Shown one piece after another: positions 1 through 64,000 of a DNA stretch of 64,000 bases (position 1 is its first letter; each line of letters starts with the position of its first letter). The notes under the pieces were generated by a model. That model ran no database searches. It saw nothing but the letters and a program-made list of their open reading frames with translations, and was not told the DNA's origin. Source of the stretch: a bacterium (GTDB lineage: Bacteria > Patescibacteriota > Dojkabacteria > JAKAPS01 > JAJZLI01); contig DAIDGT010000001.1 of assembly GCA_027459825.1 (NCBI GenBank), forward strand, positions 37,884-101,883. The letters are read 5' to 3'. The translations under genes and the position numbers were made by a program.

Positions 1-182
1 CTCTATTTTCACAAAGAATTGTTCAACTATCTGAACATCTTAAGAAAAATAGGAAGGATAACCACTCAAGGAGAGGACTCTTTCAGATTATAGGGAAGAG
101 AAGAAGACTTCTCCAATTTATCGAAAATAAAGATAAATCAAGATATCAAACATTAATCAAAAAGTTAGGATTGAAGAAATAA
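1..182 (+). CDS. rpsO: 30S ribosomal protein S15, 3' partial (continues upstream of window)
   Basis: Frame starting at nt 3 translates to ...LSEHLKKNRKDNHSRRGLFQIIGKRRRLLQFIENKDKSRYQTLIKKLGLKK*, which matches the conserved S15 C-terminus. The stop TAA at 180-182 overlaps the pnp ATG (TAATG). rpsO-pnp is the canonical gene order. Confidence 0.75.
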   Translation, partial: LFSQRIVQLSEHLKKNRKDNHSRRGLFQIIGKRRRLLQFIENKDKSRYQTLIKKLGLKK

Positions 183-2239
183 TGAATATTGTCAAAAAGG
201 AATCTCAAATAGGAAATCACACAATATCCTTTGAAACTGGAAGACTTGCTCAAAAAGCAACTTCATCTATATTAGCTCAAATGGGAGAAACTGTAGTGCT
301 TGCAACCGTCGTTGTTGGCGAAGCAAAGGAGGGCGTAGATTTTTTTCCATTAACAGTTGAATATATTGAAAAACTTTATGCAGGAGGAATGATCTCATCT
401 TCAAGATTTATAAAAAGAGAAGGGAGACCATCTCCAAATGAGATATTAAAAGCAAGAATAATAGACAGATCTATTAGACCAATATTTAAGGATGATTTCT
501 TAAATGAAGTACAAATTGCAGTAACGGTGCTTTCATATGATAAACTAAATGACCCCTCAATACTAGCAGTAAATGCTGTATCGCTTGCACTACTTGCTGC
601 AGGATTACCATTTGAAGGTCCAGTTGCAAGTGTAAAGGTTGGAGAGGTTGAAGGTAACTTTGTCTTAAATCCCACAAATTTAGAAATTGATAATTCTTCT
701 CTAAATTTAATTGTATCAGCAACAGAAAATTCCATATCAATGATAGAGGCAGGGGCTGATAGTATAAAAGAAGATAGAATGGTAGAAGCCATTGAATTCG
801 CTCAAAAAAGTGCTCAAAAAATATTAGAGTTACAGGAGGTGTTTTTGAAAGAAATAGAACCTAAGGAATTTGAATATACACCTCATATCATAGACAAAGA
901 ATTGTGTGATCTCATACAAAAGAAATACTATGGAAGAATTGAAAAGTCCATATGGGAAGAGAAAGATAAGAATCTATTTAAAGATATTATAGAAGATTTA
1001 AAAGATAAATATGAAGTTGGGGCAATAAGTGAGGTTATAACAAAATTGGAAAAACAGACTACTAGGGAAGGAATATTAAATAAGCAGGTAAGACCAGACA
1101 AAAGAAAGCTTAATGAGATCAGACCTTTATACATAGATATTGATATACTTCCAAGGACTCATGGATCAGCACTTTTCCAAAGAGGAGAAACACAAGTGTT
1201 ATCTATAGTAACTTTAGCTGCAGGAAAACAAGGTCAACTTATAGAAAGCATATATGGAGAAGAAATAAAGAGGTATATGCACCACTATAACTTTCCAGGC
1301 TGGTCAGTAGGAGAGATAAGTAAGAACCTATACTACCCTTCAAGAAGAGACATTGGACACGGAGCATTAGCTGAAAGAGCATTAGAAAGGCAAATTCCAC
1401 CTTTATCTGAATTTCCTTATGCAATACGGGTTGTCTCAGAAACACTAGCTTCAAATGGTTCATCTTCAATGGCATCAGTATGTGGATCAACTCTATCTCT
1501 TATGGCAGCGGGAGTACCTATAAAATCACCAATATCAGGTGTTGCTATGGGACTTGTTGCTGATGAAGAAAAGGGTGAGTATGTAGTATTAACAGACATA
1601 CAGGGACCAGAAGACCACTTTGGAGATATGGATTTTAAAGTTGCAGGTTCAAGAGAAGGTATTACTGCTCTTCAAATGGATAACAAGCTCAAAGGTATCC
1701 CTGTAGAGGTATTAAAAAAAGCTTTAATACAGGCTAAGGAAGGTAGAGAGTTCATCTTAAATAAAATGCTTGAAGTAATATCACAATCAAGAACTGATAT
1801 TTCACAATATGCACCTGTTATAGAAACTATACAAATAGAAGTAAGTAAAATTGGAGATATAATCGGATCAGGAGGAAAAACTATTAAAGGTATAATAGAA
1901 AAATCTGGAGCTGATGTAAGCGTAGAAGAAGATGGGACGGTATCTGTATCTGCTCAAAATAAAGAACAAAGAGAGATAGCTGTTAAAATGATAAAAGACA
2001 TTACACAGGAGGCAGAAACAGGAAAGGTATATGATGGAAAGGTTGTAAAGATTACTACATTTGGAGCATTTGTTGATGTAAGTCCAAATATATCAGGGCT
2101 TGTACATGTATCTGAGATGAAGGACGGATTTGTAAAAAGTCCAGAAACAGTTGTAAAAATTGGACAGATGGTAAAAGTCAAGGTACTTGGGAGAGATGAT
2201 CAAGGAAGACTCAAATTATCAATGAAGGGAATATCTTAA
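182..2239 (+). CDS. pnp: polynucleotide phosphorylase (PNPase)
   Basis: The 685-aa ORF has two RNase PH-like domains followed by KH and S1 domains (KIGDIIGSGGKTIK ... GKVVKITTFGAFV). It lies downstream of rpsO. Confidence 0.95.
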   Translation: MNIVKKESQIGNHTISFETGRLAQKATSSILAQMGETVVLATVVVGEAKEGVDFFPLTVEYIEKLYAGGMISSSRFIKREGRPSPNEILKARIIDRSIRPIFKDDFLNEVQIAVTVLSYDKLNDPSILAVNAVSLALLAAGLPFEGPVASVKVGEVEGNFVLNPTNLEIDNSSLNLIVSATENSISMIEAGADSIKEDRMVEAIEFAQKSAQKILELQEVFLKEIEPKEFEYTPHIIDKELCDLIQKKYYGRIEKSIWEEKDKNLFKDIIEDLKDKYEVGAISEVITKLEKQTTREGILNKQVRPDKRKLNEIRPLYIDIDILPRTHGSALFQRGETQVLSIVTLAAGKQGQLIESIYGEEIKRYMHHYNFPGWSVGEISKNLYYPSRRDIGHGALAERALERQIPPLSEFPYAIRVVSETLASNGSSSMASVCGSTLSLMAAGVPIKSPISGVAMGLVADEEKGEYVVLTDIQGPEDHFGDMDFKVAGSREGITALQMDNKLKGIPVEVLKKALIQAKEGREFILNKMLEVISQSRTDISQYAPVIETIQIEVSKIGDIIGSGGKTIKGIIEKSGADVSVEEDGTVSVSAQNKEQREIAVKMIKDITQEAETGKVYDGKVVKITTFGAFVDVSPNISGLVHVSEMKDGFVKSPETVVKIGQMVKVKVLGRDDQGRLKLSMKGIS

Positions 2240-3339
2240 TTCATCAGGGAACTCAGTATTTTAGAAACATCCTCAGGTGACTTATTGGTATTAAAAGTAT
2301 ATACACTTCCCTCAAACTTAACCTCATCAAAATTTGAAGATAAATTACTAACCCCAGGATCATAAGTAAAGAATTTAGCATATACTTTTACCTTTTTATC
2401 AATAATGGAAAGTATAAAAGCAAAGCTGATATCACGAATATATAATGTTTCTAATAATCCATATGGATTAACTAGTATACCATCAACGGAAGATCTCACA
2501 TATTTTATATCACCAATATTTCCCTCCTGAGCATTCCTAATTACGGATTCCTTAACCTTTAGGTCTTGAAGATCAAAACTACCAGAAATACACCTTATGG
2601 CATAAGACATATCAGCTCCAAGGCTTACAAGAGAAGAAATATCCTTAAATACATCGAAAGGAATATTAGAAGCTCGTAATAGATCAGATTTATACAATAT
2701 CCCAATAAGTATAAGCTCTAAATATTCTTTATCAAAATTAAATTTCAAATCATTGGATAATTCAAGTAATACCTGAGACGTACTTAATTTATCTCTCGTG
2801 ATATTACAATCTCCATAATGAGAATTATCTGCGTGAGAATCTATATTCATAATAGAAAGTGAAGATCTAACAGGCATAATTACCTTTGAAAGCTGTCCAG
2901 TAAATTTCAAATACGGAGTATCAACTAATATCACAAGGTCATATGTAAACCCAATTCTACTGACTTTCACTGAATCAGTATCAAGATCACCTTTTAATAA
3001 CTTTACATTCAAAGTAAAGTTATCCTCATCAGGTATATAATTAACAGTATCTATCTGAGCTATCTTCTTAGGAATAGAGATAGTATATTTAGATTCTTCC
3101 AATACTTTAATTACAGGAATATTATCATCAGAAACAACCTTCATTAAAAACCCTAAACGCTCTGGTAAATTAGGAAGATAAATGGTTGTTTTTTTATCTT
3201 TATATAGTAAGCTTAGAAGTTTATATAAAAGAATAATAGAAGATATGCTATCTATTGTTGGCCTTGTATGGGAAGCAATAAGGATATTAGACTTAGTTTT
3301 TAATAAATTTTGTAATTCCAATAAATCTTTATTATTCAT
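2236..3339 (-). CDS. DHH-family phosphoesterase (NrnA-like nanoRNase/pAp phosphatase)
   Basis: N-terminal ILIASHTRPTIDSISS resembles the DHH motif I region. It sits downstream of infB, where rbfA/nrnA-type genes usually lie. Confidence 0.55.
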   Translation of the reverse strand: MNNKDLLELQNLLKTKSNILIASHTRPTIDSISSIILLYKLLSLLYKDKKTTIYLPNLPERLGFLMKVVSDDNIPVIKVLEESKYTISIPKKIAQIDTVNYIPDEDNFTLNVKLLKGDLDTDSVKVSRIGFTYDLVILVDTPYLKFTGQLSKVIMPVRSSLSIMNIDSHADNSHYGDCNITRDKLSTSQVLLELSNDLKFNFDKEYLELILIGILYKSDLLRASNIPFDVFKDISSLVSLGADMSYAIRCISGSFDLQDLKVKESVIRNAQEGNIGDIKYVRSSVDGILVNPYGLLETLYIRDISFAFILSIIDKKVKVYAKFFTYDPGVSNLSSNFDEVKFEGSVYTFNTNKSPEDVSKILSSLMN

Positions 3340-3363
3340 AACACTCAGATATTATTGGGCAGA

Positions 3364-4896
3364 TCAATTTTTTTCAACCTTAAAACATGTAATTACATCT
3401 CCTACCTCAGCAGTAAAAACAGGATTCAGAATGATACCACATTCACTTCCAGCTGCAACCTCTTTCACAGAATCCTTTAAATGTTTTAGAGAAGAAATTT
3501 TACCAGAGTAAATCACTTCTCCCGCTCTTTCAATCTTACACCTATAGTTTATCATAATTTTACCTGAATCTACTAAGCTTCCTGCTACAGAAGATTTGTT
3601 AGAGAGAGTAAAAACATTAATAACATTAGCTTTGCCAACCTCAACTTCATATTCTTCAGGAGGAATTAATGCCTCAATAGCACCAATAACATCATCTACA
3701 AGCTGATATATAACATCATAACTTAAAACGATAATCCTTTGGGCTTCTGCAACATGTTTTAATCTTGGCGGAATTTTTATTTTAAAACCCAATATAATAG
3801 ATCTGGTATTCTTAGCTAAAGTAAGGTCTTCATCAGAAACATCACCACTCTCAGCTTTCACTACAGAAACCTTTACTTCACCACTATCAATCTTACCTAA
3901 GGCATTCTTCAGTGCATCAATAGAGCCTGTACTATCAGCTTTTAGAATAATGGATATTTTTTTCTCATCAGGATTTCCTTGATTTTGAAATATATCTTCA
4001 ATGCTACCACCAGTATTATCTTCCATACTCTCAAGAAGATCATTTTCACTTTTTGACATAGAAGATAAAAGTACATCTTTATCTTTTGAAAAATAAATTC
4101 TTTCACCTATAGGAATAAGTGAATTTGCGCCAGCAATATATACGGGTAACCCAGCAGAAACCTCTTTTACTGAATTGAAATTACCGTCTTTTAACATTCT
4201 AATTTTTCCTAGAAATTCACTACCACTTCTTATGTAATACCCAGGAAACATGTTTCCATCTTCAACCAAACATAAACTAACATTTCCTATATGATTATCC
4301 TTATATGACTCAAGCACTACCAGAGAGTCTTTATAATCACTTTCTTTAACATCCATAGTATCATACAGAAGGAATATCATATCTAAAAGATCGTTAATTC
4401 CTTTTTTATTTTTTGCACTAATCTGAACAAAAGGAATATCTCCACCATATCCTTCAAGAAGAATTCCTCTATTTGCAAGATCAGTTTTAATTTTATCTAT
4501 ATTTGCATTAGGAAGATCAACTTTATTAAAGACAACAATTGTTTTTAGATTTGACTTTTTTATAAGATCAATAACTTCAAGCGTTTGTGGCATTACACCA
4601 TCATCAACAGCAATCACAAGTAATACAATATCAGCAATTAACACACCTCTCTCCCTCATTCCATTAAATAATTCATGACCTGGAGTATCAACAAATGTAA
4701 TGTCTCTATTATCAAACTTTACACTAAAAGCAGATATATTCTGCGTTATACCTCCAGATTCTTGAGATACAACATTAGCACCTCTTATCGCATCCAAAAT
4801 TGAAGTTTTTCCATGATCAACATGCCCCATTAAAGTAACTATTGGAGGTCGTCTTACAATAATAGTATTTTGTTTTTTTTCTTTAGATTGAGCCAT
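3364..4896 (-). CDS. infB: translation initiation factor IF-2 (short form lacking long N-terminal region)
   Basis: The GTPase G-domain is present: GHVDHGKTS, DTPGHE, NKVD. It lies downstream of nusA on the same strand. Confidence 0.95.
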   Translation of the reverse strand: MAQSKEKKQNTIIVRRPPIVTLMGHVDHGKTSILDAIRGANVVSQESGGITQNISAFSVKFDNRDITFVDTPGHELFNGMRERGVLIADIVLLVIAVDDGVMPQTLEVIDLIKKSNLKTIVVFNKVDLPNANIDKIKTDLANRGILLEGYGGDIPFVQISAKNKKGINDLLDMIFLLYDTMDVKESDYKDSLVVLESYKDNHIGNVSLCLVEDGNMFPGYYIRSGSEFLGKIRMLKDGNFNSVKEVSAGLPVYIAGANSLIPIGERIYFSKDKDVLLSSMSKSENDLLESMEDNTGGSIEDIFQNQGNPDEKKISIILKADSTGSIDALKNALGKIDSGEVKVSVVKAESGDVSDEDLTLAKNTRSIILGFKIKIPPRLKHVAEAQRIIVLSYDVIYQLVDDVIGAIEALIPPEEYEVEVGKANVINVFTLSNKSSVAGSLVDSGKIMINYRCKIERAGEVIYSGKISSLKHLKDSVKEVAAGSECGIILNPVFTAEVGDVITCFKVEKN

Positions 4897-4934
4897 TTAA
4901 TAAGAGTATATCATAAAAAAAAGCACTAAAACAA

Positions 4935-4962
4935 AAAATTTGTTATTTAGACAACAAATTTT
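4935..4962 (-). other. AU-rich hairpin in the nusA-infB intergenic region (possible attenuator or processing structure)
   Basis: The 10-bp arms AAAATTTGTT and AACAAATTTT (4935-4944, 4953-4962) flank an 8-nt loop. On the minus-strand transcript it is followed by TTGTTTTAGTGCTTTTTTTT, just upstream of the infB ATG. Confidence 0.25.
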
Positions 4963-5013
4963 AACAATCAACTATAAGTAAAAAGGAAATTGTATAAAGA
5001 GTACAATACAAAA

Positions 5014-6060
5014 TTATTCTTCCTCTGAGGAATTGCTTGCCTCTGAGGACACACTATCAGATACAGGTTCTTCCTGACTTTCAACTTCTACATTATCTTC
5101 ATTATTACCTTCAGGAGAATCACCTTCTATATCAATCTTCCACCCTGTAAGTTTCGCTGCAAGCCTAACATTCTGACCATCCTTGCCTATAGCAAGAGAT
5201 AACTGATCAGAAGCAACTATAACTTTTGCAGTTTTCTCATCCTCATCTAATGTAATCTCTAAAGGTTTTGCAGGAGATAAAGCATTACGAATATACTTCT
5301 GAATATCTTCATCATACTGAATAATATCAATTTTTTCAGACCCAAGTTCATTGGTCATTGCAACTATCCTCATACCTCTTTGACCTACACATGCACCGAT
5401 AGGGTCAATGCCAGCAACATCAGATGTTACAGAAACCTTAGTTCTAGCTCCTGCCTCACGAGCAATATCTTTTATAACGACAGTACCATTTGCTACCTCA
5501 GGAATTTCATTTTCAAATAGAGCTTTAATAACCAAATCTGAAGATCTAGACACAACAATCCTTTTCTGACCAAAAGGAGTCTCTGTAAATTCTTTTAAAT
5601 AAACTTTAATTTTCATTCCAGGCCTATACATTTCTCCATATATCTGTTCTGATGGAGGAAGGATTGCTGCAAGTTTACCTATCTCAACAATAACATTCTG
5701 GCCATCAAACCTTTGAACAACACCCATCTCTAAAGTTCCCATCTTCTTTTCAAATTGAGCCATAACAGAATCCCTTTCAGCCTCAGTAACCTTTTGTAAA
5801 ATTACTTGCTTTGCTGTTTGAGATGCAATTCTACCAAATTCCCTAGGGGTCTTCTCCTCCTTTCCATCAATAAAAATAGAAAATGAACCATTATCATCGT
5901 TAATCTTTGCAGTAATTTCTGCATCTTTATCTGGATCAAAATCCCTCCTGTATGCAGCAACAATTGCCTCAGAAACAGCACCTAATACTTCTTCAGCATC
6001 AATACCTCTCTCGGAAGCAATTTGTCTTATAGCAAGCAAAAAATCTGATTGAACAGCCAT
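5014..6060 (-). CDS. nusA: transcription termination/antitermination factor NusA
   Basis: NusA N-terminal domain, S1 and tandem KH domains, with an acidic C-terminal tail. The nusA-infB arrangement is conserved. Confidence 0.9.
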   Translation of the reverse strand: MAVQSDFLLAIRQIASERGIDAEEVLGAVSEAIVAAYRRDFDPDKDAEITAKINDDNGSFSIFIDGKEEKTPREFGRIASQTAKQVILQKVTEAERDSVMAQFEKKMGTLEMGVVQRFDGQNVIVEIGKLAAILPPSEQIYGEMYRPGMKIKVYLKEFTETPFGQKRIVVSRSSDLVIKALFENEIPEVANGTVVIKDIAREAGARTKVSVTSDVAGIDPIGACVGQRGMRIVAMTNELGSEKIDIIQYDEDIQKYIRNALSPAKPLEITLDEDEKTAKVIVASDQLSLAIGKDGQNVRLAAKLTGWKIDIEGDSPEGNNEDNVEVESQEEPVSDSVSSEASNSSEEE

Positions 6061-6165
6061 AGTTTTAGTATATTAATTAATGCAAGAAGTATATCATATA
6101 AAGAAAGAAATTAGAAATTGGAATACTCCTTGAAAAGTAGTGTTAATAAAATATAATAAAGAGAT

Positions 6166-6804
6166 ATGAGAAAAAATAAATTTCTATCCCAGACAAGACA
6201 AATCATTTTTGGAATGCAGGATGGACTTATATCTATTTTGGTATTAACAACAACTCTATCATCTGTAGCAGAAAGTAATTATTTAATAATAGTTGCGGCA
6301 ATTTCTGCCGCATTAGGAGGGGCAGTATCTATGGCAGCGGGAATGTATCTTGGATCAAAATCTCAAAAAGAGATAAATGTAAAGCAGGAAAGAGAAATAC
6401 AAAATCAAAAGGATGTAGAAAAAATACTAGAAAATGAAGGTGTCTCTTATAAGGATGCAAATTTAATCTCAAAAGAAATGAAACATTACGATAATAATTC
6501 TAAAAAATTTTTACTTTCAAGACTAACTGGAGAGAATATAACAATATCCTCTCCTATTGAAGACAGTATTTTCATAGGAATTTCATTTATACTTGGTGCA
6601 ATAATTCCGGTAATTCCATATTTTATTTTTATAAAAGGAGAAGATGTTATATTCTCAATACTACTAACAGCAATAACCTTAATTTTTATAGGCATAACAA
6701 AAGCAAACTTTGCAGGAAAGTCTAAAACACAGAGCGCATTTGAAATGCTAGTTATAGGGGCTATTGCAGGAATTTTAGGATTTATATTAGGAAAGATAGT
6801 ATGA
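6166..6804 (+). CDS. VIT1/CCC1-family membrane protein (putative Fe/Mn transporter)
   Basis: An FGMQDGLISIL motif resembling the VIT-family GxxDGxxS signature, plus multiple hydrophobic helices. Confidence 0.5.
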   Translation: MRKNKFLSQTRQIIFGMQDGLISILVLTTTLSSVAESNYLIIVAAISAALGGAVSMAAGMYLGSKSQKEINVKQEREIQNQKDVEKILENEGVSYKDANLISKEMKHYDNNSKKFLLSRLTGENITISSPIEDSIFIGISFILGAIIPVIPYFIFIKGEDVIFSILLTAITLIFIGITKANFAGKSKTQSAFEMLVIGAIAGILGFILGKIV

Positions 6805-7829
6805 CAGAAGATATACAAAAATTACAAGATAAATTAAAAGATTTAGATATTCCTGAAGATTTAAAAGAAAAACTGGATCTTTTAGTTGCAAGACTAGAAA
6901 GGATGTCTAAATTTGAAAATTATTCATCAGAATACGAAACTTTGTCAAGATACATTAATGTTATATCAACATATCCATGGAACAAATATTCTGAAGATAA
7001 TCTAGACTTGGAACACGCAAAATCAGTTTTGGATAAAAACCACTTCGGGATCAATAACGTAAAAGAAAGAGTATTAGAATATCTAGCAATAATGAATTTA
7101 AACATAGATCAGGCTGCGCCAATAATATGTTTTGTAGGTCTTCAAGGAATAGGAAAAACAACAATGTCAAAATCTATAGCTGAGGCTCTAGGTAGAAAAT
7201 TTGTAAGAATATCTCTAGGTGGAATGGCATCAGTGCTAGAGATTCGAGGACAATCAAAAGTAAACCCTGACGCAGAAGAAGGATATATCATAAAATCAAT
7301 AACAAGAGCAGGAACATCCAATCCTGTTATACTACTAGATGAAGTTGATAAAATTTCAGATGAAGCAAATTTAAGATCGGGTATTTTCGCGGCATTACTT
7401 GAAATATTGGATCCTGAACAAAATACTTCTTTCCTTGACCATTACCTTGATTTCCCTGTAAATTTATCAAAAGCCATGTTCATCCTCACTGCAAATAATC
7501 TTGGTACTATCTCGTCAGCATTGCTTGACAGATTAGAAATAATAAGGTTCAGCTCTTATACAGATGAAGAAAAAATGACAATTGCAAAAGAATATTTACT
7601 TCCTAAGGTATATAAAGAAACAGGGTTAACAGAGAATACATTTAAAATTAATGTAGATGTATGGAATAATATAATAAGACCACTAGGTTATGAAGCAGGA
7701 ATCAGGGAACTAGAAAGAACAATAATGGCAATTGCAAGAAAGGTTGCAAAACAAATACTATTAAAGGAAACCTCCCAGGTGATCATAACAAATGAAAATC
7801 TAAAAATATATCTACCAGAAAGATATTAA
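6801..7829 (+). CDS. Lon-like AAA+ ATPase module without a protease domain
   Basis: Collinear with the LonA pre-AAA and AAA+ region: VKERVLEYLA, Walker A GLQGIGKTT, Walker B ILLDEVDK, LEILDPEQN...DHYLD, LLDRLEII. The ORF ends after the AAA+ lid. Flanking genes overlap or abut it, so no Lon N-domain or S16 protease domain is present. Confidence 0.7.
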   Translation: MTEDIQKLQDKLKDLDIPEDLKEKLDLLVARLERMSKFENYSSEYETLSRYINVISTYPWNKYSEDNLDLEHAKSVLDKNHFGINNVKERVLEYLAIMNLNIDQAAPIICFVGLQGIGKTTMSKSIAEALGRKFVRISLGGMASVLEIRGQSKVNPDAEEGYIIKSITRAGTSNPVILLDEVDKISDEANLRSGIFAALLEILDPEQNTSFLDHYLDFPVNLSKAMFILTANNLGTISSALLDRLEIIRFSSYTDEEKMTIAKEYLLPKVYKETGLTENTFKINVDVWNNIIRPLGYEAGIRELERTIMAIARKVAKQILLKETSQVIITNENLKIYLPERY

Positions 7830-7835
7830 TATATT

Positions 7836-8444
7836 ATGGACAATTTAGCGCAAGAGGTAATATCATGCACCAAGTGCAAATTATGTAAATCAAGAACCCA
7901 TGCAGTTCCAGGGGAAGGAAATGTACATACAGATATAATATTTGTAGGAGAGGCTCCAGGTGAAAATGAAGATAAAAAAGGAATTCCTTTCTGTGGAGCA
8001 TCAGGAAACTTTTTAGAAAAAATGCTTGAAAGCATAAATATGAAAAGGGGTGAGGTATACATAACAAATATAGTAAAATGCAGACCTCCAGGAAATAGAG
8101 ACCCTGAAGAGGAAGAGATAGAATCATGTAAGGAATATCTTGAAAGACAAATAGACTTCATTAAACCAAAGGTTATATGTACTCTTGGGAGATACTCATT
8201 ACACTATTTTTATCCTGAATTTATTATATCTAAAGTACATGGAAAGATTTATAACTACAAGGATACAATAAAGCTAATTCCCTTATACCATCCAGCAGTA
8301 GGACTATATAGGGATAGTATGAAAAAAGTACTTTTAGATGATTTTAAAATAATAAAAGAAGTAATATCCCAAAATTCCACTACACAACAAGAGAAAAAAA
8401 TACCCTCATCATCTAAACAAGAAGAGTTTGATCTATCTTCTTAA
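7836..8444 (+). CDS. uracil-DNA glycosylase, family 4 (Fe-S type)
   Basis: CxxC...[17 protein letters not shown]...[13 protein letters not shown] motifs typical of family-4 UDGs. Confidence 0.8.
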
Positions 8445-9524
8445 AAGGTTATAAATTCGTTTTTCCTCAGCAGATAGTTTTTTAGGTGTAACTATAGTTA
8501 CCTTAACATACAAATTACCAATAGACCTACCATGCATAGCTGGGAGTCCCATAGATTTTATAACAAATCTATCCCCATATGATGTACCCTCAGGAATTTT
8601 TAAATTAACATTTCCATATAAAGTTTTTATAGGAATAATACCCCCTAGAACAGCAGTAGGAATATCAATAGATACTGAAGTTTCCAGGTCATTACCGTCT
8701 CTTTTATAATTAGTATTATTTCTAACACGAACAGTAATAAATAGATCTCCAGAAGAAGTATTATTTTCACCAATAGAACCTTCTCCACGAAAACGCAGAG
8801 TTGTATTATCTTCAACCCCACGAGGGATCTTTATGTCCATTTTCTTCAATATACGAACTCTTCCTGCTCCAGAACAACCATTACATTTATCAGTAATAAT
8901 ACGACCCTTACCTTTACAATTAGAACAAATACTATCAATAGCTATATTCCCAATAAAACTTTGCGTTACTTTCCTTACATGACCAGATCCTTTACATACA
9001 GAACATACTTGAGATTTTCCACTACGGGAGCCAGAACCTGAGCAAACCTTACATTTTGACATAACATAAAATGATACTTCTGTTTCAATATCATTTATAA
9101 TTTTACTCATATCAACCTCTATTCCTAACCTAATATCTAAATCTTCTACTGCAGTTTCTCTTTGACTTTGTCCTGTAAAATTTCCAAAACCCGAAGAGAA
9201 TAGATCTGAAAAAATATCTTCAAATCCACCAAAGTTAGACCCAAAACCTGAAGAGAAATCTCCTCCTCCAGAAAATCCTGAAGAAGAACCTCCACCAGGA
9301 GAAAATCCTTGAAAATCAGCATTTCCATATCTATCATAATTCTGTCTTTTTTGAGAATCAGAAAGTACAGAATATGCCTCATTTATCTCTTTAAATTTTT
9401 CCGCCGCATTGGCAGATTTGTTTTTATCTGGGTGATATTCTCCAGCAAGTTTTCGGAAAGCACGTTTTATCTCCTGATCACTTGCATCCTTAGAAACACC
9501 AAGAACACTATAATAATCCTTCAT
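8433..9524 (-). CDS. dnaJ: molecular chaperone DnaJ
   Basis: J-domain (YYSVLGV...HPDKN), Gly/Phe-rich linker, four CxxCxGxG zinc-finger repeats and a C-terminal domain. Confidence 0.9.
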
Positions 9525-9552
9525 AATTTATGAAAATATTTTAACATATAAA

Positions 9553-11103
9553 TCAAATATATGGTGTTATATTTTTATTCCAAATAAGAATAGTATCTTC
9601 TCCGAAATGATAAATTTGAGCAGGTTTCCCAATAGAATCAACTGCAAAAATCCTAAAATCACTACTATTTTTATCATAAACAATAAAATTTGCATAATGC
9701 GTACCATACCAGGTACGAGAAGATATCCATAGGTAGGGTACAAGAATTTTATTATTTAAAGAAGGAACAACTGCTCTAACCTTAATAGAGGAGTTAGTCT
9801 CAACTGTAATAATAGAAGAATTCCAATAGTAACCATAACCATAGTTTAAATGATGATTTAAAAGAAAATCAGCAACTTTAATATTTGATTCATTCAATAA
9901 ATTTTTTTGACTCAAAGATGAATCGTGGTAAAAGATAGCTAAAAAGATAAAAAATACTGAAAATAGAATAACATAAATATAACCTTTTAAATGTTTAATA
10001 TTTCCTATTGACCTTGCAACAACAATAGATCCAAATATGATTACGGGAAATAAGTATCTTGCAGAAGAAGTATTACTGACTGCAAAATTACTAAAAATAA
10101 ATGCAAGTATATCAATACCTATACCAATAGAGAGAATATAGTTTATACCATCAGTGCTACTCTTATATTTCTTTAAAGATACATATGAAAAAAACAATAC
10201 AAGGAAAAGTACACCTAAATGTAAAATAGCTTCCCATGCCTGATGAGAAAAAAGTCCCTGGCCCATAAAATTAGCTCCAAAGATATATAATAAATTAAGA
10301 ATTAATGTCTGCACATGGGACAATATTTCAGAAAAAGTTGCAAACTGATAAACCAAGGAAGATATAGTATATCCACCAATCATAGGGATTGAATACCTTA
10401 GGAGTTCAGCCACAGCAAATGTTATTAATATAAATACCAAAGACAATACATATACACTACGAGTCTCTGCGCTATAAAGAGTATCCCTAATTTTTAAAAT
10501 AAGAAAAATGAAATAGGGTATCGAAAATATCCAGATTATAAAGGGGTCAGAGAATAATGCAAGAAATAAAAATAGACAAGAAATAAGTAAATATTTTCTT
10601 TTTTTATCATCAATGTATTTAATCAAAAAGTATAGAGACAATAGTCCTTCTAAAATAGATCCTATATGTACAAAACCTTGAAGAAAAGACGTTAAGGTAA
10701 ATAAAGGTAGCATACCTATTATTATAAAAACAGAAAAAAGAGAGATAACCTTATGCAATGTCTTGCGTAATGCAAGCAAGATACAAGTAAAAATAATTAA
10801 TAGATAAATAATGATTGGAACTAAGTGAGAGAGTAATACCTGGTTTTTCAAAAAAGAACCAATAAATAAATAAAGAGGTAAATCTGATAATACAAAATTA
10901 TCAGGAGAAAGTGTCCATCCATGTAATAGAATATTACCATGAAGTATGGAAGTAACTTCTACTACACCTTGAACAACATCAGAATTTAGACTTACATGAA
11001 AGGAGTACCTTATATATAAAAATATAAAAAATGCAGAAACAACAAAAGATAGAACAATTAATAAAATTTTATGTTTTCGACCTGCAATGAAGTTAGAGCT
11101 CAT
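9553..11103 (-). CDS. polytopic membrane protein, possibly a GT-C-fold glycosyltransferase (ArnT/PMT-like)
   Basis: The 516-aa ORF has at least 10 predicted hydrophobic helices and a C-terminal soluble domain. The architecture resembles GT-C enzymes, but no definitive motif was seen. Confidence 0.35.
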   Translation of the reverse strand: MSSNFIAGRKHKILLIVLSFVVSAFFIFLYIRYSFHVSLNSDVVQGVVEVTSILHGNILLHGWTLSPDNFVLSDLPLYLFIGSFLKNQVLLSHLVPIIIYLLIIFTCILLALRKTLHKVISLFSVFIIIGMLPLFTLTSFLQGFVHIGSILEGLLSLYFLIKYIDDKKRKYLLISCLFLFLALFSDPFIIWIFSIPYFIFLILKIRDTLYSAETRSVYVLSLVFILITFAVAELLRYSIPMIGGYTISSLVYQFATFSEILSHVQTLILNLLYIFGANFMGQGLFSHQAWEAILHLGVLFLVLFFSYVSLKKYKSSTDGINYILSIGIGIDILAFIFSNFAVSNTSSARYLFPVIIFGSIVVARSIGNIKHLKGYIYVILFSVFFIFLAIFYHDSSLSQKNLLNESNIKVADFLLNHHLNYGYGYYWNSSIITVETNSSIKVRAVVPSLNNKILVPYLWISSRTWYGTHYANFIVYDKNSSDFRIFAVDSIGKPAQIYHFGEDTILIWNKNITPYI

Positions 11104-11151
11104 AATTTGATTGCATGATTATAACATATATGAATGCTATAATAATTTATC

Positions 11152-11901
11152 ATGGCACGATACATGTATGTCAAAAAAGGTATCAGTATAAATAAAAAAA
11201 TACCTATTAAGTTAAAAGAAACTCAAAGGGTGAATTACAAAAAAATTAAATTCCATCCTAATTATGGATCAATATTTTTAGTAGTTGTAGGAATTATTAC
11301 CATAACAATAGCATTATCTCCAGAAATCAAATATGTTATAAATAATGTTGTTTTCCATAAATATAAAAATGTAATAGTCAAAGCAGATCCTTCTGCCTCA
11401 TATTTTGAAAAAATTATTAATGCACAACATTCTCAAAATGCAGCAGAGTATAATGGAACTTTTCAAATATCAATTCCTGCAATATCACTGTCCAATATTC
11501 CTGTTAAAGCAAATGTAGATGGGTTTAATACACAGGCTTACGAGACAGTGCTAACTAGTTCACTAGCCCAAATGAAAGGAACAGCACTACCTGGAGAAGT
11601 AGGTAATGTGTACATATATGGACATAGTGCCCCACAATGGTTTGCAGATTTGTACCCAAGTTCCTTCCTTGGAATATTTACAAATATATTAAAACTACAA
11701 AATGGACAATTAATATATATAAAATATAAAGGCATAGTATATAAATATTCAATAGTACAAGAAAGTGTTATTTCACCTACTGATATATCAGTACTTGAGT
11801 CTCCTCCAGGTAAAAAGTATTTGACACTTATGACATGCATACCTCCAGGAATAGGAACACAAAGGTATATAATAAAAGCTATACAAATTTCAGCATCTTA
11901 A
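11152..11901 (+). CDS. sortase-family transpeptidase
   Basis: N-terminal membrane anchor, catalytic His in IYGHSAP, the TLXTC motif (YLTLMTCIPPG) and a conserved Arg in RYIIKA. Confidence 0.75.
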   Translation: MARYMYVKKGISINKKIPIKLKETQRVNYKKIKFHPNYGSIFLVVVGIITITIALSPEIKYVINNVVFHKYKNVIVKADPSASYFEKIINAQHSQNAAEYNGTFQISIPAISLSNIPVKANVDGFNTQAYETVLTSSLAQMKGTALPGEVGNVYIYGHSAPQWFADLYPSSFLGIFTNILKLQNGQLIYIKYKGIVYKYSIVQESVISPTDISVLESPPGKKYLTLMTCIPPGIGTQRYIIKAIQISAS

Positions 11902-13520
11902 ATAAATAATTTTTTCTCAAATTCAAAGGCAAAATGCTTAATACGGGTATGTATGTCGTTATACAACATCAGTGATGAACCTATAGGCAAATTAGTTAAA
12001 ATTCTTAATTCTTCAGATGAAAGTGATAATGCATGAGATAGTTTTTCAAAATTTATCTTATCCTGTTTTAATAAAATTTTTAGAGAGGTATTAGCAATAA
12101 TAGATCTACCTTTATCAGTATCAATAACATCACCAATATCTTGAGTAATATAACAAAACCCCATACTGTACTTCCTTGCTCTTTTCGTTAGAGACTTCAA
12201 ATTGTTTAAAAGTTCAGAATTATCAAATAACCTATGAGCCTCATCTATAAAGACCTGTCTTTTCACAGAAAAGTCCTTTAACTTCCAAAGATAATTTAAA
12301 ATTACATACATCATTAATGGAATATTATCATCAGTTAAATCAGAAATATCAAAGACAATTAAATTATCTCTTTTATTTATATCAATATTAGTTTTCTTAG
12401 AATACAAATGTGACAGAGAACCCTTAGCAATTGGGAAAATTTCATCAGCCATAATGCTTTTAAAATCTTTTAAAATGTTGTATAAGTCAAAAAAAGTGGG
12501 AAAATTTACTTCTCTGAAAAGTTTCAATAAGGCTTTATCTAAGATATTTTTATCAAACCTAGTGCAATACTTTTTTAAAAAACCTTCTATAAAAGATATT
12601 TTATCTTCAATACTTTCATCTTGGGATAAGTCCAATGGATTAATGGTATAGTTATTATTACCTTTAAATTTGCTAGAAAACTTTACTAACTTTCCATCCA
12701 AAGACTTACAAAGCTTCACATATTCACCTTCAGGATCAATAACAATTACCTTGATACCTTTTGATATCATTCTCACAATAGTAGCTTTTGCAAGAAAACT
12801 CTTACCAGCCCCAGATTTTGCAAAAATTACACTATTATAATTTTCAAGCTTAAAAATATCTAAAATACATAAAGCCTTCGACAAAACATTTTCTCCATAT
12901 AATATTCCATCATAGTCACATCGATTACCTACAGACAAAAAATTTAAAGCCGACAGTGATTGAGATTCATATACCATACCAGGATATTTAGAATATGTAG
13001 CAAGGGGAAGAGAATAAAGAAAACCTTCTACATGGTTTAGATCCAATTGATGTACAGTAAATCCTTTTGACTCTGCAAGCATTTGAATATTATTAGATAG
13101 TACATTTAATTTACTTAAATTACGATTAAATAAGGTTATGTATGATGCCATTAAAAAACCTTTAGAATTTCCAGAAATCAATGAATATGAAAAATCTTCT
13201 AATTTTGCAATTTCCATATCCAAAGAGGAATCCCTCAATCTTCCCTTTGAAAAGTCAGAGTGACGCTTAGCACTCAACGCAGCAATTCTATTTTTAATAG
13301 CAATTAGAACAGAAGGCTTCTCCAAAGGCGTAATCATTTGAGAGCATAATACATTACCACCTGAAAATACAAAATCCAAAAGACAAAACGGAATTACTTC
13401 TGATGGAAAATCATAAAATATAAGAGTTATGTAATATACGTCATTTATTTTTACAAACTTATATTTTTCTATAATACTTAATGGGAATATTTTAGTAATA
13501 TTTTGTTTAATATTTATCAT
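11898..13520 (-). CDS. VirB4/TraC-like type IV secretion ATPase, ATPase half (copy A)
   Basis: Walker A FAKSGAGKSFLAK, VIVIDPEGEY, Walker B VFIDEAHRLF, ARKYSMGFCYITQD. It is a paralog of 17389..19401, and its start overlaps the upstream ORF by ATGA. Confidence 0.7.
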   Translation of the reverse strand: MINIKQNITKIFPLSIIEKYKFVKINDVYYITLIFYDFPSEVIPFCLLDFVFSGGNVLCSQMITPLEKPSVLIAIKNRIAALSAKRHSDFSKGRLRDSSLDMEIAKLEDFSYSLISGNSKGFLMASYITLFNRNLSKLNVLSNNIQMLAESKGFTVHQLDLNHVEGFLYSLPLATYSKYPGMVYESQSLSALNFLSVGNRCDYDGILYGENVLSKALCILDIFKLENYNSVIFAKSGAGKSFLAKATIVRMISKGIKVIVIDPEGEYVKLCKSLDGKLVKFSSKFKGNNNYTINPLDLSQDESIEDKISFIEGFLKKYCTRFDKNILDKALLKLFREVNFPTFFDLYNILKDFKSIMADEIFPIAKGSLSHLYSKKTNIDINKRDNLIVFDISDLTDDNIPLMMYVILNYLWKLKDFSVKRQVFIDEAHRLFDNSELLNNLKSLTKRARKYSMGFCYITQDIGDVIDTDKGRSIIANTSLKILLKQDKINFEKLSHALSLSSEELRILTNLPIGSSLMLYNDIHTRIKHFAFEFEKKLFI

Positions 13521-14092
13521 ATATTTAAATAAATGGATGAAAAAACCATTTCTATTTCATCATAGTTATTAATAAATTTATGATCAAATCCAAAGTGAAT
13601 AAAAAGATATTCCAACTGAGTGTCATAACTTGTAACTAATTTTTTAATACCTAAAAATTCATTAGAAAAAATTAAGGATTTTCTTTTACTCTCAAATATA
13701 TAACTTACAAAGTACCTTTGTTCATAAATTTCTGAAAATAATGAAGTTGCCTTTATTTCACTTTCATACAGTAATTTCAGTTTTTCATTTTCTATATTTC
13801 TAACATATTTAAGAACACTATCTTTAGAGGTTATTAAATTACAAACAGATAATTTTATTTGCAAATTAAGACCTAAAAGGAACTCTTCATACTTTTTTAT
13901 GAAATTTTCTTTCAGTGAATCTTCTAAAAACGATACATCTGTAGGAAATACTTCCACTAATCTTGCATAAAAAGAATTTTTTAAAATTACAATACCATCT
14001 TTAATTCCAATAATAGGAAGAAAGCTACTTGTACTCTTCATAAGGGATACTAATGTAATACAATATAAATGAAAATTTTCTTTCTCTAACAA
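13517..14092 (-). CDS. VirB4 N-terminal-domain-like protein (split from ATPase half, copy A)
   Basis: PIIGIKDGIVILKNSFYARLVEVFPTDVSFLEDSLKE matches the CagE/TrbE/VirB4 N-terminal pattern. It is a paralog of 19398..20084 and translationally coupled to the ATPase ORF. Confidence 0.5.
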   Translation of the reverse strand: MLEKENFHLYCITLVSLMKSTSSFLPIIGIKDGIVILKNSFYARLVEVFPTDVSFLEDSLKENFIKKYEEFLLGLNLQIKLSVCNLITSKDSVLKYVRNIENEKLKLLYESEIKATSLFSEIYEQRYFVSYIFESKRKSLIFSNEFLGIKKLVTSYDTQLEYLFIHFGFDHKFINNYDEIEMVFSSIYLNI

Positions 14093-14336
14093 AGAATTTC
14101 ACAAAATCAAAAAACCAAATAATAATAATTCTCCCCTTAACTTGTTGCTTAAATAAAAAATACAGGGAGACAAGAGTGAGTGAAAGTAAAAATACCTTGA
14201 CTTTTAGATTTATATGAATAAAGAGAATCAAAATGATATTAAACACGATAGATAAAACAATCCAGTAAAAATCATATGATAAGATAACATAATTATTCTT
14301 CAAACTCTTAAATTTTAATACTTTAACTTTTTTCAT
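14025..14336 (-). CDS. small two-helix membrane protein, VirB3/PrgI-like by position
   Basis: 103 aa with two hydrophobic segments, immediately upstream of the VirB4 module. Confidence 0.3.
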   Translation of the reverse strand: MKKVKVLKFKSLKNNYVILSYDFYWIVLSIVFNIILILFIHINLKVKVFLLSLTLVSLYFLFKQQVKGRIIIIWFFDFVKFFVRERKFSFILYYISIPYEEYK

Positions 14337-15336
14337 TATGCTCTAAAAATTTTTGTATTGTACTATATATGTTCCATCTTAAACGATCAGATAAATTTTG
14401 TACTGGAGTATGTAGACTTCCACTAAAAATAAAAGGTATCAAAGATAAGGCATATAAAGTTATGATACCTAATAGAAACTGGGGAATTCCTGTTATAGAG
14501 GTACTATTTACAATCAAAACAAATATGGAAATTCCTATAAGAAATGCAGGTTGGATAAATAAAAGTTCTATGATTTTTAATGTTATAGATCTAAACATTC
14601 CCTGAAAGATAGGAAATAAAGAAAAGATTATAAATATTGGAAATAATAATATTAAAATCCAAAGCAATATAAATCTCACAATAAATTCTAAGGAAAAAAT
14701 AAATAATGCCAAAATTAAGGCAATATATAAAATAACCTTTATAACATTTTCAAATAAACCAAATATAGAAAATTGGGTAAAGTGACCTAATATAAGAGTA
14801 AACAAATTTCCAGAAGATACACCTATTAAATTTGTGATGATAAATTTATCTAAAACATTAACAAAGGTTATTAGGTAAGATAGAATATATGGAGAAAGTA
14901 AAATTAAAAAAATAGCAAAAATAGTGTTAACTAATAAATCATGCATAGATACACCACTCCGACCAACAGATGCTTCACCAATGTACAGCATAATACATAT
15001 AAAAAGAAATACAGGTACTAATGAGATAGCAATATATTCTGTACCATCCTTATACTCCTTATATGCAATACCACCAAATTTTGTATTTGGATCTGACCTA
15101 CTATTCAAGATATTGGGAGTAAATTCTACAAACTGATTTATAGTAAATCCAAATGAACAGAGTATGTTTTGAATTGAATAAAGTATATTATTTTGATTGC
15201 AATTTGTACTAAAATTAGTACCATTGCTTTCCTTAGCATAAACAGGAGAAGATACAAAGTACAATATTGCAAAAATTGTAATAATACTAACTAGGAATAA
15301 GCGCATGCAAAAAATGACTAAAATTTTGAGCACCAA
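14323..15336 (-). CDS. polytopic membrane protein, VirB6/TrbL-like
   Basis: Signal peptide, an extracytoplasmic segment, then about 5-6 TM helices. Positioned between the VirB2-like and VirB4 genes. Confidence 0.4.
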   Translation of the reverse strand: MVLKILVIFCMRLFLVSIITIFAILYFVSSPVYAKESNGTNFSTNCNQNNILYSIQNILCSFGFTINQFVEFTPNILNSRSDPNTKFGGIAYKEYKDGTEYIAISLVPVFLFICIMLYIGEASVGRSGVSMHDLLVNTIFAIFLILLSPYILSYLITFVNVLDKFIITNLIGVSSGNLFTLILGHFTQFSIFGLFENVIKVILYIALILALFIFSLEFIVRFILLWILILLFPIFIIFSLFPIFQGMFRSITLKIIELLFIQPAFLIGISIFVLIVNSTSITGIPQFLLGIITLYALSLIPFIFSGSLHTPVQNLSDRLRWNIYSTIQKFLEHNEKS

Positions 15337-15550
15337 ATATTATAAAAAGTCCCACTAATACCCATATGATTTTAGTTCCAAGCCTAGATCTTTCCTGAGG
15401 GTTATTAGAATACATAATAAATTGTATCCCAAGAAATATAACAATAAGTACTAGGACTGATTGAACAATAGTTATAATTACAGAAGTAATATTACCAACA
15501 AATTGTGACAAATTTGGTACTTGCTCCATACTGGGTACAATATTAAACAA
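15287..15550 (-). CDS. VirB2/TrbC-like pilin (small protein with two hydrophobic helices)
   Basis: 87 aa. Hydrophobic helix 1 (VIITIVQSVLVLIVIFLGIQFIM), a short polar loop, then helix 2 (IIWVLVGLFIIFGAQNF). It is the first gene of the minus-strand operon. Confidence 0.4.
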   Translation of the reverse strand: MFNIVPSMEQVPNLSQFVGNITSVIITIVQSVLVLIVIFLGIQFIMYSNNPQERSRLGTKIIWVLVGLFIIFGAQNFSHFLHALIPS

Positions 15551-15567
15551 GTATCAAAAGTAATGCA

Positions 15568-15583
15568 TTGCCATGCATGGCAA
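15568..15583. promoter_or_regulatory. perfect 16-bp palindrome TTGCCATGCATGGCAA in the divergent promoter region
   Basis: Read directly from the sequence. It lies between the divergently transcribed VirB2-like gene (minus) and the AbiEi gene (plus). Confidence 0.4.
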
Positions 15584-15600
15584 ATTTATTTATAAAATAC

Positions 15601-15629
15601 TTGACAAAAACATAATTTTATTCTAGAAT
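15601..15629 (+). promoter_or_regulatory. sigma70-like promoter TTGACA-N17-TAGAAT upstream of the AbiEi gene
   Basis: Consensus -35 hexamer at 15601-15606 and -10 TAGAAT at 15624-15629 with a 17-nt spacer. The ATG is at 15639. Confidence 0.45.
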
Positions 15630-15648
15630 TACCAATATATGATTGGTA
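15630..15648 (+). promoter_or_regulatory. inverted repeat TACCAATATATGATTGGTA overlapping the AbiEi start codon (candidate autoregulatory operator)
   Basis: A 7-bp arm TACCAAT and its reverse complement ATTGGTA, separated by 5 nt, immediately after the -10 element. Confidence 0.4.
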
Positions 15649-16286
15649 TATGTGGAATAAAATCAATGGAAAAACTGGAGAATCTACCATATTTCAACAA
15701 GCATTCCTCTAAGGAGTTAATCGGGAAAACTGGCAGGAACCTTGATGCAAAGATACTTCAACTTACAAAAAAAGGATATTTCGTTCCACTAAAAAATGGG
15801 GTATATACATCTTCTGTATTTTATAATTTACAAGATAACAAGGGAGGGTATCTGGAATTCCTATCAAACGTATTAAGATACCCCTCATATATTTCATTGG
15901 AATACGTATTATATCTAAACGGAGCAATACCGGATGCAGTTCAGTCAATTACTGCAGTATCAATAAAAACTCCACGGGTATACAAGAATAAATTAGGGAT
16001 CTTTATATATAGAAATATAAAAGAAGACCTTTTTACAGGATTTACAATCAATAAAACAGGGACATTCAATATAAAGACAGCAACAAAAAGCAAAGCATTA
16101 TTTGATTATCTATACCTAAAAAGAGATATTTCACAAAATTTGAAATATGAAATAGAAGAAGGAATGCGAATAAATTGGGATATATTCTCAAAAAAGGACT
16201 TAATAGAATTTTATACTTATTGCAAAATTGCAAATTCAAACAAGATGAATAAAATTTATAAGATAATGCAAAGCATCATCATATGA
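15639..16286 (+). CDS. AbiEi-like antitoxin / transcriptional regulator (type IV TA)
   Basis: 215-aa ORF translationally coupled (ATGA overlap) to a clear AbiEii toxin gene. Size and position match AbiEi, but no direct motif was recognised. Confidence 0.5.
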   Translation: MIGICGIKSMEKLENLPYFNKHSSKELIGKTGRNLDAKILQLTKKGYFVPLKNGVYTSSVFYNLQDNKGGYLEFLSNVLRYPSYISLEYVLYLNGAIPDAVQSITAVSIKTPRVYKNKLGIFIYRNIKEDLFTGFTINKTGTFNIKTATKSKALFDYLYLKRDISQNLKYEIEEGMRINWDIFSKKDLIEFYTYCKIANSNKMNKIYKIMQSIII

Positions 16287-17329
16287 TATTGGAAAACTTG
16301 AAACAAATAGTAGACAAAAATAAAAATATAGAATCTCCCTTATATCTTAGAAATTTATTAAAAGAAAGTTTACAGTTGTATGTACTTAACTACATTTACA
16401 CTTCAAAATATGGAAGTAATTTTCTATTTACAGGAGGAACCTGCTTGAGAATATGCTTTGATCTTCCCAGATTATCAGAAGACTTAGACTTTGATTTAAT
16501 AGACATAACACAATTCAATGTGTATGAATTTGAAAAAGATATACAAGATTACTTTAGAAAGACTCTTCAATATAAAGATATTACAACCAAGATTTCTAAG
16601 GGGGAGAGAACAATGTTCCTAAAATTCCCTATATTAGAAAAATTAGGAGTAAACAATAATCCTGCAGAGACTAATATTTTATTCCTGAGAATAGATATTA
16701 CTCCTATGGCTTCAACGGTATACACAAAAGAATTGTCTATAAAGAGCACCCATGATTTTAGTTTTCTAATAAATAGATACTCTCTAAAAGATTTATTCGC
16801 TTCAAAAATTGCAGCAATTATAAGAAGAGTGTTTGTAAAAGGAAAAAGAGATACTCCTTTTAAGGCAAGAGATTACTTTGACCTCATATGGTTTATGGAA
16901 AAGAGGATATACCCAGACTACCAAAGAATAGGGGATCTTCTTAAAATATATTCAAAAGATGAAATTCTACAATTATTAAATAATAAAGTTGAAAATATAA
17001 ATATATCCCACTTAAAGGAGGATTTATCTCCATTTATAAAAGACCAGGAATTTGCATCAAATTTTGCAGAAAAATATAAAGCGCTTTACTCAACCCTAAC
17101 CACTACAAGGATAGATTATTCCAAAGTGGATGCACTTAGCCACACCCCTGTATACCTAGAACTTGAGGATTTAAGTAGAAAATATCCGCAATATGAAAAA
17201 ATATTTTCCAAAGCTTTGCATGAAGAAGCTGTCCCTAATATAAAAGTAATGATGCAGATATTATTAAAAAATGCTAAGGGGCTTGGAGATAAAGAATTAT
17301 TAAATGACCTCCAGGAAATTAGAATGTAG
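16283..17329 (+). CDS. AbiEii/AbiGii-family nucleotidyltransferase toxin (DUF1814)
   Basis: FLFTGGTCLRICFDLPRLSEDLDFDL matches the hallmark GGTAL...RxSEDxDF motif of AbiEii nucleotidyltransferases. Confidence 0.8.
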   Translation: MILENLKQIVDKNKNIESPLYLRNLLKESLQLYVLNYIYTSKYGSNFLFTGGTCLRICFDLPRLSEDLDFDLIDITQFNVYEFEKDIQDYFRKTLQYKDITTKISKGERTMFLKFPILEKLGVNNNPAETNILFLRIDITPMASTVYTKELSIKSTHDFSFLINRYSLKDLFASKIAAIIRRVFVKGKRDTPFKARDYFDLIWFMEKRIYPDYQRIGDLLKIYSKDEILQLLNNKVENINISHLKEDLSPFIKDQEFASNFAEKYKALYSTLTTTRIDYSKVDALSHTPVYLELEDLSRKYPQYEKIFSKALHEEAVPNIKVMMQILLKNAKGLGDKELLNDLQEIRM

Positions 17330-17388
17330 ATAAATCCATTTCACAATATACCCATTACATGGGGTGTTTAGGAAATAGACTCAATAAT

Positions 17389-19401
17389 TCAAGAAACTAT
17401 GTCTTGAGAATTAGATTGTACATTATTATTATCTTCTGGATTAGTCTGAGTATCATTATTACCAATTACTCCCTCAGTAGAATTGCCATTTGTAACAGTA
17501 TTAGGAACAATACGATCTAAAGATGATGCTTCAGGATTTTCTCTCATTTTTAAAATTTCTTCAGGATTTGTTGTTATTAGTTTATGTTCATATTCACTAG
17601 ATAAGACCTGTATAGCGACATGATTTGCTCCAACAAAGAATATTCCTTCTCCAATCTCAGCAGAGAGTAGTAAACTCTTTTCTCCTTCTGATAAGAAAAA
17701 GACTTCAGATAGACGATCTATTGCAGAAGGAGATTGCCTTAACAGAATTTGTATAGAAGAGTTTGTTACTACAGCTTTTCCATAATCATTTGAAAGAAAG
17801 TCATCTACATCTTGAGACACAGTAGTAAGACCTAAGTAATATTTTCTTGCTCTTTTTGCAACGGCATACACAAACTGAGCACTATCAGGATATTGCATCA
17901 GAATCCATGCTTCATCAATGATAAAAATTCTCTTTCTAAGATCTTTTTTTACTCTAGTCCAGATAAAATCGAGCATTAAAAACATAGCAATTGGCCTTAG
18001 TTCATCTGAAAGATCCCTTATACTAAAAACAGTAAAATCATTATCAAGATTTACTGTTGTATGGGTATCAAATATACCAGAAGCAGAACCTTTAATATAT
18101 TTTTCAAGCCTTGTAGCCAATTCATGAGCTTCGGGCTCCTCCATGGATTGTAAAACTTTGTACAAATCCTCCATTAGAGGAGGATCCTTTACCTGGGTAT
18201 CAGGATCAAAAGTAATCCCTTTATCTCTATAAGTTAATATCAAAGCTTTATCTAGAATAGCATCCTCTATACTAGAAAGCCCACCTTCATTTCCAAGCAT
18301 TACCTTAAAGAGACCATGTAAGGAAAGTATCTTAAACCTAAGTTCATCTTCTCCTTCCTCATAAACTCCAGATAAGTCAAAAGGATTTATTTTATCCCTA
18401 CCATCCTGTGTAAATGAAATATATAGTCCATTTAAAGCCTTACATAAAGTTTCATATTCATTTTCAGGATCAATAATTATAATCTGAGTACCAAGCATCA
18501 AAGATCTCAAAGCTTCTAGCTTTACAAGATAACTTTTACCTGAACCAGATTTAGCGAAAACAACCGAGTTTGCATTCTCTAGATCAAATCTGTCAAACAC
18601 TACTAAACTCTTATTAGCTTTATTAATACCATAAAGCACGCCTCTATCAGAAGTAAGCTCAGAGGAAACAAAAGGGAATGTAGTTGCTATGGAAGTAGTA
18701 TCCATGTTATGGGTATAGTAAAGTTTATCATACCCTTCGGGGAGAGTTGATTGAAAACCACCTTCCATCTGTAAAGTTGTTGGCTTAATTATAAGGGACA
18801 TTGCACCTAAAGTTGATTCTAGATTTTTTGATATGTCATCCAACTCTTCTAATGTATCTGCCCTAACAGTTACATATAATGCAAAATGGAAGTATCGCTC
18901 AGCTCCTTTAGCTAGATTATCCTGTAAATTTTTAGCATCTTCTAAAGTAACTTTAATTGTAGGATCCAATACCCTGCCAGACTCAATCATAGTATTAGTT
19001 GTAGCTTCAAGCTCTGCAATCTTTTTTCTAAGTTGTCCTAATACCTCTTTAGCATCAATAGGATAATAAAACATACTAATATCGATAGAATGCTCAAACG
19101 TAATTAATGGAGATAACCAATTTGGAGTTACATACCGAGGATATGCGAGAGCAAAATATGTTCTAAAAAATTTATCTCCAATTTTAATGTTAGAAAAATC
19201 GACTTCGATAGAAGGAGGAGCAATAATATCCTTTATTGAATTTATTCCCATTCCAAACACTTCAAAAGCAGAATTAGTATTAGAAGTTGTTCCCTGTTCT
19301 GATCCCGTAGACTTAGAAGGTACTGAATTAGAATTTTCAACACCACTATCACTTGAGCTAACATTTTTATTAGATTGTCTAGAAAAAAACGGGATCTTCA
19401 T
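17389..19401 (-). CDS. VirB4/TraC-like type IV secretion ATPase, ATPase half (copy B)
   Basis: Walker A FAKSGSGKSYLVK, IIIIDPENEY, Walker B IFIIDEAWILM, ARKYYLGLTTVSQD. It has an S/N/T-rich low-complexity N-terminal insertion and overlaps the upstream ORF by ATGA. Confidence 0.75.
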   Translation of the reverse strand: MKIPFFSRQSNKNVSSSDSGVENSNSVPSKSTGSEQGTTSNTNSAFEVFGMGINSIKDIIAPPSIEVDFSNIKIGDKFFRTYFALAYPRYVTPNWLSPLITFEHSIDISMFYYPIDAKEVLGQLRKKIAELEATTNTMIESGRVLDPTIKVTLEDAKNLQDNLAKGAERYFHFALYVTVRADTLEELDDISKNLESTLGAMSLIIKPTTLQMEGGFQSTLPEGYDKLYYTHNMDTTSIATTFPFVSSELTSDRGVLYGINKANKSLVVFDRFDLENANSVVFAKSGSGKSYLVKLEALRSLMLGTQIIIIDPENEYETLCKALNGLYISFTQDGRDKINPFDLSGVYEEGEDELRFKILSLHGLFKVMLGNEGGLSSIEDAILDKALILTYRDKGITFDPDTQVKDPPLMEDLYKVLQSMEEPEAHELATRLEKYIKGSASGIFDTHTTVNLDNDFTVFSIRDLSDELRPIAMFLMLDFIWTRVKKDLRKRIFIIDEAWILMQYPDSAQFVYAVAKRARKYYLGLTTVSQDVDDFLSNDYGKAVVTNSSIQILLRQSPSAIDRLSEVFFLSEGEKSLLLSAEIGEGIFFVGANHVAIQVLSSEYEHKLITTNPEEILKMRENPEASSLDRIVPNTVTNGNSTEGVIGNNDTQTNPEDNNNVQSNSQDIVS

Positions 19402-20084
19402 ATAGGTTTCATCTGCATAGTAGAAGATACTAAAGGAGCAGTATACTGATTAAAATCTCCCCTTAGTTTATCATTCATAGGATTATATATATTATAAAAC
19501 AATTTAATTAAATCTGCAGTAGTAAGTTGTTTTGACTTTAACCCCATCCTTGATAGCTGCCTTATAATGTGATCTCTACGGGGAAAGAGTTTTGACTTAG
19601 ACTGCTCAATAATTTTGTCAATGTTAGTTAACTTTACTTCTTTTCCAAACATTTGTTTTGTAAAAGAAGGTTTTTGGGTAGACCATGAAAAAGAGGGGAC
19701 AACTATATAAAAATGTTTATCAAGAACATTGTTCTTCACAATTAAATCTTTAACAAACTTTCTGTATATGTCTATTTGATACTTCACCTTTGGATCTTTT
19801 TGTTTTTCCCTAAAGTCATCCAAATACTTAAGATATTTAGAAATATCAATGTTCTCAGTATGAACTAAAACTTGTATATAAAAACCCAAAGAATTCAAAA
19901 GTCCCGCAAATGCATAAATTTTAGATTCTTGCTCAATCTCAGATAAAAGATAGAAGTTAACTGCAGACGTCTCAACCACAAGACAAACATTTCCATTTTT
20001 TAAAACAAGTAAATCATCTTTTATTTCCTCTATATCTAAATGAGCCTGAGTTGTTGCAATAATTGGTGTTTTTTTACTATCCAT
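19398..20084 (-). CDS. VirB4 N-terminal-domain-like protein (copy B)
   Basis: LDIEEIKDDLLVLKNGNVCLVVETSAVNFYLLSEIEQE matches the VirB4/TraC N-terminal pattern. Paralog of 13517..14092. Confidence 0.5.
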   Translation of the reverse strand: MDSKKTPIIATTQAHLDIEEIKDDLLVLKNGNVCLVVETSAVNFYLLSEIEQESKIYAFAGLLNSLGFYIQVLVHTENIDISKYLKYLDDFREKQKDPKVKYQIDIYRKFVKDLIVKNNVLDKHFYIVVPSFSWSTQKPSFTKQMFGKEVKLTNIDKIIEQSKSKLFPRRDHIIRQLSRMGLKSKQLTTADLIKLFYNIYNPMNDKLRGDFNQYTAPLVSSTMQMKPI

Positions 20085-20095
20085 AAAATATTATA

Positions 20096-21601
20096 TTACA
20101 AATTATTATTCTCCTGCATAACAGGGATAAATATAAAAGGTATAACAAGAGACCCTGTCAACTCTATACCCACAGAGTTAAACTTATATCCCTGAGCATT
20201 AATTTCTATATTATACCTACCATTCAAAAGTGCTGTTCTCGTATAAAACTGCCCCAATTGATTAGATTTTACAGCTCTTATAGGTTTTTGATTTGAATCT
20301 TTTATTATCACAACGGCATCAGAAATCAAAGTACCATCAGAATTTACAATAACTCCCGAAATAACATTAGGGGTCTTTACAAAATCTGGAAGTTTAGAAA
20401 TTAATGCTTGCTGATCAAATGTACCCTGCTGAGAAGAAACTCGTGTCTTAACTTTTTCAATATTACTCTGCAAAGTATCTTCAGGTATTTTTTTTGCACT
20501 TATCTCATTTTTTAATTCAGAATTTTCCATCTCAAGCTGTTTAATTCTTTCCATTATTTTAGAAAGTTCACTATCTCTCGAGGACGGAGTATTCCCTAAG
20601 GAAGATTGATTAGAATTACTATCTTGCTCATTAATAGTATTATTAGAGGAATTAACCACAGAATCATTACTAACACTATTATTATTTTCAATAATATCAC
20701 TATCAACTTTAATATCAGAAATATTACTTTGTGGAATAGTAGATTGAGAAGACACATTAGAACTATCAGTATGATTAACATTTTCTTCAGCAGGATAAGT
20801 AGAAATATTACCTACATCATCAGATTTACTCGCATCATATACAACATTACTATCACTATTTACGTTATTGTAAGGTATAGATTCCTGCAGATTAGCATCA
20901 GGATTCTTATCATTAGTATGATTTTCTCCAATTTCTCTTTTTTCATCAACAGAACCATCATCACTATTATTACTACCAACTAAATTTTGGGGAGTACTCG
21001 GTCTCGGGACAGAAGAAATATAAGGTGAAGAGTTATTGTTTGATACTGGGGAGGAAGGAGAAGTTGACAATATTGAATTAGTATCAATTTTTTCATTTGT
21101 AAGCAATTTATTAATTTTATCTATATTTGCATTGAGCATATTTTCTTTTAATTCTAATGCGCTATCAACGTTAGATGCATTATTTTTTATAGTAGTATCA
21201 AAAGGATTTTGGTAAAAAAATGTTGCAATTTCCTTATTAGAAGGAGAAACTGTAGGGGACTTAGGAATATCAAGTACAGAAGGAATGGTTGATGATTCCC
21301 TCATCCATATCCTTTGAGTGGGTTTCTTAATAGTAATTAAAAAATTGGTAATCCATTCATCAAGAGGCCTATCATCAATTGGGATAAAAGCAATCAGTAC
21401 ACCCAAAAGTAAAAAAATACCTGTAAGGGGAATTGTAATATAATTACTAACATGGGCAATAAACATTATAAATCCTATACAAGCAGGAATAGCAATAAAG
21501 GCAAATTGCTTCATAGACATATCCCCAATTATCTTGAATTCAACACTCATTATATTTTGAGGAACTGAATGCTGCTTTTCTTTCATAATCAATATAAACA
21601 T
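20096..21601 (-). CDS. PrgI/VirB3-like membrane protein with Ser/Asn-rich low-complexity linker, coiled coil and C-terminal beta-sandwich-like domain
   Basis: Two N-terminal TM helices, then about 200 aa of S/N/D-rich low complexity, a coiled coil (LEMENSELKNE) and a C-terminal region resembling a carboxypeptidase-regulatory-like fold (SGVIVNSDGTLISDAVVIIKD...GRYNIEINAQGY). Confidence 0.35.
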   Translation of the reverse strand: MFILIMKEKQHSVPQNIMSVEFKIIGDMSMKQFAFIAIPACIGFIMFIAHVSNYITIPLTGIFLLLGVLIAFIPIDDRPLDEWITNFLITIKKPTQRIWMRESSTIPSVLDIPKSPTVSPSNKEIATFFYQNPFDTTIKNNASNVDSALELKENMLNANIDKINKLLTNEKIDTNSILSTSPSSPVSNNNSSPYISSVPRPSTPQNLVGSNNSDDGSVDEKREIGENHTNDKNPDANLQESIPYNNVNSDSNVVYDASKSDDVGNISTYPAEENVNHTDSSNVSSQSTIPQSNISDIKVDSDIIENNNSVSNDSVVNSSNNTINEQDSNSNQSSLGNTPSSRDSELSKIMERIKQLEMENSELKNEISAKKIPEDTLQSNIEKVKTRVSSQQGTFDQQALISKLPDFVKTPNVISGVIVNSDGTLISDAVVIIKDSNQKPIRAVKSNQLGQFYTRTALLNGRYNIEINAQGYKFNSVGIELTGSLVIPFIFIPVMQENNNL

Positions 21602-21669
21602 AACATAAAAAATAGATTTTTAAAAGGTGAAATAGGCTATATTTAGAAATAAAAAAAACACAAATAATA

Positions 21670-21696
21670 TTGCATTTCTAATAAAATTAGTATAAT
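21670..21696 (+). promoter_or_regulatory. possible promoter TTGCAT-N15-TATAAT upstream of galU
   Basis: Hexamers read from the sequence. The spacer is short, so this is weak. Confidence 0.2.
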
Positions 21697-21719
21697 ATCC
21701 TCCCCAATAGGCTAAAATT

Positions 21720-22604
21720 ATGGAAGATAATAAAAGAATCACAAAAGCAGTTATAGCCCTTGCAGGATACGGAACAAGATTTTTACCAGCAACAAAAGAA
21801 CAACCAAAAGAGATGCTCCCTATAATTGATAAACCTATTGTTCAGTATTTGGTTGAAGAGTTAGTAGAGTCAGGAATACAAGATATTATAATGGTAACAA
21901 GACTTGGGCAAAGAGCATTAGAAGACCATTTTGATAACAACATTGCACTTGAATATCACTTAGAAAAAAACGGAAAAGATAAAATATTAAAGGAAGTTCA
22001 AGAACTCCCTAAGAAAGCCAACTACATATATGTAAGACAGAAGCGTTTCCTTCCATATGGAAATGGAACCCCACTTCTTGTAGTAAAAAATTTAATAAAG
22101 AAAAATGAAAATTTCGTATACATGTTTGGCGATGATCTTGTAAAAGCAGACATTCCCGCAACAAAACAGTTAATAGAAGAAGCAAATAAAAACCCAGGAA
22201 AGATTGTAATCGCAGCACAAGATGTTAAACCAGATGAAGTAGAAAAGTATGGAGTTATTAAATTCGGGCCAGATAATAAAACGGTAGAAACAATTGTAGA
22301 AAAACCAAAAAAAGAAGAAGCACCATCAAATACAATAACATTTGGAAGGTTTATACTAAATAACGAGGTATTAGAAGAGATTGCAAAAAGGCAACTAGGA
22401 AAAGATAACGAGTTATGGTTATCTGACGCAATAGCAAACCTGGCAAAACAAGGCAAAGTTGTTGCTGTTAAGATACAAGGGAGATGGATGACAACAGGAG
22501 ATCCATTAAATTTCCTAAAAACTACTATAGAATATGCCAAGGACAGAGAAGATCTCTGGAGAGAACTTAAAATATATATAGAAAATAGCATCAAAGAAAG
22601 TTAA
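21720..22604 (+). CDS. galU: UTP--glucose-1-phosphate uridylyltransferase
   Basis: AVIALAGYGTRFLPATKEQPKEMLPIIDKP is the canonical GalU N-terminal nucleotide-binding motif. Confidence 0.85.
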   Translation: MEDNKRITKAVIALAGYGTRFLPATKEQPKEMLPIIDKPIVQYLVEELVESGIQDIIMVTRLGQRALEDHFDNNIALEYHLEKNGKDKILKEVQELPKKANYIYVRQKRFLPYGNGTPLLVVKNLIKKNENFVYMFGDDLVKADIPATKQLIEEANKNPGKIVIAAQDVKPDEVEKYGVIKFGPDNKTVETIVEKPKKEEAPSNTITFGRFILNNEVLEEIAKRQLGKDNELWLSDAIANLAKQGKVVAVKIQGRWMTTGDPLNFLKTTIEYAKDREDLWRELKIYIENSIKES

Positions 22605-22659
22605 TTAAATACAACTCCTTGCAATAAGAAAGTACGTGTATATATAATAAGCTATATAC

Positions 22660-24024
22660 ATGGATAATTTAGGAACAGAAAATAAAGTAAGCATATCTAG
22701 TCAAGAAGTATACAAGTCCCCACCATCAGAAGGTCAGAATAGGAAAGTTATTTATTTATTAGTTGCAATAGTAATAATCATATTTGCAATAATTATATTA
22801 ATTTCAACACTGGGCAAGGCAATATTCTCAAACAAAACAGTAAATAACAAAATTACACTTACAATGTGGGAGGTAGGAGAAAATCAAAGTATATACCAAT
22901 CCCTTATAAATGAATATGAAAAACAAAACCCGAACATTACTATTAATTATGTGGAAGTTCCTTCAACATACTATGCAAGCACATTATACAGTAAAATAAA
23001 GAGCGGAAAAGAAGTTCCTGATATTGTTAGCATTCCAAACTCCTTTGTTCCTTACTTCTCATCAATTCTATATAATGCTCCTACTTCAATATTTCCAGTA
23101 TCTCTCCTTGAAAGTAAATACTATCCAATATTTCAGGAAGACCTAACAGTAAACAACAAAGTCTATGCTATACCAACATACTATGATGGACTGGCTTTGT
23201 TATACAATAAATCAGAATATTCTAGCGCAAACTTACAAGGACCTTCATCTAATTTATATACATTTGAAAGTGAAATACCGCAGCTTGTAAATAAAGATAG
23301 CAATCAAACAGTTACTCAAGCAGCAATAGATATTGGAGGAACAGGAAATACATATGATGCAGGACAAATACTCAATTTATTAATGCAAATAAACAAAACG
23401 GTAATGACATCAAATGGGAATGTAACATTCGCAAATCAAAATGGACAGGAGGCACTAAGCCTGTATCAAAGCATTCAAAGTCAAGATGGATGGAATTCTA
23501 CATTTCCATCTGCCATTCCCGCATTTGCAAATGGAACAGTAGCCTCAATATTTGCAACAGCATCAGACATAAAACAAATCATGCAAATCAATCCAAACTT
23601 AAATTTAGGAGTATCACAACCCCCACAGATCCCTGGAGGAACAATAAACATACCTATATATAATGCACAGGCAGTTCCAATAAATTCCAAGAACCCTGAA
23701 CAAGCTTGGCAATTCTTAAGTTTTCTATCACAACCACAAAATCTACTTACAATATTTAAAAATAGACAATCCCAAGGAGAAATTGTAGGTACACTACCAA
23801 GGCTAGATATGTCCCAGTATAACTCTCAATTTTCATTTGCTTCAACATTTACCCAAATGGCAAGTACCTCAACTTCCTGGTACGAAGGAGACCCAGAGGC
23901 AGTAAATTCAATATTTAATAATGTAATTGATGGAAATATAACACTTGCAGAAGCACAACAAAAAGTGCAAGATATCTACTATAAAATTGCTAATGGAATA
24001 TATTCAATTCCAACAAATGAATAA
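22660..24024 (+). CDS. membrane-anchored extracellular solute-binding protein (SBP family 1-like), orphan
   Basis: N-terminal TM anchor, then KITLTMWEVGENQ...YEKQNPNITINYVEVP, typical of sugar-type ABC substrate-binding proteins. No permease or ATPase partner is adjacent. Confidence 0.5.
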   Translation: MDNLGTENKVSISSQEVYKSPPSEGQNRKVIYLLVAIVIIIFAIIILISTLGKAIFSNKTVNNKITLTMWEVGENQSIYQSLINEYEKQNPNITINYVEVPSTYYASTLYSKIKSGKEVPDIVSIPNSFVPYFSSILYNAPTSIFPVSLLESKYYPIFQEDLTVNNKVYAIPTYYDGLALLYNKSEYSSANLQGPSSNLYTFESEIPQLVNKDSNQTVTQAAIDIGGTGNTYDAGQILNLLMQINKTVMTSNGNVTFANQNGQEALSLYQSIQSQDGWNSTFPSAIPAFANGTVASIFATASDIKQIMQINPNLNLGVSQPPQIPGGTINIPIYNAQAVPINSKNPEQAWQFLSFLSQPQNLLTIFKNRQSQGEIVGTLPRLDMSQYNSQFSFASTFTQMASTSTSWYEGDPEAVNSIFNNVIDGNITLAEAQQKVQDIYYKIANGIYSIPTNE

Positions 24025-24033
24025 TACAAATAT

Positions 24034-25698
24034 ATGGATTTAAAAGAATTATTAATAAAAAATAGCGTACTTACCGAAAGTGAGTATGAAGAACTACAAG
24101 AAAAGGCAAGACAACTAAACAGCTCTATTGAAGAAATGATTATTGCAAGGAATGTGATTAGTGAGGATGATCTTGGGAAACTTATAGAGAAACAATACGG
24201 AATACCTCATATTTCCCTAATACATAAAACAATAGATCCAGACATTGTCAAAGTAATACCTGAAAAAACAGCAATAGAAAGAAAGGTTATTGCATTTGAT
24301 AAAACAGCGTCAAACCTAAAGATTGGAATGACCAACCCTAGAGATATAAATACTATAGAGTTTATAAAAAAAGGAACAGGATTTAATGTCGATGCTTATT
24401 ACATCACTGAAAATTCCTTTTATGAAGGATTAAAACTATATAAGACATCCATAAAAGAAGAATTGAAAGACATTATAGATAAAAATGCAAAAGACGCAAA
24501 GGTAAAAGGAGAAGAATCAAATGCGCTTCCTATAATCAATATAGTAGATAAAATACTTGAGTATGCAAATTCTATGGGAGCGTCAGATATACATATTGAG
24601 CCTATGGAGAAAGAAGCGCTAGTAAGATATAGGGTAGATGGAATACTTCATGATCAAGCAACATACCCAATAAAAATACACTTAGCAATATCATCAAGAA
24701 TAAAAATTCTTTCAAATTTAAAAATAGATGAACACAGACTTCCACAAGATGGAAGATTTAAAACAACGATTAATGATCAAGAAGTGTCATTTAGAGTATC
24801 TACAATGCCCGCATATTTCGGAGAAACTGTAGTACTAAGGTTATTAAAAGAAAATGCAAAAGAATATAATTTAGAAACTCTTGGAGTACAAGGAAGAGAT
24901 TATGAAATATTAAAAAGTAGTATTAAAAAGACAGTAGGAATGATATTAGTAACGGGACCAACGGGATCAGGAAAAAGTACTACTTTATATACGATTCTAT
25001 CACTACTAAATACACCAGAGGTAAATATAAGTACAGCAGAAGATCCAATTGAATACAGTATGCCAAGAGTAAATCAAACTCAAGTTAACCCTAAAATAGG
25101 ACTGACATTTGCAGAAGCGCTCAGGTCATTTCTAAGACAAGACCCTGATATCATGATGATAGGAGAAATAAGAGACAATGAGACCGCAGATATTGCAATA
25201 AATGCAGCTATTACAGGACATTTAGTATTATCTACACTACATACAAATGACGCAGCAAGCGCAATACCAAGACTTATAGATATGCACATAGAATCATTTC
25301 TTGTATCATCAACACTCAATACAATAATAGCGCAAAGATTAGTAAGAAAGTTATGCAATAACTGTAAAACAGAACAAAAACTTGACCAGAAGATGATATC
25401 TATACTACAAGAACAATATGATAAGAAAGGTATAGATAAGAAAATAAATGGAAATGCATTTTATAAACCAGTAGGTTGTGAATACTGTAGCAACGGATAT
25501 AATGGAAGAGTTGGAATATATGAGATACTAGAAGTTACAGATACAATAAAAGAATTAATAATTAAAAAAGATAATGCTAGTAATATACAAAAAAAGGCAC
25601 AAGAAGAAGGAATGACCTTGATGGTAGAAGATGGAATTCAAAAAGCTCAACAAGGAATAACATCAATAGAAGAAGTTCTTAGAGTAATTAAAGAATAA
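24034..25698 (+). CDS. pilB: type IV pilus assembly ATPase PilB (GspE family)
   Basis: T2SSE N-terminal domain, Walker A GPTGSGKSTTLY, Asp/His boxes and a tetracysteine motif (CNNC...CEYC). Confidence 0.9.
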   Translation: MDLKELLIKNSVLTESEYEELQEKARQLNSSIEEMIIARNVISEDDLGKLIEKQYGIPHISLIHKTIDPDIVKVIPEKTAIERKVIAFDKTASNLKIGMTNPRDINTIEFIKKGTGFNVDAYYITENSFYEGLKLYKTSIKEELKDIIDKNAKDAKVKGEESNALPIINIVDKILEYANSMGASDIHIEPMEKEALVRYRVDGILHDQATYPIKIHLAISSRIKILSNLKIDEHRLPQDGRFKTTINDQEVSFRVSTMPAYFGETVVLRLLKENAKEYNLETLGVQGRDYEILKSSIKKTVGMILVTGPTGSGKSTTLYTILSLLNTPEVNISTAEDPIEYSMPRVNQTQVNPKIGLTFAEALRSFLRQDPDIMMIGEIRDNETADIAINAAITGHLVLSTLHTNDAASAIPRLIDMHIESFLVSSTLNTIIAQRLVRKLCNNCKTEQKLDQKMISILQEQYDKKGIDKKINGNAFYKPVGCEYCSNGYNGRVGIYEILEVTDTIKELIIKKDNASNIQKKAQEEGMTLMVEDGIQKAQQGITSIEEVLRVIKE

Positions 25699-25893
25699 AT
25701 GGAAAGAAAAACAGGTCATCATTATATAAAGTATAGTGTTGCATGGTTTGTCGCATGGATTATTGTCTTTGGAATAGAAATATTATTCCATATAAAAAGA
25801 CCAAGTCATTATGTCTTTTTTATATTTTTAGGATGGCTAATAGGATGGATATCCGTAACCATCTTTATAAAGGTAAACAAAAATAAAATTTGA
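25699..25893 (+). CDS. small two-helix membrane protein
   Basis: 64 aa. Its start overlaps the pilB stop (TAAATG). Hydrophobic. Confidence 0.3.
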   Translation: MERKTGHHYIKYSVAWFVAWIIVFGIEILFHIKRPSHYVFFIFLGWLIGWISVTIFIKVNKNKI

Positions 25894-25933
25894 AACCTAC
25901 AAAAATCACCAGATAATATCACGCAATATAAGG

Positions 25934-26182
25934 TTAGTCTTTCTCTCCTCCAGAATTTTCTTTATTTCCAATGTCCACGGAAGAGCTAGTTCTATTAACA
26001 ATAATTCTTCCAAAAATAATAGCTATTGCTGCAAGTACAAAGAACAGAATAGCATGCTTTACTTGCGCAGTTTTTGGATGATTATTGTAAGTTAAAATAT
26101 GACTAAACCCAGGAATTAAATAATAAATACCAACAATGATAAATAAAATACTAACAATAACAACTATAGTTTTTTTATTCAT
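25934..26182 (-). CDS. small membrane protein
   Basis: 82 aa with two hydrophobic helices. Confidence 0.3.
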   Translation of the reverse strand: MNKKTIVVIVSILFIIVGIYYLIPGFSHILTYNNHPKTAQVKHAILFFVLAAIAIIFGRIIVNRTSSSVDIGNKENSGGEKD

Positions 26183-26247
26183 AGGTATATGCTATATAAA
26201 TTAAATACTGAAAAAAGTTTATCAATTTCATTTAACAATATCAAATT

Positions 26248-27078
26248 ATGAACATAATAAATGATATCATACTCAGTTTAACTCAAGGAATATCTGAGCT
26301 TTTCCCAATTAGTAGCTTGGGGCACAGTATCATTATTCAATCATTCCTAAATATACATGTTACAAAAAACTCAGCATTTTTCCTTCCATTTATAGTTTCA
26401 CTACACGTAGGTACAGCATTGGCATTAATAATCTATTTTTTTAAAGAATGGAAAAATATAGTTATATCACTAGTAAAAACTGCGATATCAGGAAAATTAT
26501 CTAATGATAAAACAGAAAATTTTGCATGGAAACTAGTAATAGCAACAGTTCCTGTTGGTGTAGTTGGTTTACTATTTAAAAATTTTGTTGCACAAATTTT
26601 TAAATCACCACAAATTGCGGCAATATTTATAATAATCAATGGATTCATACTATATATTGGTGAAATTCTAATAAGGAGAAAAAATATCACGAAAAGAAAA
26701 TTAGAAGATATATCATTTTTTGACGCCATCATCATAGGGGCATCGCAAATACTAGCATTAATACCAGGAATATCTAGATCAGGAGCAAGTATGGTAGCAG
26801 GGCTTTTATATAAATTAGACCATGAAGATGCGGCATATTTTTCATTCATGCTAGCAACCCCAGTAATTCTTGCGGCAGGAGTACTCGAGATACCTACCCT
26901 TTTTACAATACATTATGCGCAAGCATTCATGTATGCAACAATCGGAGCAGTTATATCTGGTATTGCTGCATATTTTGCAGTAAAGTTTTTAATGAAATAC
27001 TTCAAAACAGGAACACTAAAACCATATGCTTACTACTGCATTGCCGCAGGAGTACTAGCACTTATAATATTAAGATAA
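26248..27078 (+). CDS. uppP: undecaprenyl-diphosphatase
   Basis: GISELFPISSLGH and ISRSGASM motifs of the BacA/UppP family. Confidence 0.9.
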   Translation: MNIINDIILSLTQGISELFPISSLGHSIIIQSFLNIHVTKNSAFFLPFIVSLHVGTALALIIYFFKEWKNIVISLVKTAISGKLSNDKTENFAWKLVIATVPVGVVGLLFKNFVAQIFKSPQIAAIFIIINGFILYIGEILIRRKNITKRKLEDISFFDAIIIGASQILALIPGISRSGASMVAGLLYKLDHEDAAYFSFMLATPVILAAGVLEIPTLFTIHYAQAFMYATIGAVISGIAAYFAVKFLMKYFKTGTLKPYAYYCIAAGVLALIILR

Positions 27079-28503
27079 AAGAAATATTATATATGGGACC
27101 TTTAATAAACCATTATCATAACTTATATTAAAATCTTTAGTAATTAATATTTTATTTTCAATTTTTAATTTACCTGACAAACCTTGAAAAAATTTTCTTC
27201 CTTTTATGTCAATACAGACACTGATACCACTAGTAGACTTAAAAATAAAATCAATGTCTTTATCTCTATTTCTATAATACTTACAATCTACAATATTATC
27301 TTTCTGTTTCAAAAAAACATAGAAAAGATTCATTATATATTTATTAAAAAGTTCAGGAGAAGAAAGTATATCTTCTTCCCTAATTTTTAGTATACTATTC
27401 CTCACACCATGATCAATTAAAAAAATTTTAATATTGGAAGCCTTATTTATATTTGAATGATATTTTTCTAACCTTAAAATTAAATTGGAATCTTCTAAAA
27501 CCTTTAGATATTTTTCAATAGTTTCTCTATGTACTTTTAATTTCTCTGCTAAAGAAAGAATACTAAACTCATCAGTAAAGTTAATAGCAAGATAAAAGAA
27601 AAGACTAGAAAGAGCATCTGTGTTTTTTATATCTTCAATAAGGTAAATGTCTTCCAACAAAATTTTTTCTATTTGAGTTTGATACAAATATTCATACTGT
27701 AATTTTTCATTTGGCATCATCCATCCTTCAATAAATCCTCCATACAGTAAATATTTATTAAAATACTTAAAAAGCTCATCTTCAAACATTGAAAGTTTTT
27801 TTAAAGTGGACAGAATTGCAGGAATAGAGGTTTCAAATTTAAAATCTCCAAAGATAGATGGTGTTACCATGTGCAAATCAGAAATAGATTTAAGAATACT
27901 CTCCTTCATTCGGATATCAGCACGATCATCAGAAAGCAAGGTAAACGTTAAATATTCTTCGAAACTAAAGGGAAATAATTTAAAATTTTTTATTCTTCCT
28001 GCCAAAGATTCTTTACTTTTTATATTAATAAAAGAAGAATATGATCCAGAAATAATAAATTTGAAATTCATTTTGGAATCATAATATTTTTTGAGAAAAA
28101 GCTCCCAACCATCAAACCTCTGTATTTCGTCAATGAAAATATATTTTTTACCATCACTACCAAAATCTTTTGTGTAATCTATAAAGTTGGAAATTATATC
28201 GTCAAATATAGCAGGTGAGTGTCGTATAGAATATATAAAAGGATCATCCATTGAAATATACATAATATCAAATGGATTAATACCTTCCAGATTTATAAGG
28301 TCTGATACTACCTGCTTAAGTATAGTAGTCTTTCCTACTCTTCTTGGACCAGTTACAGAAATTATCTGATCAATGCTTAGTACAGAGTTAAAAATATCAT
28401 CATAAGAAGATCTCCTGTACACAGGAATTCCTAGAAGAGAATTATTTTTTTTCCACCATGGATTATAAAATTCAATACACTTTCTAAATAAATTGATATC
28501 CAT
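27070..28503 (-). CDS. AAA+ ATPase with DUF4143 domain
   Basis: The N-terminal FYNPWW motif and P-loop GPRRVGKTT are typical of the PF13173/PF13635 family. Confidence 0.7.
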   Translation of the reverse strand: MDINLFRKCIEFYNPWWKKNNSLLGIPVYRRSSYDDIFNSVLSIDQIISVTGPRRVGKTTILKQVVSDLINLEGINPFDIMYISMDDPFIYSIRHSPAIFDDIISNFIDYTKDFGSDGKKYIFIDEIQRFDGWELFLKKYYDSKMNFKFIISGSYSSFINIKSKESLAGRIKNFKLFPFSFEEYLTFTLLSDDRADIRMKESILKSISDLHMVTPSIFGDFKFETSIPAILSTLKKLSMFEDELFKYFNKYLLYGGFIEGWMMPNEKLQYEYLYQTQIEKILLEDIYLIEDIKNTDALSSLFFYLAINFTDEFSILSLAEKLKVHRETIEKYLKVLEDSNLILRLEKYHSNINKASNIKIFLIDHGVRNSILKIREEDILSSPELFNKYIMNLFYVFLKQKDNIVDCKYYRNRDKDIDFIFKSTSGISVCIDIKGRKFFQGLSGKLKIENKILITKDFNISYDNGLLKVPYIIFLLS

Positions 28504-28569
28504 ACCAATTTATACTATCACACCACAAAATAATGTCAACAATATTGTCCACAACGACATAACAAATGG

Positions 28570-29826
28570 TCACCTTTTGTTTTTATCAATCTTTAAAAGA
28601 TCTCTACTTTCAAAAGCATCAAAGAACCAATCGAATAAAATTTTAATTTTTGATCCTTTCCCAAACATCATTGAAAGATAAAAAAACTTCCATAATACCC
28701 AAGCGGTAAACCCCAAAAACAGCATACTCCCAACTTCCGAAGCAGCATTAAATCTTCCAAGTGATAATAGAAAACCTTTTAGACTATTCCTATATTTCAC
28801 AAGAGGTTTTCCTTCTATACTTTGTAATATATTGTAAGCACATACCTTAGCCTCATCAATTGCAACCTGAGCAAGCTGAGGAACTGGATGATCTTTTATG
28901 TCAGAAACATCTCCAATTGCAAAGATATGCGCATATCCTTCCAAATTCAAATAATCAGTAACAGTGATACGTTTAGTGATATCAAAACTAGGTAAATTCA
29001 TCTCTGGAGTATTCGGTAAAACGCCTCCCGCCCAGATCAATAGATCAAAATGTGCACTCTCACCACTCTTTAAAACTAAGGTTGCCTCCTCAACTTTTTG
29101 CACAGCAGCATCTAACCTTAGAGATATCCTTCCTTTTTTAAAAGCATTCTTTACTGATTTCTTGAGAACATCAGGAAATCCATTAAGAAAGTTCTCAGTT
29201 GCATTAAAAATTGAAATTTTTATATTTTCTTTTTTTATACTTTTATATAAAGGGGCTAAATTGTCAGTTAAATCAGATAATTCAGTTGCAATCTCTATTC
29301 CTGTTGGACCACCACCAACAACAATAATTGAAATTTCACTATCAGATGAGCTTTCCTCCCTACCTTCAAATAAAGCAATAACCTTATTTTTCAATTCTGC
29401 GGCATCGTCTATTGTTTTTAAAGGATATGAGTATTCTTTTGCTCCCTCTATACCTCTATAGTTAGTCGATGCCCCAGTTGCAATTACAAGGTAATCAAAA
29501 TTTATACTCGTATGTTCTAATTTTACTATTCTGGCATTTACATCAATAGATACAACTTTATCAAGTATAAAATCACCCACACAACAGTTTATATTTTCTC
29601 TAATTGGAGAAATAATATCCTCAGGCCTTAGTAAACCTGATGCAACTTCATGTAACAATGGTGTAAATTGGAAGTAATTCACATCAGATACCATATAAAA
29701 AGATACTCCAAAGCCATGAACAAGCTTATGTAAATACTGATAGACATTAACTCCAGCAAAGCCAGACCCCAGTATAACTACTTTAATATTAGAATCTTTG
29801 TGCACCTTTTGATTTTTTTTCTTCAT
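28570..29826 (-). CDS. type II NADH:quinone oxidoreductase-like FAD/NAD(P)-binding protein
   Basis: Two Rossmann dinucleotide motifs, VVILGSGFAGV and IVVGGGPTGIE. Confidence 0.7.
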   Translation of the reverse strand: MKKKNQKVHKDSNIKVVILGSGFAGVNVYQYLHKLVHGFGVSFYMVSDVNYFQFTPLLHEVASGLLRPEDIISPIRENINCCVGDFILDKVVSIDVNARIVKLEHTSINFDYLVIATGASTNYRGIEGAKEYSYPLKTIDDAAELKNKVIALFEGREESSSDSEISIIVVGGGPTGIEIATELSDLTDNLAPLYKSIKKENIKISIFNATENFLNGFPDVLKKSVKNAFKKGRISLRLDAAVQKVEEATLVLKSGESAHFDLLIWAGGVLPNTPEMNLPSFDITKRITVTDYLNLEGYAHIFAIGDVSDIKDHPVPQLAQVAIDEAKVCAYNILQSIEGKPLVKYRNSLKGFLLSLGRFNAASEVGSMLFLGFTAWVLWKFFYLSMMFGKGSKIKILFDWFFDAFESRDLLKIDKNKR

Positions 29827-30568
29827 ATGCTTTAATATCTGCAGCCTTTAAAGTTTCATCTAAACTATGATTATGAACAGATGAGAGGGCATACCCCCTT
29901 GAAAAACTAACAGGAGTATTCATGTGTACTAAATTTTTATTAATTGCTTCATTGATTCTTTCTGCTATACCTGCAAGTCCATGTTCTCCATCCTCAGTAA
30001 AATCTCCTCCATCATCTCTAACCAAATCCCTTACAATTACACAAAATTCATCTCCACCCATTCTAACACAATAGTCATATGGACGAGTTTGCTCTTTGAT
30101 AACTTTAATAGCATCAGAAAACGCTTTTATATATGCATCACCCTCTGCATGTCCTAAAGTATCATTAACCTTTTTGAGTCCATCTAAATCAAAGAACATA
30201 ACACCAAAAGGAAACCCCACACGAGAAAGATTCTCCAGTAAACCTTTTTGAGCTTTAAGATATCCCCTATTATATGCTCCTGTCAGTTCATCAAGTCTAG
30301 ATTTTTCAATTTCTTCACTCTGCTTCGCAATCTCATCCTCCTGCATTGCAATTCTATGGTCTTTAGAAGCCAACTCTTCCTCCTGAAGAGCAATAATTGC
30401 ATCTTTTTTTGCAATTAGTGAAGTTAACTCATCAAGTCTTGCCTGCATAGACTCAACTAAACCAATTTCACCCCCAGACTGAGTTAGCCTCCTCAAATCA
30501 CTTCTAGTAACATTTAACTCTTGAAAAATATTTGCCTCACCCTTGGTATCCTCTGTTTCAGAAAACAT
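29789..30568 (-). CDS. GGDEF-domain diguanylate cyclase with N-terminal coiled coil
   Basis: The RMGGDEFCV active-site motif is present. Confidence 0.85.
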   Translation of the reverse strand: MFSETEDTKGEANIFQELNVTRSDLRRLTQSGGEIGLVESMQARLDELTSLIAKKDAIIALQEEELASKDHRIAMQEDEIAKQSEEIEKSRLDELTGAYNRGYLKAQKGLLENLSRVGFPFGVMFFDLDGLKKVNDTLGHAEGDAYIKAFSDAIKVIKEQTRPYDYCVRMGGDEFCVIVRDLVRDDGGDFTEDGEHGLAGIAERINEAINKNLVHMNTPVSFSRGYALSSVHNHSLDETLKAADIKAYEEKKSKGAQRF

Positions 30569-30621
30569 AAAAATATTATAACATCCTAATTTTCATAAAT
30601 AAATTCAACATAAGAAACACC

Positions 30622-31890
30622 TTGTTTTTGAAAGATATTAACTATAATATGTATATTATGGAGCAGTATAATTACGAAATAACCAACCCAAACGGAAAGA
30701 TAGAAAAAGGTACAATATCCGCATCAACAAGAGAGGAAGCATACAAAATACTTCATGACCAAGGAAATACTGTTTTAAATATAGAAGTTACAAAAGGAAC
30801 AAAAACTGCGTCCAAAGGCACAAAAGTAAATACACTAGAATTAATAATATTTTTCGACCACATGCAAAAAATGATAGACGCAGGGTTATCTCTTTCAGAT
30901 ACCCTAACTGCATTAGTTGATGATGCACAGACCCCATCATTTAAGAATGTAATAATGGAGTTAAAACATGAAGTTGAAACAGGGAACAAACTATCTATAG
31001 GACTTCAAAAGTATCCTAAAACATTTTCACATGTAGTTACAAAAATGATAGAAGTTGGAGAGACAAGCGGAACATTATCAGAAAGTGCAAAAATGGTAAA
31101 AGATGACCTACAAAAAAGTTATGATTTAAAGAAAAAAGTTAGAGGAGCGATGCTTTACCCATTAATCATTGGATCAGTCATGCTTATTGTAGGCATTGGC
31201 CTTGTTATATTTGTATTTCCTCAACTAGGAACTATATTTGCAACATCAGGACTCAAACTCCCCCTACCAACTCGTATAATGCTTGGAATATCAAAATTAC
31301 TTACCACAAAAGCATACATAGGTGTACCATCACTTATAGCAATTATTATAATAGTCAAGTTATTAATAGCAAAACCATATTTCAAGCTTTTATGGAACAG
31401 AATGTCAATTAGATTACCCATACTTGGGCCAATTATAAGAAATATAAGTATTGCAACATTTTCAAGAACTTTTGGACATCTAATACAAAGCGGAATACAA
31501 ATTAATCAAGCAGTAGAAATTACAAAAGATTCAATGACAAATGAAGAATACAAAATGGTAATTGAAGAATTATCAAAAGAAATTCAAAAGGGAGCACCTA
31601 TATCATCAACACTAGAAAAGTATCCGAAGCTTTTCCCTCCCATCTCTGTACGTATGATAGCCGTAGGAGACAAGACAGGAAACACTGCAGAAATGCTAAA
31701 TTCAGTTGCGGTTTTTTACCAGACACAAGTAGACGATACTTTAGATAACCTTTCTACCATAATTGAACCAATAATGCTTTTCATAATGGGTGGAGGAGTA
31801 TTGCTGATTGCTCTATCCGTAATAATGCCAATTTATCAAATGACTGGATCTATAAATGCAAACACTGGATCGACACAAACTGGGGGATAA
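30622..31890 (+). CDS. pilC: type IV pilus inner-membrane platform protein PilC (GspF family)
   Basis: Two repeated T2SSF domains separated by TM helices. Confidence 0.9.
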   Translation: MFLKDINYNMYIMEQYNYEITNPNGKIEKGTISASTREEAYKILHDQGNTVLNIEVTKGTKTASKGTKVNTLELIIFFDHMQKMIDAGLSLSDTLTALVDDAQTPSFKNVIMELKHEVETGNKLSIGLQKYPKTFSHVVTKMIEVGETSGTLSESAKMVKDDLQKSYDLKKKVRGAMLYPLIIGSVMLIVGIGLVIFVFPQLGTIFATSGLKLPLPTRIMLGISKLLTTKAYIGVPSLIAIIIIVKLLIAKPYFKLLWNRMSIRLPILGPIIRNISIATFSRTFGHLIQSGIQINQAVEITKDSMTNEEYKMVIEELSKEIQKGAPISSTLEKYPKLFPPISVRMIAVGDKTGNTAEMLNSVAVFYQTQVDDTLDNLSTIIEPIMLFIMGGGVLLIALSVIMPIYQMTGSINANTGSTQTGG

Positions 31891-31894
31891 AAAT

Positions 31895-32341
31895 ATGAAA
31901 GAAGGATTTACTCTTATAGAAATAATACTTGCAATAACTATAGTTGCAATATTAATGCTAGGAGCATTTTTTTCCTATGTGACATTATATTCTCATTCAA
32001 ATGTAGCCAGCGGAATACAAATAGTTGAATATGCGGTAAAACAAGCACAAGATGATGCAATTGATGAATATAAAGGATACTCTGAATATGGAGTATACTT
32101 TGATAACAATACTGTGACAATATTTCCCGGAACAACATACACTCAAGGATCTTCAACAAATGTAGTATATGCATTACCTTTTGCAATAGAAATTACAAAT
32201 ATAAATCCCACAGACCATAATCCAATAATATTTGACGGGGTTAATGGTCAATTAGGAAATGATGGATTATCAGTAACAATAGGAAATTCAAACTTTGTAA
32301 ATACTATAAGTATAAACCAAAATGGAGCAATCTCTCAATAA
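31895..32341 (+). CDS. type IV prepilin (class III signal peptide MKEG|FTLIEI)
   Basis: GGGGGA Shine-Dalgarno-like element 7 nt upstream of the ATG at 31895. Canonical G-1, F+1, E+5 and a hydrophobic helix. The six-frame ORF starts earlier, at 31856. Confidence 0.75.
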   Translation: MKEGFTLIEIILAITIVAILMLGAFFSYVTLYSHSNVASGIQIVEYAVKQAQDDAIDEYKGYSEYGVYFDNNTVTIFPGTTYTQGSSTNVVYALPFAIEITNINPTDHNPIIFDGVNGQLGNDGLSVTIGNSNFVNTISINQNGAISQ

Positions 32342-32819
32342 CAATAAAGGACAAGTCCTTATAGACTTGATACTAGCAGTCATGGTACTAGGTATTATAA
32401 GCGTAATAGCATTAAACTTATTATCTTCCCTATCAAAGTCAATAGAGATAGCAAAACAAAAGCTTGAGGCCAAATACTTACTACAACAAGAAATGGAGAG
32501 CTTATATGCTATAGAATACCAATCTTGGTCATACTTACAAAATGGAGAATACTATTTATCATATAATTCAGTAAATAATCCCCCATCACAAATCCAAGGA
32601 TGGTATTTAACCTTGGGGTCTCAAACATATAATGAATATACAGAATATATAACAATCTCCCCTGCCTATAGACAAGATGCAAATACACTAACAACAGATT
32701 CTTCCTACCCCAATGATACAAATACAAAAGAGGTAACAGCAACAGTATCATTTAAATCATTTGGAAAAACATATACATACAATGACAGTGAATACTTTAC
32801 TAATTGGCAACAATTTTAA
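32322..32819 (+). CDS. pilin-like protein (degenerate prepilin N-terminus KG|QVLIDLILAV)
   Basis: Hydrophobic N-terminal helix with D at +5, inside a tandem pilin gene array. Confidence 0.4.
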   Translation: MEQSLNNNKGQVLIDLILAVMVLGIISVIALNLLSSLSKSIEIAKQKLEAKYLLQQEMESLYAIEYQSWSYLQNGEYYLSYNSVNNPPSQIQGWYLTLGSQTYNEYTEYITISPAYRQDANTLTTDSSYPNDTNTKEVTATVSFKSFGKTYTYNDSEYFTNWQQF

Positions 32820-33313
32820 TGAGAAATATTGAAGGATATACATTAATAGAAATTATAATTTACATAGCAATACTTTCTGTTGTTCTTGTTATTATAACAA
32901 TAATTATTATAATGATACTCCAAACACAAAATAAAATTATCACAATAGCAAATGCAAATGAAACAACAAGAATAGCCCTTAAAGAGATAACTCAAAATAT
33001 TGAAGATGGATATCAGGTAGAATCTCCAAACCCAGGGTCAACACAATCAGATAAATTAACGGTAGAAACTGACTCCACTGGAGATACCATAAGTTTCTAC
33101 ACTCAAAATGGAATTATTTACTCAAAATACAATGACAATACCCCAATACAAGTATCTTCTTCAAATATTTTTACGTATAATCTGTCCTTTCAGGAAGAAG
33201 CAAACACGGGGATGTCTCCTACTATATTTATAACACTTACAGAGAAAAATGTAGGTTCTACGGGACAACAAACATCAAAAACATATGAAACTACTGCAAC
33301 ACAAAGGAGATAA
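32819..33313 (+). CDS. type IV prepilin (MRNIEG|YTLIEI)
   Basis: ATG at 32819 overlaps the upstream stop (TAATG). G-1, E+5 and a hydrophobic helix. Confidence 0.7.
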   Translation: MRNIEGYTLIEIIIYIAILSVVLVIITIIIIMILQTQNKIITIANANETTRIALKEITQNIEDGYQVESPNPGSTQSDKLTVETDSTGDTISFYTQNGIIYSKYNDNTPIQVSSSNIFTYNLSFQEEANTGMSPTIFITLTEKNVGSTGQQTSKTYETTATQRR

Positions 33314-34703
33314 CAACAAAGGTCAAACAGCTATAATTGCAGCTGTAATAATTATGGCAATAATGCTTACTGCCATAACAACAATAGGTTATGTAGTATT
33401 AGGAGAATATAAACTATCTCAAAATGACGTTCTTGCATCTCAAACAAGATATTTTGCAGAATCTGGAATAGAAAATGCTCTCTTACAAATAGGTCAAAAT
33501 TCTTCCTACACTGGAGGATCATTTGTATCTCCAATTAATTCTCAAATAAACGGAACAGACAGTGTAACAGTCTCATATAATACTACAGACAATCCAGAAC
33601 AGGCTACAATTACCTCAGATGCAACAGTATATCAACAAGGAACATCAAATGTATTGTACACAAAGACAATACAAGTTGTTGCATCTTTGGGAACAATTCC
33701 ACAAATAGATAATTATGCTATTTTTGCAAACAACTATATATATGGAACACAATTTACAATAAACGGAGATGTGCAATCAAACAATTTACTTTATCTCCAA
33801 AACGGAACAATAAATGCACAAAATATCAATGCAGTAGGTCAAGGAGGAGGAGCATTTAATAATATTGATGGTATGACAATAAATAATAATGGAGGAGTGG
33901 TAAATCTTAATGGAAATTATATATTATCTTTCATCAATGATACTAATATAACAGGAGAATTAGGATGTGGAACAGCATTTTGGGGAGGATCATCTTGCAT
34001 AGTCACAAACAGCACAATAGGAAGCCAATCACAAGTTAGCGCACCACCACCAATTACACTACCAACTTTTGATACATCAACATGGGAAACATATGCACAA
34101 AACCATGGCACATTCTTTAGTAGTACACCCTCATTTTATGCATACCTTGAAAATTATTCATCCATATCAGATGGAATTGATACACTATCACCCCCAGCAG
34201 GGGTATATTACATAGATGCAAATATAAATGAACAGACACTTCCTTCACAGGACAGTCAAGGGAACTATATAACATATAATTTTACGGGATCCACAATAAT
34301 AACTAAGGTCGCTTTCGGAATAACTGCAGGATATATACAAACCTCTCCATTCTTAGATAGTAGTACAGGAAAATACCTACCCGCAATAGTTACAGGAAAA
34401 CAAGGAATAGACATGGATCAACCAGGAGGAAACACAAATACACAAATCAACATTACAGGAATAATCTACTCTTTAGGACAGATATCAATTGGAGGGGTAG
34501 ATAATTATGTACAAAATTTTACAGGCACAGTAACCATAAATGGAGCCTTATGGTCAGGAAATGCAGTAACAATTAATGAAGCTGACGATGCACAATCAGC
34601 CCAACAAACAATATCTCTTGATTCAAATATAGTTAACAATACTGAAGGCTTTAACACAACACAAACGTCAACCCAAATAATATCCTGGAATGAAATTAAC
34701 TAA
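33285..34703 (+). CDS. large minor-pilin-like protein (N-terminal pilin-like helix, about 470 aa)
   Basis: N-terminal KG|QTAIIAAVIIMAI hydrophobic helix with no E+5, followed by a large Asn/Thr-rich extracellular region. Position suggests a tip or minor pilin. Confidence 0.4.
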   Translation: MKLLQHKGDNNKGQTAIIAAVIIMAIMLTAITTIGYVVLGEYKLSQNDVLASQTRYFAESGIENALLQIGQNSSYTGGSFVSPINSQINGTDSVTVSYNTTDNPEQATITSDATVYQQGTSNVLYTKTIQVVASLGTIPQIDNYAIFANNYIYGTQFTINGDVQSNNLLYLQNGTINAQNINAVGQGGGAFNNIDGMTINNNGGVVNLNGNYILSFINDTNITGELGCGTAFWGGSSCIVTNSTIGSQSQVSAPPPITLPTFDTSTWETYAQNHGTFFSSTPSFYAYLENYSSISDGIDTLSPPAGVYYIDANINEQTLPSQDSQGNYITYNFTGSTIITKVAFGITAGYIQTSPFLDSSTGKYLPAIVTGKQGIDMDQPGGNTNTQINITGIIYSLGQISIGGVDNYVQNFTGTVTINGALWSGNAVTINEADDAQSAQQTISLDSNIVNNTEGFNTTQTSTQIISWNEIN

Positions 34704-34734
34704 CAACTTTACTTGAAATTATTTTAAGTATAAT

Positions 34735-37700
34735 ATGTATTACATGTTACGCAAGAGTAGGATCAGTTTTGATATTTTAAAAAAATTTTTCATTTCAAAA
34801 GTCAAAATATCGAGAAATAAGCTTAATAAATTTATAGTAATAGCTATACTTATCGGTGTATTAATAGGCATATATACTATTGCAAGTGGTATATTTACAA
34901 AAATATTCGCAACCTCACAGGGATCAATCACATACAATAGTGCATCACAATTTAGTAATGGAACTCTTACATCTACCCAGATTAATGGATCTTCTGTTGA
35001 ATTAGGACCAGGAAATGGAGGTTATGACAATACAAGTTACTTCTCCCAAATCACTTTAGATAACACAACTCCATATGCAACAATGTCTGATTATATAATC
35101 TCACTAAGTGTAAATACTCAAAGTCTAATATCTAACGGATACATGCAATCTACCTGTAACGATATAAGATTCCTTGATTCTGATAATAGTACACCTCTTA
35201 ACTACAACATAATATCAGGATGTAACAGTACAAACACAATAATATATGTAGAAATTCCTGAGTCAATAGCATCAAGTTCGTCAAAAACTATATATATGTA
35301 CTATGGAAATTCATCTCTCGCATCTGGAGCAGATATATCTCTACCGCCAGGGGATCCAACATTAGAAGCAGACTCTTTACATGAAATAGATCAACCCCAA
35401 GTACTACCTTATGCCTTTTATGACCCATCTACGAGTATATATACATATTTTGTAGTAGCAAATGGGACACCAACATATACAGGAGGAACAAGCGTATCTA
35501 TAACAGCAGTACATCCAGGATCTGCAGCATATGATTATTACTATGTAACATCTTCTTCAGAGCTAACAACCCTTAATGGAGTCAGTAGTTTTGTATATAG
35601 AGAAGCCACAGTATTTCAAGCAAACACATGGTGGTCTTCTCAAACAGTATTATCAATTCCAACAGGATACAGTCAAGTTATGGCTATGGGAGTAACTGAA
35701 GATTTGGGAATTTCTTTATGGGAGACAATAGTCGATAGTAACACTTATGGATATTCTGCAAATGTTTCTATGCATGAAACACTTACGGATATAAGTCCAA
35801 CAACTACTCACTCAGTTAAAGTTACATATTCATCAGGTTGCTGCGGAATTGAATTTGCATTTGCAGCAGCATATTATGAACCAACAATAACTATAGGAGC
35901 ACAACAAAATGCCTTTGCCACGACAGGAACATGGATATCACCTGCAATAAATACAATATGGAATGGTGGTTGGGGCGATGGGTCTACTACCACAAGCACT
36001 GCTTTTACTGCTACTGTTGCCAACACATCTTCTTCTCAAACTGTAGACGTGAAGATTAGATCAGCTTCTTCTTCCTCTGCCCTCTCCTCTGCTACATACT
36101 ATGATCTAGGTACCATATCTTCTGGAACTTCATTCTCTGTTGACCAATCTACATTCACGTCTCTTGGTGTTCCCGCCGATCAATATATTCAAATAGAATT
36201 GACTCTTAGTCAATCTGACTATGCTACTCCTTCTTTGAGTAGCTTCACAATATACTACGCTCAGGACAATACTCCTCCTGAGACAAACGCATCTAACATT
36301 GCTATGCAAACTCAAGCTTCTGGGGGACTAAACATTCCTGCTTCGGGATGGGACAACTCTTCTACTCCATACTTCTCATGGAATGCAGGATATGATTCTC
36401 AATCTGGTATCAAGGGATACTGCCTATACATAGGAACAAGTTCTTCTGGAAACCCTGCAACTTCTGAAGGATTACTAGGAACTTCCCCTGTTACAATACA
36501 AAATGGAGTTTGTCAGTTTGTAGTATCTACAAATTATGTTGATTTATCAAATCTATCTTACCAAGGATCTACATGGTTAACTTCATCTACTTCACCTTAC
36601 TACCTTAATGTATCTGCTATTGATAATATGAACAATGTTGATACATCTCCTGTTTCTTTTGAATTCTACTTTGACAATACTCCTCCTTTAAATGTCGCAT
36701 ACATATCATGTCCTAATGAAAACTTCTCCAATGTGTCTGACATGTCTTTTGCTTGGCCATCATCTGGAACAGACTCTTCATCTGATGCTATCTCTGGTGT
36801 ACTAGGGTGGCAATATCAAATTAACTCTACATCTGGTACATGGAAGGGTACTAATACTGATTCAACTCTTGGGATAACATACATTCCATACACATCATCA
36901 TCATACAAACTAACAGACGCTCAGGATGGATCATCAATATCTCCAGGACAGAATATTGTGTACTTCAGAACTGTTAATAACTCAGGAGTTGCATCCATAT
37001 CTTCTACATACAGAACATGTAACCTTGATTATCAGGGAGCTGCCCCTGTCTTTGCTTCAGGATCTAGTGTAACAGTATTACCTTCTACATCTACAACTAA
37101 CAGTTTTGCTATCTCATGGCCTACTGCTACTGCAACATCTGGACAAAGTGTAGCTCACTACTACTACATGATTAATACTCCTCCACCTTCTCTGTTATCT
37201 ACCTTGCAAGATAACCCTGGAACATATATTGACAACGGAGATAGCACTTCTATCCCTACAACAGCACTCGCTAACGTTGGAAAGGGTGTTAATACAATAT
37301 ATGTGGTTGCTATTGATAACAGTAATCCTCCAAATTACTCTCCTTCAAACGACATTACAGGATCATTTACTCTAAACTCAACAAACCCTGATCCTGTTGG
37401 GAATTTGATTGCTACAGACTCATCTATTAAAGCACAACAAAAGTGGAATGTTACTCTAACATGGACAGCTCCTGCTTATCAAGGTGCAGGAAATCTACAA
37501 TACCTGATATACAGATCTTCAAACAATGTGAACTTTTCTAATGTTGGTTCAACTACAGGATTATCATACGTTGATAATACTCCACTGTCTGCTCTGTACT
37601 ACTACTATGTTGTTGCAGAGGATGGTGCTAGAGCTATGAGTTCTAACTCCCTTACCGTATCAATTACCCCTACAGGAAGGTACACCACTCCCGCAAATTT

Positions 37701-38925
37701 GGAGACTGGACCTACCGTCACTGCAATATCAGATAACTCTGCCACAATATCGTGGTCTACTGACAGAAACTCTGATTCAAAGATCGAATATGGAACATCT
37801 TCTGGAACATATTACACTACAGAACCTTATGTACCTGCGCAGGTAACAGCTCATGTGATAGTGCTAACTAACCTGTCACCTTCAACAACCTACTATTACA
37901 AGGCATTATGGACAGATACTGATGGTAATACAGGATCATCAACAGAGAGTACATTCACTACAAATCCTCCGCCTGAGGTTAGTAATGTATCGGTTAACAA
38001 TGTAGGATTACATAGCGCATACATTTCATTCGCAATTTCAAATGCTGTACAGGCTCAGATTCAATATGGAACTACTAACTCTTTCGGCGGAAATGTTATA
38101 GTTGATACTTCACCAAATGAAAGTCCATATTCAGTACCTCTCACAAACCTTGCTTCAGGTACTAGGTACTACTACAGGGTAGTTATGTCAGATCCTAGTG
38201 GAGAAAGTTTTAATAGTGATACATATGATAATCTGATAACTCTACCACAACCAACAATTTCCAATATAGAAATTGATGCTATAGCAAACTCACCAGAACC
38301 AGGAGTCCTAATACAATGGAATACAAATACAGCAATGTCATCTGTAATATCGTATTGGCAAGGAAACAATACTGGCAATCCAACAGTAATTGCAAATACA
38401 AAATTAACCACAGGCAAACACCAAGTAGCAATAACACCACTTAATGCAAAAACAGTCTATAGCTTAATAATAAAAGGAGATGATGCTTATGGAAACCAGG
38501 CAGTATCGGATACACAAACCTTTACATCTGCTACAGATACAGTTCCTCCAACCATAACCAATATAACTGTACAAAGTCAAATTATGTCAGGGGCATCCGG
38601 AAACAAATCACAAATTATCGTGTCATGGACTACTGATAAACCTGCTACTTCTCAAGTTGAATTTAATCAGGGAGCTGGAGGAACATATTCACAGAAAAGT
38701 TCTGAAGATAGTCACTATGTACTAAATCACATCGTAGTCATATCAAACCTACCTACTTCTACTGTATATCACCTTAAAGCTATATCTAATGACGAAAGTG
38801 GAAATACTGGATACTCCTCTGATAATATTACTATTACTCCTCAGGCTACCGAAAGTGCTCTAAACCTGGTACTTGGTAATCTTGAGCAAGTTTTTGGATT
38901 TTTAGGGAATTTAAATGTGCCATAA
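34735..38925 (+). CDS. giant surface protein A (signal anchor, DUF2341-like domain, unique beta-rich module, Fn3-like repeats, conserved C-terminal tag)
   Basis: 1396 aa. N-terminal TM, then DIRFLDSDNSTPLNY...IYMYYGN (DUF2341-like), multiple WSTDRNSDSKIEYG...TTYYYKA repeats (Fn3/purple-acid-phosphatase-N-like), and the C-terminus ITITPQATESALNLVLGNLEQVFGFLGNLNV. Confidence 0.7.
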   Translation: MYYMLRKSRISFDILKKFFISKVKISRNKLNKFIVIAILIGVLIGIYTIASGIFTKIFATSQGSITYNSASQFSNGTLTSTQINGSSVELGPGNGGYDNTSYFSQITLDNTTPYATMSDYIISLSVNTQSLISNGYMQSTCNDIRFLDSDNSTPLNYNIISGCNSTNTIIYVEIPESIASSSSKTIYMYYGNSSLASGADISLPPGDPTLEADSLHEIDQPQVLPYAFYDPSTSIYTYFVVANGTPTYTGGTSVSITAVHPGSAAYDYYYVTSSSELTTLNGVSSFVYREATVFQANTWWSSQTVLSIPTGYSQVMAMGVTEDLGISLWETIVDSNTYGYSANVSMHETLTDISPTTTHSVKVTYSSGCCGIEFAFAAAYYEPTITIGAQQNAFATTGTWISPAINTIWNGGWGDGSTTTSTAFTATVANTSSSQTVDVKIRSASSSSALSSATYYDLGTISSGTSFSVDQSTFTSLGVPADQYIQIELTLSQSDYATPSLSSFTIYYAQDNTPPETNASNIAMQTQASGGLNIPASGWDNSSTPYFSWNAGYDSQSGIKGYCLYIGTSSSGNPATSEGLLGTSPVTIQNGVCQFVVSTNYVDLSNLSYQGSTWLTSSTSPYYLNVSAIDNMNNVDTSPVSFEFYFDNTPPLNVAYISCPNENFSNVSDMSFAWPSSGTDSSSDAISGVLGWQYQINSTSGTWKGTNTDSTLGITYIPYTSSSYKLTDAQDGSSISPGQNIVYFRTVNNSGVASISSTYRTCNLDYQGAAPVFASGSSVTVLPSTSTTNSFAISWPTATATSGQSVAHYYYMINTPPPSLLSTLQDNPGTYIDNGDSTSIPTTALANVGKGVNTIYVVAIDNSNPPNYSPSNDITGSFTLNSTNPDPVGNLIATDSSIKAQQKWNVTLTWTAPAYQGAGNLQYLIYRSSNNVNFSNVGSTTGLSYVDNTPLSALYYYYVVAEDGARAMSSNSLTVSITPTGRYTTPANLETGPTVTAISDNSATISWSTDRNSDSKIEYGTSSGTYYTTEPYVPAQVTAHVIVLTNLSPSTTYYYKALWTDTDGNTGSSTESTFTTNPPPEVSNVSVNNVGLHSAYISFAISNAVQAQIQYGTTNSFGGNVIVDTSPNESPYSVPLTNLASGTRYYYRVVMSDPSGESFNSDTYDNLITLPQPTISNIEIDAIANSPEPGVLIQWNTNTAMSSVISYWQGNNTGNPTVIANTKLTTGKHQVAITPLNAKTVYSLIIKGDDAYGNQAVSDTQTFTSATDTVPPTITNITVQSQIMSGASGNKSQIIVSWTTDKPATSQVEFNQGAGGTYSQKSSEDSHYVLNHIVVISNLPTSTVYHLKAISNDESGNTGYSSDNITITPQATESALNLVLGNLEQVFGFLGNLNVP

Positions 38926-38934
38926 TTAGAGGAA

Positions 38935-41900
38935 ATGCATAAATCTTATTTCTATCAAAAATTAAATCGTATTAGATTTAATATAATTGCAATATTGATA
39001 TTCGTGATAGGAATAATAATAGGTTCATATTTAACAATATCAAAAATTATTCCAACGATATTTGCTACGTCACAAACATCAATAAGCTACAGTACTGATA
39101 CTCAGTTTAATACAGGAACTATGTCTTCAACACAAGTATCAGGAAGTGGTAGCTCTGCAGTAGTAGAACTTAATGGGGGGTCTACAACTCCAGCCTGGTA
39201 TAATATAAATTGGAATTATAGACAAGAAATTACAATTAATTACACTCAAGTAACTTCTAGCCAAACAAATTTTCCAGTTCTAATAAGTATAAACTCAGAT
39301 ACAAGCCTTGCGACATATGCCCAATCAAACGGTAATGATATATTATTTACTTCAGATGACGGAATAACTAAGTTAAATCATGAAATCGAACAATACAACA
39401 CATCCACTGGGCAACTAATTGCATGGGTAAATGTTCCTTCATTGTCCTCGTCAACAAATACTATTTTATATATGTATTATGGTAACTCAAATGCTTCAAA
39501 CCAACAAAATACAGCAGGGGTGTGGGACAGTAATTACTCTGGAATATGGCATTTACCAAATGGAACTAACCTTAGCGCAAATGATTCTACAAGTAATGCC
39601 AATAATGGAACAATTTATGGAGTAACACCGACAACAGGAAAAATTGGAGGTGCAGGATATTTTAATGGATCAAGTTACATAGAAGTCCCTAATTCCTCAA
39701 GCCTGCAAGTAGGAAAACCAGGATTTACTTTTGAAGCTTGGGTGAATCCAAATAATATATCCAATTGTGGTAGTTTTAATTGCATAATCTTTAATGAAGA
39801 AAATAGCTATGAATGGGCAATATCAAATAATGGACTCTTAGGTATTGCTATTGCAAATACTACTCCAGGGTGGAATTGGGTAAGTACAAGCCAAATTATA
39901 CCTACAAATCAATGGACAAACTTGGTAATAACATATGATGGGTCGTATATAAAAACATATATTAATGGGACTCTACAAAATACAATAACTGGAAGTGGAA
40001 ATTTAACAAGTGTAACAACTGCGTTAAGAATTGGGGCCAGAGGAGCACCAAGTAGTGCATTTGCTTTCTGGTATGGTTCACTTGATGAAATCCGTATATC
40101 TAGTATAGCTCGCTCTTCTTCTTGGATATCAACAGCATATAATAACGAGAATTCCCCTTCAAGTTTTTTTACCCTAGGGTCCCAAGAGACTTCAATTGCC
40201 ACATCAGGATATTGGGAATCTCCTTCTAACTCAAATACCATAGACCTTATTTGGAATGGTGGTTGGGGAGACGGCAGTAATGATACCTCAACTGCTTTTT
40301 CTGCAACAGTAGCATCAGTAAATACAAACCAAACAATAACATTTGAAATGAAGACAGCAACAAGCGAAGCAAATTTAAGCACATCTCCATATATTACTTT
40401 AGGAACAGTAAATTCGGGAACAACATTTACAACAACTGCAGCACAAATGAATTCCTTAGGATTATCTGCAGGAGACTACCGGTACCTACAAGTTGAGGCT
40501 ATATTCTCACAATCAACAGGAACATCTCCCCAACTTGATAATTTTACAATTTACTATACAAAAGATAATACTCCCCCAGAAACTAACGCATCTTCTATAC
40601 TAATGTATACTTCGAATGGAGGACGTAGCATTTCTCAATATGGATGGGATAATAGCTCTACACCATATTTTAGCTGGACAGCAGGAAGTGATTCTCAATC
40701 AGGAATGAAAGGATATTGTCTTTACTTAGGAACAAGTAACAGCACCATACCTTCTACTTCTTCTTCAGGAAACTTAAATCCAAATAATTCCCCTATTTCT
40801 GCCAGTGGCACCGGATGTGAAGGAGGAAATGGATTTATAACATCATCTACATCAATAGACCTCTCTACTTCTGGGTACCTACAAACCCAACTCACAACAT
40901 CAACTTCTCCATACTATCTAGGTGTAGCAGCAGTAGATAATGAAGGAAATATAGATTCAAATTTTGTATACTTTACATTCTATTTTGACAATACAATCCC
41001 AAATAACGTATCCTATATATCATGCCCTGGAGGAAACTTTTCCAATGTCACTAATATGAGTTTTTCATGGCCGACAAGTGGAAGTAATGCATCATCCTCA
41101 ATAGCAGCTCCTATACTTGGGTGGCAATACCAAATTAACTCTACTTCAGGGACATGGAATGGACCTAATTACAATTCAAGCCTTAGTGTGAACTATATAC
41201 CATCAACGAATTCATCATATACACTAACATCATCGGACAGCTCATCTATAATAGTAGGTGATAATATAATCTACTTTAGAACCATAGATGAAGCAGGAAA
41301 TATATCCTCTTACAGAACATGCTCAATTGCATATGGAGGACAGGCACCTATATTTCCAATAGGTGGACAAGTACTGGTAACACCCAACACCTCAAACACC
41401 AATACATTCTCTCTATCATGGCCATCAGCAACAGCAACAACGGGACAAACTGTCGCTGATTACTATTATATGGTTAATAATACACCACCATCGTCCCTTG
41501 CAACCCTTCAGGAAAATGGAGGAAAGTATATAAATAATGGAACTTCAACTGAGGTATCTGCAACTGTTCTTTCAAATGCAGTTAAAGGAACAAATACAGT
41601 ATATGTTGTGGCAATAGATAATTCTGCTACCCCAAACTACTCCCCATCTAATTATATATCAGGAACATTTACTCTAAATTCCAATAACCCAGATCCTGTA
41701 TCAAATTTAGTAGCAACAGATTCCTCCATTAAGGTAAAATCTCAATGGAATGTAACACTTACATGGTCTGCTCCTTCATATCAGGGAGCAGGAAATCTCA
41801 CTTACCTGATTTATAGATCAACCAATGATATCAATTTTACAGAAGTAGGAACAACTATAGGGCTCTCATATGTAGACAACACTCCAGAATCAACTCTGTA

Positions 41901-43206
41901 TTATTACTACATAATAACCCAAGATGGAGCAAGTGAGTTAAGTGATCAATCAACAACAGTATCAATTACTCCAACAGGAAGATATACAAGTCCAGCAAGT
42001 ATAGAAACTACCCCCACAGTAACCAACATAACGGATAATTCAGCAACCATATCATGGTCTACTGATAGAAACTCTGATTCTAAAATTGAGTATGGGAAAT
42101 CTTCAGGAAACTACTATACAACAGAGCCATACGTTCCTACTCAAGTTACAGAGCATGTAGTCACACTAACTAATCTATCTCCATCCACAACATATTACTA
42201 TAAAGCTATATGGACAGATTCAGATGGTAATACAGGAACATCAACAGAAAGTACATTCACCACTAATCCACCTCCTGAGGTTAGTGATGTTTCTGTGAGT
42301 AATATAACATTGAATAGTGCATATATTTCATTTAGTATTTCTAATGCTGTTGTTGCACAAATCCAGTATGGACCAACAACATCGTTTGGAGGAAGTATTC
42401 CATTAACTACATCTCCAAATAAAAGTCCATATACCGAACCAATAACAGGATTATCTTCAGGAACCCAGTATTATTATAGAATAGCAATGACAGACCCTAC
42501 AGGAAATATATACTATTCTGATACATATAATAATCTAATAACCCCGCCTACCCCAGAAATTTCAAAAATAGAAATATCTGCTGTATCAAATTCTCCAGAA
42601 ATAGACGTATTTGTACAATGGAGTACTAATACAGCAACTTCATCTGTCATCTCCTATGGAGGAAAAACTCAAGTAGATGAAAATTTCATATCAGGAGAGC
42701 ATCAAGCAATTATTACAAATCTTTCATCTAATACAAAATATAGTTTAACAATAAAAGTAATAGATAAATATGGAAACCAAGTTACATCTTCTCCTCAAAT
42801 ATTCACAACAGGAATAAATAAAGTTCCCCCTAAAATAGTCAGTTTAAATATACAAACACAATTGATGAAATCATCTTCAGGAAATACACAAATTATAATA
42901 TCATGGACAACTGACAAACCATCTACATCTCAAGTTGAGTACGGGGAGGGAACAGGAACAACATATTCTCAAAAAAGTACAGAGGACAATCATTATGTAA
43001 TTAATCATGTAGTGGTAATCTCTAACCTTCCAACAGCAAGAATATATCATATAAAAGCTATATCAGTTGATAGTAATGGAAATGTAGGTTATTCTTCTGA
43101 TAATATTACTATTACTCCACAGGCTACCGAGAGTGCTCTAAACCTTGTGCTCGGTAATCTTGAGCAAGTTTTTGGATTTTTAGGAAATTTAAATGTATCA
43201 TATTAG
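38935..43206 (+). CDS. giant surface protein B (signal anchor, DUF2341-like, LamG_3 lectin-like domain, Fn3-like repeats, same C-terminal tag)
   Basis: 1423 aa, paralog of protein A. It contains a concanavalin-like LamG_3 region ending in the typical GSLDEIRIS motif that protein A lacks. The C-terminal 30 aa are identical to A. Confidence 0.7.
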   Translation: MHKSYFYQKLNRIRFNIIAILIFVIGIIIGSYLTISKIIPTIFATSQTSISYSTDTQFNTGTMSSTQVSGSGSSAVVELNGGSTTPAWYNINWNYRQEITINYTQVTSSQTNFPVLISINSDTSLATYAQSNGNDILFTSDDGITKLNHEIEQYNTSTGQLIAWVNVPSLSSSTNTILYMYYGNSNASNQQNTAGVWDSNYSGIWHLPNGTNLSANDSTSNANNGTIYGVTPTTGKIGGAGYFNGSSYIEVPNSSSLQVGKPGFTFEAWVNPNNISNCGSFNCIIFNEENSYEWAISNNGLLGIAIANTTPGWNWVSTSQIIPTNQWTNLVITYDGSYIKTYINGTLQNTITGSGNLTSVTTALRIGARGAPSSAFAFWYGSLDEIRISSIARSSSWISTAYNNENSPSSFFTLGSQETSIATSGYWESPSNSNTIDLIWNGGWGDGSNDTSTAFSATVASVNTNQTITFEMKTATSEANLSTSPYITLGTVNSGTTFTTTAAQMNSLGLSAGDYRYLQVEAIFSQSTGTSPQLDNFTIYYTKDNTPPETNASSILMYTSNGGRSISQYGWDNSSTPYFSWTAGSDSQSGMKGYCLYLGTSNSTIPSTSSSGNLNPNNSPISASGTGCEGGNGFITSSTSIDLSTSGYLQTQLTTSTSPYYLGVAAVDNEGNIDSNFVYFTFYFDNTIPNNVSYISCPGGNFSNVTNMSFSWPTSGSNASSSIAAPILGWQYQINSTSGTWNGPNYNSSLSVNYIPSTNSSYTLTSSDSSSIIVGDNIIYFRTIDEAGNISSYRTCSIAYGGQAPIFPIGGQVLVTPNTSNTNTFSLSWPSATATTGQTVADYYYMVNNTPPSSLATLQENGGKYINNGTSTEVSATVLSNAVKGTNTVYVVAIDNSATPNYSPSNYISGTFTLNSNNPDPVSNLVATDSSIKVKSQWNVTLTWSAPSYQGAGNLTYLIYRSTNDINFTEVGTTIGLSYVDNTPESTLYYYYIITQDGASELSDQSTTVSITPTGRYTSPASIETTPTVTNITDNSATISWSTDRNSDSKIEYGKSSGNYYTTEPYVPTQVTEHVVTLTNLSPSTTYYYKAIWTDSDGNTGTSTESTFTTNPPPEVSDVSVSNITLNSAYISFSISNAVVAQIQYGPTTSFGGSIPLTTSPNKSPYTEPITGLSSGTQYYYRIAMTDPTGNIYYSDTYNNLITPPTPEISKIEISAVSNSPEIDVFVQWSTNTATSSVISYGGKTQVDENFISGEHQAIITNLSSNTKYSLTIKVIDKYGNQVTSSPQIFTTGINKVPPKIVSLNIQTQLMKSSSGNTQIIISWTTDKPSTSQVEYGEGTGTTYSQKSTEDNHYVINHVVVISNLPTARIYHIKAISVDSNGNVGYSSDNITITPQATESALNLVLGNLEQVFGFLGNLNVSY

Positions 43207-43215
43207 TACGCAAAT

Positions 43216-45780
43216 ATGGGAGATCAAGTAATTATAAATTTAGAACATGTTTCAAAATCTTTTGATAGTGCAGAAAGACAAATACCTGTATTGAAAGATA
43301 TGTCACTATCAATATACAAAGGGGATTTTGCCATCATACTAGGACCTTCAGGGTCAGGAAAATCTACTCTACTTCATACTCTGTTAGGACTAGAGGCACC
43401 AACAACAGGAAAAGTGGAACTATTAAACCAAAACATATATGAAAACTGGGATGAAGATAAAAGATCAGAGTTTAGGAAAAGATATATTGGAATGGTATAC
43501 CAACAATCAAATTGGATACAATCATTATCTGTAATTGACAATATAACCTTCCCGCTATTACTACTTGGAGTGGATAAGGATACAGCAAGACAAAGAGGGA
43601 TGGAACTTCTACAAAACATATCAATGGAAAAATGGGCAGATTTCTCTCCATCAGAACTTTCATCAGGAGAACAACAAAAAATTGCACTTATGAGAGCAAT
43701 AATTACTGATCCCGATATAATAGTTGCAGATGAGCCAACAGGAAATCTTGACTATCAATCAGGAGAAGAATTAATGGAGCTTCTCCAAATGTTCAATAGT
43801 AAAGGAAAAACAGTAATTATGGTTACTCACGACTTAGCATATATAAAATATGCTAAGAGAACAATAAAGATATTTGATGGTGTAATTATGGGTATGTTCC
43901 AAAGGAATATAGCGCAAGAAGAAGAGGCTATGAGAGAGTCTAAAAGAAAAGGGAGTGAAGAATCACAACAACTGGAACAGGGAAGTAGACATATAAAGGT
44001 ACAAGACTTTAAAGAGGAACATATTCCTGAAAAGTACGCGTCACTAGAAGAGCCTACACCAAACTTATTAAAAAGGATATTTCAATTTATACTAACAATT
44101 GTTGTGTGTATATTTGTAGTAGTGATAAATATACTTATATATATTCTAAACTTGCCATTGAGATTATTTCGCTCACATAAACTGATAAAGTCCATAAAAG
44201 TAGACATGAAGTACATAACAGATGGAATACTACAAGGAGCATCATTCTTAATTATGCTATTCTTCTCAATAATTAATATTACTATAAGAGCTATACTATC
44301 TATAAAAATACTAAAGTATATAGGAGCAAACCAAATACAATACATCAGAAAGCAAATATCTAACGGAATAAAATTTATATTTGACAGAAAAGTATCGGGA
44401 AAGATAGGGAGAGAGACAGTAATAAACCTTTCTTACAGTAATTTACATGCAAAAAAATCAAGAACATTTGTAACAATCGGAGGCATAATGATAGGTGTAG
44501 GAATGATTGTTTTCTTAGTATCACTAGGATATGGACTGCAATCTCTGGTTATTTCAAGAGTTGCAAAACTGGGAGCAATTAAAGAAGCAAGTGTTTCAAT
44601 ACAAACAGGAAGTAAATTACAAATTAATGACAATACCTTGTATAAATTAAAATCCATCCCAAATGTTACTGAAGTCTACCCTATTATATCTGTCGTTGGA
44701 AAAGTTATTTACAATAATTCAAATTCTGATATGGCAGTATATGGAGTAACAACAGGATACTTACAATCTCTGAGTATTAATCCTATCAAGGGAAATTTCT
44801 TTAATAATAATAATCTAACAAATAAGCTTCCAATAGAAACCCAGCAACAATCAAACCAACAAGGAAGCAGTACTACATCAAATAGCACTTCTGGAAACCA
44901 AACAGGAAACGGATCTCTTCCTTTTATAAATGTACCTTCTCTTTCTACTCCAGTACAAACACCAAAAACAACACTGGTGTCTTTACTATCATCATCAAAT
45001 GATACAGTAGTAAATCAGGCAATGTTAACTGAACTTGGGATACCAGAGCAGCAAGCAATAGGAAAAACATTCCAATCATCCTTCATAGTAACATCTAACC
45101 TTTTAAACAATACAAATCAGTCAATACAAACAAAGCCTATTACATTTAAAATAGTAGGAATACTACCAGGGACATCCACTCCTGATATATATGTACCGTT
45201 TATAGATTTAAGGTCAATTGGTATAACAAATTATTCTCAACTTGAAGTTGTTGTAAATCAGGCAAATCAACTTGCATTAGTAAGGAAACAAATAGAATCA
45301 TACGGATATGCGACAACATCGGTTGCAGATACTGTGTCACAAATTAATGGAGTATTTAATACATTAAGAATAATATTGGCACTATTTGGATTTATTGCTT
45401 TAATTGTTGCAGCCTTAGGTATGCTTAATACATTAACAATATCACTTCTTGAGAGAACAAGAGAAGTTGGTTTAATGAAAGCTCTTGGAATGCAATCAAA
45501 TGAAGTAATGGAATTATTCTTAACAGAATCAATGGTTATGTCTGTATTGGGAGGAATTCTAGGTATAGTATTTGGTTATGTTATAGGTAAAATATTAAGT
45601 ATATTGCTATCAATAATATCTATATCAAAAGGAGGGGGATATATAAATATATCTACAATTCCATGGAGCATGATTATTGTAGTCATAATTCTATCAGTAA
45701 TAGTGGGAGGAATAACAGGAATATACCCTGCAGCAAGAACACGAAGAATATCTGCATTGAATGCATTAAGATATGAATAA
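43216..45780 (+). CDS. MacB-type fused ABC transporter (N-terminal ATPase plus C-terminal FtsX-like permease)
   Basis: Walker A GPSGSGKSTLL, ABC signature LSSGEQQ, Walker B IIVADEPTGNLD, then TM helices, a large extracytoplasmic region and an FtsX-like 4-TM C-terminus. Confidence 0.8.
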   Translation: MGDQVIINLEHVSKSFDSAERQIPVLKDMSLSIYKGDFAIILGPSGSGKSTLLHTLLGLEAPTTGKVELLNQNIYENWDEDKRSEFRKRYIGMVYQQSNWIQSLSVIDNITFPLLLLGVDKDTARQRGMELLQNISMEKWADFSPSELSSGEQQKIALMRAIITDPDIIVADEPTGNLDYQSGEELMELLQMFNSKGKTVIMVTHDLAYIKYAKRTIKIFDGVIMGMFQRNIAQEEEAMRESKRKGSEESQQLEQGSRHIKVQDFKEEHIPEKYASLEEPTPNLLKRIFQFILTIVVCIFVVVINILIYILNLPLRLFRSHKLIKSIKVDMKYITDGILQGASFLIMLFFSIINITIRAILSIKILKYIGANQIQYIRKQISNGIKFIFDRKVSGKIGRETVINLSYSNLHAKKSRTFVTIGGIMIGVGMIVFLVSLGYGLQSLVISRVAKLGAIKEASVSIQTGSKLQINDNTLYKLKSIPNVTEVYPIISVVGKVIYNNSNSDMAVYGVTTGYLQSLSINPIKGNFFNNNNLTNKLPIETQQQSNQQGSSTTSNSTSGNQTGNGSLPFINVPSLSTPVQTPKTTLVSLLSSSNDTVVNQAMLTELGIPEQQAIGKTFQSSFIVTSNLLNNTNQSIQTKPITFKIVGILPGTSTPDIYVPFIDLRSIGITNYSQLEVVVNQANQLALVRKQIESYGYATTSVADTVSQINGVFNTLRIILALFGFIALIVAALGMLNTLTISLLERTREVGLMKALGMQSNEVMELFLTESMVMSVLGGILGIVFGYVIGKILSILLSIISISKGGGYINISTIPWSMIIVVIILSVIVGGITGIYPAARTRRISALNALRYE

Positions 45781-45924
45781 ACATCAGGTTAATGACAATC
45801 TCTGATTTACCCATAAACATCCCTACACAGTCATCGGATGACCAATTTATGGAAGAATATTCATATAACTTCACCTATGTAATTTAAATTTATAATTTTT
45901 CAAAAATAATGTAATATTAATAAC

Positions 45925-47544
45925 ATGGATAATCTGCTTCGAAATATTATCTCAAGAGAAAAAGTATTTGGGATAGACATTACAAACTCATCCATTCGTA
46001 TAATACAATTTGAAACAAAAAAGGACTATTTTGTACTAAAAAGTATAGCAGAAGAAGAAATACCTATTACCTCATTTGTAGCAGGAGTAATAAGACAAAA
46101 AGACATTGTTGCGCAAAAATTAATAGATTCAATAGAAAAAGCATATCCTAAAAGAATTACAACGAAATTTGCAGTAGTGCTATTACCAGATGATCAAATA
46201 TATACCCAGATAATAAAACTACCAAAGGTAGAGAAAAATAAAATAGAAAAAGCAATAGCCTTTCAGCTCTCTTCTTTCATACCGATGAAAGAAGATGAAG
46301 TTTACTGGGATTTTGCAATACTATCAGAAGATACAAATAACTATGAAATCATTATAAATGCAGTAGGAAAAGAAAGCGCAGATTCATTTATAGAAACATT
46401 AAATATTGCAGGTATCACCCCGCTTGTATTTGAAAGTAGATCACAAGCAGCATTAAGAGCAATCAAGGGGCATAATAAAACAGAAGAAGAGTATATGTTA
46501 ATAGACATTGGGAAGAGTATTACTAATATTGCCATCACAAAGAAGGATGCTATACAATTTTCATCCTCAGTTTTCTTTGGTGTAAATCAAATTATAAAAG
46601 TAATAGGAGAATACAATAAAATTAATGATGACAAAATAAAAGAGATACTAGAGAAAAATGGAGTGGCATCTGAAGATACTGAATTACAAAAACATATTGA
46701 TACTCTATTTATACAACCTATGCAGGAAATGCAAAAAGCAATTAACTATTATGGAGAAGAAAAGATATCAAAAGTATATCTGTATGGCGATGGAGCTCAA
46801 TTAAAAGGAGTGCTTGATAAATTCCAATCACAAACTAGTGTAAAAACAGAAATTGCGGGTATTGATATAAAAATATATCCGATACTACAGTGGGAAAAAC
46901 ATGAAAAAATTTCTCCATATATTTCAATTATAGGAATTGAAATGATAAATAAGATAAAAAATCTTATTTATATAAATATTCTACCTAAAAAACAAAAAAG
47001 CATCGGAGTAAGTAAATATATAAAGAAACAAACATTAGGACTATTAAAATTTATTTTAATAGATCTTGTTATACTTTCTGTAGGGATGCTTTATCTAAGT
47101 TATCAAAATACACAATCTATGCAGAATATACAAAATGCAATACAAACCTATATACAGGCAAACAATAACCCTAGATACAAAGGACTGAATACAAAAATAA
47201 ATACACTGAATACAGAACTTTCAAATTTATCTAACGCATACAAGACACAATACATGTGGTCAAAAACAATAGAAGAGATTTCAAATCTAATACCTTCAGG
47301 AGTAACATTAAACCAATTTAAAGTACAAAATACTGCAAAAACACAAAGTAGCTCAACAGTATCAGTAAACCCTGTATGGCAGATTACACTTGGAGGAATA
47401 GCGCAAACAGGATCACTAGTAGTCAATCTTGCAAATACACTTGAAAAAGAAAAAGGGATATCAAATGTAGAAATGCCTATTTCTAATTTTCAATCTAGCC
47501 AGAATACAAACTTTACTATAACATTTAATATTACCCCACAATGA
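45925..47544 (+). CDS. PilM-PilN fusion protein (actin-like ATPase fold plus inner-membrane PilN segment)
   Basis: N-terminus VFGIDITNSSIRIIQFE is the PilM actin-like start. After about 340 aa there is an INILPKKQK motif (the PilN INLLP-type motif), followed by a TM helix and a periplasmic domain. Confidence 0.6.
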   Translation: MDNLLRNIISREKVFGIDITNSSIRIIQFETKKDYFVLKSIAEEEIPITSFVAGVIRQKDIVAQKLIDSIEKAYPKRITTKFAVVLLPDDQIYTQIIKLPKVEKNKIEKAIAFQLSSFIPMKEDEVYWDFAILSEDTNNYEIIINAVGKESADSFIETLNIAGITPLVFESRSQAALRAIKGHNKTEEEYMLIDIGKSITNIAITKKDAIQFSSSVFFGVNQIIKVIGEYNKINDDKIKEILEKNGVASEDTELQKHIDTLFIQPMQEMQKAINYYGEEKISKVYLYGDGAQLKGVLDKFQSQTSVKTEIAGIDIKIYPILQWEKHEKISPYISIIGIEMINKIKNLIYINILPKKQKSIGVSKYIKKQTLGLLKFILIDLVILSVGMLYLSYQNTQSMQNIQNAIQTYIQANNNPRYKGLNTKINTLNTELSNLSNAYKTQYMWSKTIEEISNLIPSGVTLNQFKVQNTAKTQSSSTVSVNPVWQITLGGIAQTGSLVVNLANTLEKEKGISNVEMPISNFQSSQNTNFTITFNITPQ

Positions 47545-48083
47545 AAAGAAAAAATATAAAAACATATATAATCTTTACTGTATTTATAATATCTATTATA
47601 TATTTGACCTATTTTTCTTACTCAAAATACACAAAATCCACAAAACAGAAAGTAGAATTACAAAATACTCTCACTATTTTACAAGCTAAACAAGTACAGG
47701 ATATACAGGTATTAAAAGAGTATAATACATACTTTCCAGGTATTAGTGATATACAAAATACAATAGTAACAAACAACTCCCTACTTAACTGGGTAAATCA
47801 AGAAAACTTAGTTGCATCAATTACAGGGAATGCAAACACAATAGAATTTCAAAATGCCACAGTTACTCAAAATAATATACAAATAAACGGGAATACATCA
47901 ACCGCTCCAATTCAAGACCTAATTGTTAATATTAACCTTCAAGGAAATTTTCAACAGTTAGTAAACTTTCTTGCAATGATGGAAAATTCATATTATTTCA
48001 CAAATGTAACATCAATTGCCTCCCAAACTGAAAATTCAGGAGCTCTTAATACATCAATAACATTAGAACTACACATATCATGA
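47541..48083 (+). CDS. PilO-like protein
   Basis: N-terminal TM helix, coiled coil, then a periplasmic domain. Translationally coupled (ATGA) to pilMN. Confidence 0.4.
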   Translation: MKRKNIKTYIIFTVFIISIIYLTYFSYSKYTKSTKQKVELQNTLTILQAKQVQDIQVLKEYNTYFPGISDIQNTIVTNNSLLNWVNQENLVASITGNANTIEFQNATVTQNNIQINGNTSTAPIQDLIVNINLQGNFQQLVNFLAMMENSYYFTNVTSIASQTENSGALNTSITLELHIS

Positions 48084-48334
48084 ATGACAAGTCTTTTCTC
48101 ACAACACATCAAATAGAATTAGTAAAACTAATAATTGCAATCATAGTGATATTGGCAAATATCTATGTTGCATATAAATTATTAAATTTAGGAAAGAGTA
48201 TTCCTACTCCACAACCAACAACTCCAACTATAAATGTCTCTGAATATAAAACTCTAGAAAAGACAGTATCGACAAAACAGATATACTCATCATCATCTGC
48301 CTCCCCTAATATATCTGTGCCAAATATATTCTAA
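48080..48334 (+). CDS. small single-TM protein (possible PilP-like lipoprotein or periplasmic component)
   Basis: 84 aa with one TM and a Pro/Thr-rich tail. Coupled to the pilO-like gene. Confidence 0.25.
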   Translation: MNDKSFLTTHQIELVKLIIAIIVILANIYVAYKLLNLGKSIPTPQPTTPTINVSEYKTLEKTVSTKQIYSSSSASPNISVPNIF

Positions 48335-48348
48335 AAATAAGACAGAAA

Positions 48349-49086
48349 ATGATAGACATAAAACCTAAAAAGTCACTAGGACAAAACTTCCTTAAGGATA
48401 AAAATGTTATAAAAAAAATTGTATCTAACTTAAAAGAGAATGATTATGTACTTGAAGTTGGACCAGGAACAGGACAGATTACAAATGAGATATTAAAGAA
48501 AACAAAAAATTTATCTGTAGTAGAAATTGATAAAGAATTATCTCAATTTATACAAAATAAATATCCATCGATAACTGTATACACTGAAAACATATTAAAT
48601 TTCAAAATAGACACATATTTAGACCAATTTCATACAAAAAATTACAAGGTAATTGGAGCATTGCCATATCATATTTCCAAAGATATAATTTCCAAGTTTA
48701 TAAAAACAGATCCAAGACCAACAGATATGACATTTATAGTGCAAAAAGAAGTTGCAGATAAGTACTTATATGAAGGAAACCTACTGCATAATACACTCAA
48801 GATATATGCAAATGAAATTAAATCTTTAGGATTGGTACAAAAAACAAAATTCTACCCAATACCAAAAGTTGAAAGTAAAATTATATACATATGTAACCTA
48901 AAAAAGATTAATACTGAATCATATGAATTTGAAAACTTTTTAAAGAAGGCATATATGTTCCCAAGAAAAACACTGAAGAACAATAAAAATATAGCTTCAT
49001 TTGAATTTTATCAGAAAAGACCTGAAGAACTCTCCTATACAGATTGGCAAAATTTATTCTTAAAAAACAAATCAATTTCCCTTTAA
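48349..49086 (+). CDS. rsmA: 16S rRNA (adenine1518/1519-N6)-dimethyltransferase
   Basis: KKSLGQNFLKD start and the SAM-binding motif LEVGPGTGQIT. Confidence 0.85.
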   Translation: MIDIKPKKSLGQNFLKDKNVIKKIVSNLKENDYVLEVGPGTGQITNEILKKTKNLSVVEIDKELSQFIQNKYPSITVYTENILNFKIDTYLDQFHTKNYKVIGALPYHISKDIISKFIKTDPRPTDMTFIVQKEVADKYLYEGNLLHNTLKIYANEIKSLGLVQKTKFYPIPKVESKIIYICNLKKINTESYEFENFLKKAYMFPRKTLKNNKNIASFEFYQKRPEELSYTDWQNLFLKNKSISL

Positions 49087-49926
49087 TAAAACCAAAGATT
49101 GTATATATATAAACATTGACTGCACAAACCAATAAATAGATAGTGCAGCAGGAATAGGGCTGAGTACCCCAAGAGAAATTATAACTATAAATATAGGCAT
49201 AATATAGAGCATTTGTTTTGAAATAGCATTTCCCATTGCCATTGGATCCGCTTCCAAAGCATTCTTGTTTCCCCCTTTACTTTCCTGGAGTTCTAAAGAA
49301 AGATCTTCCTTTGCAACTTCATTCGAAGTATTAGGTAAAGACACTTTTGTGACAAGATATTGAGAGATACCTACTAAAATAGCAAGGATAATGTATGGAA
49401 TAATATGATAATCCCCTATTTTAAAATTAAAAGCATCTTTCCCAACATTAATAAAAAACATGTTTAAATTATAGTGATATGAGGTAGGATATTTAAGAAA
49501 AGGAAGGTACAACAGCTTATTAACTGCAATTGCTCCATTTTTTGACATCATTATGATAGCGGCATAAATTGCATATAAAAAAGGAATTTGCACTATTAAG
49601 GATAAACAGTTTCCTGTAGGATTAACACCTTCTTCTTTAAAAAGCTTCATCTGTTCTTCCCTAAGCTTAGTGAGGTCTCCTTTATATTTTTCCTGAATTT
49701 CTTTAAGTTTAGGCTGAACTTTTGCCATATTCCTTGAAGCTTTTATTTGACCTGCCTGCATTGGCCACAAAGCGAGTCTAAATAGTACAGTAATAAGAAT
49801 AACGGCAATTCCAAAATTTCCACCAGAAACTTTATATAAAAGAACTAATATATTTAAAATAGGATGAAAGAAAATATCATTCCAGATAAATCCAAATATA
49901 AAACCAAAAAAATGAAAAAAACTCAT
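49072..49926 (-). CDS. yidC: membrane protein insertase YidC (short form)
   Basis: Conserved YidC/Oxa1 core. The rnpA-yidC arrangement is conserved. Confidence 0.8.
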   Translation of the reverse strand: MSFFHFFGFIFGFIWNDIFFHPILNILVLLYKVSGGNFGIAVILITVLFRLALWPMQAGQIKASRNMAKVQPKLKEIQEKYKGDLTKLREEQMKLFKEEGVNPTGNCLSLIVQIPFLYAIYAAIIMMSKNGAIAVNKLLYLPFLKYPTSYHYNLNMFFINVGKDAFNFKIGDYHIIPYIILAILVGISQYLVTKVSLPNTSNEVAKEDLSLELQESKGGNKNALEADPMAMGNAISKQMLYIMPIFIVIISLGVLSPIPAALSIYWFVQSMFIYIQSLVLLKGN

Positions 49927-50261
49927 AATAATTTTGCCTTATCAAGCATCAATTTAATACTATTATTAATATCTTTATATTCCACACCCTTCCAATTACT
50001 ATAATTAGGATTTAAAACAAAAATTATATCATACCCAACTTTTATATCTCCAATAATTTCTCGTATTACAAATCGAAACCTTCTCTTTAGCTTATTTCTA
50101 AAATAGGCTTTCCCTACTTTTTTCTTTACAACAAAACCAAATCTAGAATAAATTTTTTCATTAGGAGAAAAAAACATTAAAAAGTATTCACATGATACTC
50201 TATCTTTCCCCTTATAGACCCTTTCAAAGTCTCTTCTTAATCTATTTATTCTTGGAAGCAT
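49923..50261 (-). CDS. rnpA: ribonuclease P protein component
   Basis: Basic 112-aa protein with the RLRRDFERVYKG motif, between rpmH and yidC. Confidence 0.8.
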   Translation of the reverse strand: MLPRINRLRRDFERVYKGKDRVSCEYFLMFFSPNEKIYSRFGFVVKKKVGKAYFRNKLKRRFRFVIREIIGDIKVGYDIIFVLNPNYSNWKGVEYKDINNSIKLMLDKAKLL

Positions 50262-50273
50262 TACTCCTCGTAA

Positions 50274-50459
50274 TTATCTTATCTTATTCCTAGGTTTTTT
50301 CCCAATCTTTCGAAATATATCAGAAACAGACAAAGAAGATCTACCTTTACTACGCCTTCTTGATATAGTTGCCCTTCCAGAATGAGAAGACATTCTAGAT
50401 CTGAAACCAAATTTTCTCAAAGTTTTTAATTTTTTAGGCTGATATGTTCTTTTAGTCAT
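50274..50459 (-). CDS. rpmH: 50S ribosomal protein L34 (with C-terminal basic extension)
   Basis: [23 protein letters not shown]...RRRSKGR matches the L34 core. The ATG at 50459 was chosen over the longer six-frame ORF (50525). Confidence 0.8.
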
Positions 50460-50569
50460 AATTATTCCTGTTATTATACACAAGATAAGCCATATCTTCA
50501 ATAGAAGATATTCAAAAATTGACAAGTATTTTTAATAGAGGTATAACATTGAGGATAGTTTCAAATTTA

Positions 50570-52654
50570 ATGGATACTCTATTTAACCCTTCATCGGTTG
50601 CAGTAATTGGTGCAAGTTTAAATCCCAATAAGTTAGGATATAGCATATTAAAAAATATATTGGATTACGGTTTTGAAGGAAAAATATTCCCAGTAAATAT
50701 AAAATACGACAATATATTAGGTCATAAAGTATATAGATCCATATTAGATATAGAGGAAATTATTGATGACGCTATAATTGTAATTCCGGCAAATATAGTC
50801 AATAAAGTTGTAAGGGAATGCGCCCAGGCACATGTAAAAAATGCTATTATCATATCCTCTGGTTTTAAAGAATCAGGAGAAGGGGGAAGAATTAGAGAAG
50901 AAGAACTCATTAATATAGCAAAGGAAGGAAATTTAAGGATAGTTGGACCCAATTCTCTAGGGATAATATCTAGTAAAAATAAACTAAACGCAACATTTGC
51001 ATCAGAGCAATCAGCTCCACTACTAGGGAATATATATTTACTGTCACAATCAGGGGCAGTTGCGACATCAATGCTTGATTGGGCAAGAGAAAATAATATT
51101 GGATTCTCAAGATTTGTATCAATTGGAAATAAAGCAGATTTTAGTGAGAACGATTTTATAGAAGATACAAAGGAAGGAGAAATCGTTGCTATCTATTTAG
51201 AAAGTTTAAAGGATGGAAAAATATTAAGAAAAATCGCAGAAAAGATTACTCAAAAAAATCCTATAGTTGTCTTGATGCCAGGAAAATCAAAAAAAATAGG
51301 GAGTATCATGATGTCACATTCAGGATCAATGGCTACAGACCACATACTTCTATCAACATTATTTAAACAAACAGGAATGATTGAAGTCGATAGCCTAGAA
51401 AAAATGTTTAATGTAATAAAAACATTATCATTCTCTAATACATTACCTAAAGGTAACAAAACTGCAATTATTACAAATGCAGGCGGACCAGCCGTAATTA
51501 CAACAGATACACTAATGCAGGAGAACATGGAACTTGCTTCTTTAGAAGATGAAACACAGAACAATCTAAAAAAGATTCTTCCTGAACAATCAAATGTTCA
51601 TAATCCAATAGATTTAATAGGAGATGCGCAGGAAGATAGATACTCTAATGCGATAAAAATTATAGGGAAAGATAAGAATGTAGACAATATTATTGTAATC
51701 CTGACACCCCAGATTACGACACAAGTAGAGAAAACTGCGGAGAGCATATCTAAATTGTCAAAAGAAATAAATAAGAATATATTCGTATCCTTCATAGGTG
51801 GATATTCTGTACAGAAAGGAATTCAAATACTGGACCAGGCCAGAATCCCTAATTTTCCATTTCCAGAACAGGCAGTATATACAATACATAAACTATATAA
51901 ATATACACAGTATAAAGAAAATGCTAAAGAGGAAAATATTGAGCAACCTCAAGATACAACAAGGTCTAACACCATATTAGAAATATTCCAACATTTTAAA
52001 GATACCAAGGTACTTGATCCATATAGTGCAGATAGCATTTTAAAAAATGTAGGAATACCTACTCCACAAGTAATACAAATAAAGAGTCTTGAAGAAGCTA
52101 ATAATGCATCACAAAAGATAGGATACCCAGTGGTAATGAAATTATCATCAGAAAAGATATTACATAAATCAGATGTTAATGCAGTAATTACAGATATAAA
52201 TAACTATAATGAGTTAGAATATGCCTATAAGATAATATATAGTTCTCTACAAAAAATAAATGATAATAATGCTTCTATAATAATACAAAAGCAGATACTA
52301 GGAGGAGTAAATGTAATAGTTGGGATGGTAAAACATGCAAATATAGGAAACCTAATATTATTTGGAATGGGAGGTGTATATACTCAACTTTTTAAAGACA
52401 TATCTACAAGACTATCCCCTATATCAAAAAGAAATGTATTGCAAATGATTAATGAAACTAAAGCGTCTTACCTACTGCGAGGGTATAGAGGAGATAAACC
52501 AAAGGATATTGATAAACTTGTGGATTTAATAATTACAGTTTCAAATATCTCACAAGAATACCCTGAAATATCTCAAATAGATATAAACCCGGCAATAATA
52601 CTAAATAAGGGTAGTGGGATATACTGTGTTGACAGTAAAATTATTTTGGAATAA
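50570..52654 (+). CDS. ADP-forming acetyl-CoA (acyl-CoA) synthetase, fused CoA-binding/ligase-CoA and ATP-grasp domains
   Basis: N-terminal CoA-binding domain LFNPSSVAVIGAS, succinyl-CoA-synthetase-like flavodoxin domain and C-terminal ATP-grasp. The six-frame ORF begins at a TTG (50519), so the ATG at 50570 is the more likely start. Confidence 0.75.
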   Translation: MDTLFNPSSVAVIGASLNPNKLGYSILKNILDYGFEGKIFPVNIKYDNILGHKVYRSILDIEEIIDDAIIVIPANIVNKVVRECAQAHVKNAIIISSGFKESGEGGRIREEELINIAKEGNLRIVGPNSLGIISSKNKLNATFASEQSAPLLGNIYLLSQSGAVATSMLDWARENNIGFSRFVSIGNKADFSENDFIEDTKEGEIVAIYLESLKDGKILRKIAEKITQKNPIVVLMPGKSKKIGSIMMSHSGSMATDHILLSTLFKQTGMIEVDSLEKMFNVIKTLSFSNTLPKGNKTAIITNAGGPAVITTDTLMQENMELASLEDETQNNLKKILPEQSNVHNPIDLIGDAQEDRYSNAIKIIGKDKNVDNIIVILTPQITTQVEKTAESISKLSKEINKNIFVSFIGGYSVQKGIQILDQARIPNFPFPEQAVYTIHKLYKYTQYKENAKEENIEQPQDTTRSNTILEIFQHFKDTKVLDPYSADSILKNVGIPTPQVIQIKSLEEANNASQKIGYPVVMKLSSEKILHKSDVNAVITDINNYNELEYAYKIIYSSLQKINDNNASIIIQKQILGGVNVIVGMVKHANIGNLILFGMGGVYTQLFKDISTRLSPISKRNVLQMINETKASYLLRGYRGDKPKDIDKLVDLIITVSNISQEYPEISQIDINPAIILNKGSGIYCVDSKIILE

Positions 52655-52668
52655 CCTAAAAGTGAAAA

Positions 52669-55074
52669 ATGAAAAGTTTTACAAATGTAACCAAAAGACC
52701 TGAAAGCGTTAGAGATACAAGAAGAGAGTATGGAGAAAAACTAAATTCCATATCAAAATATAGAAGAATAGTAGATTACCTCGCAGCAGCCCAATTATAT
52801 TTAAAAGACAATTTTTTATTAGAAAAACCTCTTGAGCCATCACACATAAAAGATAGGCTATTAGGGCATTGGGGAACTTGCCCGGGCATTAATTTAATTT
52901 ATGCTCACCTTAATAGAATTATTAATGAATTTAATGCAAATATATTGCTTATTACAGGACCAGGTCATGGATCACCTGCAAATAGGGCAAATTTATATAT
53001 AGAAGGAACTTTAAGCGAATATTTTGACAAATTAACAATGGATTATAATGGGATATCATGGTTAATTAAAGGTTTTAGTTGGCCAGGAGGTTTTCCAAGT
53101 CACCTTGACCCTGCCCTACCAAGCGTAATTAATGAAGGAGGAGAATTAGGGTACTCGCTTGCAATTGCATATGGAGCAGCCTTAGATAATCCTGACCTTA
53201 TCGTAGCGTGCATTATTGGAGATGGAGAAGCAGAAACAGGACCTTTGTCAGCCTCATGGCAAGGGAATAAGTTTATAAACCCGATATCTTCAGGTGCAGT
53301 TTTACCAATATTACATCTCAATGGATACAAAATATCAACACCAACAATATTGGGAACAATGGGGAATTCAGAATTAACAAACTACTTTAATGGTCTTGGT
53401 TATGACGTACACATAGCAGATGACACAGACATAGATGCAGACATTTATTCTGCAATGGACTGGGCGTACCAAAGAATAAAACTTATCCAAGAAACAGCAA
53501 GGTCATCAAAATCAAATGTACTACTAAGATGGCCAATGATTATTATGAAAACTCCAAAAGGAATGGGAGGAATAAAAGACCTTGATGGAAAAAGAATAGA
53601 AGGGTCGTTTAGATCTCACCAGGTACCAGTTATGGATCCTAAAACGAATCCTATGCATTTAAAAAATGTAGAAAATTGGCTCAAATCATACAATATACAT
53701 GAGCTAATAAACCAAAATGGCAAGATAATAGAAGAGGTATTAGACATTTGTCCAAAGGGAGATAAAAGGCTTGGTAAAAATATCCATGCATTTGCAGGAG
53801 ATATTCGAAAAGAGTTAATATTACCCGATATATCTAATTATTATTTTAAATTTGAACAAAGAGGAGAACTCCATACCAGTGGGTTGGAAAGGTCAGGAGA
53901 ATACCTACGAGATACCATAGAACAAAATGAGAACACCAAGAATATCAGAATCTTTTCTCCAGATGAACTATTATCGAATAAACTAGGAAGTATATTTGAA
54001 GTCACAGATAGATGCTATATGTATCCAACTAAATCTTATGATGACTTTATCTCGCCAGATGGGAGAGTTATAGAAATATTATCAGAACATGTATGCCAAG
54101 GTTTACTACAAGGATATATCCTTACAGGAAGACATGGGATATTTCCAAGCTATGAAGCATTTATGCCAATTATAGATAGCATGGTTAATCAGTATGCAAA
54201 ATTTTTAAAAATATCATTGGAAATTCCATGGAGAAAGCCAGTCTCATCTATGAATTATTTTTTAACATCTCTAAGCTGGCGACAAGAGCATAACGGATAC
54301 TCTCACCAATCTCCAGGATTTGTAAACAATTTACTAAACAAAAAAAATAAAATAGTAAATATATTTTTACCTCCTGACCCTAATTTTACACTATACACAC
54401 TGGATCAATGTTTAAAAGTCAAAAATAAAATAAATATTATTGTTGCGGGAAAGGATGAAAGACCAAACCTACTTACAGGGAAAGAAATAGAGGAACAATT
54501 TGAAAAAGGAATGGCTATATGGAAATGGGCAGGAAATGAAGATGAAGGAAACGCAGATATTGTACTTACAGGAATTGGGGATTACACAACTGAGGAGATA
54601 CTTGCCTCCGTGGAAATATTGAAGCAAGATGCTCCATTCATAAAGGTTAGAGTAGTAAATGTATCAAGTCTTCTTGTACTTGAACCGCCATCAATATACT
54701 CAAATGGAGCAACAGAAGAAGAATTCGAAGAAATATTTACAAAGGATAAGCCAGTCATAATGAATTTTATTGGATATGTTTCTGCGATAAAACAACTACT
54801 ATTTGATAGGCGCAATAATTCTAGATTTAATATAAATGGATACATGGAAGAAGGAACAACTACTACTCCATTTGATATGCATGTAAGAAATCATACAAGT
54901 AGATACCAGATAGCAATACAAGTAATTGATATATTAGAAAAACAAAACCCTAAAGTAAAAGAAATTGGAAACAGATTAAAAAGTAAATACGAAAAAATAC
55001 TTGAAGAGTTCGAAAAATATATTGACCAATACGGAGAAGATCCAAAGTCCATAACAAATTGGAGAATTATTTAG
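52669..55074 (+). CDS. xfp: xylulose-5-phosphate/fructose-6-phosphate phosphoketolase
   Basis: About 800 aa with a TPP-binding N-terminus (LLGHWGTCPG...), the typical XFP family length and motifs. Confidence 0.9.
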   Translation: MKSFTNVTKRPESVRDTRREYGEKLNSISKYRRIVDYLAAAQLYLKDNFLLEKPLEPSHIKDRLLGHWGTCPGINLIYAHLNRIINEFNANILLITGPGHGSPANRANLYIEGTLSEYFDKLTMDYNGISWLIKGFSWPGGFPSHLDPALPSVINEGGELGYSLAIAYGAALDNPDLIVACIIGDGEAETGPLSASWQGNKFINPISSGAVLPILHLNGYKISTPTILGTMGNSELTNYFNGLGYDVHIADDTDIDADIYSAMDWAYQRIKLIQETARSSKSNVLLRWPMIIMKTPKGMGGIKDLDGKRIEGSFRSHQVPVMDPKTNPMHLKNVENWLKSYNIHELINQNGKIIEEVLDICPKGDKRLGKNIHAFAGDIRKELILPDISNYYFKFEQRGELHTSGLERSGEYLRDTIEQNENTKNIRIFSPDELLSNKLGSIFEVTDRCYMYPTKSYDDFISPDGRVIEILSEHVCQGLLQGYILTGRHGIFPSYEAFMPIIDSMVNQYAKFLKISLEIPWRKPVSSMNYFLTSLSWRQEHNGYSHQSPGFVNNLLNKKNKIVNIFLPPDPNFTLYTLDQCLKVKNKINIIVAGKDERPNLLTGKEIEEQFEKGMAIWKWAGNEDEGNADIVLTGIGDYTTEEILASVEILKQDAPFIKVRVVNVSSLLVLEPPSIYSNGATEEEFEEIFTKDKPVIMNFIGYVSAIKQLLFDRRNNSRFNINGYMEEGTTTTPFDMHVRNHTSRYQIAIQVIDILEKQNPKVKEIGNRLKSKYEKILEEFEKYIDQYGEDPKSITNWRII

Positions 55075-55429
55075 GAGGATGTTTTATTCTGAAAAATATC
55101 ATTCTATTAAGAGACCCACCATAAGCTTCGATTCTATGATAAGTATTAGGGGGAATCACAATAACATCTCCACTCTTGTACACTTCTTTTTCTCCACTAT
55201 CTCCATACAAAACCTCCCCTTCTCCTTCTAGTACCAATGCAAACTCATCCATATCTATATGCTCATGCCAATCAAAGTATTTGCCTGGTTCTAAATAATC
55301 AATTGCAAAAATATCAAGGTTCAAGTTATTCAAAGTCATGCCATCAAGAAGTTTTCTTCTTAAACCAGCATTATCATGTGTACCTTCCTCTTTAATAGTA
55401 TTAACTTTAAAAATTTTTACTTTATGCAT
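55067..55429 (-). CDS. cupin-domain protein
   Basis: Short beta-barrel protein with the WHEH...H motif characteristic of cupins. Confidence 0.55.
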   Translation of the reverse strand: MHKVKIFKVNTIKEEGTHDNAGLRRKLLDGMTLNNLNLDIFAIDYLEPGKYFDWHEHIDMDEFALVLEGEGEVLYGDSGEKEVYKSGDVIVIPPNTYHRIEAYGGSLNRMIFFRIKHPPK

Positions 55430-55527
55430 ATTAAACTGTATTTATTATATTTCCAAATGTATAAACATTCAATATATAAAACATTTACTGTATTTATAAA
55501 TAATCATATGCTATCCTACTAGATAAT

Positions 55528-55968
55528 ATGATATATATAGCATCTGACCATGCAGGGTTTGAATTAAAAAATAAGATTACAAAGTTCCTTGACGAAGCAC
55601 AAAAAGAATATGAAGACTTAGGTCCCCACACATTCGACCCCGCTGACGATTATCCAAATTTTGCAAAATTAGTTGCAGAAAGGGTACTTCAAAATAACAG
55701 CAACACAGGGGTATTGATATGTGATACAGGCATAGGGATGGATATAACAGCAAATAAATTTAAAGGCATTCGTGCAGCACTTTGTCATGACACATTTCAA
55801 GCCATGAGAGCAAAAATGCACAATGATGCAAATATATTAGTTATGGCAGCGGAATACGAAGGAAAGAGCGATATATATAAGGATATAATTACAACATTTT
55901 TAAATACTCCATTCTCTGATGAAGAAAGGCATACCAGAAGAATTAAAGAAATAGATAATATATGTTAA
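55528..55968 (+). CDS. rpiB: ribose-5-phosphate isomerase B
   Basis: IYIASDHAGFELK start and the catalytic GVLICDTGIGM region. Confidence 0.85.
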   Translation: MIYIASDHAGFELKNKITKFLDEAQKEYEDLGPHTFDPADDYPNFAKLVAERVLQNNSNTGVLICDTGIGMDITANKFKGIRAALCHDTFQAMRAKMHNDANILVMAAEYEGKSDIYKDIITTFLNTPFSDEERHTRRIKEIDNIC

Positions 55969-56582
55969 TAATTCCCGCAATATTAGAAACTACACTTGAT
56001 GAAGTAAAAAGTAAAATAGATCTACTAAAAAATGATTCTAAAAAATTTCATATTGATATCATGGATAGTACCATTACCCCTGAAAGATCAATACCAATAC
56101 ATGAGATTCCAATGATACCCGAAGTGAAATATGAACTACACCTCATGGTGAAAAAACCTTCTGAATATATAGTGGAAGTAAGAAAGATTAAACCATACAA
56201 AATAATTATACACTCAGAAATACCCAGCATAAACTCAGAAATTGAAAAAGTAAGAGGCTTGTGGGATGTATATGTAGCAATTGATATTACAACCTCTGCA
56301 GAACAGGTAATCCCAATGTTAAAAAAGGTCAACGGGGTATTGGTTATGTCTGTTCCTATAGGGAAAACTGGACAAAAATTTCATAAAGAAGCATTGAATA
56401 AAATAAAATATTTATCAAAATATACTAAAAATATAGAAATTGATGGAGGAGTGAATCTTCGAAATATATCACAATGCGCAAAATTAAATGTATCTGAATT
56501 TGCAATATCAAGCGGAATATATAAAGGACATAATCCAAAGAGTAACCTTACACAATTAAAAAAAATAGTAAGAAGGGTGTAA
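55962..56582 (+). CDS. rpe: ribulose-phosphate 3-epimerase-like TIM-barrel protein (divergent)
   Basis: IIPAILETTLDEV ... HIDIMDSTITPE resembles the RPE N-terminal metal-binding region. Divergent. Confidence 0.5.
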   Translation: MLIIPAILETTLDEVKSKIDLLKNDSKKFHIDIMDSTITPERSIPIHEIPMIPEVKYELHLMVKKPSEYIVEVRKIKPYKIIIHSEIPSINSEIEKVRGLWDVYVAIDITTSAEQVIPMLKKVNGVLVMSVPIGKTGQKFHKEALNKIKYLSKYTKNIEIDGGVNLRNISQCAKLNVSEFAISSGIYKGHNPKSNLTQLKKIVRRV

Positions 56583-56600
56583 TACTATATTACAAATAAT

Positions 56601-56629
56601 AAAGGCTGTGAATTTTTCACAGCCTTTTT
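56601..56629. terminator. bidirectional rho-independent terminator between rpe-like (+) and dnaK (-)
   Basis: Perfect 12-bp stem AAAGGCTGTGAA/TTCACAGCCTTT with a 3-nt loop, followed by a T-run on the plus strand and an A-run-derived U-run on the minus strand. Confidence 0.6.
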
Positions 56630-56650
56630 CTTTATATACCCAGATATAAT

Positions 56651-58591
56651 TTAGTTAACGACTTCTCCTTCCTTAACTCCATCACCAGAGCCTGGGTTTG
56701 TCTCATCTCCTCCAGGATTTTGGGATCCATTATCTTGATTTCCACCTTCATTTGGATTTACACCATCTGTTGGATTTGTATCTCCTCCTTGAGGAATTGA
56801 ACTTATAACATCCTGCATAACATTGTCCATATCTGATAAAGCACTCTTAAGGGCACTTTCATCAAAATCCTCTTGAGATATTATATCCTTAATTGATTGC
56901 AATTTTTGAGAGAGAGCATCCTGTTTATCCTGTGGAATTTTCTCCTTATTTTCTTCAAGGAATTTTTCAGCAGAAAAGACAGCAGTATCAGCAGTATTTT
57001 TCATATCAATCTTCTCTTTTTTCTTTTTATCTTCAGCCTCATGCTCCTTAGCCTCATTAACCATCCTTTCTATTTCATCTTCTGACAAAGAAGTGTTTGC
57101 TGTAATAGTTATATGCTGTTGCTTACCAGAAGTCTTATCTTGTGCACTAACTTTCAGTATCCCATTTGCATCAATATCAAAAGCAACTTCTATCTGAGGT
57201 ATTCCTCTTCTCTGTGGTGGAATACCATCCAGAATAAATCTTCCTAAAGTTTTATTATCTGCCGCCATTTCTCTCTCCCCCTGTAAAATATGAATTTCAA
57301 CAGAAGTTTGATTATCAGCTGCAGTTGTAAATGTTTGCTTCTTTTGAATAGGAATAGTAGAATTCCTTTCAACAAGCTTTGTGCAAACACCACCAAGAGT
57401 TTCAATCCCTAAAGATAAAGGAGTAACATCAAGTAGAGTTACATCTCTTACATCACCTGCTAAAACTCCTCCCTGAACAGCTGCGCCAACGGCAACAACT
57501 TCATCTGGATTTACACTCTTATTTGGTTCCTTTCCAAAAAATTTCTTTACAGCTTCAACAACAGCAGGCATTCTTGTCATACCACCAACAAGTATTACCT
57601 CATGAATATCAGATACTTGTTTCTTTGCATCTGCCAAAGCTTTTTTCAGAGGCTCAATCGTGTTATCAATCAAATCTTTAACCAATTTTTCAAGTTGAGC
57701 CTTAGTCATTGTCATGTTTAAATGCTTAGGGCCAGAAGAATCTGCTGTAATAAACGGAAGATTTATTTGTGTCTGAGCGGTAGAAGATAATTCTATCTTA
57801 GCTTTCTCTGCAGCTTCTTTCAATCTTTGCAAAGCAGCAGAGTCAGATCTGAGATCTACTCCATTTGTTTTTTTAAACTCATCTGCGATATAGTCAATAA
57901 TTCGCCTATCAAAATCATCTCCTCCAAGATGAGTATCTCCATTTGTTGCAATAACTTCAAAAATTCCATCCCCAAGCTCAAGAACAGAAACATCAAAAGT
58001 CCCTCCACCAAGATCATAAACAACAACTGTCTGCTCACCTTTCTTATCAAAACCATAAGCTAGAGCAGCTGCAGTTGGCTCATTAATTATCCTTTTAACA
58101 TCCAAACCTGCAATTTTTCCTGCATTCTTGGTTGCCTGTCTCTGAGAATCATCAAAATACGCAGGAACTGTAATAACAGCTTCAGTAACTTTCTCCCCAA
58201 GGAAACTCTCTGCATCAGTTTTTAGTTTAGAAAGAACCATAGCAGAAATAGCCTCAGGAGCTAACCATTCATCACCAAAATGAACTTCAACTCCACCTGA
58301 AGAAGATTTCCTAATTTCAAAAGGAAAAACTTTTAAATCTCTTTGCACTTCAGGATCACTAAAATTCCTACCAATCAGCCTTTTAATTGAATAAAAAGTC
58401 TCTTTTGGATTTAAAACCATTTGATTTTTTGCGCTAATACCCACTGCCCTAGATTTATCTGGAAGTATTGCTACCACAGAAGGGGTTGTTCTTGCTCCTT
58501 CGCTATTTGGGATAACAGAAGGAGAACCTCCCTCCATAAAAGCGACCGCGCTATTTGTTGTTCCTAAATCAATTCCTATTATTTTTGACAT
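56651..58591 (-). CDS. dnaK: molecular chaperone DnaK (Hsp70)
   Basis: [18 protein letters not shown] and other Hsp70 signatures, with an acidic or Gly-rich C-terminus. Confidence 0.95.
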
Positions 58592-58615
58592 AAATTTATA
58601 ATAACTAAAATAAAA

Positions 58616-59221
58616 TTAAATTTGTTTCTTCGATACAATAACCCTTACAGGTCTTATAACTTTACCATTTTTTAAATAACCAACCCTTACAATTTCAGTA
58701 ACTTTATTATCTTCATCTCCAACGACAGTACCGACAACTTCACTATCTAAAGGAGAATAATTATCTCCAACTTTAACATTTTGAACTTCTAAACCTTGAG
58801 ATTTAACAATATCCATACATTTTGAATAAATGTTTCTTATTCCTTCCATAAAAGGAGAAGATTCTCCATTTTTCTCCATATGAGCAACATATAGGTTAAT
58901 ATCGTCAACTATATCTAAAAATTGCCTTAATATAATACTGTCAGACATGCTTTGAGCATTTGACTTATCAACTTCTACTCGCTTTTTAAGATTTTGGTAA
59001 TCTGAAAGAGCATTCTTAAGAGAAGATAATGCGTTCTGATAGGAAGTATTTAAATCATCCTTTTCTTTATCCTTATCCTCAATAATTTTCTTTAGATCCG
59101 CAATCTCCTTTTCCTTATCATCTAGAGTTTTAACCATTTCTTCTTTTATAAAAGAAACATCTGAACTCTCTTTTTTTAACTCATTATTATTCTTTTTTTT
59201 ATGTTTTTTTTGTGTTTCCAT
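58616..59221 (-). CDS. grpE: nucleotide exchange factor GrpE
   Basis: Coiled-coil N-terminus and the GrpE C-terminal beta-domain, sitting between hrcA and dnaK. Confidence 0.8.
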   Translation of the reverse strand: METQKKHKKKNNNELKKESSDVSFIKEEMVKTLDDKEKEIADLKKIIEDKDKEKDDLNTSYQNALSSLKNALSDYQNLKKRVEVDKSNAQSMSDSIILRQFLDIVDDINLYVAHMEKNGESSPFMEGIRNIYSKCMDIVKSQGLEVQNVKVGDNYSPLDSEVVGTVVGDEDNKVTEIVRVGYLKNGKVIRPVRVIVSKKQI

Positions 59222-59248
59222 AATATATCCTATAAATAAACTATAAAA

Positions 59249-59971
59249 TTACCACCCAGCAACTGCTTCTTCTATAGTATTTCTAACATACCTTACAAGA
59301 GGAAGGACTTTTTCGTAATGCATTCTAAATGGACCAATAACAGCAATATATCCTTGTTCTCCTCTATGTAGCCTAAACCCTGAAAATACTATTGAGCTTT
59401 TTGCGAAACTAGAAAAACCAGATTCCTCTCCTATAAGAATTTTTACATCTCCATCCGCAACAGACCCTTTATCAAAAATACTTTCAAGAATACTATAATT
59501 TTCAATTACAGAAAGAAGATTTTTTAAAATAGAAAGATCTTCAAATTCCACATAATCTAAAATTTCAGAAATTCCAGCGTAATAAATAGAATCTGAAGCA
59601 ATTGCAACTGCAATATATTTCAGTTTTGAAGCTAGAAGCTCTACACACCTTCTGAGCAATCTATCTCTCTGAAATTTTTCCCTATTAAGCTCCTCTCTTA
59701 TAAGCATCTCCTCCGTATAGTTCAAGTCATGTTCTAAAAGTATATTCTCGAGAAAATACCTAAGACCAACTACAGTAGGAACTCTACCTGATGAAAAATT
59801 TTCTTTTTCCAAAAAGCCTAATTTTATGAGATCAGACATATCATTCCTTATCGTTGCAGGAGATGCCTTTATCTTATATCTCTCCCCAACAACAAGAGAA
59901 CCAACAGGCTGAGCTGTTTTCATAAATTCAAGTATTATAGATTTTAAAATTTTTTCCTGCCTTGGAGTCAT
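59249..59971 (-). CDS. hrcA: heat-inducible transcription repressor HrcA
   Basis: MTPRQEKILKSIILEF...QPVGS is a winged-helix start typical of HrcA. The hrcA-grpE-dnaK order is conserved. The ATG at 59971 is preferred over the six-frame start (60043) because a CIRCE-like repeat would otherwise lie inside the coding sequence. Confidence 0.75.
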   Translation of the reverse strand: MTPRQEKILKSIILEFMKTAQPVGSLVVGERYKIKASPATIRNDMSDLIKLGFLEKENFSSGRVPTVVGLRYFLENILLEHDLNYTEEMLIREELNREKFQRDRLLRRCVELLASKLKYIAVAIASDSIYYAGISEILDYVEFEDLSILKNLLSVIENYSILESIFDKGSVADGDVKILIGEESGFSSFAKSSIVFSGFRLHRGEQGYIAVIGPFRMHYEKVLPLVRYVRNTIEEAVAGW

Positions 59972-59976
59972 GAAAA

Positions 59977-60003
59977 CTAGCAGAGCATAATATAATTTGC
60001 TAA
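59977..60003. promoter_or_regulatory. degenerate CIRCE-like inverted repeat (9-N9-9 geometry) upstream of hrcA
   Basis: Plus-strand CTAGCAGAG-CATAATATA-ATTTGCTAA compared with CIRCE TTAGCACTC-N9-GAGTGCTAA. The TAGCA/TGCTA core and the 9-9-9 spacing are conserved; the outer positions diverge. Confidence 0.35.
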
Positions 60004-60055
60004 CAATATTATCATCCCATATTTTTCTTGTCAAGATGTGCATGTAAAAATAAAC

Positions 60056-60084
60056 TTGTCAATGAATCTTATCCTCTGTATAAT
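60056..60084 (+). promoter_or_regulatory. sigma70-like promoter TTGTCA-N17-TATAAT for the downstream + strand gene (near-leaderless)
   Basis: -35 at 60056-60061 and a perfect -10 at 60079-60084 with a 17-nt spacer. The ATG is at 60093, about 8 nt downstream of the -10 hexamer. Confidence 0.4.
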
Positions 60085-60092
60085 CTATTAAA

Positions 60093-60653
60093 ATGAATGC
60101 CTCCCTGCCTAAAATAACCATAGCAATTTTATTTTCAGTTTTAATAACTATATTTGAACCATTTATTCTTGAAAAATTTTATACTCCACAAAAATTTAAC
60201 TCTAATATAGAGATAAAAACTAACTTACCAATGACAGTCTACATTAATGGAATAAATAAAGGGAATTCTCCTGAGGAGGTAAATAATATTGCACCAGGAA
60301 ATAATCAAATATCCCTTTATTATTCAGGAGAAAGAGTTTTCAATAAAGATATCCTCACAGAAGTTTCCTCCCCTAAAACATTTATCCAATGGACAACTTC
60401 TACAAACAAAAAATCGTATGGATATATTATCTATTATAAAAAGAGTGCTACTTCACAAGAGATAGTTAATCTTTCATCAGATATAAATTCTTCTTTTGTA
60501 TTAGATAATACAAATACATTTTATGGGGAATCTCTACTAAAAATATTACAACCAGGATTACATAAAGTCAGTATTAATAGCAACTCTATTAATATTGCAT
60601 ATATAAACTTCCAAATAGTAAAAGGATACAATACATATATACAGATAATATAA
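60093..60653 (+). CDS. secreted or membrane-anchored protein with a PEGA-like beta domain
   Basis: Signal or TM N-terminus, then VYINGINKGNSPEEVNNIAPGNNQISL, which resembles PEGA-domain spacing. Low certainty. Confidence 0.3.
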   Translation: MNASLPKITIAILFSVLITIFEPFILEKFYTPQKFNSNIEIKTNLPMTVYINGINKGNSPEEVNNIAPGNNQISLYYSGERVFNKDILTEVSSPKTFIQWTTSTNKKSYGYIIYYKKSATSQEIVNLSSDINSSFVLDNTNTFYGESLLKILQPGLHKVSINSNSINIAYINFQIVKGYNTYIQII

Positions 60654-60659
60654 ATAATA

Positions 60660-62630
60660 ATGGAAAAACAAAGAATAGTAACATTTAAAAAGATATTACC
60701 AACAACCTTAATATATTGGGGGGCAAATTTCTTTGGAGAGAGAATTGCAAAAAACATAATATCAAATGGAGGTAATGTAATAATAATAGACTCTTTTTCA
60801 AAAAATAAAATATCTGTAATAAGAAGGTTAAAAGAAGAATCTCAATTTCAAAAAGGTGAAATAAAAATGATAGATGTTGATTCTGTAAATAATTTTGAAG
60901 AGAGTCTACCTAAAATAAATTTTTCTATTTTCTTAGGAAATTTCTTTATCCCTGAGGATGACAACCTGAAAAAACGACTCAACTCTATAGAAAATTTTAT
61001 AAAAATTTCAAGAGATAGAAATGCAAAGATATGCGTAGCAATAAATATAAATAAAAATGGAAATGAAGATTTTTCAGAATTATCCAATCATATATACAAT
61101 TTTGCAATAACAAATATAAAAAGCTTTGGGGGTGTACTTGTAAAAGTAGGGGAGATATATGGAGAAGACATGAATGATTTCATAGAAAACCCAATCAATC
61201 AAATTGTGAATTCAATAAAAAAAGAGAGCATAATAAAAATAGATAAAGAACATGAATTCTTCCATTATATATATATCGATGATGCAGTGTCAGGAATAAT
61301 TCCTCTACTGTTTACAAATAATAACGGAGAGTATTATTTATCTGACAAAGAAGATATTTCAAATATATCACTATGTTTTAGGGTATCTGACATCACGGGA
61401 ATAAAAGTTGAAAAGCATGAAGGACAAGAGAATAATTCACCTACTAGAGAAGATCGAATAAAAACAATATCTAACCTCCCCCCTGAATGGGTACCAAAAA
61501 CAAGATTTGAAAATGGACTTGATAGGACGATCCAGGAAAAATTAGAATCTCTTAATAAAAAAACTATAGATGTCTCTCCTGTTTTAACAAAAAATGTGAA
61601 AAAAGAATTGTCTCCTCTAAACAAAAATCTAAACTTATCAGATTTTGATAAAATCAAAAAAACTTATCTAAAAAATGAGTACTTGAATAAAGAACTTTTT
61701 GGAAAGGATACACAAAAATCCCGAGTAAGAATTCGCAGAAAAAAATTATTAATAAGATTTATCTTATTTTTTATTATATACATAGTAATAATTACTCCTT
61801 TATTTGTATTCTATATAAATTCATACTTGATAGGAAATGGTATTACAAAACAACAGTATTTTATAAGTAAAGGAAACATATCAAACGCTATTTCAGAAAA
61901 CAGTCAAACCCAAAAAGAAATAAATACGGAAATCAGTTATATGGGTATACTAAATTTTTTAAATAAATACATACCTCAAATAAGAAATACTCCAAATCTG
62001 CTCTATGAGACAGAAAACCTAAACCTGTCACTATTAAGGACAGAAAGTGTAAAACAAAAATTAAATTCTCTTTATGCTATCAATTTAAGCCAAAATAATA
62101 CAAATATATTAACAAAGATAAAAGAAGTTACTTCTGAAGACTTATCTAGGAATTTAAATGGGGCAATATTTTTGAAAAGTCATGTCAAAATACTAAGAGG
62201 ACTTTCAAGCATAGATAGTGAGGCAATATTCACTATAAAAAATGATATTACCGCTATAAAAAATAATGGGAACTTAGTCTATACATACTTAAGTGGAGAG
62301 AAAAAATATGCAATAATATATATATCAAATAATAATAAACCTACAATATCAGGAACAGTTACAAAAATATCCCTAGTAGAAGTTTACAATGGGAGCATAG
62401 TAAAAAAGAACGACTACACAACAAATTTAACAATAAAAGATATTCCTAATGGAAGTATCTCTACACTATCACAAAATATCCTCCAGACACTTGATTCCAC
62501 ACAAAATACACAATTTACAGGAGTGGTATACATAAATGACATTATTTCCAATATAAATATTACACAAATAAATATATCAAACTTTTACCAGTATATTACC
62601 AATAAAGAAATATTTCTTTATTTAAAATAA
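60660..62630 (+). CDS. membrane protein with a degenerate N-terminal Rossmann (epimerase/dehydratase-like) domain and a large C-terminal extracytoplasmic region
   Basis: IYWGANFFGERIAKNII resembles GxxGxxG but with Gly replaced by Asn. No clear YxxxK. A TM helix sits around residue 365-390 (FILFFIIYIVIITPLFVFYI). Confidence 0.3.
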   Translation: MEKQRIVTFKKILPTTLIYWGANFFGERIAKNIISNGGNVIIIDSFSKNKISVIRRLKEESQFQKGEIKMIDVDSVNNFEESLPKINFSIFLGNFFIPEDDNLKKRLNSIENFIKISRDRNAKICVAININKNGNEDFSELSNHIYNFAITNIKSFGGVLVKVGEIYGEDMNDFIENPINQIVNSIKKESIIKIDKEHEFFHYIYIDDAVSGIIPLLFTNNNGEYYLSDKEDISNISLCFRVSDITGIKVEKHEGQENNSPTREDRIKTISNLPPEWVPKTRFENGLDRTIQEKLESLNKKTIDVSPVLTKNVKKELSPLNKNLNLSDFDKIKKTYLKNEYLNKELFGKDTQKSRVRIRRKKLLIRFILFFIIYIVIITPLFVFYINSYLIGNGITKQQYFISKGNISNAISENSQTQKEINTEISYMGILNFLNKYIPQIRNTPNLLYETENLNLSLLRTESVKQKLNSLYAINLSQNNTNILTKIKEVTSEDLSRNLNGAIFLKSHVKILRGLSSIDSEAIFTIKNDITAIKNNGNLVYTYLSGEKKYAIIYISNNNKPTISGTVTKISLVEVYNGSIVKKNDYTTNLTIKDIPNGSISTLSQNILQTLDSTQNTQFTGVVYINDIISNINITQINISNFYQYITNKEIFLYLK

Positions 62631-62677
62631 AGAAAATCAAATATATATATATTAGTGAACTATATATTTAGAGGATA

Positions 62678-64000
62678 TTAAATATATATCCAAGATCTAC
62701 CATCAGATTTAATGATAGTTTCTGCCTCAGTAGGACCTGTAGATCCTTGTGGATATATAATAGGTGTAATATTTTTTATTTTATCCTTAATAGTATCGGT
62801 AATCTTCCATGAAGCATTAATTTCATCAGTTCTTGCAAAATTCATTTGATTGCCTAATATACAATCAATCAGAAGTTTTTCATACTCACTTTTTAGTTCA
62901 CCATAGTAATTGTCATAAGAGTAGTTCATTTTCATATTAGTTATTGTATAGTCAAAACCAGGAACCTTACCTGCAAAATTAAGACCAATATTAAATGAAG
63001 GATGTATTTGAAAAGACAACATATTAGAAGAAAAATCACCTTCAAAAATAGATCTTATAGTAGGCTTAAATATAACTACAATTTGAGTCTTTTTCTCAGA
63101 TAACATCTTACCTGCTTTTACATATATGGGAACCCCTTTAAATTTAGGTGACTGTAGAACTAATTTTGCGGCAATAAAAGTATCAATAATTGAATCTGGC
63201 GCAACATTAGGCTCATCATGATAACCGGCATACTGACCTTTCACAACAGAAGAAACTGTAAGCTGTTTTATTAAATTAGTTTTATTTGTCCTAATAAAAG
63301 ATTCTTGAAACCGTGTAGGTTTCTCCATTGTAAGAATAGAGATCATCTGAATAATATGATTTTGAAAAACATCAATTAGGGTACCTGTTGAATCATAAAA
63401 AGCTCCTCTTTTTTCAATACCAATATCTTCTGTTGCAATAACCTGAATACTATCAATGAATTTATTATTCCAAATATTTTCAAAAATATTATTAGAAAAT
63501 CTAAATGCAAAAATATTCTCCACTGGCTCCTTCCCTAAATAGTGATCGATTCTATAAACTTGATCTTCATGAAATACAGAAAGAATAGTTTTATTTAATT
63601 CAAGAGAACTTTTAAGATCAATACCAAAAGGTTTTTCTATAACAATCCTAGAGAATGCATTATGTTTAGAACATCCATAATTTAATTTAACCTTTCCTAG
63701 ATTTTCAGCAATAATAGAATAAAATGCAGGAGGCACTGCTAAATAAAAAATTCTAGAATTACAATTTTTACCAAGGTAATCAGCTAATAATTTCATCTCG
63801 TCTAAATTGGAAAAATCAGCTTTAAAATATTCTATTCTTGAGAAAAAGGAGATCCTATCTTCCTCTGGAATAAATTCATTAAAAGTAGAAAGAAATTCAT
63901 CCTTAGTGAAATCTTTTCTACCAACAGCAATTATCCTTATTCTCTCAGAAAATTTTGCATCCTTTGCAAGATTATATAGATCAGGAAATAATTTTTTATG
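62678..64000 (-). CDS. zwf: glucose-6-phosphate dehydrogenase (5' end beyond window)
   Basis: RIDHYLGKE is the G6PD active-site signature. The reading frame stays open upstream of the six-frame Met to the window edge (...HKKLFPDLYNLAKDAKFSERIRIIAVGR... = the N-terminal NADP-binding region). Confidence 0.8.
   Translation of the reverse strand, partial: HKKLFPDLYNLAKDAKFSERIRIIAVGRKDFTKDEFLSTFNEFIPEEDRISFFSRIEYFKADFSNLDEMKLLADYLGKNCNSRIFYLAVPPAFYSIIAENLGKVKLNYGCSKHNAFSRIVIEKPFGIDLKSSLELNKTILSVFHEDQVYRIDHYLGKEPVENIFAFRFSNNIFENIWNNKFIDSIQVIATEDIGIEKRGAFYDSTGTLIDVFQNHIIQMISILTMEKPTRFQESFIRTNKTNLIKQLTVSSVVKGQYAGYHDEPNVAPDSIIDTFIAAKLVLQSPKFKGVPIYVKAGKMLSEKKTQIVVIFKPTIRSIFEGDFSSNMLSFQIHPSFNIGLNFAGKVPGFDYTITNMKMNYSYDNYYGELKSEYEKLLIDCILGNQMNFARTDEINASWKITDTIKDKIKNITPIIYPQGSTGPTEAETIIKSDGRSWIYI

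Follow-up and report, generated by a model that had tools for sequence, protein, structure and literature searches.

A 64-kb stretch of DNA from a Patescibacteria bacterium (64,000 nucleotides, in the following the window) carries two neighbouring sets of genes resembling type IV secretion system (T4SS) genes, modules A and B, and in each of them VirB4 is divided between a small ORF (N-ORF) and an ATPase ORF. This raises the question of whether VirB4 is genuinely made as two proteins, when it was divided, and which kind of machine two such modules would form. A sequence-only reading of the same DNA had proposed two paralogous modules in an episymbiont-type host, a label that a Patescibacteria bacterium bears out, with splits maintained by translational coupling in an unusual, compact apparatus.

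Gene content and setting of the locus

An ORF check in the window recovered all secretion ORFs on the (-) strand where the sequence-only reading had placed them (Table 1). The locus is flanked by housekeeping genes (PNPase, IF-2, DnaJ, DnaK), and type IV pilus genes lie close by within the window. The sortase gene occupies the same position in five related loci (L001, L005, L006, L011 and L013) and is a conserved neighbour of the secretion system. The AbiEi/AbiEii genes between the modules are spacer cargo outside the secretion system, and in relatives this spacer holds other AbiE versions, DUF5663 together with a 996-aa ORF, or almost nothing. As had been claimed for relaxase and VirD4, no family match to a relaxase or a type IV coupling protein (T4CP) was obtained for any tested ORF of at least 300 aa in the 64-kb window; according to the literature, VirD4-like genes are commonly located far from virB4.

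Table 1. Genes of the two modules and their neighbours in the window.
Feature	Position	Strand	Length (aa)	Assignment
Sortase gene	11152..11901	(+)		Sortase Pfam (E 1.9e-20); convergent with ATPase A
Module A gene 5, ATPase A	11898..13520	(-)	540	Divergent VirB4-like ATPase
Module A gene 4, N-ORF A	13517..14041	(-)	174, from ATG (most likely start)	Divergent TrsD-like protein
Module A gene 3	14025..14336	(-)	103	Small protein with two hydrophobic segments
Module A gene 2	14323..15336	(-)	337	Polytopic membrane protein, VirB6 position
Module A gene 1	15287..15550	(-)	87, from TTG start	VirB2/TrbC-like T4SS pilin
Spacer cargo between modules	15639..17329	(+)		AbiEi antitoxin-like ORF and AbiEii toxin ORF
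AbiEi antitoxin-like ORF	15639-16286	(+)		NCBIfam AbiEi (E 1.3e-5)
AbiEii toxin ORF	16283-17329	(+)		Pfam AbiEii (E 3.5e-20)
Module B gene 3, ATPase B	17389..19401	(-)	670	VirB4/TrsE-type ATPase
Module B gene 2, N-ORF B	19398..20084	(-)	228	TrsD-like protein
Module B gene 1	20096..21601	(-)	501	PrgI/VirB3-like protein

Genes of module B

The 501-aa protein consists of an N-terminal transmembrane hairpin, a long S/N-rich low-complexity stretch and a C-terminal CarboxypepD_reg beta-sandwich domain (32.4 bits, residues 414-480). Its proposed PrgI/VirB3-like identity is borderline in the window (Pfam PrgI 26.8 bits against a cutoff of 27, residues 13-89) and is upheld by its orthologues, which have lengths of 321-645 aa, stand at the same position and match PrgI too. 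N-ORF B corresponds to the opening portion of the VirB4 N-terminal domain and has a gene to itself; it scored 21.6 bits against the TrsD model of NCBIfam (cutoff 200), and the HMM of its family scored 36 bits against TrsD of pSK41. Compared with full-length VirB4, ATPase B is missing ~200 residues at the N-terminus, and it has low-complexity tails at both ends, with ~55 extra low-complexity residues ahead of the start homologous to ATPase A. The family searches matched both ATPases to the VirB4-type family conju_CD1110 (NF045971), ATPase B above the cutoff (388 bits, cutoff 325, profile positions 186-733 of 752) and ATPase A below it. Moreover, ATPase B matched the VirB4 C-terminal domain (PDB 4AG5) with an E-value of 3.9e-54. 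Module B is the conserved core of the class, probably Dojkabacteria/WS6 to judge by the source names of homologues with 46-51% identity, in other members of which its occurrence without module A is the norm.

Genes of module A

The prediction of a VirB2-like pilin was borne out, as both T4SS_pilin (30.2 bits, cutoff 26.6) and TrbC (29.4 bits, cutoff 27.9) scored above their cutoffs, and the Mbov_0395 pilin-like family matched with an E-value of 2.9e-8. The pilin gene, which possibly starts at an internal ATG and would then be shorter, is kept at the same position in all module A loci examined. For the 337-aa window protein no family match was obtained, and the VirB6-like label given to it rests on position and topology; two of five orthologues match TrbL/VirB6 weakly (best E 9.1e-4), which makes for a weak case of homology. 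The orthologues are strongly conserved (66% mean column identity) and were found in 8 GTDB species genomes, without exception inside the module A cassette. The 103-aa ORF is kept in five loci and occupies the slot of VirB3/TrsC in pSK41, a gene order that hints at a VirB3-like role by analogy. The VirB3-likeness ascribed to its sequence was not recovered, since Pfam and NCBIfam gave no match and similarity to the PrgI-domain alignment was undetectable (hhalign probability 0.1%).

N-ORF A had been read as 191 aa from a TTG at 14092. This is too long because its database orthologues (172-175 aa, and one of 200 aa owing to an internal insertion) begin at the Met of 14041, and the ATG at this position is most likely the start. 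N-ORF A itself gave no direct family match, one orthologue has a precomputed match to PF26593 (TraC-like), and among 1.84 billion proteins only 6 representative clusters, all of 123-217 aa, were found. Its family was matched to the TrsD-like family of module B with an hhalign probability of 96.7% (E 3.7e-10, 166 columns), and the module B HMM scored its members with 11-26 bits. For ATPase A the best family was likewise conju_CD1110 (209 bits, profile positions 196-730). Its orthologues, forming ~10 clusters, are 47-51% identical, and other Patescibacteria VirB4 only 31-36%.

Position and origin of the split

The proposed paralogy of the two modules was confirmed by the homology of their small ORFs and by the ATPases, which are 29% identical over ~550 residues (E 3e-71). 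Residue 11 of ATPase A aligns with residue 60 of ATPase B, therefore the peptides quoted for the resumption of the ATPase ORFs, VKINDVYYITLIF and IKIGDKFFRTYFA, lie at homologous positions, and the N-terminal piece of VirB4 is indeed a separate gene at the same place in both modules. Neither ATPase has lost Walker A, Walker B or the further VirB4 motifs, as had been observed, and the orthologues of both have them intact, too. On the VirB4_plasma profile (NF045975, 894 positions) N-ORF B covers positions 103-282, ATPase B 292-893 and ATPase A 294-893. Residue 57 of ATPase B corresponds to residue 225 of PrgJ and residue 47 of TrsE to PrgJ 239, while the alignment of ATPase B with TrsE opens at residues 30 and 7, respectively. 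These alignments place the break inside the VirB4 N-terminal domain, at about residue 220 of the 796-aa PrgJ, and not at the linker between N-terminal domain and ATPase where it had been expected. The CagE/TrbE/VirB4 N-terminal pattern assigned to the small ORFs belongs elsewhere, too: the PF03135 (CagE_TrbE_VirB) match sits in ATPase B (residues 76-223), and the small ORFs are the VirB4 portion upstream of this region. Judged by sequence comparison, the small ORFs of both modules are homologues of TrsD of pSK41/pGO1, a protein reported to be remotely homologous to the VirB4 N-terminus (PMC12102498).

At both junctions the sequence is ...ATATGA..., in which the TGA that ends the upstream ORF shares bases with the ATG that opens the downstream one, as had been described. 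Such 4-nt ATGA overlaps in an AT-rich context are a geometry that a 1-nt indel could produce, and they would be accounted for if one full-length virB4 had been broken at each junction by a single-base error in sequencing or assembly. The probability of this explanation is negligible, as an artefact at the junctions is already refuted by comparative data. The small gene is separate in all independent assemblies examined (NCBI, ENA, JGI, Logan), with separate small and ATPase genes in L001, L005-L009 and L011-L021; all 159 small-ORF homologues are stand-alone and none is fused to an ATPase; the finished plasmid pSK41 has the same split, and >2,000 Patescibacteria genomes have been reported with it (PMC12102498). 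Furthermore, the junctions differ between loci: the two genes overlap by 8 or 4 nt in some relatives and are 2-40 nt apart in others. The split is thus genuine, as the sequence-only reading had held. Since the ATGA overlap varies in relatives, translational coupling is plausible here and is not a defining property of the gene pair.

The split is also not new. TrsD is the commonest Patescibacteria T4SS component, with 2,272 homologues of which 1,664 adjoin virB4 in a 2025 survey (PMC12102498), and the split VirB4 is an inherited, already published design. The shared break had been taken as an argument for two maintained splits; instead, it is the ancestral TrsD plus TrsE/VirB4 architecture, present in both paralogs because an already split pair was duplicated.

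Duplication, distribution and selection

Module A was detected in 8 of 185,579 species genomes, and it adjoins module B in five of these eight. In a neighbour-joining (NJ) tree of the ATPases, calculated with a simple distance method and two outgroups only, the Patescibacteria ATPases including clade A (ATPase A) excluded TrsE and PrgJ in 98/100 replicates, and clade A was monophyletic in 100/100, in favour of a duplication inside the Patescibacteria lineage. Clade A branched basal to the Patescibacteria VirB4 and not beside the Dojkabacteria module B clade, a placement that long-branch attraction could have caused, or else the paralog could be older and possibly horizontally acquired. In comparison with the close relative L011, dN/dS was 0.01-0.26 across all module genes, with 0.013 for the pilin, 0.10 for ATPase A and the maximum for the 501-aa PrgI-like ORF (0.26). 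Together with the intact catalytic motifs, these values predict that both modules are functional.

A decaying ICE or plasmid remnant (MPF-FATA, pGO1-like) that has lost relaxase and coupling protein would explain several traits of module A: its gene order (pilin-like, small TM, TrsD, VirB4) resembles TrsB-TrsC-TrsD-TrsE of pSK41, it is slightly poorer in GC (26.5-27% vs about 31%), it diverges much faster at longer distances (ATPase identity to L001 of 48% vs 82% for module B), and it adjoins the variable toxin-antitoxin spacer. However, all five module A genes are intact with dN/dS of 0.01-0.12, indicating purifying selection, the cassette is syntenic among housekeeping genes in several species (sortase and DnaJ on one side), integrase, relaxase and T4CP are absent, and the tree places ATPase A among Patescibacteria VirB4 and not with TrsE/PrgJ. 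A remnant is therefore very improbable. Module A is a paralogous cassette that has diverged, occurs in a small subclade only and is kept by purifying selection.

Alternatively, the modules may be halves of one apparatus rather than independent machines, with module B as the conserved PrgI/TrsD/VirB4 core and module A contributing pilin, channel and a second, specialised VirB4-type ATPase; the latter could make up for the lack of a coupling or VirB11-type ATPase, or fill a second, non-equivalent VirB4 position as in the R388 inner-membrane complex. This would fit the presence of pilin and VirB6-like genes in module A only, the adjacency of the modules in the window and in most module A genomes, the lack of a T4CP in the window, and two selected ATPases with catalytic motifs. 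It is nevertheless unlikely, although less so than a remnant. Module A stands apart from module B in L007, L016, L019 and L021. Other Dojkabacteria normally have module B only, therefore the core can do without module A. A separate TrsD-like partner is encoded within each module, suggesting that the ATPase units are self-contained, and the spacer cargo between the modules is unrelated and variable.

Taken together, a probability of roughly 80% is assigned to the region being a chromosomal, non-conjugative Patescibacteria T4SS of two paralogous modules, in which the TrsD plus VirB4 split is older than the duplication.

Proposed function

In the favoured reading, VirB4 is encoded as two proteins in this lineage, as in pSK41/pGO1: a TrsD-like protein of ~170-230 aa, which stands for the initial subdomain of the N-terminal domain of VirB4, and a TrsE-like protein with the remaining N-terminal domain and the RecA-like ATPase domain. 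The split came first, and duplication then gave modules A and B. The TrsD-like protein may dock on its cognate ATPase and thereby rebuild a VirB4-like N-terminal domain, which the VirB3-like protein would anchor in the membrane; a single-sequence AF2 model of the concatenated pair had a pLDDT of 32.8, too low to be of use. Powered by the ATPase oligomer, a VirB2-like pilus or channel might then be assembled by way of the VirB6-like protein. Because relaxase and coupling protein are absent nearby, the machine most likely serves host interaction, either transfer of proteins or other cargo or attachment. This functional analogy is drawn from another class, Saccharimonadia: in Southlakia epibionticum, T4SS genes including a TrsD homologue are essential for epibiotic growth (PMC12102498), and the essential T4SS has pilins and is without relaxase and coupling protein (PMC10633639).

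Comparison with known systems

Full-length VirB4 proteins (PrgJ of pCF10, CD1110 family; TrwK of R388; Thermoanaerobacter VirB4, PDB 4AG5) have the Walker and signature motifs in common with the window ATPases, which align with PrgJ from ~residue 225 to the end. Full-length VirB4 has the N-terminal ~220 residues in one polypeptide with the rest, whereas in the window a gene of their own encodes them. The plasmids pSK41/pGO1 (MPF-FATA, pGO1 subclass) are closer in design, with the order TrsB (pilin-like), TrsC (VirB3-like), TrsD, TrsE in pSK41 and TrsD (227 aa) directly upstream of the 672-aa TrsE, which is without the first ~200 VirB4 residues and has the same breakpoint as the window ATPases. 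However, identity is low (TrsD about 19%, ATPases 24-27%), and pSK41 is conjugative: it encodes a relaxase, the VirD4-like TrsK, the CHAP hydrolase TrsG and a topoisomerase, all of which are missing in the vicinity of the window modules.

The T4SS of the Patescibacteria clade (Quinonero-Coronel et al. 2025, PMC12102498; Wang et al. 2023, PMC10633639) is chromosomal, as in the window. Both have a VirB4 of MPF-FATA ancestry with a TrsD homologue directly upstream, a PrgI/VirB3-like gene, a VirB2-like pilin and a VirB6-like protein, neither has a relaxase or coupling protein in its vicinity, and the genomes also carry type IV pilus genes. PrgI, TrsD, VirB4, VirB6 and a VirB2-like pilin are exactly the gene set published for Patescibacteria, and the description as an unusual, compact apparatus makes too much of its novelty. 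The window differs in that two TrsD plus VirB4 pairs are adjacent, pilin and VirB6-like gene accompany the divergent copy and not the conserved core, one pilin gene is present instead of a pilin array, and the PrgI-like protein adds the long low-complexity region and the C-terminal beta-sandwich domain. Second VirB4 copies are rare, judging by the 2,425 clade VirB4 that the survey counts in 2,407 assemblies (PMC12102498), and the sole unusual point of the locus is the second, divergent module copy in a handful of related species.

The two ATPases belong to the VirB4 superfamily

The ORFs of modules A and B proposed in the sequence-only reading were all recovered on the minus strand at the positions listed in the table, as were the ATGA overlaps and the homologous position at which both ATPase ORFs resume. 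Both junctions read ATATGA, the TGA stop of the small upstream ORF (N-ORF A or N-ORF B) overlapping the ATG of the ATPase ORF. The start of N-ORF A was most likely the ATG at 14041 (174 aa), a start common to all orthologues.

ATPase B scored 388.3 bits against the CD1110 VirB4-like conjugal transfer ATPase family (NF045971), above the curated cutoff of 325. ATPase A reached 209 bits, under this cutoff, and CD1110 was still its best-scoring family. On the profile of 752 positions ATPase B spanned 186-733 and ATPase A 196-730, so that neither polypeptide spanned the whole profile; the N-terminal ~185 positions are lacking in both, their counterpart lying in the upstream gene. The two ATPases shared 29% identity over about 550 residues (E 3e-71). 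Residue 11 of ATPase A pairs with residue 60 of ATPase B, and the two peptides quoted in the sequence-only reading are therefore homologous positions. The Walker A and B motifs and three more VirB4 motifs were intact in ATPase A, ATPase B and all orthologues, P-loop_TraG and AAA_10 were matched by both proteins alike, and ATPase B matched PDB 4AG5, the solved VirB4 C-terminal domain, with E 3.9e-54. The characters of the VirB4 superfamily, namely intact motifs and a RecA-like C-terminal domain homologous to the solved VirB4, were thus present.

Coordinates of the T4SS modules and surrounding features in the window
Feature	Position	Strand	Length (aa)	Remark
Polytopic membrane protein	9553-11103	-	516	no family match
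Sortase	11152-11901	+
Module A	11898-15550	-		ends with N-ORF A and ATPase A (540 aa)
N-ORF A	start at 14041	-	174
Inter-module spacer	15551-17388			AbiEi/AbiEii toxin-antitoxin pair, on the strand opposite to the modules
Module B	17389-21601	-		ends with N-ORF B (228 aa) and ATPase B (670 aa)
PrgI-like protein	20096-21601	-	501	first gene of module B
Type IV pilus cluster	24034-47544
PilB	24034-25698
AAA_14/DUF4143 ATPase	27070-28503	-
GGDEF diguanylate cyclase	29789-30568	-
PilC	30622-31890
N-methyl pseudopilins	31856-33313
ORF	33285-34703	+	472	no meaningful family match
ORF	34735-38925	+	1,396	no meaningful family match
ORF	38935-43206	+	1,423	no meaningful family match
MacB-like ABC/FtsX	43216-45780
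PilM-PilN fusion	45925-47544

The small ORFs are TrsD-like and the break lies within the VirB4 N-terminal domain

N-ORF B aligned to positions 103-282 of a full-length Mbov_0397-type VirB4 profile (VirB4_plasma; E 1.4e-10), and on the same profile ATPase B picked up at 292-893 and ATPase A at 294-893. Since the spans of small ORF and ATPase ORF are consecutive, the pair tiles one VirB4. Against the TrsD/TraD family model NF041427, N-ORF B scored 21.6 bits (E 1.6e-4), short of the curated cutoff of 200 bits, and N-ORF A gave no match. N-ORF A also had no direct match to any family. Its pairwise similarity to N-ORF B was weak (E 0.001), and a 6-member alignment of its family matched the N-ORF B family over the whole length in hhalign (96.7%, E 3.7e-10). 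An HMM built from 70 N-ORF B homologues hit TrsD of the staphylococcal plasmid pSK41 at 36 bits. Judged by these profile comparisons, both small ORFs are remote homologues of the staphylococcal TrsD equivalog that fall outside the equivalog itself. The AlphaFold structure predicted for N-ORF B (pLDDT 78) had R388 TrwK/VirB4 as all of its top 14 Foldseek hits. Precomputed matches to PF26593 ('TraC-like') were found for orthologues of the small ORFs only. In all loci the small ORF lay immediately upstream of a truncated virB4, and together with homology to TrsD and to the VirB4 N-terminal region this corresponds to TrsD-like proteins in the broad sense. From the tiling, the TrsD homology and the TrwK fold matches it follows that the small ORFs are TrsD-like proteins whose equivalent in VirB4 is the first subdomain of its N-terminal domain.

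In pSK41, TrsD (227 aa) comes after a pilin-like and a VirB3-like gene and directly before TrsE, a 672-aa VirB4 homologue. ATPase B and TrsE were alignable from their N-termini, and on the unsplit PrgJ of pCF10 (796 aa) their alignments started at residues 225 and 239, respectively. The sequence-only reading had expected the breakpoint at a linker and had seen a CagE/TrbE/VirB4 pattern in the small ORFs. Profile tiling and the PrgJ alignment put the break within the VirB4 N-terminal domain, at about residue 220 of PrgJ and not at the linker to the ATPase domain, and PF03135 (CagE_TrbE_VirB) was not found in the small ORFs, its match being residues 76-223 of ATPase B. The N-ORF B family was collinear with the PrgJ N-terminus at a level that was not significant (HMM E 0.03; hhalign E 0.022, residues 40-147 vs 65-165). 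The concatenated N-ORF B and ATPase B, folded without alignment, gave a model too poor to use (pLDDT 32.8, pTM 0.22).

The C-terminal 135 positions of the actinobacterial SCO6880-family profile (477 positions) aligned to ATPase B residues 90-223 (E 1.1e-6), and its N-terminus aligned weakly to residues 23-87 of the 501-aa ORF, the PrgI-like hairpin (E 0.1). These alignments hint that the VirB3/VirB4 N-terminal region may be cut elsewhere in other lineages, as a fusion of VirB3 and N-terminal domain apart from the ATPase.

The split is not an artefact

For N-ORF B 159 homologues (E <= 1e-3) were retrieved, nearly all 205-245 aa long and many of them named Candidatus Dojkabacteria. Longer homologues (286-372 aa) were considered as ATPase fusions and rejected, as their extra length is a P/T/S-rich tail with no ATPase sequence. 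The TrsD-like gene and the ATPase gene were separate in every locus fetched from relatives, with varying junctions: a 4-nt overlap in the window, in the close relative L011 and in L013; an 8-nt overlap in L008; a gap of 2-7 nt in both modules of L005 and in module A of L001, L006 and L007; and a gap of 28-40 nt in module B of L001, L006 and L009. The ATGA overlap is therefore local and not conserved. Separate genes in all loci, differing junctions and unfused homologues exclude a frameshift or an assembly artefact, and the explanation of the split as artefactual can practically be dismissed. As TGA is the stop of both small ORFs, an alternative genetic code with UGA as a sense codon, as in Gracilibacteria/SR1, was also weighed. 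It was rejected, since table-11 ORFs fit orthologue lengths throughout the window (for example IF-2, DnaJ and DnaK) and the gene calls of relatives agree.

In one database protein (P0254), from an ENA contig of 1,209 bp that corresponds to about 13050-14041 of the window on the minus strand, residues 1-142 of N-ORF A run directly into ATPase A, which begins there at about residue 158. The join falls at a shared 'QL', and about 190 residues are lost. With a contig this short, the protein probably stems from chimeric assembly or represents a deletion variant rather than a natural full-length fusion.

Gene content and distribution of the modules

In module A, the 87-aa ORF was identified as a VirB2/TrbC-type pilin (PF18895, 30.2 bits, threshold 26.6; PF04956, 29.4 bits, threshold 27.9). 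The 337-aa polytopic protein at the VirB6 position had no family match in the window copy, and two of its five orthologues matched TrbL/VirB6 (PF04610) weakly (best E 9.1e-4). The 103-aa protein, with two transmembrane segments, is conserved and did not match PrgI (PF12666). Its family was also rejected as a PrgI relative, because hhalign against an alignment of PrgI domains showed no similarity (probability 0.1%).

In module B, the N-terminal hairpin of the 501-aa ORF scored 26.8 bits against the PF12666 gathering threshold of 27, and its orthologues carry PrgI matches. Behind the hairpin come a low-complexity region, long and rich in S and N, and then a CarboxypepD_reg beta-sandwich at the C-terminus. 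Across relatives the PrgI-like protein ranged from 321 to 645 aa, and its dN/dS of 0.26 was the highest in the locus, which suggests that an inner-membrane subunit that is normally tiny carries here an extension exposed at the surface and changing fast.

The five genes of module A form a cassette whose distribution is very narrow. ATPase A had about 10 orthologue clusters at 47-51% identity, followed by 31-36% against general Patescibacteria VirB4, and N-ORF A only 6 representative clusters among 1.84 billion proteins. The VirB6-position gene was present in 8 of 185,579 GTDB species genomes, always within the module A cassette, and module B lay immediately upstream of module A in 5 of these 8. 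That the neighbouring modules form one hybrid machine with two ATPases is improbable. L008 and L009, from other Dojkabacteria, contained just the PrgI-like, TrsD-like and VirB4 genes in other chromosomal contexts; module B is the conserved core.

A probable duplication, and purifying selection

In a neighbour-joining tree of 48 sequences with two outgroups, all Patescibacteria ATPases, including clade A (ATPase A and its orthologues), excluded TrsE and PrgJ in 98 of 100 replicates. Clade A was monophyletic in 100 of 100 and sat on a long basal branch. Identity to L001 was 48% for ATPase A vs 82% for ATPase B, and 32% vs 73% for the respective TrsD-like proteins, module A thus diverging much faster than module B at greater distance. 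On the simplest reading, the TrsD+VirB4 pair was already split when it was duplicated, and the copy linked to the pilin and the channel protein has since evolved faster. The common breakpoint of the two paralogs would then date from before the duplication.

Compared with L011, every gene of both modules was under purifying selection (dN/dS 0.01-0.26), and the values of module A were near 0.1, like those of the flanking housekeeping genes. The view of module A as a decaying ICE remnant is very unlikely.

Surroundings of the modules

The modules are flanked by housekeeping genes (PNPase, IF-2, DnaJ, DnaK, HrcA, KsgA and YidC), and type IV pilus genes (PilB, PilC, pseudopilins and PilM-N) are also present. 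The conjugative MPF-FATA hallmarks, a relaxase and a VirD4/TcpA-type coupling protein, were not found within the 64-kb window: no ORF of at least 300 aa matched relaxase or T4CP families, five such ORFs being without any family match. A scan of 11500-22000 for promoters and terminators gave counts no higher than shuffled controls.

The inter-module spacer is a site of variable cargo. L011 carries a co-directional longer AbiEii (435 aa), L001 and L006 a different AbiE pair and a 382-aa protein, L005 DUF5663 and a 996-aa ORF, and L020 almost nothing. In all syntenic relatives the sortase gene and ATPase A converge, and the polytopic membrane protein beside it is fast-evolving (65% identity to L011, dN/dS 0.21). 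The AAA_14/DUF4143 ATPase gene, syntenic in L001, and the diguanylate cyclase gene lie between the T4SS and the type IV pilus genes. Around the giant ORFs of the pilus cluster the GC content was 0.375-0.396 vs about 0.30 elsewhere, and these ORFs may encode pilus-associated surface or adhesin proteins. RpoB and RpoC were rejected as identities of the two largest, the first having no NCBIfam match and the second a weak unrelated one.

Discussion

A TrsD-like protein would dock on its ATPase and complete the VirB4-type N-terminal domain at the membrane via the VirB3-like protein. The oligomeric ATPase would act through the VirB6-like protein to assemble a VirB2-like pilus or channel, and the system would serve host interaction rather than conjugation. 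It is possible, at a probability of roughly 0.15, that a small Dojkabacteria subclade has evolved a two-ATPase T4SS with two non-redundant TrsD+VirB4 pairs. The fast-diverging pair of module A, linked to the pilin and the channel protein, would then either form another machine for secretion or attachment, specific to the host, or stand in, within the same machine, for the coupling or VirB11-type ATPase that is missing.

The present analysis adds direct tiling and fold evidence for the TrsD-like protein as the first subdomain of the VirB4 N-terminal domain, an explanation of same-breakpoint paralogs by post-split duplication, and a rare divergent second T4SS cassette, subject to purifying selection and confined to about 8 species-level genomes. 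Epibiotic growth of Southlakia requires its T4SS, which has pilins and no recognisable relaxase or coupling protein (Wang et al. 2023, PMC10633639), and the TrsD homologue is among the genes listed as essential there (PMC12102498). Given this requirement in the one Patescibacterium that is tractable, two copies evolving differently within one lineage could help to separate the conserved core function from host-specific functions, which makes the lineage a modest lead.

Quinonero-Coronel et al. (2025) surveyed 3,035 Patescibacteria genomes and found most VirB4 proteins in a Patescibacteria clade nested in MPF-FATA (PMC12102498). TrsD, which resembles the VirB4 N-terminus, was the most abundant T4SS component (2,272 homologues, 1,664 adjoining virB4); PrgI/VirB3, VirB6 and VirB2-like pilins were common and relaxases rare (PMC12102498). 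The 2,425 VirB4 proteins of the clade came from 2,407 assemblies (PMC12102498), and a second copy is thus uncommon. The window locus is likewise chromosomal, with a TrsD-like protein, a PrgI/VirB3-like protein of borderline score, a VirB2-like pilin and a weakly assigned VirB6 near virB4 and with no relaxase or T4CP nearby. A split VirB4, which is the usual state in Patescibacteria, and a compact gene set have thus been described already; the sequence-only reading was right on the reality of the split and wrong on its novelty and exact position. The system probably belongs to the known Patescibacteria T4SS, its one real variation being the rare, conserved second module, and TrsD and TrsE of pGO1-type plasmids have the same split-VirB4 design.

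Follow-up and report, generated by a model that had tools for sequence, protein, structure and literature searches.

An AbiE-type gene pair between two T4SS-like modules

In the 64,000-nucleotide stretch of DNA analysed here (the window), two overlapping plus-strand genes lie between minus-strand T4SS-like modules, which raises the question of what this pair encodes and whether it serves the modules that surround it. An earlier note had read it as an AbiEi/AbiEii toxin-antitoxin pair that might stabilise the T4SS locus, pointing to a mobile origin, or act in anti-phage defence. The assignment of the pair is borne out by Pfam (PF08843), PADLOC and the predicted folds of both proteins, with matches far beyond chance (Pfam E=3.5e-20 and PADLOC E=3.7e-35 for AbiEii; PADLOC E=6.7e-41 for AbiEi).

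[quoted passage not shown] The second, abiEii (16283-17329, plus strand, ATG start), encodes a 348-aa toxin homologue with a DUF1814 nucleotidyltransferase core at approximately residues 1-277. As previously proposed, the two ORFs appear to be translationally coupled, since they share a 4-nt ATGA stop/start overlap (16283-16286, plus strand). Together with its promoter, the pair forms a horizontally exchanged cassette of 1745 bp (15590-17334, plus strand), over which no compositional anomaly was found. The same antitoxin-first gene order, with overlaps of 4 or 11 nt, was seen in loci L002 and L083-L089 and in 20 further loci, and among loci retrieved by protein look-up the pair is kept in five unrelated contexts. 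Two other overlapping ORFs of comparable lengths in the window (6166-6804/6801-7829) were excluded as another AbiE, as they encode a VIT1 transporter and an AAA/Lon-lid ATPase.

The position of the pair between two VirB4 modules was also confirmed, both flanking VirB4/TraG-type ATPases being on the minus strand. The description of the pair as the only plus-strand unit holds within the T4SS-like cluster (11898-21601) and fails at the cluster edge, where a sortase gene (11152-11901) is likewise on the plus strand. This arrangement is not an assembly artefact, because it recurs on L111, an independent contig from metagenome data that matches the window at 99.25% identity over 7.5 kb without indels. 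An exact-sequence look-up of the window AbiEii returned no contig; the cluster member P0123 did give one.

The toxin homologue AbiEii

By profile and motif, the 348-aa ORF is a DUF1814/AbiEii nucleotidyltransferase with a complete set of predicted catalytic residues. The search for this domain that the earlier note had called for gave a significant match to PF08843, with 73.4 bits where the cutoff is 22.5, aligning residues 38-276 with positions 6-227 of the 238 in the profile. The ORF also matched 24 PADLOC AbiEii models, while a search of NCBIfam returned no match. The nucleotidyltransferase motif regarded as diagnostic, FTGGTCLRICFDLPRLSEDLDFDL, is present at residues 49-72, and its GG...S-E-D-x-D residues are aligned and invariant across 37-46 homologues and also align with DUF1814 proteins in the PDB. 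Within it, F49-T-G51-G52 corresponds to motif I of the Pol-beta nucleotidyltransferases and D67-L-D69 to motif II, for which the family pattern is hG[G/S]x15DhD (PMC3985639); none of 46 homologues departs from G51, D67 or D69, which also align with their equivalents in JHP933 and MenT4. Two further motifs are specific to the family. Motif III, a lysine set among hydrophobic residues together with an arginine, is represented by K175, which is invariant, and R182, which is present in at least 90% of the homologue sequences, and motif IV (+DxxD) reads R196-D197-Y-F-D200 and is invariant.

Residue S65, which lies within R63-L-S65-E-D67 and is invariant in homologues, is a candidate Ser/Thr phosphoacceptor by its S/T-x-D-x-D pattern; phosphoacceptors in the catalytic loop have been described as T65 in AbiEii and S78 in MenT3 (bioRxiv 10.64898/2026.01.19.700257; PMC11375011). 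The residues essential in S. agalactiae AbiEii are G49, R63, T65, D67, D69, K173, R180 and D192 (PMC3985639; bioRxiv 10.64898/2026.01.19.700257), and by alignment every one of them has a window counterpart, namely, one to one, G51, R63, S65, D67, D69, K175, R182 and D197.

Solved structures are reached from this protein only through profile and fold searches, a phmmer search of the PDB with the single sequence having found no AbiE-family or DUF1814 chain. Its profile matched 4OK0/4O8S across motifs I-IV (E=8e-8) and 6Y56 (E=5e-3). When the AlphaFold2 (AF2) model (pLDDT 89.4, pTM 0.80) was compared with the PDB using Foldseek, MenT3/TglT and JHP933 made up the whole of the top 12 (prob 1.00; E=2e-5 to 3e-4; target-normalised TM 0.42-0.53). 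Nucleotide and tRNA specificity vary among AbiEii homologues.

The antitoxin homologue AbiEi

The 215-aa ORF was identified along a different route. It matched eight PADLOC AbiEi models, the best being PDLC02241, but the AbiEi_4 check suggested in the earlier note was negative: no Pfam AbiEi family matched at E<=1, no Pfam domain occurs among the 120 homologues listed, and the NCBIfam model TAA_AbiEi scored 24.9 bits, below its cutoff of 150. Because these Pfam and NCBIfam thresholds failed, the assignment of this ORF as an AbiEi antitoxin, a wHTH regulator of the COG5340 type, is based on the PADLOC HMMs, the fold and the conservation of the gene pair. Among PDB structures, the AF2 model (pLDDT 94.3, pTM 0.88) is best matched by S. 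agalactiae AbiEi, aligning with chains A and D of 6Y8Q over 208 columns (E=8.6e-5, prob 1.0); 8AN5 (prob 0.85) and 1ZEL (prob 0.90) come next. The model shows the two-domain fold of 6Y8Q and 1ZEL, with an N-terminal wHTH and a C-terminal antitoxicity domain. PDB searches with the single sequence (phmmer; no AbiE-family or DUF1814 chain) and with the profile found nothing of this kind. An unrelated family, which would have undone the earlier reading of this ORF, is therefore not what the AbiEi PADLOC profiles and the AbiEi crystal structure indicate.

Two stretches of the protein are conserved among homologues: the N-terminus MIxIxGIK, and the block P82-S83-Y84-x-S86-L87-E88-Y89 at the domain boundary. 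In characterised antitoxins, the loop used for toxin binding and phosphorylation comprises D85/E86/I87 in AbiEi and D102/V103/N104 in MenA3.

Promoter and candidate operator

Upstream of abiEi we identified a sigma-70-type promoter (TTGACA-17 nt-TAGAAT; 15601-15629, plus strand) that agrees with the consensus in 11 of its 12 bases. Between the end of the -10 box and the abiEi ATG there are 9 nt, with no Shine-Dalgarno sequence, and a leaderless mRNA or one with a 1-3-nt leader is therefore predicted; with the transcription start site (TSS) placed from the promoter position, the abiEi mRNA is probably leaderless. The same layout of -35 box, 17 nt, -10 box, 9 nt and ATG, followed in each case by AbiEi, is common to 25 loci from unrelated contexts (the window together with loci from the protein look-up and from a pattern scan), and similarity among these homologous cassettes starts at the -35 box.

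A dyad-symmetric element (15615-15663) spans the -10 box, the predicted +1 and codons 2-9. Its 22-nt arms (15615-15636 and 15642-15663) are separated by a 5-nt spacer and are complementary at 18 of 22 positions, a score reached by 9 of 500 shuffles of the window sequence taken alone. When the arms of 21 unique homologous loci are compared in register, they complement each other at 72% of positions, as against 25-41% when the arms are shifted by 1-4 nt, and two double-compensatory changes were found, with the proviso that the metagenome search pattern itself fixed some dyad positions and that the -10 box and coding constraint may explain part of the conservation. The geometry is similar to that of the S. 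agalactiae operator, in which two 23-bp inverted repeats cover the TSS with 3 bp between them (PMC7319586). The dyad over the -10 box and start codon is a likely candidate for the AbiEi operator.

A variable gap between conserved flanks

To the left, the cassette adjoins a VirB2/T4SS-pilin-like gene (15287-15550, minus strand; PF18895, 30.2 bits against a cutoff of 26.6; PF04956, 29.4 bits against 27.9), which is the first gene of T4SS-like module 2 and is divergent from abiEi across an 88-bp interval. A VirB4/TraG-type P-loop ATPase gene lies further to the left (11898-13520, minus strand; PF19044, 1.7e-19). To the right, the last gene of module 1, convergent with abiEii, encodes a 670-aa VirB4-like ATPase (17389-19401, minus strand; PF19044, 5.7e-26, and PF03135, CagE_TrbE_VirB), whose relatives are 76-91% identical. 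The backbone outside the cassette contains a palindrome, TTGCCATGCATGGCAA (15568-15583), upstream of the pilin-like gene, which is conserved in the relative L003 and in the insert-free relative L009. It also contains a hairpin, CCCATTACATGGG (17351-17363), between the stop codons of the converging abiEii and 670-aa VirB4 genes, which is conserved in L003 and is a weak candidate for a bidirectional terminator.

Comparison with relatives shows that the two chromosomal T4SS-like modules are conserved, whereas the gap between them, where the cassette lies, is variable. DNA homology between the window and L003 (83-86%) ends at 15589 and restarts at 17335, and in L003 the gap holds a different AbiE cassette (4409-6252 of that locus) of ~35% identity in the opposite orientation. 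A third AbiE subtype occupies the gap in L006 and other cargo that in L004, L005 and L008, and the gap of L009 has no insert, so that a relative with adjoining T4SS-like modules and no toxin-antitoxin pair, the comparison proposed in the earlier note, does exist. In close relatives, the occupants thus range over three AbiE subtypes, an HTH-PRTase, unknown proteins or nothing, and the cargo is small, consisting of one cassette of 0.6-3.7 kb. The housekeeping synteny in which the modules themselves sit (T2SSE-SBP-NTP transferase ... sortase-DnaJ) is shared by eight relatives, irrespective of whether they carry AbiE.

Searches for relatives of the cassette in phage genomes and in IMG/VR viral contigs found none, and the AbiEii homologues on plasmids were only distant (25-31%). 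Scanning the window for Rfam families and tRNAs gave no match, and an integration site of the tRNA type is therefore absent. The gap resembles defence hotspots and variable cargo sites in its sharp junctions flush with conserved flanks and in the different systems found at the same site in close relatives; it differs from them in being very small, in having no integrase or mobile-element hallmarks and in lying inside a T4SS-like cluster.

Strain-level variation and the toxin tail

Between the window and the conspecific strain of the second sample (contig L111), the catalytic core of abiEii (codons 36-266) has no substitutions, and abiEi differs by four synonymous and two nonsynonymous changes. 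The -10 hexamer of that strain carries three substitutions (TAGAAT to CGTAAT). Most of the amino-acid variation in AbiEii falls instead in a C-terminal helical tail of approximately residues 278-348 (17114-17326, plus strand), with five predicted helices: it shows seven nonsynonymous changes and one synonymous, and 8 of 82 sites vary there compared with 2 of 266 elsewhere.

This ~70-aa tail is a subclade-specific addition, and none of the characterised AbiEii proteins has an equivalent of it. It is present only in P0002-P0005, L001, L002 and L085, and most of the 1,988 AbiEii homologues end without it, at ~277 aa, covering 77% of the query. The idea that short-toxin cassettes encode the tail as a separate downstream ORF was ruled out, as only long-toxin relatives match. 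The toxin of L003 has an unrelated tail, and no Pfam family matched either tail.

Discussion

Taken together, we consider it highly probable that an intact AbiE toxin-antitoxin/abortive-infection cassette was acquired horizontally at this locus and works as its homologues do. Its function is read from homology only, with S. agalactiae AbiE and M. tuberculosis MenAT as the models. By analogy with these systems, AbiEii would act on tRNAs as a nucleotidyltransferase, extending their 3'-CCA end by added nucleotides and thereby arresting translation and growth. [quoted passage not shown] The AbiEi wHTH would in turn bind the dyad over the -10 box and +1 and repress its own, probably leaderless, bicistronic mRNA. 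If expression or antitoxin action were disturbed, by phage infection or by loss of the cassette, active toxin would halt the cell, and this could both provide abortive-infection defence and make the cassette difficult to lose.

The likeness to characterised systems is strongest in organisation. With S. agalactiae AbiE (SAG1284/SAG1285) and L. lactis pNP40 AbiE, the window pair shares the antitoxin-first bicistronic operon with its 4-nt overlap (PMC3985639), the DUF1814 motifs I-IV, with the Ser/Thr phosphoacceptor position two residues ahead of DxD, the two-domain wHTH antitoxin, 6Y8Q being the best match of the window model, and inverted repeats of ~22-23 bp that are separated by 3-5 bp and lie over the promoter/TSS (PMC3985639, PMC7319586). 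In contrast to these systems, it has no sequence-level match to characterised AbiE proteins, to which it is related by profiles and fold; its -10 box lies so close to the ATG that the mRNA is probably leaderless, whereas the S. agalactiae leader is 26 nt; Pfam AbiEi models miss its antitoxin; its toxin has the extra 70-aa tail; and it is chromosomal in a CPR host, not borne on a plasmid or ICE. M. tuberculosis MenT3/TglT (Rv1045) provides the best structural matches of the toxin model (6J7S, 6Y5U, 7C46; prob 1.0), its S78 loop being equivalent to the window S-x-D-x-D loop, and Rv2827c (1ZEL), the partner of MenT4 (Rv2826c), is an AbiEi-like antitoxin among the fold matches of the window antitoxin. 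However, sequence identity to the MenAT systems (MenT3, MenT4, MenT1) is only ~10%, the MenA3 and MenA1 antitoxins differ in architecture, and the window antitoxin is AbiEi-sized, without the C-terminal extension of Rv2827c. H. pylori JHP933 (4O8S/4OK0), the closest solved structure by AbiEii sequence profile and also a top fold match, is shorter (232 aa) and has no C-terminal tail.

Could the pair instead serve its neighbours? If the two VirB4 modules formed an integrative/conjugative element, AbiE might ensure its maintenance, as for elements of the ICESa2603 family; such stabilisation by AbiE is documented for streptococcal plasmids and ICEs (PMC3985639, PMC11062541), and the pair does lie within a T4SS-like cluster. 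We regard this as improbable, given the constant housekeeping synteny of the modules whether or not AbiE is present, which also disfavours the T4SS stabilisation and mobile origin suggested in the earlier note. In addition, there is no integrase, relaxase or coupling protein among the annotated neighbours of the cluster, patescibacterial T4SSs are reported to be chromosomal, vertically inherited and mostly relaxase-free (PMC12102498), and no AbiE was found near 78 other CPR VirB4 loci, using a profile narrow enough for distant DUF1814 proteins to escape. The divergent arrangement of abiEi and the pilin gene might alternatively suggest a co-opted regulator, in which AbiEi, by bending DNA at an operator 50-110 bp from the pilin gene, modulates T4SS-like module 2, and there are precedents in the bending of promoter DNA by AbiEi homologues (PMC7319586) and in the effects of an AbiEi on nodulation and stress phenotypes in Mesorhizobium (PMC8436566). 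This is very unlikely: L003, in which AbiE is reversed, and insert-free L009 both share the backbone sequence of the window ahead of the pilin gene, the candidate operator lies wholly within the cassette, and the arrangement of the gap differs in each relative, which argues against a fixed regulatory role.

The altered -10 hexamer of the conspecific strain and the nonsynonymous changes gathered in the toxin tail are what might be seen in a decaying or silent remnant, non-functional and kept by drift. That reading is extremely unlikely, however, since both ORFs are full length with all catalytic residues intact, the abiEii core is free of substitutions between strains, changes in abiEi are mostly synonymous and the window promoter is close to consensus. 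An intact AbiE cassette in anti-phage defence, or maintained as a selfish toxin-antitoxin element, would fit better than one that stabilises a T4SS. S. agalactiae AbiE failed to protect against any of 32 coliphages (bioRxiv 2026 preprint), so membership of the AbiE family is no guarantee of defence. A bolder extension takes the gap to be a dedicated, recombinase-free site at which promoter-bearing AbiE cassettes of different subtypes are exchanged time and again, and the tail to be a built-in sensor, that is, a trigger-sensing or specificity domain diversifying under pressure from phages; we think this unlikely.

The window pair is an ordinary AbiE, added to a very common and already catalogued defence/toxin-antitoxin family that is among the most prevalent in groundwater bacterial MAGs, a collection in which CPR are represented (PMC12259885), and its direct value is accordingly modest. 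The probably leaderless abiEi mRNA and the subclade-specific toxin tail are minor new points. The locus does, however, provide a clean natural case of cassette replacement in a reduced genome, at one site and among congeneric genomes, and it offers the AbiE/MenAT field testable features in a strongly conserved promoter and candidate operator, a probably leaderless antitoxin mRNA and a fast-evolving toxin tail. Were that tail to prove a sensor, it would bear on what triggers AbiE toxins.

Identity of the AbiE pair

The toxin-antitoxin pair proposed in an earlier note lies on the plus strand as abiEi (15639-16286, 215 aa) and abiEii (16283-17329, 348 aa), exactly where that note had placed it. 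The two ORFs, which it had called translationally coupled, overlap by a four-base ATGA that joins the abiEi stop to the abiEii start, and the nucleotidyltransferase motif it quoted corresponds to residues 49-72 of the 348-aa protein. The pair is the sole plus-strand unit within the T4SS-like cluster at 11898-21601, with a minus-strand VirB4/TraG-P-loop ATPase on each side (11898-13520 and 17389-19401). Because an independent metagenome contig of the same species, L111, carries the same arrangement at 99.25% identity across 7.5 kb with no indels, the insertion is real. A second gene pair with AbiE-like sizes and a 4-nt overlap (6166-7829; a 212-aa VIT1-family transporter and a 342-aa AAA+/Lon-lid ATPase) encodes unrelated proteins and was set aside.

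With Pfam PF08843 (AbiEii, DUF1814) the 348-aa protein scores 73.4 bits, above the gathering score of 22.5, and 24 PADLOC AbiEii models also match it. Its 1,988 homologues come in the majority from Patescibacteria/CPR, and NCBI already annotates the close ones as AbiEii/AbiGii toxin family protein. In alignments of 37 and 46 homologues, the conserved GG...S-E-D-x-D nucleotidyltransferase residues align, with G51, S65, D67, D69, K175, R196, D197 and D200 invariant and G52, R63 and R182 kept in at least 90% of sequences. The conserved residues correspond one-to-one to those that mutagenesis had identified as essential in the AbiEii of S. agalactiae (G49, R63, D67, D69, K173, R180 and D192; PMC3985639), and S65 takes the position of the phosphoacceptors T65 of AbiEii and S78 of MenT3 (bioRxiv 10.64898/2026.01.19.700257; PMC11375011). 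Searched against the PDB, the family profile retrieved the DUF1814 structures of H. pylori JHP933 (4OK0/4O8S) at 8e-8 and also 6Y56, while the 12 best PDB fold matches of the confident AF2 model (pLDDT 89.4) are all MenT3/TglT or JHP933. Every testable defining feature of AbiEii/DUF1814 was found at the level of sequence and structure.

For the antitoxin, the AbiEi assignment stood but the proposed domain search did not bear it out: the 215-aa protein has no match in Pfam and only a sub-threshold match in NCBIfam. Eight PADLOC AbiEi models do recognise it (best 6.7e-41), and the closest PDB fold to its AF2 model (pLDDT 94.3) is the S. agalactiae AbiEi crystal structure 6Y8Q (probability 1.0), followed by MenA1/MenT1 and Rv2827c. 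In all fetched homologous loci, an AbiEi homologue directly precedes the PF08843 gene with a 4- or 11-nt overlap, and the surrounding genes differ in each. The AbiEi/AbiEii interpretation is supported; for AbiEi the support comes from PADLOC profiles, from the fold and from the conserved gene pairing, with curated Pfam/NCBIfam thresholds not reached.

In one related locus, L087, small ORFs and another PF08843 ORF of only 210 aa come after the cassette (4490-5801 for the whole arrangement), the latter possibly a tandem or decayed second toxin. Apparently fragmented AAA_14/DUF4143-family genes (1192-2438) adjoin a related AbiE cassette and a PIN/MazE pair there; the window has its own AAA_14/DUF4143 ATPase at 27070-28503. 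Elsewhere in the window, two giant paralogues of 1,396 and 1,423 aa lie side by side (34735-43206). They contain DUF2341, LamG-like and purple-acid-phosphatase-N domains and are probably located at the surface or associated with pili; next come a MacB-like ABC ATPase-permease fusion and a PilM/PilN fusion.

A variable gap between two T4SS-like modules

We compared eight genomes whose VirB4 is 76-91% identical to the 670-aa VirB4 of the window. The common order runs T2SSE, SBP, NTP-transferase and module 1 (PrgI-like, h228, VirB4_670), then a gap, then module 2 (VirB2-like pilin, polytopic membrane protein, h191, VirB4_540), sortase and DnaJ, and variation in this shared order is confined to the inter-module gap. 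The 1.84-kb gap of the window holds AbiE antisense to the T4SS genes. That of L003, whose flank proteins are 86-98% identical to those of the window, holds a different AbiE pair (~35% identical, 422-aa toxin) co-directional with them. In L006 the gap holds a third subtype, whose 197-aa antitoxin and 224-aa toxin have PDLC02255 and PDLC02324 as their best PADLOC models, together with a secreted protein. The comparison suggested in the earlier note, of relatives with both modules and no AbiE pair, found the synteny kept in insert-free L009 and, with other cargo, in L004, L005 and L008; the second module is wholly missing from L007 and L076. The cargo of L004 (12017-14951) comprises a 563-aa secreted protein and a 336-aa HTH-phosphoribosyltransferase with weak PsyrT/ShosT-like PADLOC matches, that of L008 (12105-15403) 101-aa and 996-aa proteins with no family matches, and L005 (12187-13338) and L006 (11995-13143) each carry a secreted protein of ~382 aa.

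Window and L003 share 83-86% DNA homology that ends at 15589 and restarts at 17335, which delimits a cassette of 1,745 bp. Upstream of the pilin gene, a perfect 16-bp palindrome, TTGCCATGCATGGCAA (15568-15583), is part of the backbone and not of the cassette, since it is kept in both L003 and insert-free L009; it is possibly a module 1 terminator or module 2 operator. On the other side, both genomes share the backbone stretch CCCATGTAATGGGTATATTGTGAAATGGA (window 17335-17363; L003 4380-4410), which in L003 provides the likely GTG start of its own abiEi and in the window is located beyond the abiEii gene, downstream and on the opposite strand, a hint that an L003-type cassette was once replaced by the one in the window. 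No integrase or transposase was annotated among the cassette's neighbours, no flanking repeats were seen at its junctions, a tRNA scan of the window was empty, and relatives were found neither on phage genomes nor on viral contigs; those on plasmids were all distant.

The earlier note had also suggested that AbiE could stabilise the T4SS locus, which would imply a mobile origin. The conserved synteny speaks against this, as does the description of patescibacterial T4SS as a chromosomal system that is inherited vertically and mostly lacks a relaxase (PMC12102498). Given the variable gap cargo, and since a narrow profile found AbiE near none of 78 other CPR VirB4 loci, its position next to the T4SS-like modules therefore reflects a lineage-specific hotspot, not a functional link.

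The modules themselves (11898-15550 and 17389-21601) have VirB4 paralogues only ~30% identical. With 2,474 VirB4 homologues in 2,417 patescibacterial genomes (PMC12102498), two copies per genome appear uncommon. Module 2 (VirB2-like pilin, 15287-15550; polytopic protein, 14323-15336; h103; h191; VirB4_540) is the part absent from L007 and L076. The low-complexity C-terminal tail of VirB4_670 (window 17389-17500) differs strongly in length, the protein having 670 aa here versus 805-871 aa in L009 (9120-11537), L007 (10001-12616) and L076 (9872-12382); in insert-free genomes the tail occupies the space held by the cassette in the window.

A conserved promoter and candidate operator

The cassette starts with a near-consensus promoter, TTGACA-17-TAGAAT (15601-15629; 11/12). 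Its -10 box is separated from the abiEi ATG by 9 nt, and that ATG has no Shine-Dalgarno sequence. This layout (-35, 17 nt, -10, 9 nt, ATGATT) recurs in 25 cassettes with AbiEi proteins of only 44-58% identity, and similarity among them disappears directly upstream of the -35 box. In the homologous loci outside the window no other start codon is available further downstream, and the AbiEi N-terminus MIxIxGIK is conserved. Together with the -10-to-ATG layout, these features suggest that the mRNA is probably leaderless or has a 1-3-nt leader, whereas the S. agalactiae abiE leader is 26 nt (PMC3985639).

A dyad with 22-nt arms and a 5-nt spacer (15615-15636 and 15642-15663) covers the -10 box, the predicted +1 and codons 2-9. 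In the window alone it is only marginally above chance (9/500 shuffles). In register, the arms of 21 unique loci are complementary at 72% of positions, versus 25-41% with an arm shifted by 1-4 nt, and two double-compensatory changes occur. Some of the inner positions were already set by the pattern used to find the loci, so most of the weight falls on the outer half-sites TTTTATTCC/GGAATAAAA. In geometry the candidate dyad resembles the operator defined by experiment in S. agalactiae, where two 23-bp inverted repeats separated by 3 bp span the transcription start (PMC7319586).

In L111, three adjacent substitutions (15624-15626) turn the -10 box from TAGAAT into CGTAAT and probably weaken the promoter; dyad complementarity is still 18/22. 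Just outside the conserved cassette promoter, the homologous locus L002 has an inverted repeat (2766-2809; 20-nt arms, 19/20 complementary) 54-97 nt upstream of abiEi, which may be a neighbouring gene's terminator or a junction feature.

A variable C-terminal tail on the toxin

The last 70 aa of AbiEii (approximately residues 278-348) form five predicted helices (AF2 pLDDT 59-88) for which no Pfam family was found. This tail occurs only in the subclade of the window (proteins P0002-P0005; loci L001, L002 and L085) and is unrelated to that of the L003 toxin. Window and L111 abiEii differ by no substitution in codons 36-266 and by seven nonsynonymous and one synonymous in codons 267-341, a 7:1 ratio against 13:28 in the remainder of the 7.5 kb (p=0.005). 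Among four strain alleles, 8/82 tail sites vary versus 2/266 elsewhere (Fisher p=2e-4). The variation amounts essentially to two haplotypes, compatible alike with diversifying selection, relaxed selection or a single recombination event.

Implications

By homology with the characterised systems, AbiEii would add nucleotides to tRNA 3' ends and block translation, and AbiEi would bind the toxin, inducing auto-phosphorylation of S65, and would also repress the operon via the dyad; a disturbed AbiEi/AbiEii balance would release the toxin. AbiE is reported to rank in the top five defence families by prevalence across groundwater bacterial MAGs, 3,004 of which are CPR MAGs (PMC12259885), and the locus is a further member of this known family. 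The hotspot behaviour of the inter-module gap, the conserved promoter/candidate operator with its probably leaderless mRNA and the variable toxin tail are leads worth following.

Follow-up and report, generated by a model that had tools for sequence, protein, structure and literature searches.

Giant proteins with a conserved rod and variable, putatively ligand-binding heads are encoded almost always next to a MacB-type ABC transporter in Patescibacteria

The tandem genes for the giant proteins A and B, located in a 64,000-nucleotide stretch of a Dojkabacteria genome (the window), belong to an uncharacterised family whose members, as read from their sequences, combine a conserved rod with a variable, putative binding head and are encoded almost always next to a MacB-type ABC transporter. 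A and B are probably Sec-exported, lectin-tipped surface fibrils of a Patescibacteria-wide family, each with a dedicated MacB-type transporter. Much of bacterial diversity falls within the Patescibacteria, whose cultivated members live in attachment to host cells; for host recognition, attention has been mainly on type IV pili. If the coupling is real, the giants would be a new kind of partner protein for type VII ABC transporters and a concrete candidate for host recognition.

Table 1. Features of the two giant genes and their neighbourhood (positions within the window).
Feature	Position	Strand	Basis
PilC (T2SSF) and four pilin-like ORFs, upstream	30622..34703	+	Pfam T2SSF, N_methyl; ComGE-like; N-terminal sequences
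Four pilin-like ORFs	31856-32341, 32322-32819, 32804-33313, 33285-34703	+	
Giant protein A gene, 1396 aa	34735..38925	+	ORF; translation; paralog of B; Pfam DUF2341 and Pur_ac_phosph_N
A N-terminal signal region	34735..34911	+	Hydropathy; basic stretch, helix 33-51, then ...KIFA↓TSQ
A DUF2341, residues 141-200	35155..35334	+	Pfam PF10102, E 6.1e-12, above gathering score
A rare all-beta jelly-roll module, residues ~203-384, at the place of B's LamG	35341..35886	+	
A conserved region, residues 385-1396	35887..38922	+	Identity profile vs B; L001 ortholog; family alignment
A C-terminal amphipathic helix ESALNLVLGNLEQVFGFLGNL	38851..38913	+	Same in A and B; hydrophobic moment
Giant protein B gene, 1423 aa, tandem paralog	38935..43206	+	ORF; translation
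B N-terminal signal region	38935..39066	+	Hydropathy; helix 17-35, ...TIFA↓TSQ after residue 44
B DUF2341, residues 132-197	39328..39525	+	Pfam E 9.1e-12
B Laminin_G_3/concanavalin-like module, residues 244-399	39664..40131	+	Pfam E 2.7e-24
B conserved core, residues 516-1423: ~9-10 predicted beta-sandwich (Fn3/Ig-like) domains and terminal helix	40480..43203	+	AF2
Fused MacB-type (type VII) ABC transporter, 854 aa	43216..45780	+	Pfam; PDB; 9 nt after B
PilM-PilN fusion, downstream	45925-47544	+	Pfam PilM_2, PilN
One-TM ORF, 180 aa, possible PilO, downstream	47541-48083	+	Hydropathy

A and B are real, co-directional tandem paralogs, back to back as the initial annotation had stated, with a spacing of 9 nt instead of the 10 nt given there. 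Protein B is identical to the database protein P0001. BLASTP with composition correction off aligned A residues 24-1395 with B residues 9-1421 at 50.9% identity (1374 bits, E = 0). Windowed global alignment gave only 8-20% identity (4-10 of 50 columns) between A ~189-394 and B ~181-421, compared to 38-86% per window outside this segment. The remaining ~1000 residues after the heads are collinear with ~64% identity, and both alignments agree with the shared homologous region described earlier. The N-terminal modules are not homologous throughout, given the low identity across the module and the different domain in A.

Each protein possesses a single predicted hydrophobic helix near the N-terminus, and the x-x-A motif past this helix recurs in N-termini of the family (IFA↓T, VFA↓T, AQA↓S and VRA↓D). 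A signal peptidase I site is predicted after residue 59 of A, where the signal may be cleaved; alternatively, the ~20-residue hydrophobic segment might persist as an uncleaved anchor, in which case the head would sit beside the membrane. Hydropathy and Pfam analysis confirmed the N-terminal signal and the DUF2341 domain in both proteins, the latter (PF10102) scoring 46.3 bits in A and 45.7 bits in B against a cut-off of 23.4. After DUF2341, a gathering-score match to Laminin_G_3 (PF13385) is present in B only and ends at the GSLDEIRIS motif, as had been noted, whereas the corresponding module of A is indeed unrelated to LamG. The non-homology after DUF2341 therefore stands, but the variable part is larger than the ~250 residues first assigned to it: the difference takes in the entire head, from the signal peptide to residue ~385, and family-wide the sequence is variable all the way up to the position of B residue 516. 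Among PDB sequences the B module has a single relative, the LamG-like domain of an extracellular arabinanase (PDB 5hon, E 1.9e-5). A homolog of the A module occurs in one GH20-domain protein, and a remote homolog, P0123, has a pilin-type N_methyl N-terminus. A frameshifted LamG in A was considered and rejected: the other two frames are stop-rich, and LamG modules used as tblastn queries give no match in this segment.

The conserved region of A comprises a beta domain with the sequence WNGGWGDG, followed by a ~905-residue rod of beta-sandwich domains. The AF2 model of the B core (pLDDT 86.3, pTM 0.40) is all beta, with a helix at core residues 886-897, and its Foldseek matches are generic Ig/Fn3 arrays only, such as titin and gp130. 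As proposed initially, Pfam detects Pur_ac_phosph_N/fn3 domains in A and B; with a cut-off of 30 bits, Pur_ac_phosph_N (PF16656) scores 41.8 in A and 38.5 in B, on two stretches each, and HMM searches and structure prediction together assign the repeated beta-sandwich domains to an Fn3-like stalk. The core reaches to within 0-6 residues of the C-terminus in every relative. At its end, the motif ITPKAxxxALxLVxxNLxxxFGFL is kept family-wide, with one invariant F; AF2 predicts this terminal helix in B at low model confidence (pLDDT ~50). A Cys pair (B595/B628) is nearly invariant in the family alignment, which fits an extracytoplasmic location of the giants. Neither A nor B contains an LPxTG-like sortase motif, and the predicted TM segment is N-terminal only. 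Overall, the view of A and B as extracytoplasmic, adhesin-like proteins with a conserved stalk is supported.

Among 8000 candidates scored, 877 database proteins matched at E <= 1e-5, only some of them with the whole architecture. In species-representative genomes, a gene for a relative is present on at least 559 stretches, nearly all titled as Patescibacteria lineages or unclassified bacteria. Databases name family members only 'DUF2341 domain-containing' or 'hypothetical', apart from one 'exoglucanase B precursor', and our literature search found no paper on this family or its link to a MacB-type transporter. The heads range from 470 to 2300 residues, 73 of them fall into 34 clusters, and their folds include LamG_3, F5/8-C (discoidin), BclA_C/TNF (C1q/TNF-like), pentaxin, Fibrinogen_C and FGE-sulfatase/CLec. 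Tandem paralogs have cores of 65-86% identity with heads of only 23-50%. Compared to A, the L001 ortholog is 91% identical from residue 385 on, whereas its LamG head is only 38% identical, leaving a sharp mosaic junction at this residue; the suggested exchange of modules on a conserved stalk is thus borne out. A reverse transcriptase lies within ~4 kb upstream of a giant in 18 of 81 loci. Three relatives (L017, L024 and L026) combine it with TR/VR repeats whose mismatches fall at template adenines (13/18, 17/18 and 12/15, respectively), the hallmarks of a diversity-generating retroelement (DGR), and the VR lies inside the CLec-fold (FGE-sulfatase/CLec) domain of the head. Searching the window by tblastn with the L017 enzyme revealed no reverse transcriptase, and the CLec module is also absent from A and B.

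The giants could instead be S-layer-like structural envelope proteins or glycan-degrading enzymes rather than adhesins, as hinted at by the exoglucanase name, by the GH20-domain homolog of the A module and by LamG-like modules that serve as carbohydrate-binding modules of glycosidases. We regard this as very improbable: Pfam detects no catalytic domain in A, B or 36 head representatives, and the extreme head variability, the tandem paralogs with different heads and the DGR targeting are typical of ligand recognition and not of a lattice-forming or catalytic protein.

The transporter encoded after B has the type VII (MacB-type) architecture, in which an ATPase (ABC_tran, residues 26-175) is fused to FtsX-type TM helices (FtsX, 723-846), with a MacB periplasmic core (MacB_PCD, 417-535) between TM1 and TM2. 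Its best PDB matches are MacB structures (5nik, E 2.9e-65; 5gko; 5lil). Against the NCBIfam MacB equivalog it scores 260 bits, far under the cut-off of 966, and the protein is therefore no E. coli MacB ortholog. It also has two additional predicted TM helices (292-310 and 334-352) and a long Q/N/S/T-rich insert.

Linkage was evaluated for 88 giant genes in 81 related loci. A MacB-type ABC gene is directly next on the same strand in 73/88, at a median gap of 2 nt, and another giant paralog in 8/88, which together make 81/88 (~92%). Of the seven exceptions, three have a MacB gene close by, which in two of them is divergent just upstream; loci without an adjacent MacB gene are L038, L040, L041 and L051. 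The gaps are near-zero or overlapping across very divergent classes with otherwise unrelated flanks. Two to four tandem giants with common termini and core share one MacB gene in L034, L058, L059 and the window, and in the two-cassette genomes L061 and L064 the nearest sequences to each MacB ATPase are ATPases that other genomes encode with the same giant subtype. From this synteny and co-divergence we infer a conserved partnership between the giant genes and the MacB-type transporter. The two might be co-located but independent, the transporter exporting small molecules, peptides or lipids and the giants being ordinary Sec-secreted or wall-associated proteins; indeed, MacB-family pumps commonly export small substrates (PMC5985334), and a few giants have no adjacent MacB gene. 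The tight succession in ~92% of giants across such divergent classes, the co-divergence of the pair after cassette duplication, and the absence of a MacA/HlyD-type adaptor gene after MacB in the window and in the loci read through in detail make such independence unlikely.

In the window, Pfam analysis agrees with the flanks first described, namely pilins upstream and the MacB-type gene and pilMN downstream, with PilM and PilN fused. Two of the four pilin-like ORFs carry an N_methyl motif, one is ComGE-like and one is a 472-residue pilin-like protein, whereas the 180-residue downstream ORF has no family match. The gaps in this same-strand string are 31 nt (pilin-A), 9 nt (A-B), 9 nt (B-MacB) and 144 nt (MacB-PilM). 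Such a setting between minor-pilin genes and pilMN would suit pilus tip adhesins, analogous to PilY1 and loaded with the four upstream minor pilins, next to which MacB would be incidental. The pilin-type N-terminus of P0123 points the same way, as do the assignment of DUF2341, in other work, to type IV pili-like systems as one of their predicted components (PMC11809585) and the lectin-like tip proteins proposed for Saccharibacteria pili (PMC11623550).

Comparison with the relatives makes this pilus role improbable. Any pilus gene lies within 10 kb in only ~4-6 of 81 loci (PilB or PilC in L004, L047 and L072 only; pilin motifs in few), which by our own reasoning is roughly the level of chance placement in ~1-Mb genomes, and the position in a minor-pilin operon seen in the window is not kept in the relatives. 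In L004 the pilC-pilins-pilMN operon is contiguous and free of giants; the cassette is encoded on the opposite strand at a distance of ~5 kb. The window and its closest relative, L001, share synteny only up to ~90 nt past the MacB stop codon, beyond which L001 continues with an ORF other than PilM. Moreover, Pfam and the N-terminal sequences show no class III signal peptide or N-methylation motif (G↓F/Y-T-L-I-E) in A or B, although it is present in neighbouring ORFs, and Pfam finds no PilY1 C-terminal beta-propeller, the predicted C-terminal region consisting of sandwich domains and a helix. As MacB, not pilus genes, adjoins family members almost always and giants are missing from related pilus loci, the pilus association put forward in the initial annotation is not supported, and the pilus setting here is probably incidental. 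Given the co-directional gene string with small gaps, the giants may be co-expressed with the pilus and have a lineage-specific link to it in this genome. For annotation, local context is insufficient to call giants pilus components.

We thus return to the MacB-coupled fibril and propose the following model. Sec would export the giant via its N-terminal hydrophobic signal, with probable cleavage following the conserved x-F-A motif. The ~905-residue C-terminal part is predicted to fold as a rod of ~9-10 beta-sandwich domains, spanning a few tens of nanometres if extended. The C-terminal amphipathic helix would be cell-proximal, its probable docking site being either the extracytoplasmic domain of the MacB dimer or the membrane. 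This would place the N-terminal head at the distal, ligand-binding end; alternatively, the helix might rest on the membrane or contact a different partner. The putative ligand-binding head, DUF2341 plus LamG in B and DUF2341 plus the rare jelly-roll in A, might contact glycans or host surfaces. Mechanotransmission onto protein partners outside the cytoplasm is a known mode of action of MacB-type transporters (PMC5985334, PMC7668044, PMC12646458). Here, the transporter may spend ATP on one of two tasks: anchoring and mechanical driving of the fibril, in the manner of FtsEX and EnvC/PcsB, or its extraction and release from the membrane, comparable to the handling of lipoproteins by LolCDE. The binding repertoire would grow by lineage-specific tandem duplication and whole-head replacement, and in other lineages a DGR would mutate a C-type-lectin-fold module of the head. 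A bolder version, tentative and on balance doubtful, is that giant and MacB form an undescribed phylum-wide machine, in which ATP-driven mechanotransmission deploys, tensions or releases the fibril to capture hosts without type IV pili, and head swapping or DGRs reprogram specificity. The heads provide natural swap experiments, and DGR-bearing relatives mark the putative ligand-binding surface.

Compared to the PilY1/minor-pilin tip complexes of type IVa pili, A and B are likewise large non-pilins with a Sec-type signal, a gene position after minor pilins, a variable N-terminal and a conserved C-terminal part; however, they lack the C-terminal propeller, their stalk is an Fn3/Ig-like string, and the pilus linkage is not kept in relatives. 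LapA/SiiE-type adhesins, which are not known to carry a Sec signal, depend on an HlyB-type ABC transporter together with an adaptor and TolC; they contain RTX repeats as well as a secretion signal at the C-terminus. The giants resemble LapA and SiiE (type I secretion; PMC6272769) in the Ig-like repeat rod, the ligand-binding region, the conserved C-terminal element and the adjacent ABC transporter, but differ in the N-terminal Sec-type signal and the MacB-type transporter, with no RTX repeats in A or B by Pfam and no adjacent adaptor gene. The modular pilins of Streptococcus sanguinis, where PilB carries a vWA module and PilC a lectin module, also place lectin-type adhesion modules near a pilus system in a monoderm-type envelope (PMC8179133); there, the modules are attached to a pilin domain that carries a class III signal peptide, whose motif A and B do not have.

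The B head equals one DUF2341+LamG_3 unit of the MJ1470-like repeat proteins of bacteria and archaea, with 36-45% identity to their units. These proteins repeat the unit many times, cover 23-30% of the query, and have neither the ~905-residue core nor the C-terminal helix. The relatives with a reverse transcriptase (18/81 loci) and adenine-biased TR/VR (the three loci examined) resemble DGR variable proteins with a C-type-lectin fold (PMC8144416, PMC5758913). VRs are typically C-terminal (PMC8144416), whereas here they are internal, at head residues ~346-386 of a ~1500-residue protein. In FtsEX-EnvC/PcsB and YbbAP-TesA, ATP-dependent mechanotransmission drives a partner that is bound to the extracytoplasmic domain of the transporter (PMC7668044, PMC12646458). 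The giants share with these systems a MacB-fold ABC transporter encoded together with an extracytoplasmic protein. However, the putative partner is a 1400-3200-residue beta-sandwich fibril with a lectin-like head instead of a coiled-coil hydrolase regulator or lipase, and the A/B transporter has the additional predicted TM helices and the Q/N/S/T-rich insert.

The genes of the giant proteins A and B lie co-directionally in a window of ~31% G+C and encode tandem paralogs, as the initial annotation had proposed. BLASTP without composition correction aligned the two proteins end-to-end (A 24-1395 against B 9-1421), with 50.9% identity and 1374 bits, and the spacing between the genes is 9 nt. Each protein possesses a single hydrophobic helix near the N-terminus. 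The Pfam scan recovered the domains previously assigned, namely DUF2341 in both proteins (E 6e-12 and 9e-12), Laminin_G_3 in B only (residues 244-399, E 2.7e-24) and Fn3-like units (Pur_ac_phosph_N/fn3) in both; no NCBIfam family matched A or B. In a windowed global alignment, the first ~190 residues share ~20-50% identity, A ~189-394 against B ~181-421 drops to 8-20% (4-10 of 50 columns), and the remaining ~1000 residues reach 38-86%, the final 35 being identical. These values agree with the claims of an unrelated segment of A opposite the LamG domain of B and of a collinear homologous region downstream. A frameshifted LamG domain in the divergent segment of A was considered and rejected, as stop codons interrupt the other frames throughout and tblastn gave no match there.

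Coordinates of the features in the window and in three related loci carrying a reverse transcriptase (RT) with template (TR) and variable (VR) repeats
Locus	Feature	Position	Remark
Window	GGDEF diguanylate cyclase gene	29789-30568 (-)	divergent from pilC
Window	pilC	30622-31890	upstream of A
Window	three small pilin-like ORFs		upstream of A
Window	pilin-like ORF	33285-34703	472 aa; upstream of A
Window	A	34735-38925 (+)	1396 aa
Window	final ~25 codons of A	38851-38925
Window	B	38935-43206 (+)	1423 aa
Window	final ~25 codons of B	43129-43206
Window	terminator-like stem-loop pattern	43148-43166	within the coding end of B
Window	fused MacB-type ABC transporter gene	43216-45780	9 nt after B
Window	PilM-PilN fusion	45925-47544	downstream of the MacB-type gene; single 539-aa ORF
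Window	small one-TM ORF		after the PilM-PilN fusion
Window	acetyl-CoA synthetase-like gene, then phosphoketolase gene	50519-55074
L017	TR	5851-5969
L017	RT	6194-7291
L017	VR	9282-9400
L017	conjugation-like flanking genes	582-4088 and 15712-20945
L024	TR	5733-5850
L024	VR	9283-9400
L026	TR	5436-5560
L026	VR	9249-9373

Among the best 120 listed matches, B retrieves ~40 full-architecture relatives of 1370-2050 aa that are 29-59% identical, and the sole informative source name is 'DUF2341 domain-containing protein [Patescibacteria group bacterium]'. When one genome per species was scanned, at least 559 stretches proved to encode a relative, of which 80 loci were kept for comparison. Their titles name Microgenomates, Roizman-, Davies-, Pace-, Collier-, Shapiro-, Doudna-, Nomura-, Moran- and Dojkabacteria, in addition to WWE3 and many Saccharibacteria; a few titles are probably those of mislabelled bins. 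Members were delimited by BLAST anchoring on B residues 516-1423, as motif-based delimitation of the heads was unreliable in divergent members. The anchored members share a C-terminal core of ~905 aa that always ends 0-6 residues from the C-terminus, preceded by a head of 470 to ~2300 aa. AlphaFold2 prediction of the core from a 42-sequence alignment (pLDDT 86.3, pTM 0.40) suggests a flexible string of ~9-10 β-sandwich domains followed by a short terminal helix. Comparison with known structures by Foldseek and a PDB profile search revealed generic Ig/Fn3 arrays only, the PDB sequence search with the core profile returning only the Fn3 domains of titin and Dscam. The terminal helix is amphipathic and carries the family-wide motif ITPKAxxxALxLVxxNLxxxFGFL, in which one F is invariant. 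The codons at this end of A and B are 91% identical in nucleotides, with identical residues sharing a codon in 75% of cases against ~45% elsewhere in the core, which suggests local gene conversion or extra constraint.

At the N-terminus, family members carry a basic stretch and a hydrophobic helix, after which comes a small-x-A motif (IFA↓T, VFA↓T, AQA↓S, VRA↓D). A small-x-A motif after a hydrophobic helix fits a signal peptidase I site, and because of this resemblance the N-terminus of the giants is read as a probable cleaved Sec signal. DUF2341 domains have been noted in very large Patescibacteria proteins (PMC11809585); our literature search found no paper describing the giant family or its link to MacB. 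The genes SEML1_0890/0891 of the Southlakia Tn-seq study (Cell 2023) were considered as members and rejected, SEML1_0890 being only 588 bp, and the supplements of that study that were examined contain no PF16656, PF10102 or PF13385 entries.

The heads are highly diverse, with 73 complete heads falling into 34 clusters at 45% identity. A Pfam run on 36 heads (the 34 cluster representatives plus A and B) detected DUF2341 in 15, Laminin_G_3 in 11, and F5/8 type C, BclA_C/TNF, pentaxin, FGE-sulfatase (C-type-lectin fold) and a glycine-rich domain in one case each; many of the remaining heads had no Pfam match. In one database member, Fibrinogen_C sits exactly at the position of the LamG domain of B. 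Judging from these domain matches, the detected folds are ligand-binding and probably mostly glycan-binding.

Same-genome tandem paralogs are always mutual closest relatives by core, yet their heads differ greatly: core against head identity is 65% against 29% for A and B, 81-86% against 32-50% in L034, 80% against 36% in L058, 83% against 23% in L059 and 73% against 26% in L039. The closest relative of the window, the ENA metagenome contig L001, encodes tandem giants followed by MacB. Its MacB-proximal giant shares 91% identity with A over the region from residue 385 to the C-terminus and only ~40% in the signal/DUF2341 part, and a LamG module replaces the jelly-roll of A at a sharp junction. 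Either recombination swaps whole heads, or gene conversion homogenises the cores while the heads diverge; under both, the head is the fast-evolving unit. The variable module of ~250 aa proposed earlier does differ between A and B; however, the L001 junction and the paralog comparison show that the variable unit is larger and comprises the whole head.

The jelly-roll module of A is rare. A word-indexed search of 5.8 billion proteins yielded a near-identical fragment as the sole match, and nine remote homologs (E 1e-20 to 2e-4; 28-40% identity) emerged when 1.84 billion representatives were searched exhaustively with HMMER; the database proteins P0122 and P0123 are such homologs. Positions F, Y, S, W, D, H, H, Y, G and G are invariant among the homologs and A. 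The homologs sit in a GH20-domain protein, Cys-rich Stig1-repeat proteins and a protein with a pilin-type N-terminus, and the domain is thus portable. In the GH20-domain protein a DUF2341-like start (WQYRR) comes after the module; the pilin-type homolog, of 633 aa, combines a type IV pilin N-terminus with InlB B-repeat-like domains. Protein A seemed to be missing from the 5.8-billion-protein database, but it is present there: its 90% cluster is represented by P0121, a 264-aa fragment encoded on a contig of 1.1 kb. Searches that use cluster representatives therefore miss full-length A, which is a database artefact and not biology.

The pilus genes and the MacB-type transporter gene reported around A and B are indeed their neighbours in the window. 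The initial annotation had taken this position to indicate a pilus association, which the relatives do not support. In 81 loci, neighbours were labelled by tblastn with the window proteins on greedily called ORFs, and linkage was counted for the 88 giants whose loci extend far enough downstream. In 73 of the 88, the next gene downstream on the same strand is of the MacB type, present as one fused gene or as separate genes for a ~255-aa ATPase and a permease, at a median gap of 2 nt; eight are followed by another giant paralog and seven by some other neighbour. Of these seven, three have a MacB gene close by, which in L014 and L039 is divergent and just upstream of the giant; in four loci without MacB (L038, L040, L041 and L051) the neighbours show no detectable similarity to it. 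Beyond giant and MacB, the flanks are unrelated between lineages. Only L004, L047 and L072 have the easily detected PilB/PilC within 10 kb, and pilin N-terminal motifs lie near giants in ~4-6 loci; roughly estimated, random placement in ~1-Mb genomes with a few pilus loci would give a similar figure. L004 otherwise shares the synteny of the window, with GGDEF, NDH2 and AAA_14 divergent from pilC, and its pilC-pilins-pilMN string is uninterrupted; the giant-MacB pair is found beyond AAA_14, on the opposite strand. The DNA similarity of L001 to the window stops ~90 nt past the MacB stop, and the following ORF has no counterpart within the window. With MacB the prevailing neighbour, pilus genes rare, the L004 operon intact and synteny lost in L001, the giant-MacB cassette is therefore an independent unit, which in these data lies inside a pilus operon in the window genome only. 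This is the outcome that the initial annotation had itself named as refuting a pilus link. A promoter/terminator scan of window 30000-49200 found no more sites than in shuffles.

Giant and transporter are also co-inherited. L061 and L064 contain two cassettes each, in which each ATPase is closest to ATPases linked to the same giant subtype elsewhere, and in three of these four cassettes the core and the ATPase have almost the same list of nearest neighbours. One transporter gene accompanies two to four tandem giants with common termini and core. The window transporter is built like MacB, and MacB proteins are its closest matches among solved structures (E 2.9e-65 to 9.2e-60); its NCBIfam MacB score falls far below the cut-off, so it is not orthologous to MacB of E. 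coli. In the window it is not followed by a MacA/HlyD-type adaptor gene. Two extra TM helices (292-310 and 334-352) are predicted between the ATPase and canonical TM1 (419-437), and about residues 540-600 of the extracytoplasmic domain form a low-complexity insert enriched in Q, N, S and T.

The giants of L017, L024 and L026 have an RT (RVT_1, E 2.4e-18) upstream, and a TR of 119-125 nt beside it matches a stretch in the head, at the end of an FGE-sulfatase/C-type-lectin-fold domain. Mismatches from TR to VR fall at template adenines in 13 of 18, 17 of 18 and 12 of 15 cases, respectively, which is the signature of a diversity-generating retroelement (DGR). Such targeting independently marks the head as the ligand-recognition end. 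In 18 of the 81 loci, the ~4 kb preceding the giant contain a related RT, and the same survey found none in the window. The VR is internal (residues ~346-386 of a ~1500-aa giant), whereas DGR variable regions are typically C-terminal; CPR DGR targets have been reported without recognisable domains (PMC8144416). L017 is a Pacebacteria-type locus with a Bro-N protein between RT and giant, and its cassette is flanked by type IV secretion/conjugation-like genes (VirD4-like coupling protein, Replic_Relax protein, T4SS pilin and TraG/VirB4-like ATPase). Gene-size patterns in L012, L019 and L024 are similar to these flanks. In L017 the cassette may ride on, or adjoin, a mobile element.

Among the other window genes, the 472-aa ORF has a pilin-like hydrophobic N-terminus (NNKGQTAIIAAVIIMAI...), matches no Pfam or NCBIfam family and has a conserved counterpart of 469 aa beside the small pilins of L004. 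This ORF may encode a large minor pilin or a tip protein of the pilus, and is a better candidate for a pilus-borne adhesin than A or B. The divergent pairing of GGDEF and pilC is kept in L004 and hints at c-di-GMP control of the pilus locus. The PilM-PilN fusion comprises PilM_2 (16-311), a TM helix (371-389) and PilN (449-535), and overlaps the next ORF by 4 nt. The acetyl-CoA synthetase-like gene, of the ADP-forming type (CoA_binding, Succ_CoA_lig, ATP-grasp_5), and the phosphoketolase (XFP) gene indicate fermentative energy metabolism.

The best reading of the observed architecture, synteny, co-inheritance, head mosaicism and DGRs in relatives is that the giant would be exported by Sec and its signal probably cleaved. 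The conserved C-terminal end of the rod, with its helix, may stay cell-side on the MacB extracytoplasmic domain or the membrane, and the variable head would then form the distal end and bind a ligand on the surface of a host cell or partner cell. Mechanotransmission is the mode of action of MacB-type transporters, exerted on partners outside the cytoplasm or on substrates embedded in the membrane (PMC5985334, PMC7668044, PMC12646458), so that the transporter could use ATP either to anchor and drive the fibril in an FtsEX-like manner or to extract and release it in a LolCDE-like manner. The family bears on both Patescibacteria biology and type VII ABC transporters.

By membership, A and B belong to DUF2341 and B also to Laminin_G_3, and both carry Fn3-like arrays. 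They differ from PilY1 in lacking a propeller and conserved pilus synteny, and from type IV pilins in lacking a class III signal; the defining features of RTX type I secretion adhesins, LPXTG-anchored proteins and DGR targets are likewise absent from the window pair. Altogether, A and B would work most like modular stalk-and-head adhesins, and their putative coupling to the transporter resembles in kind that of FtsEX-EnvC or YbbAP-TesA.
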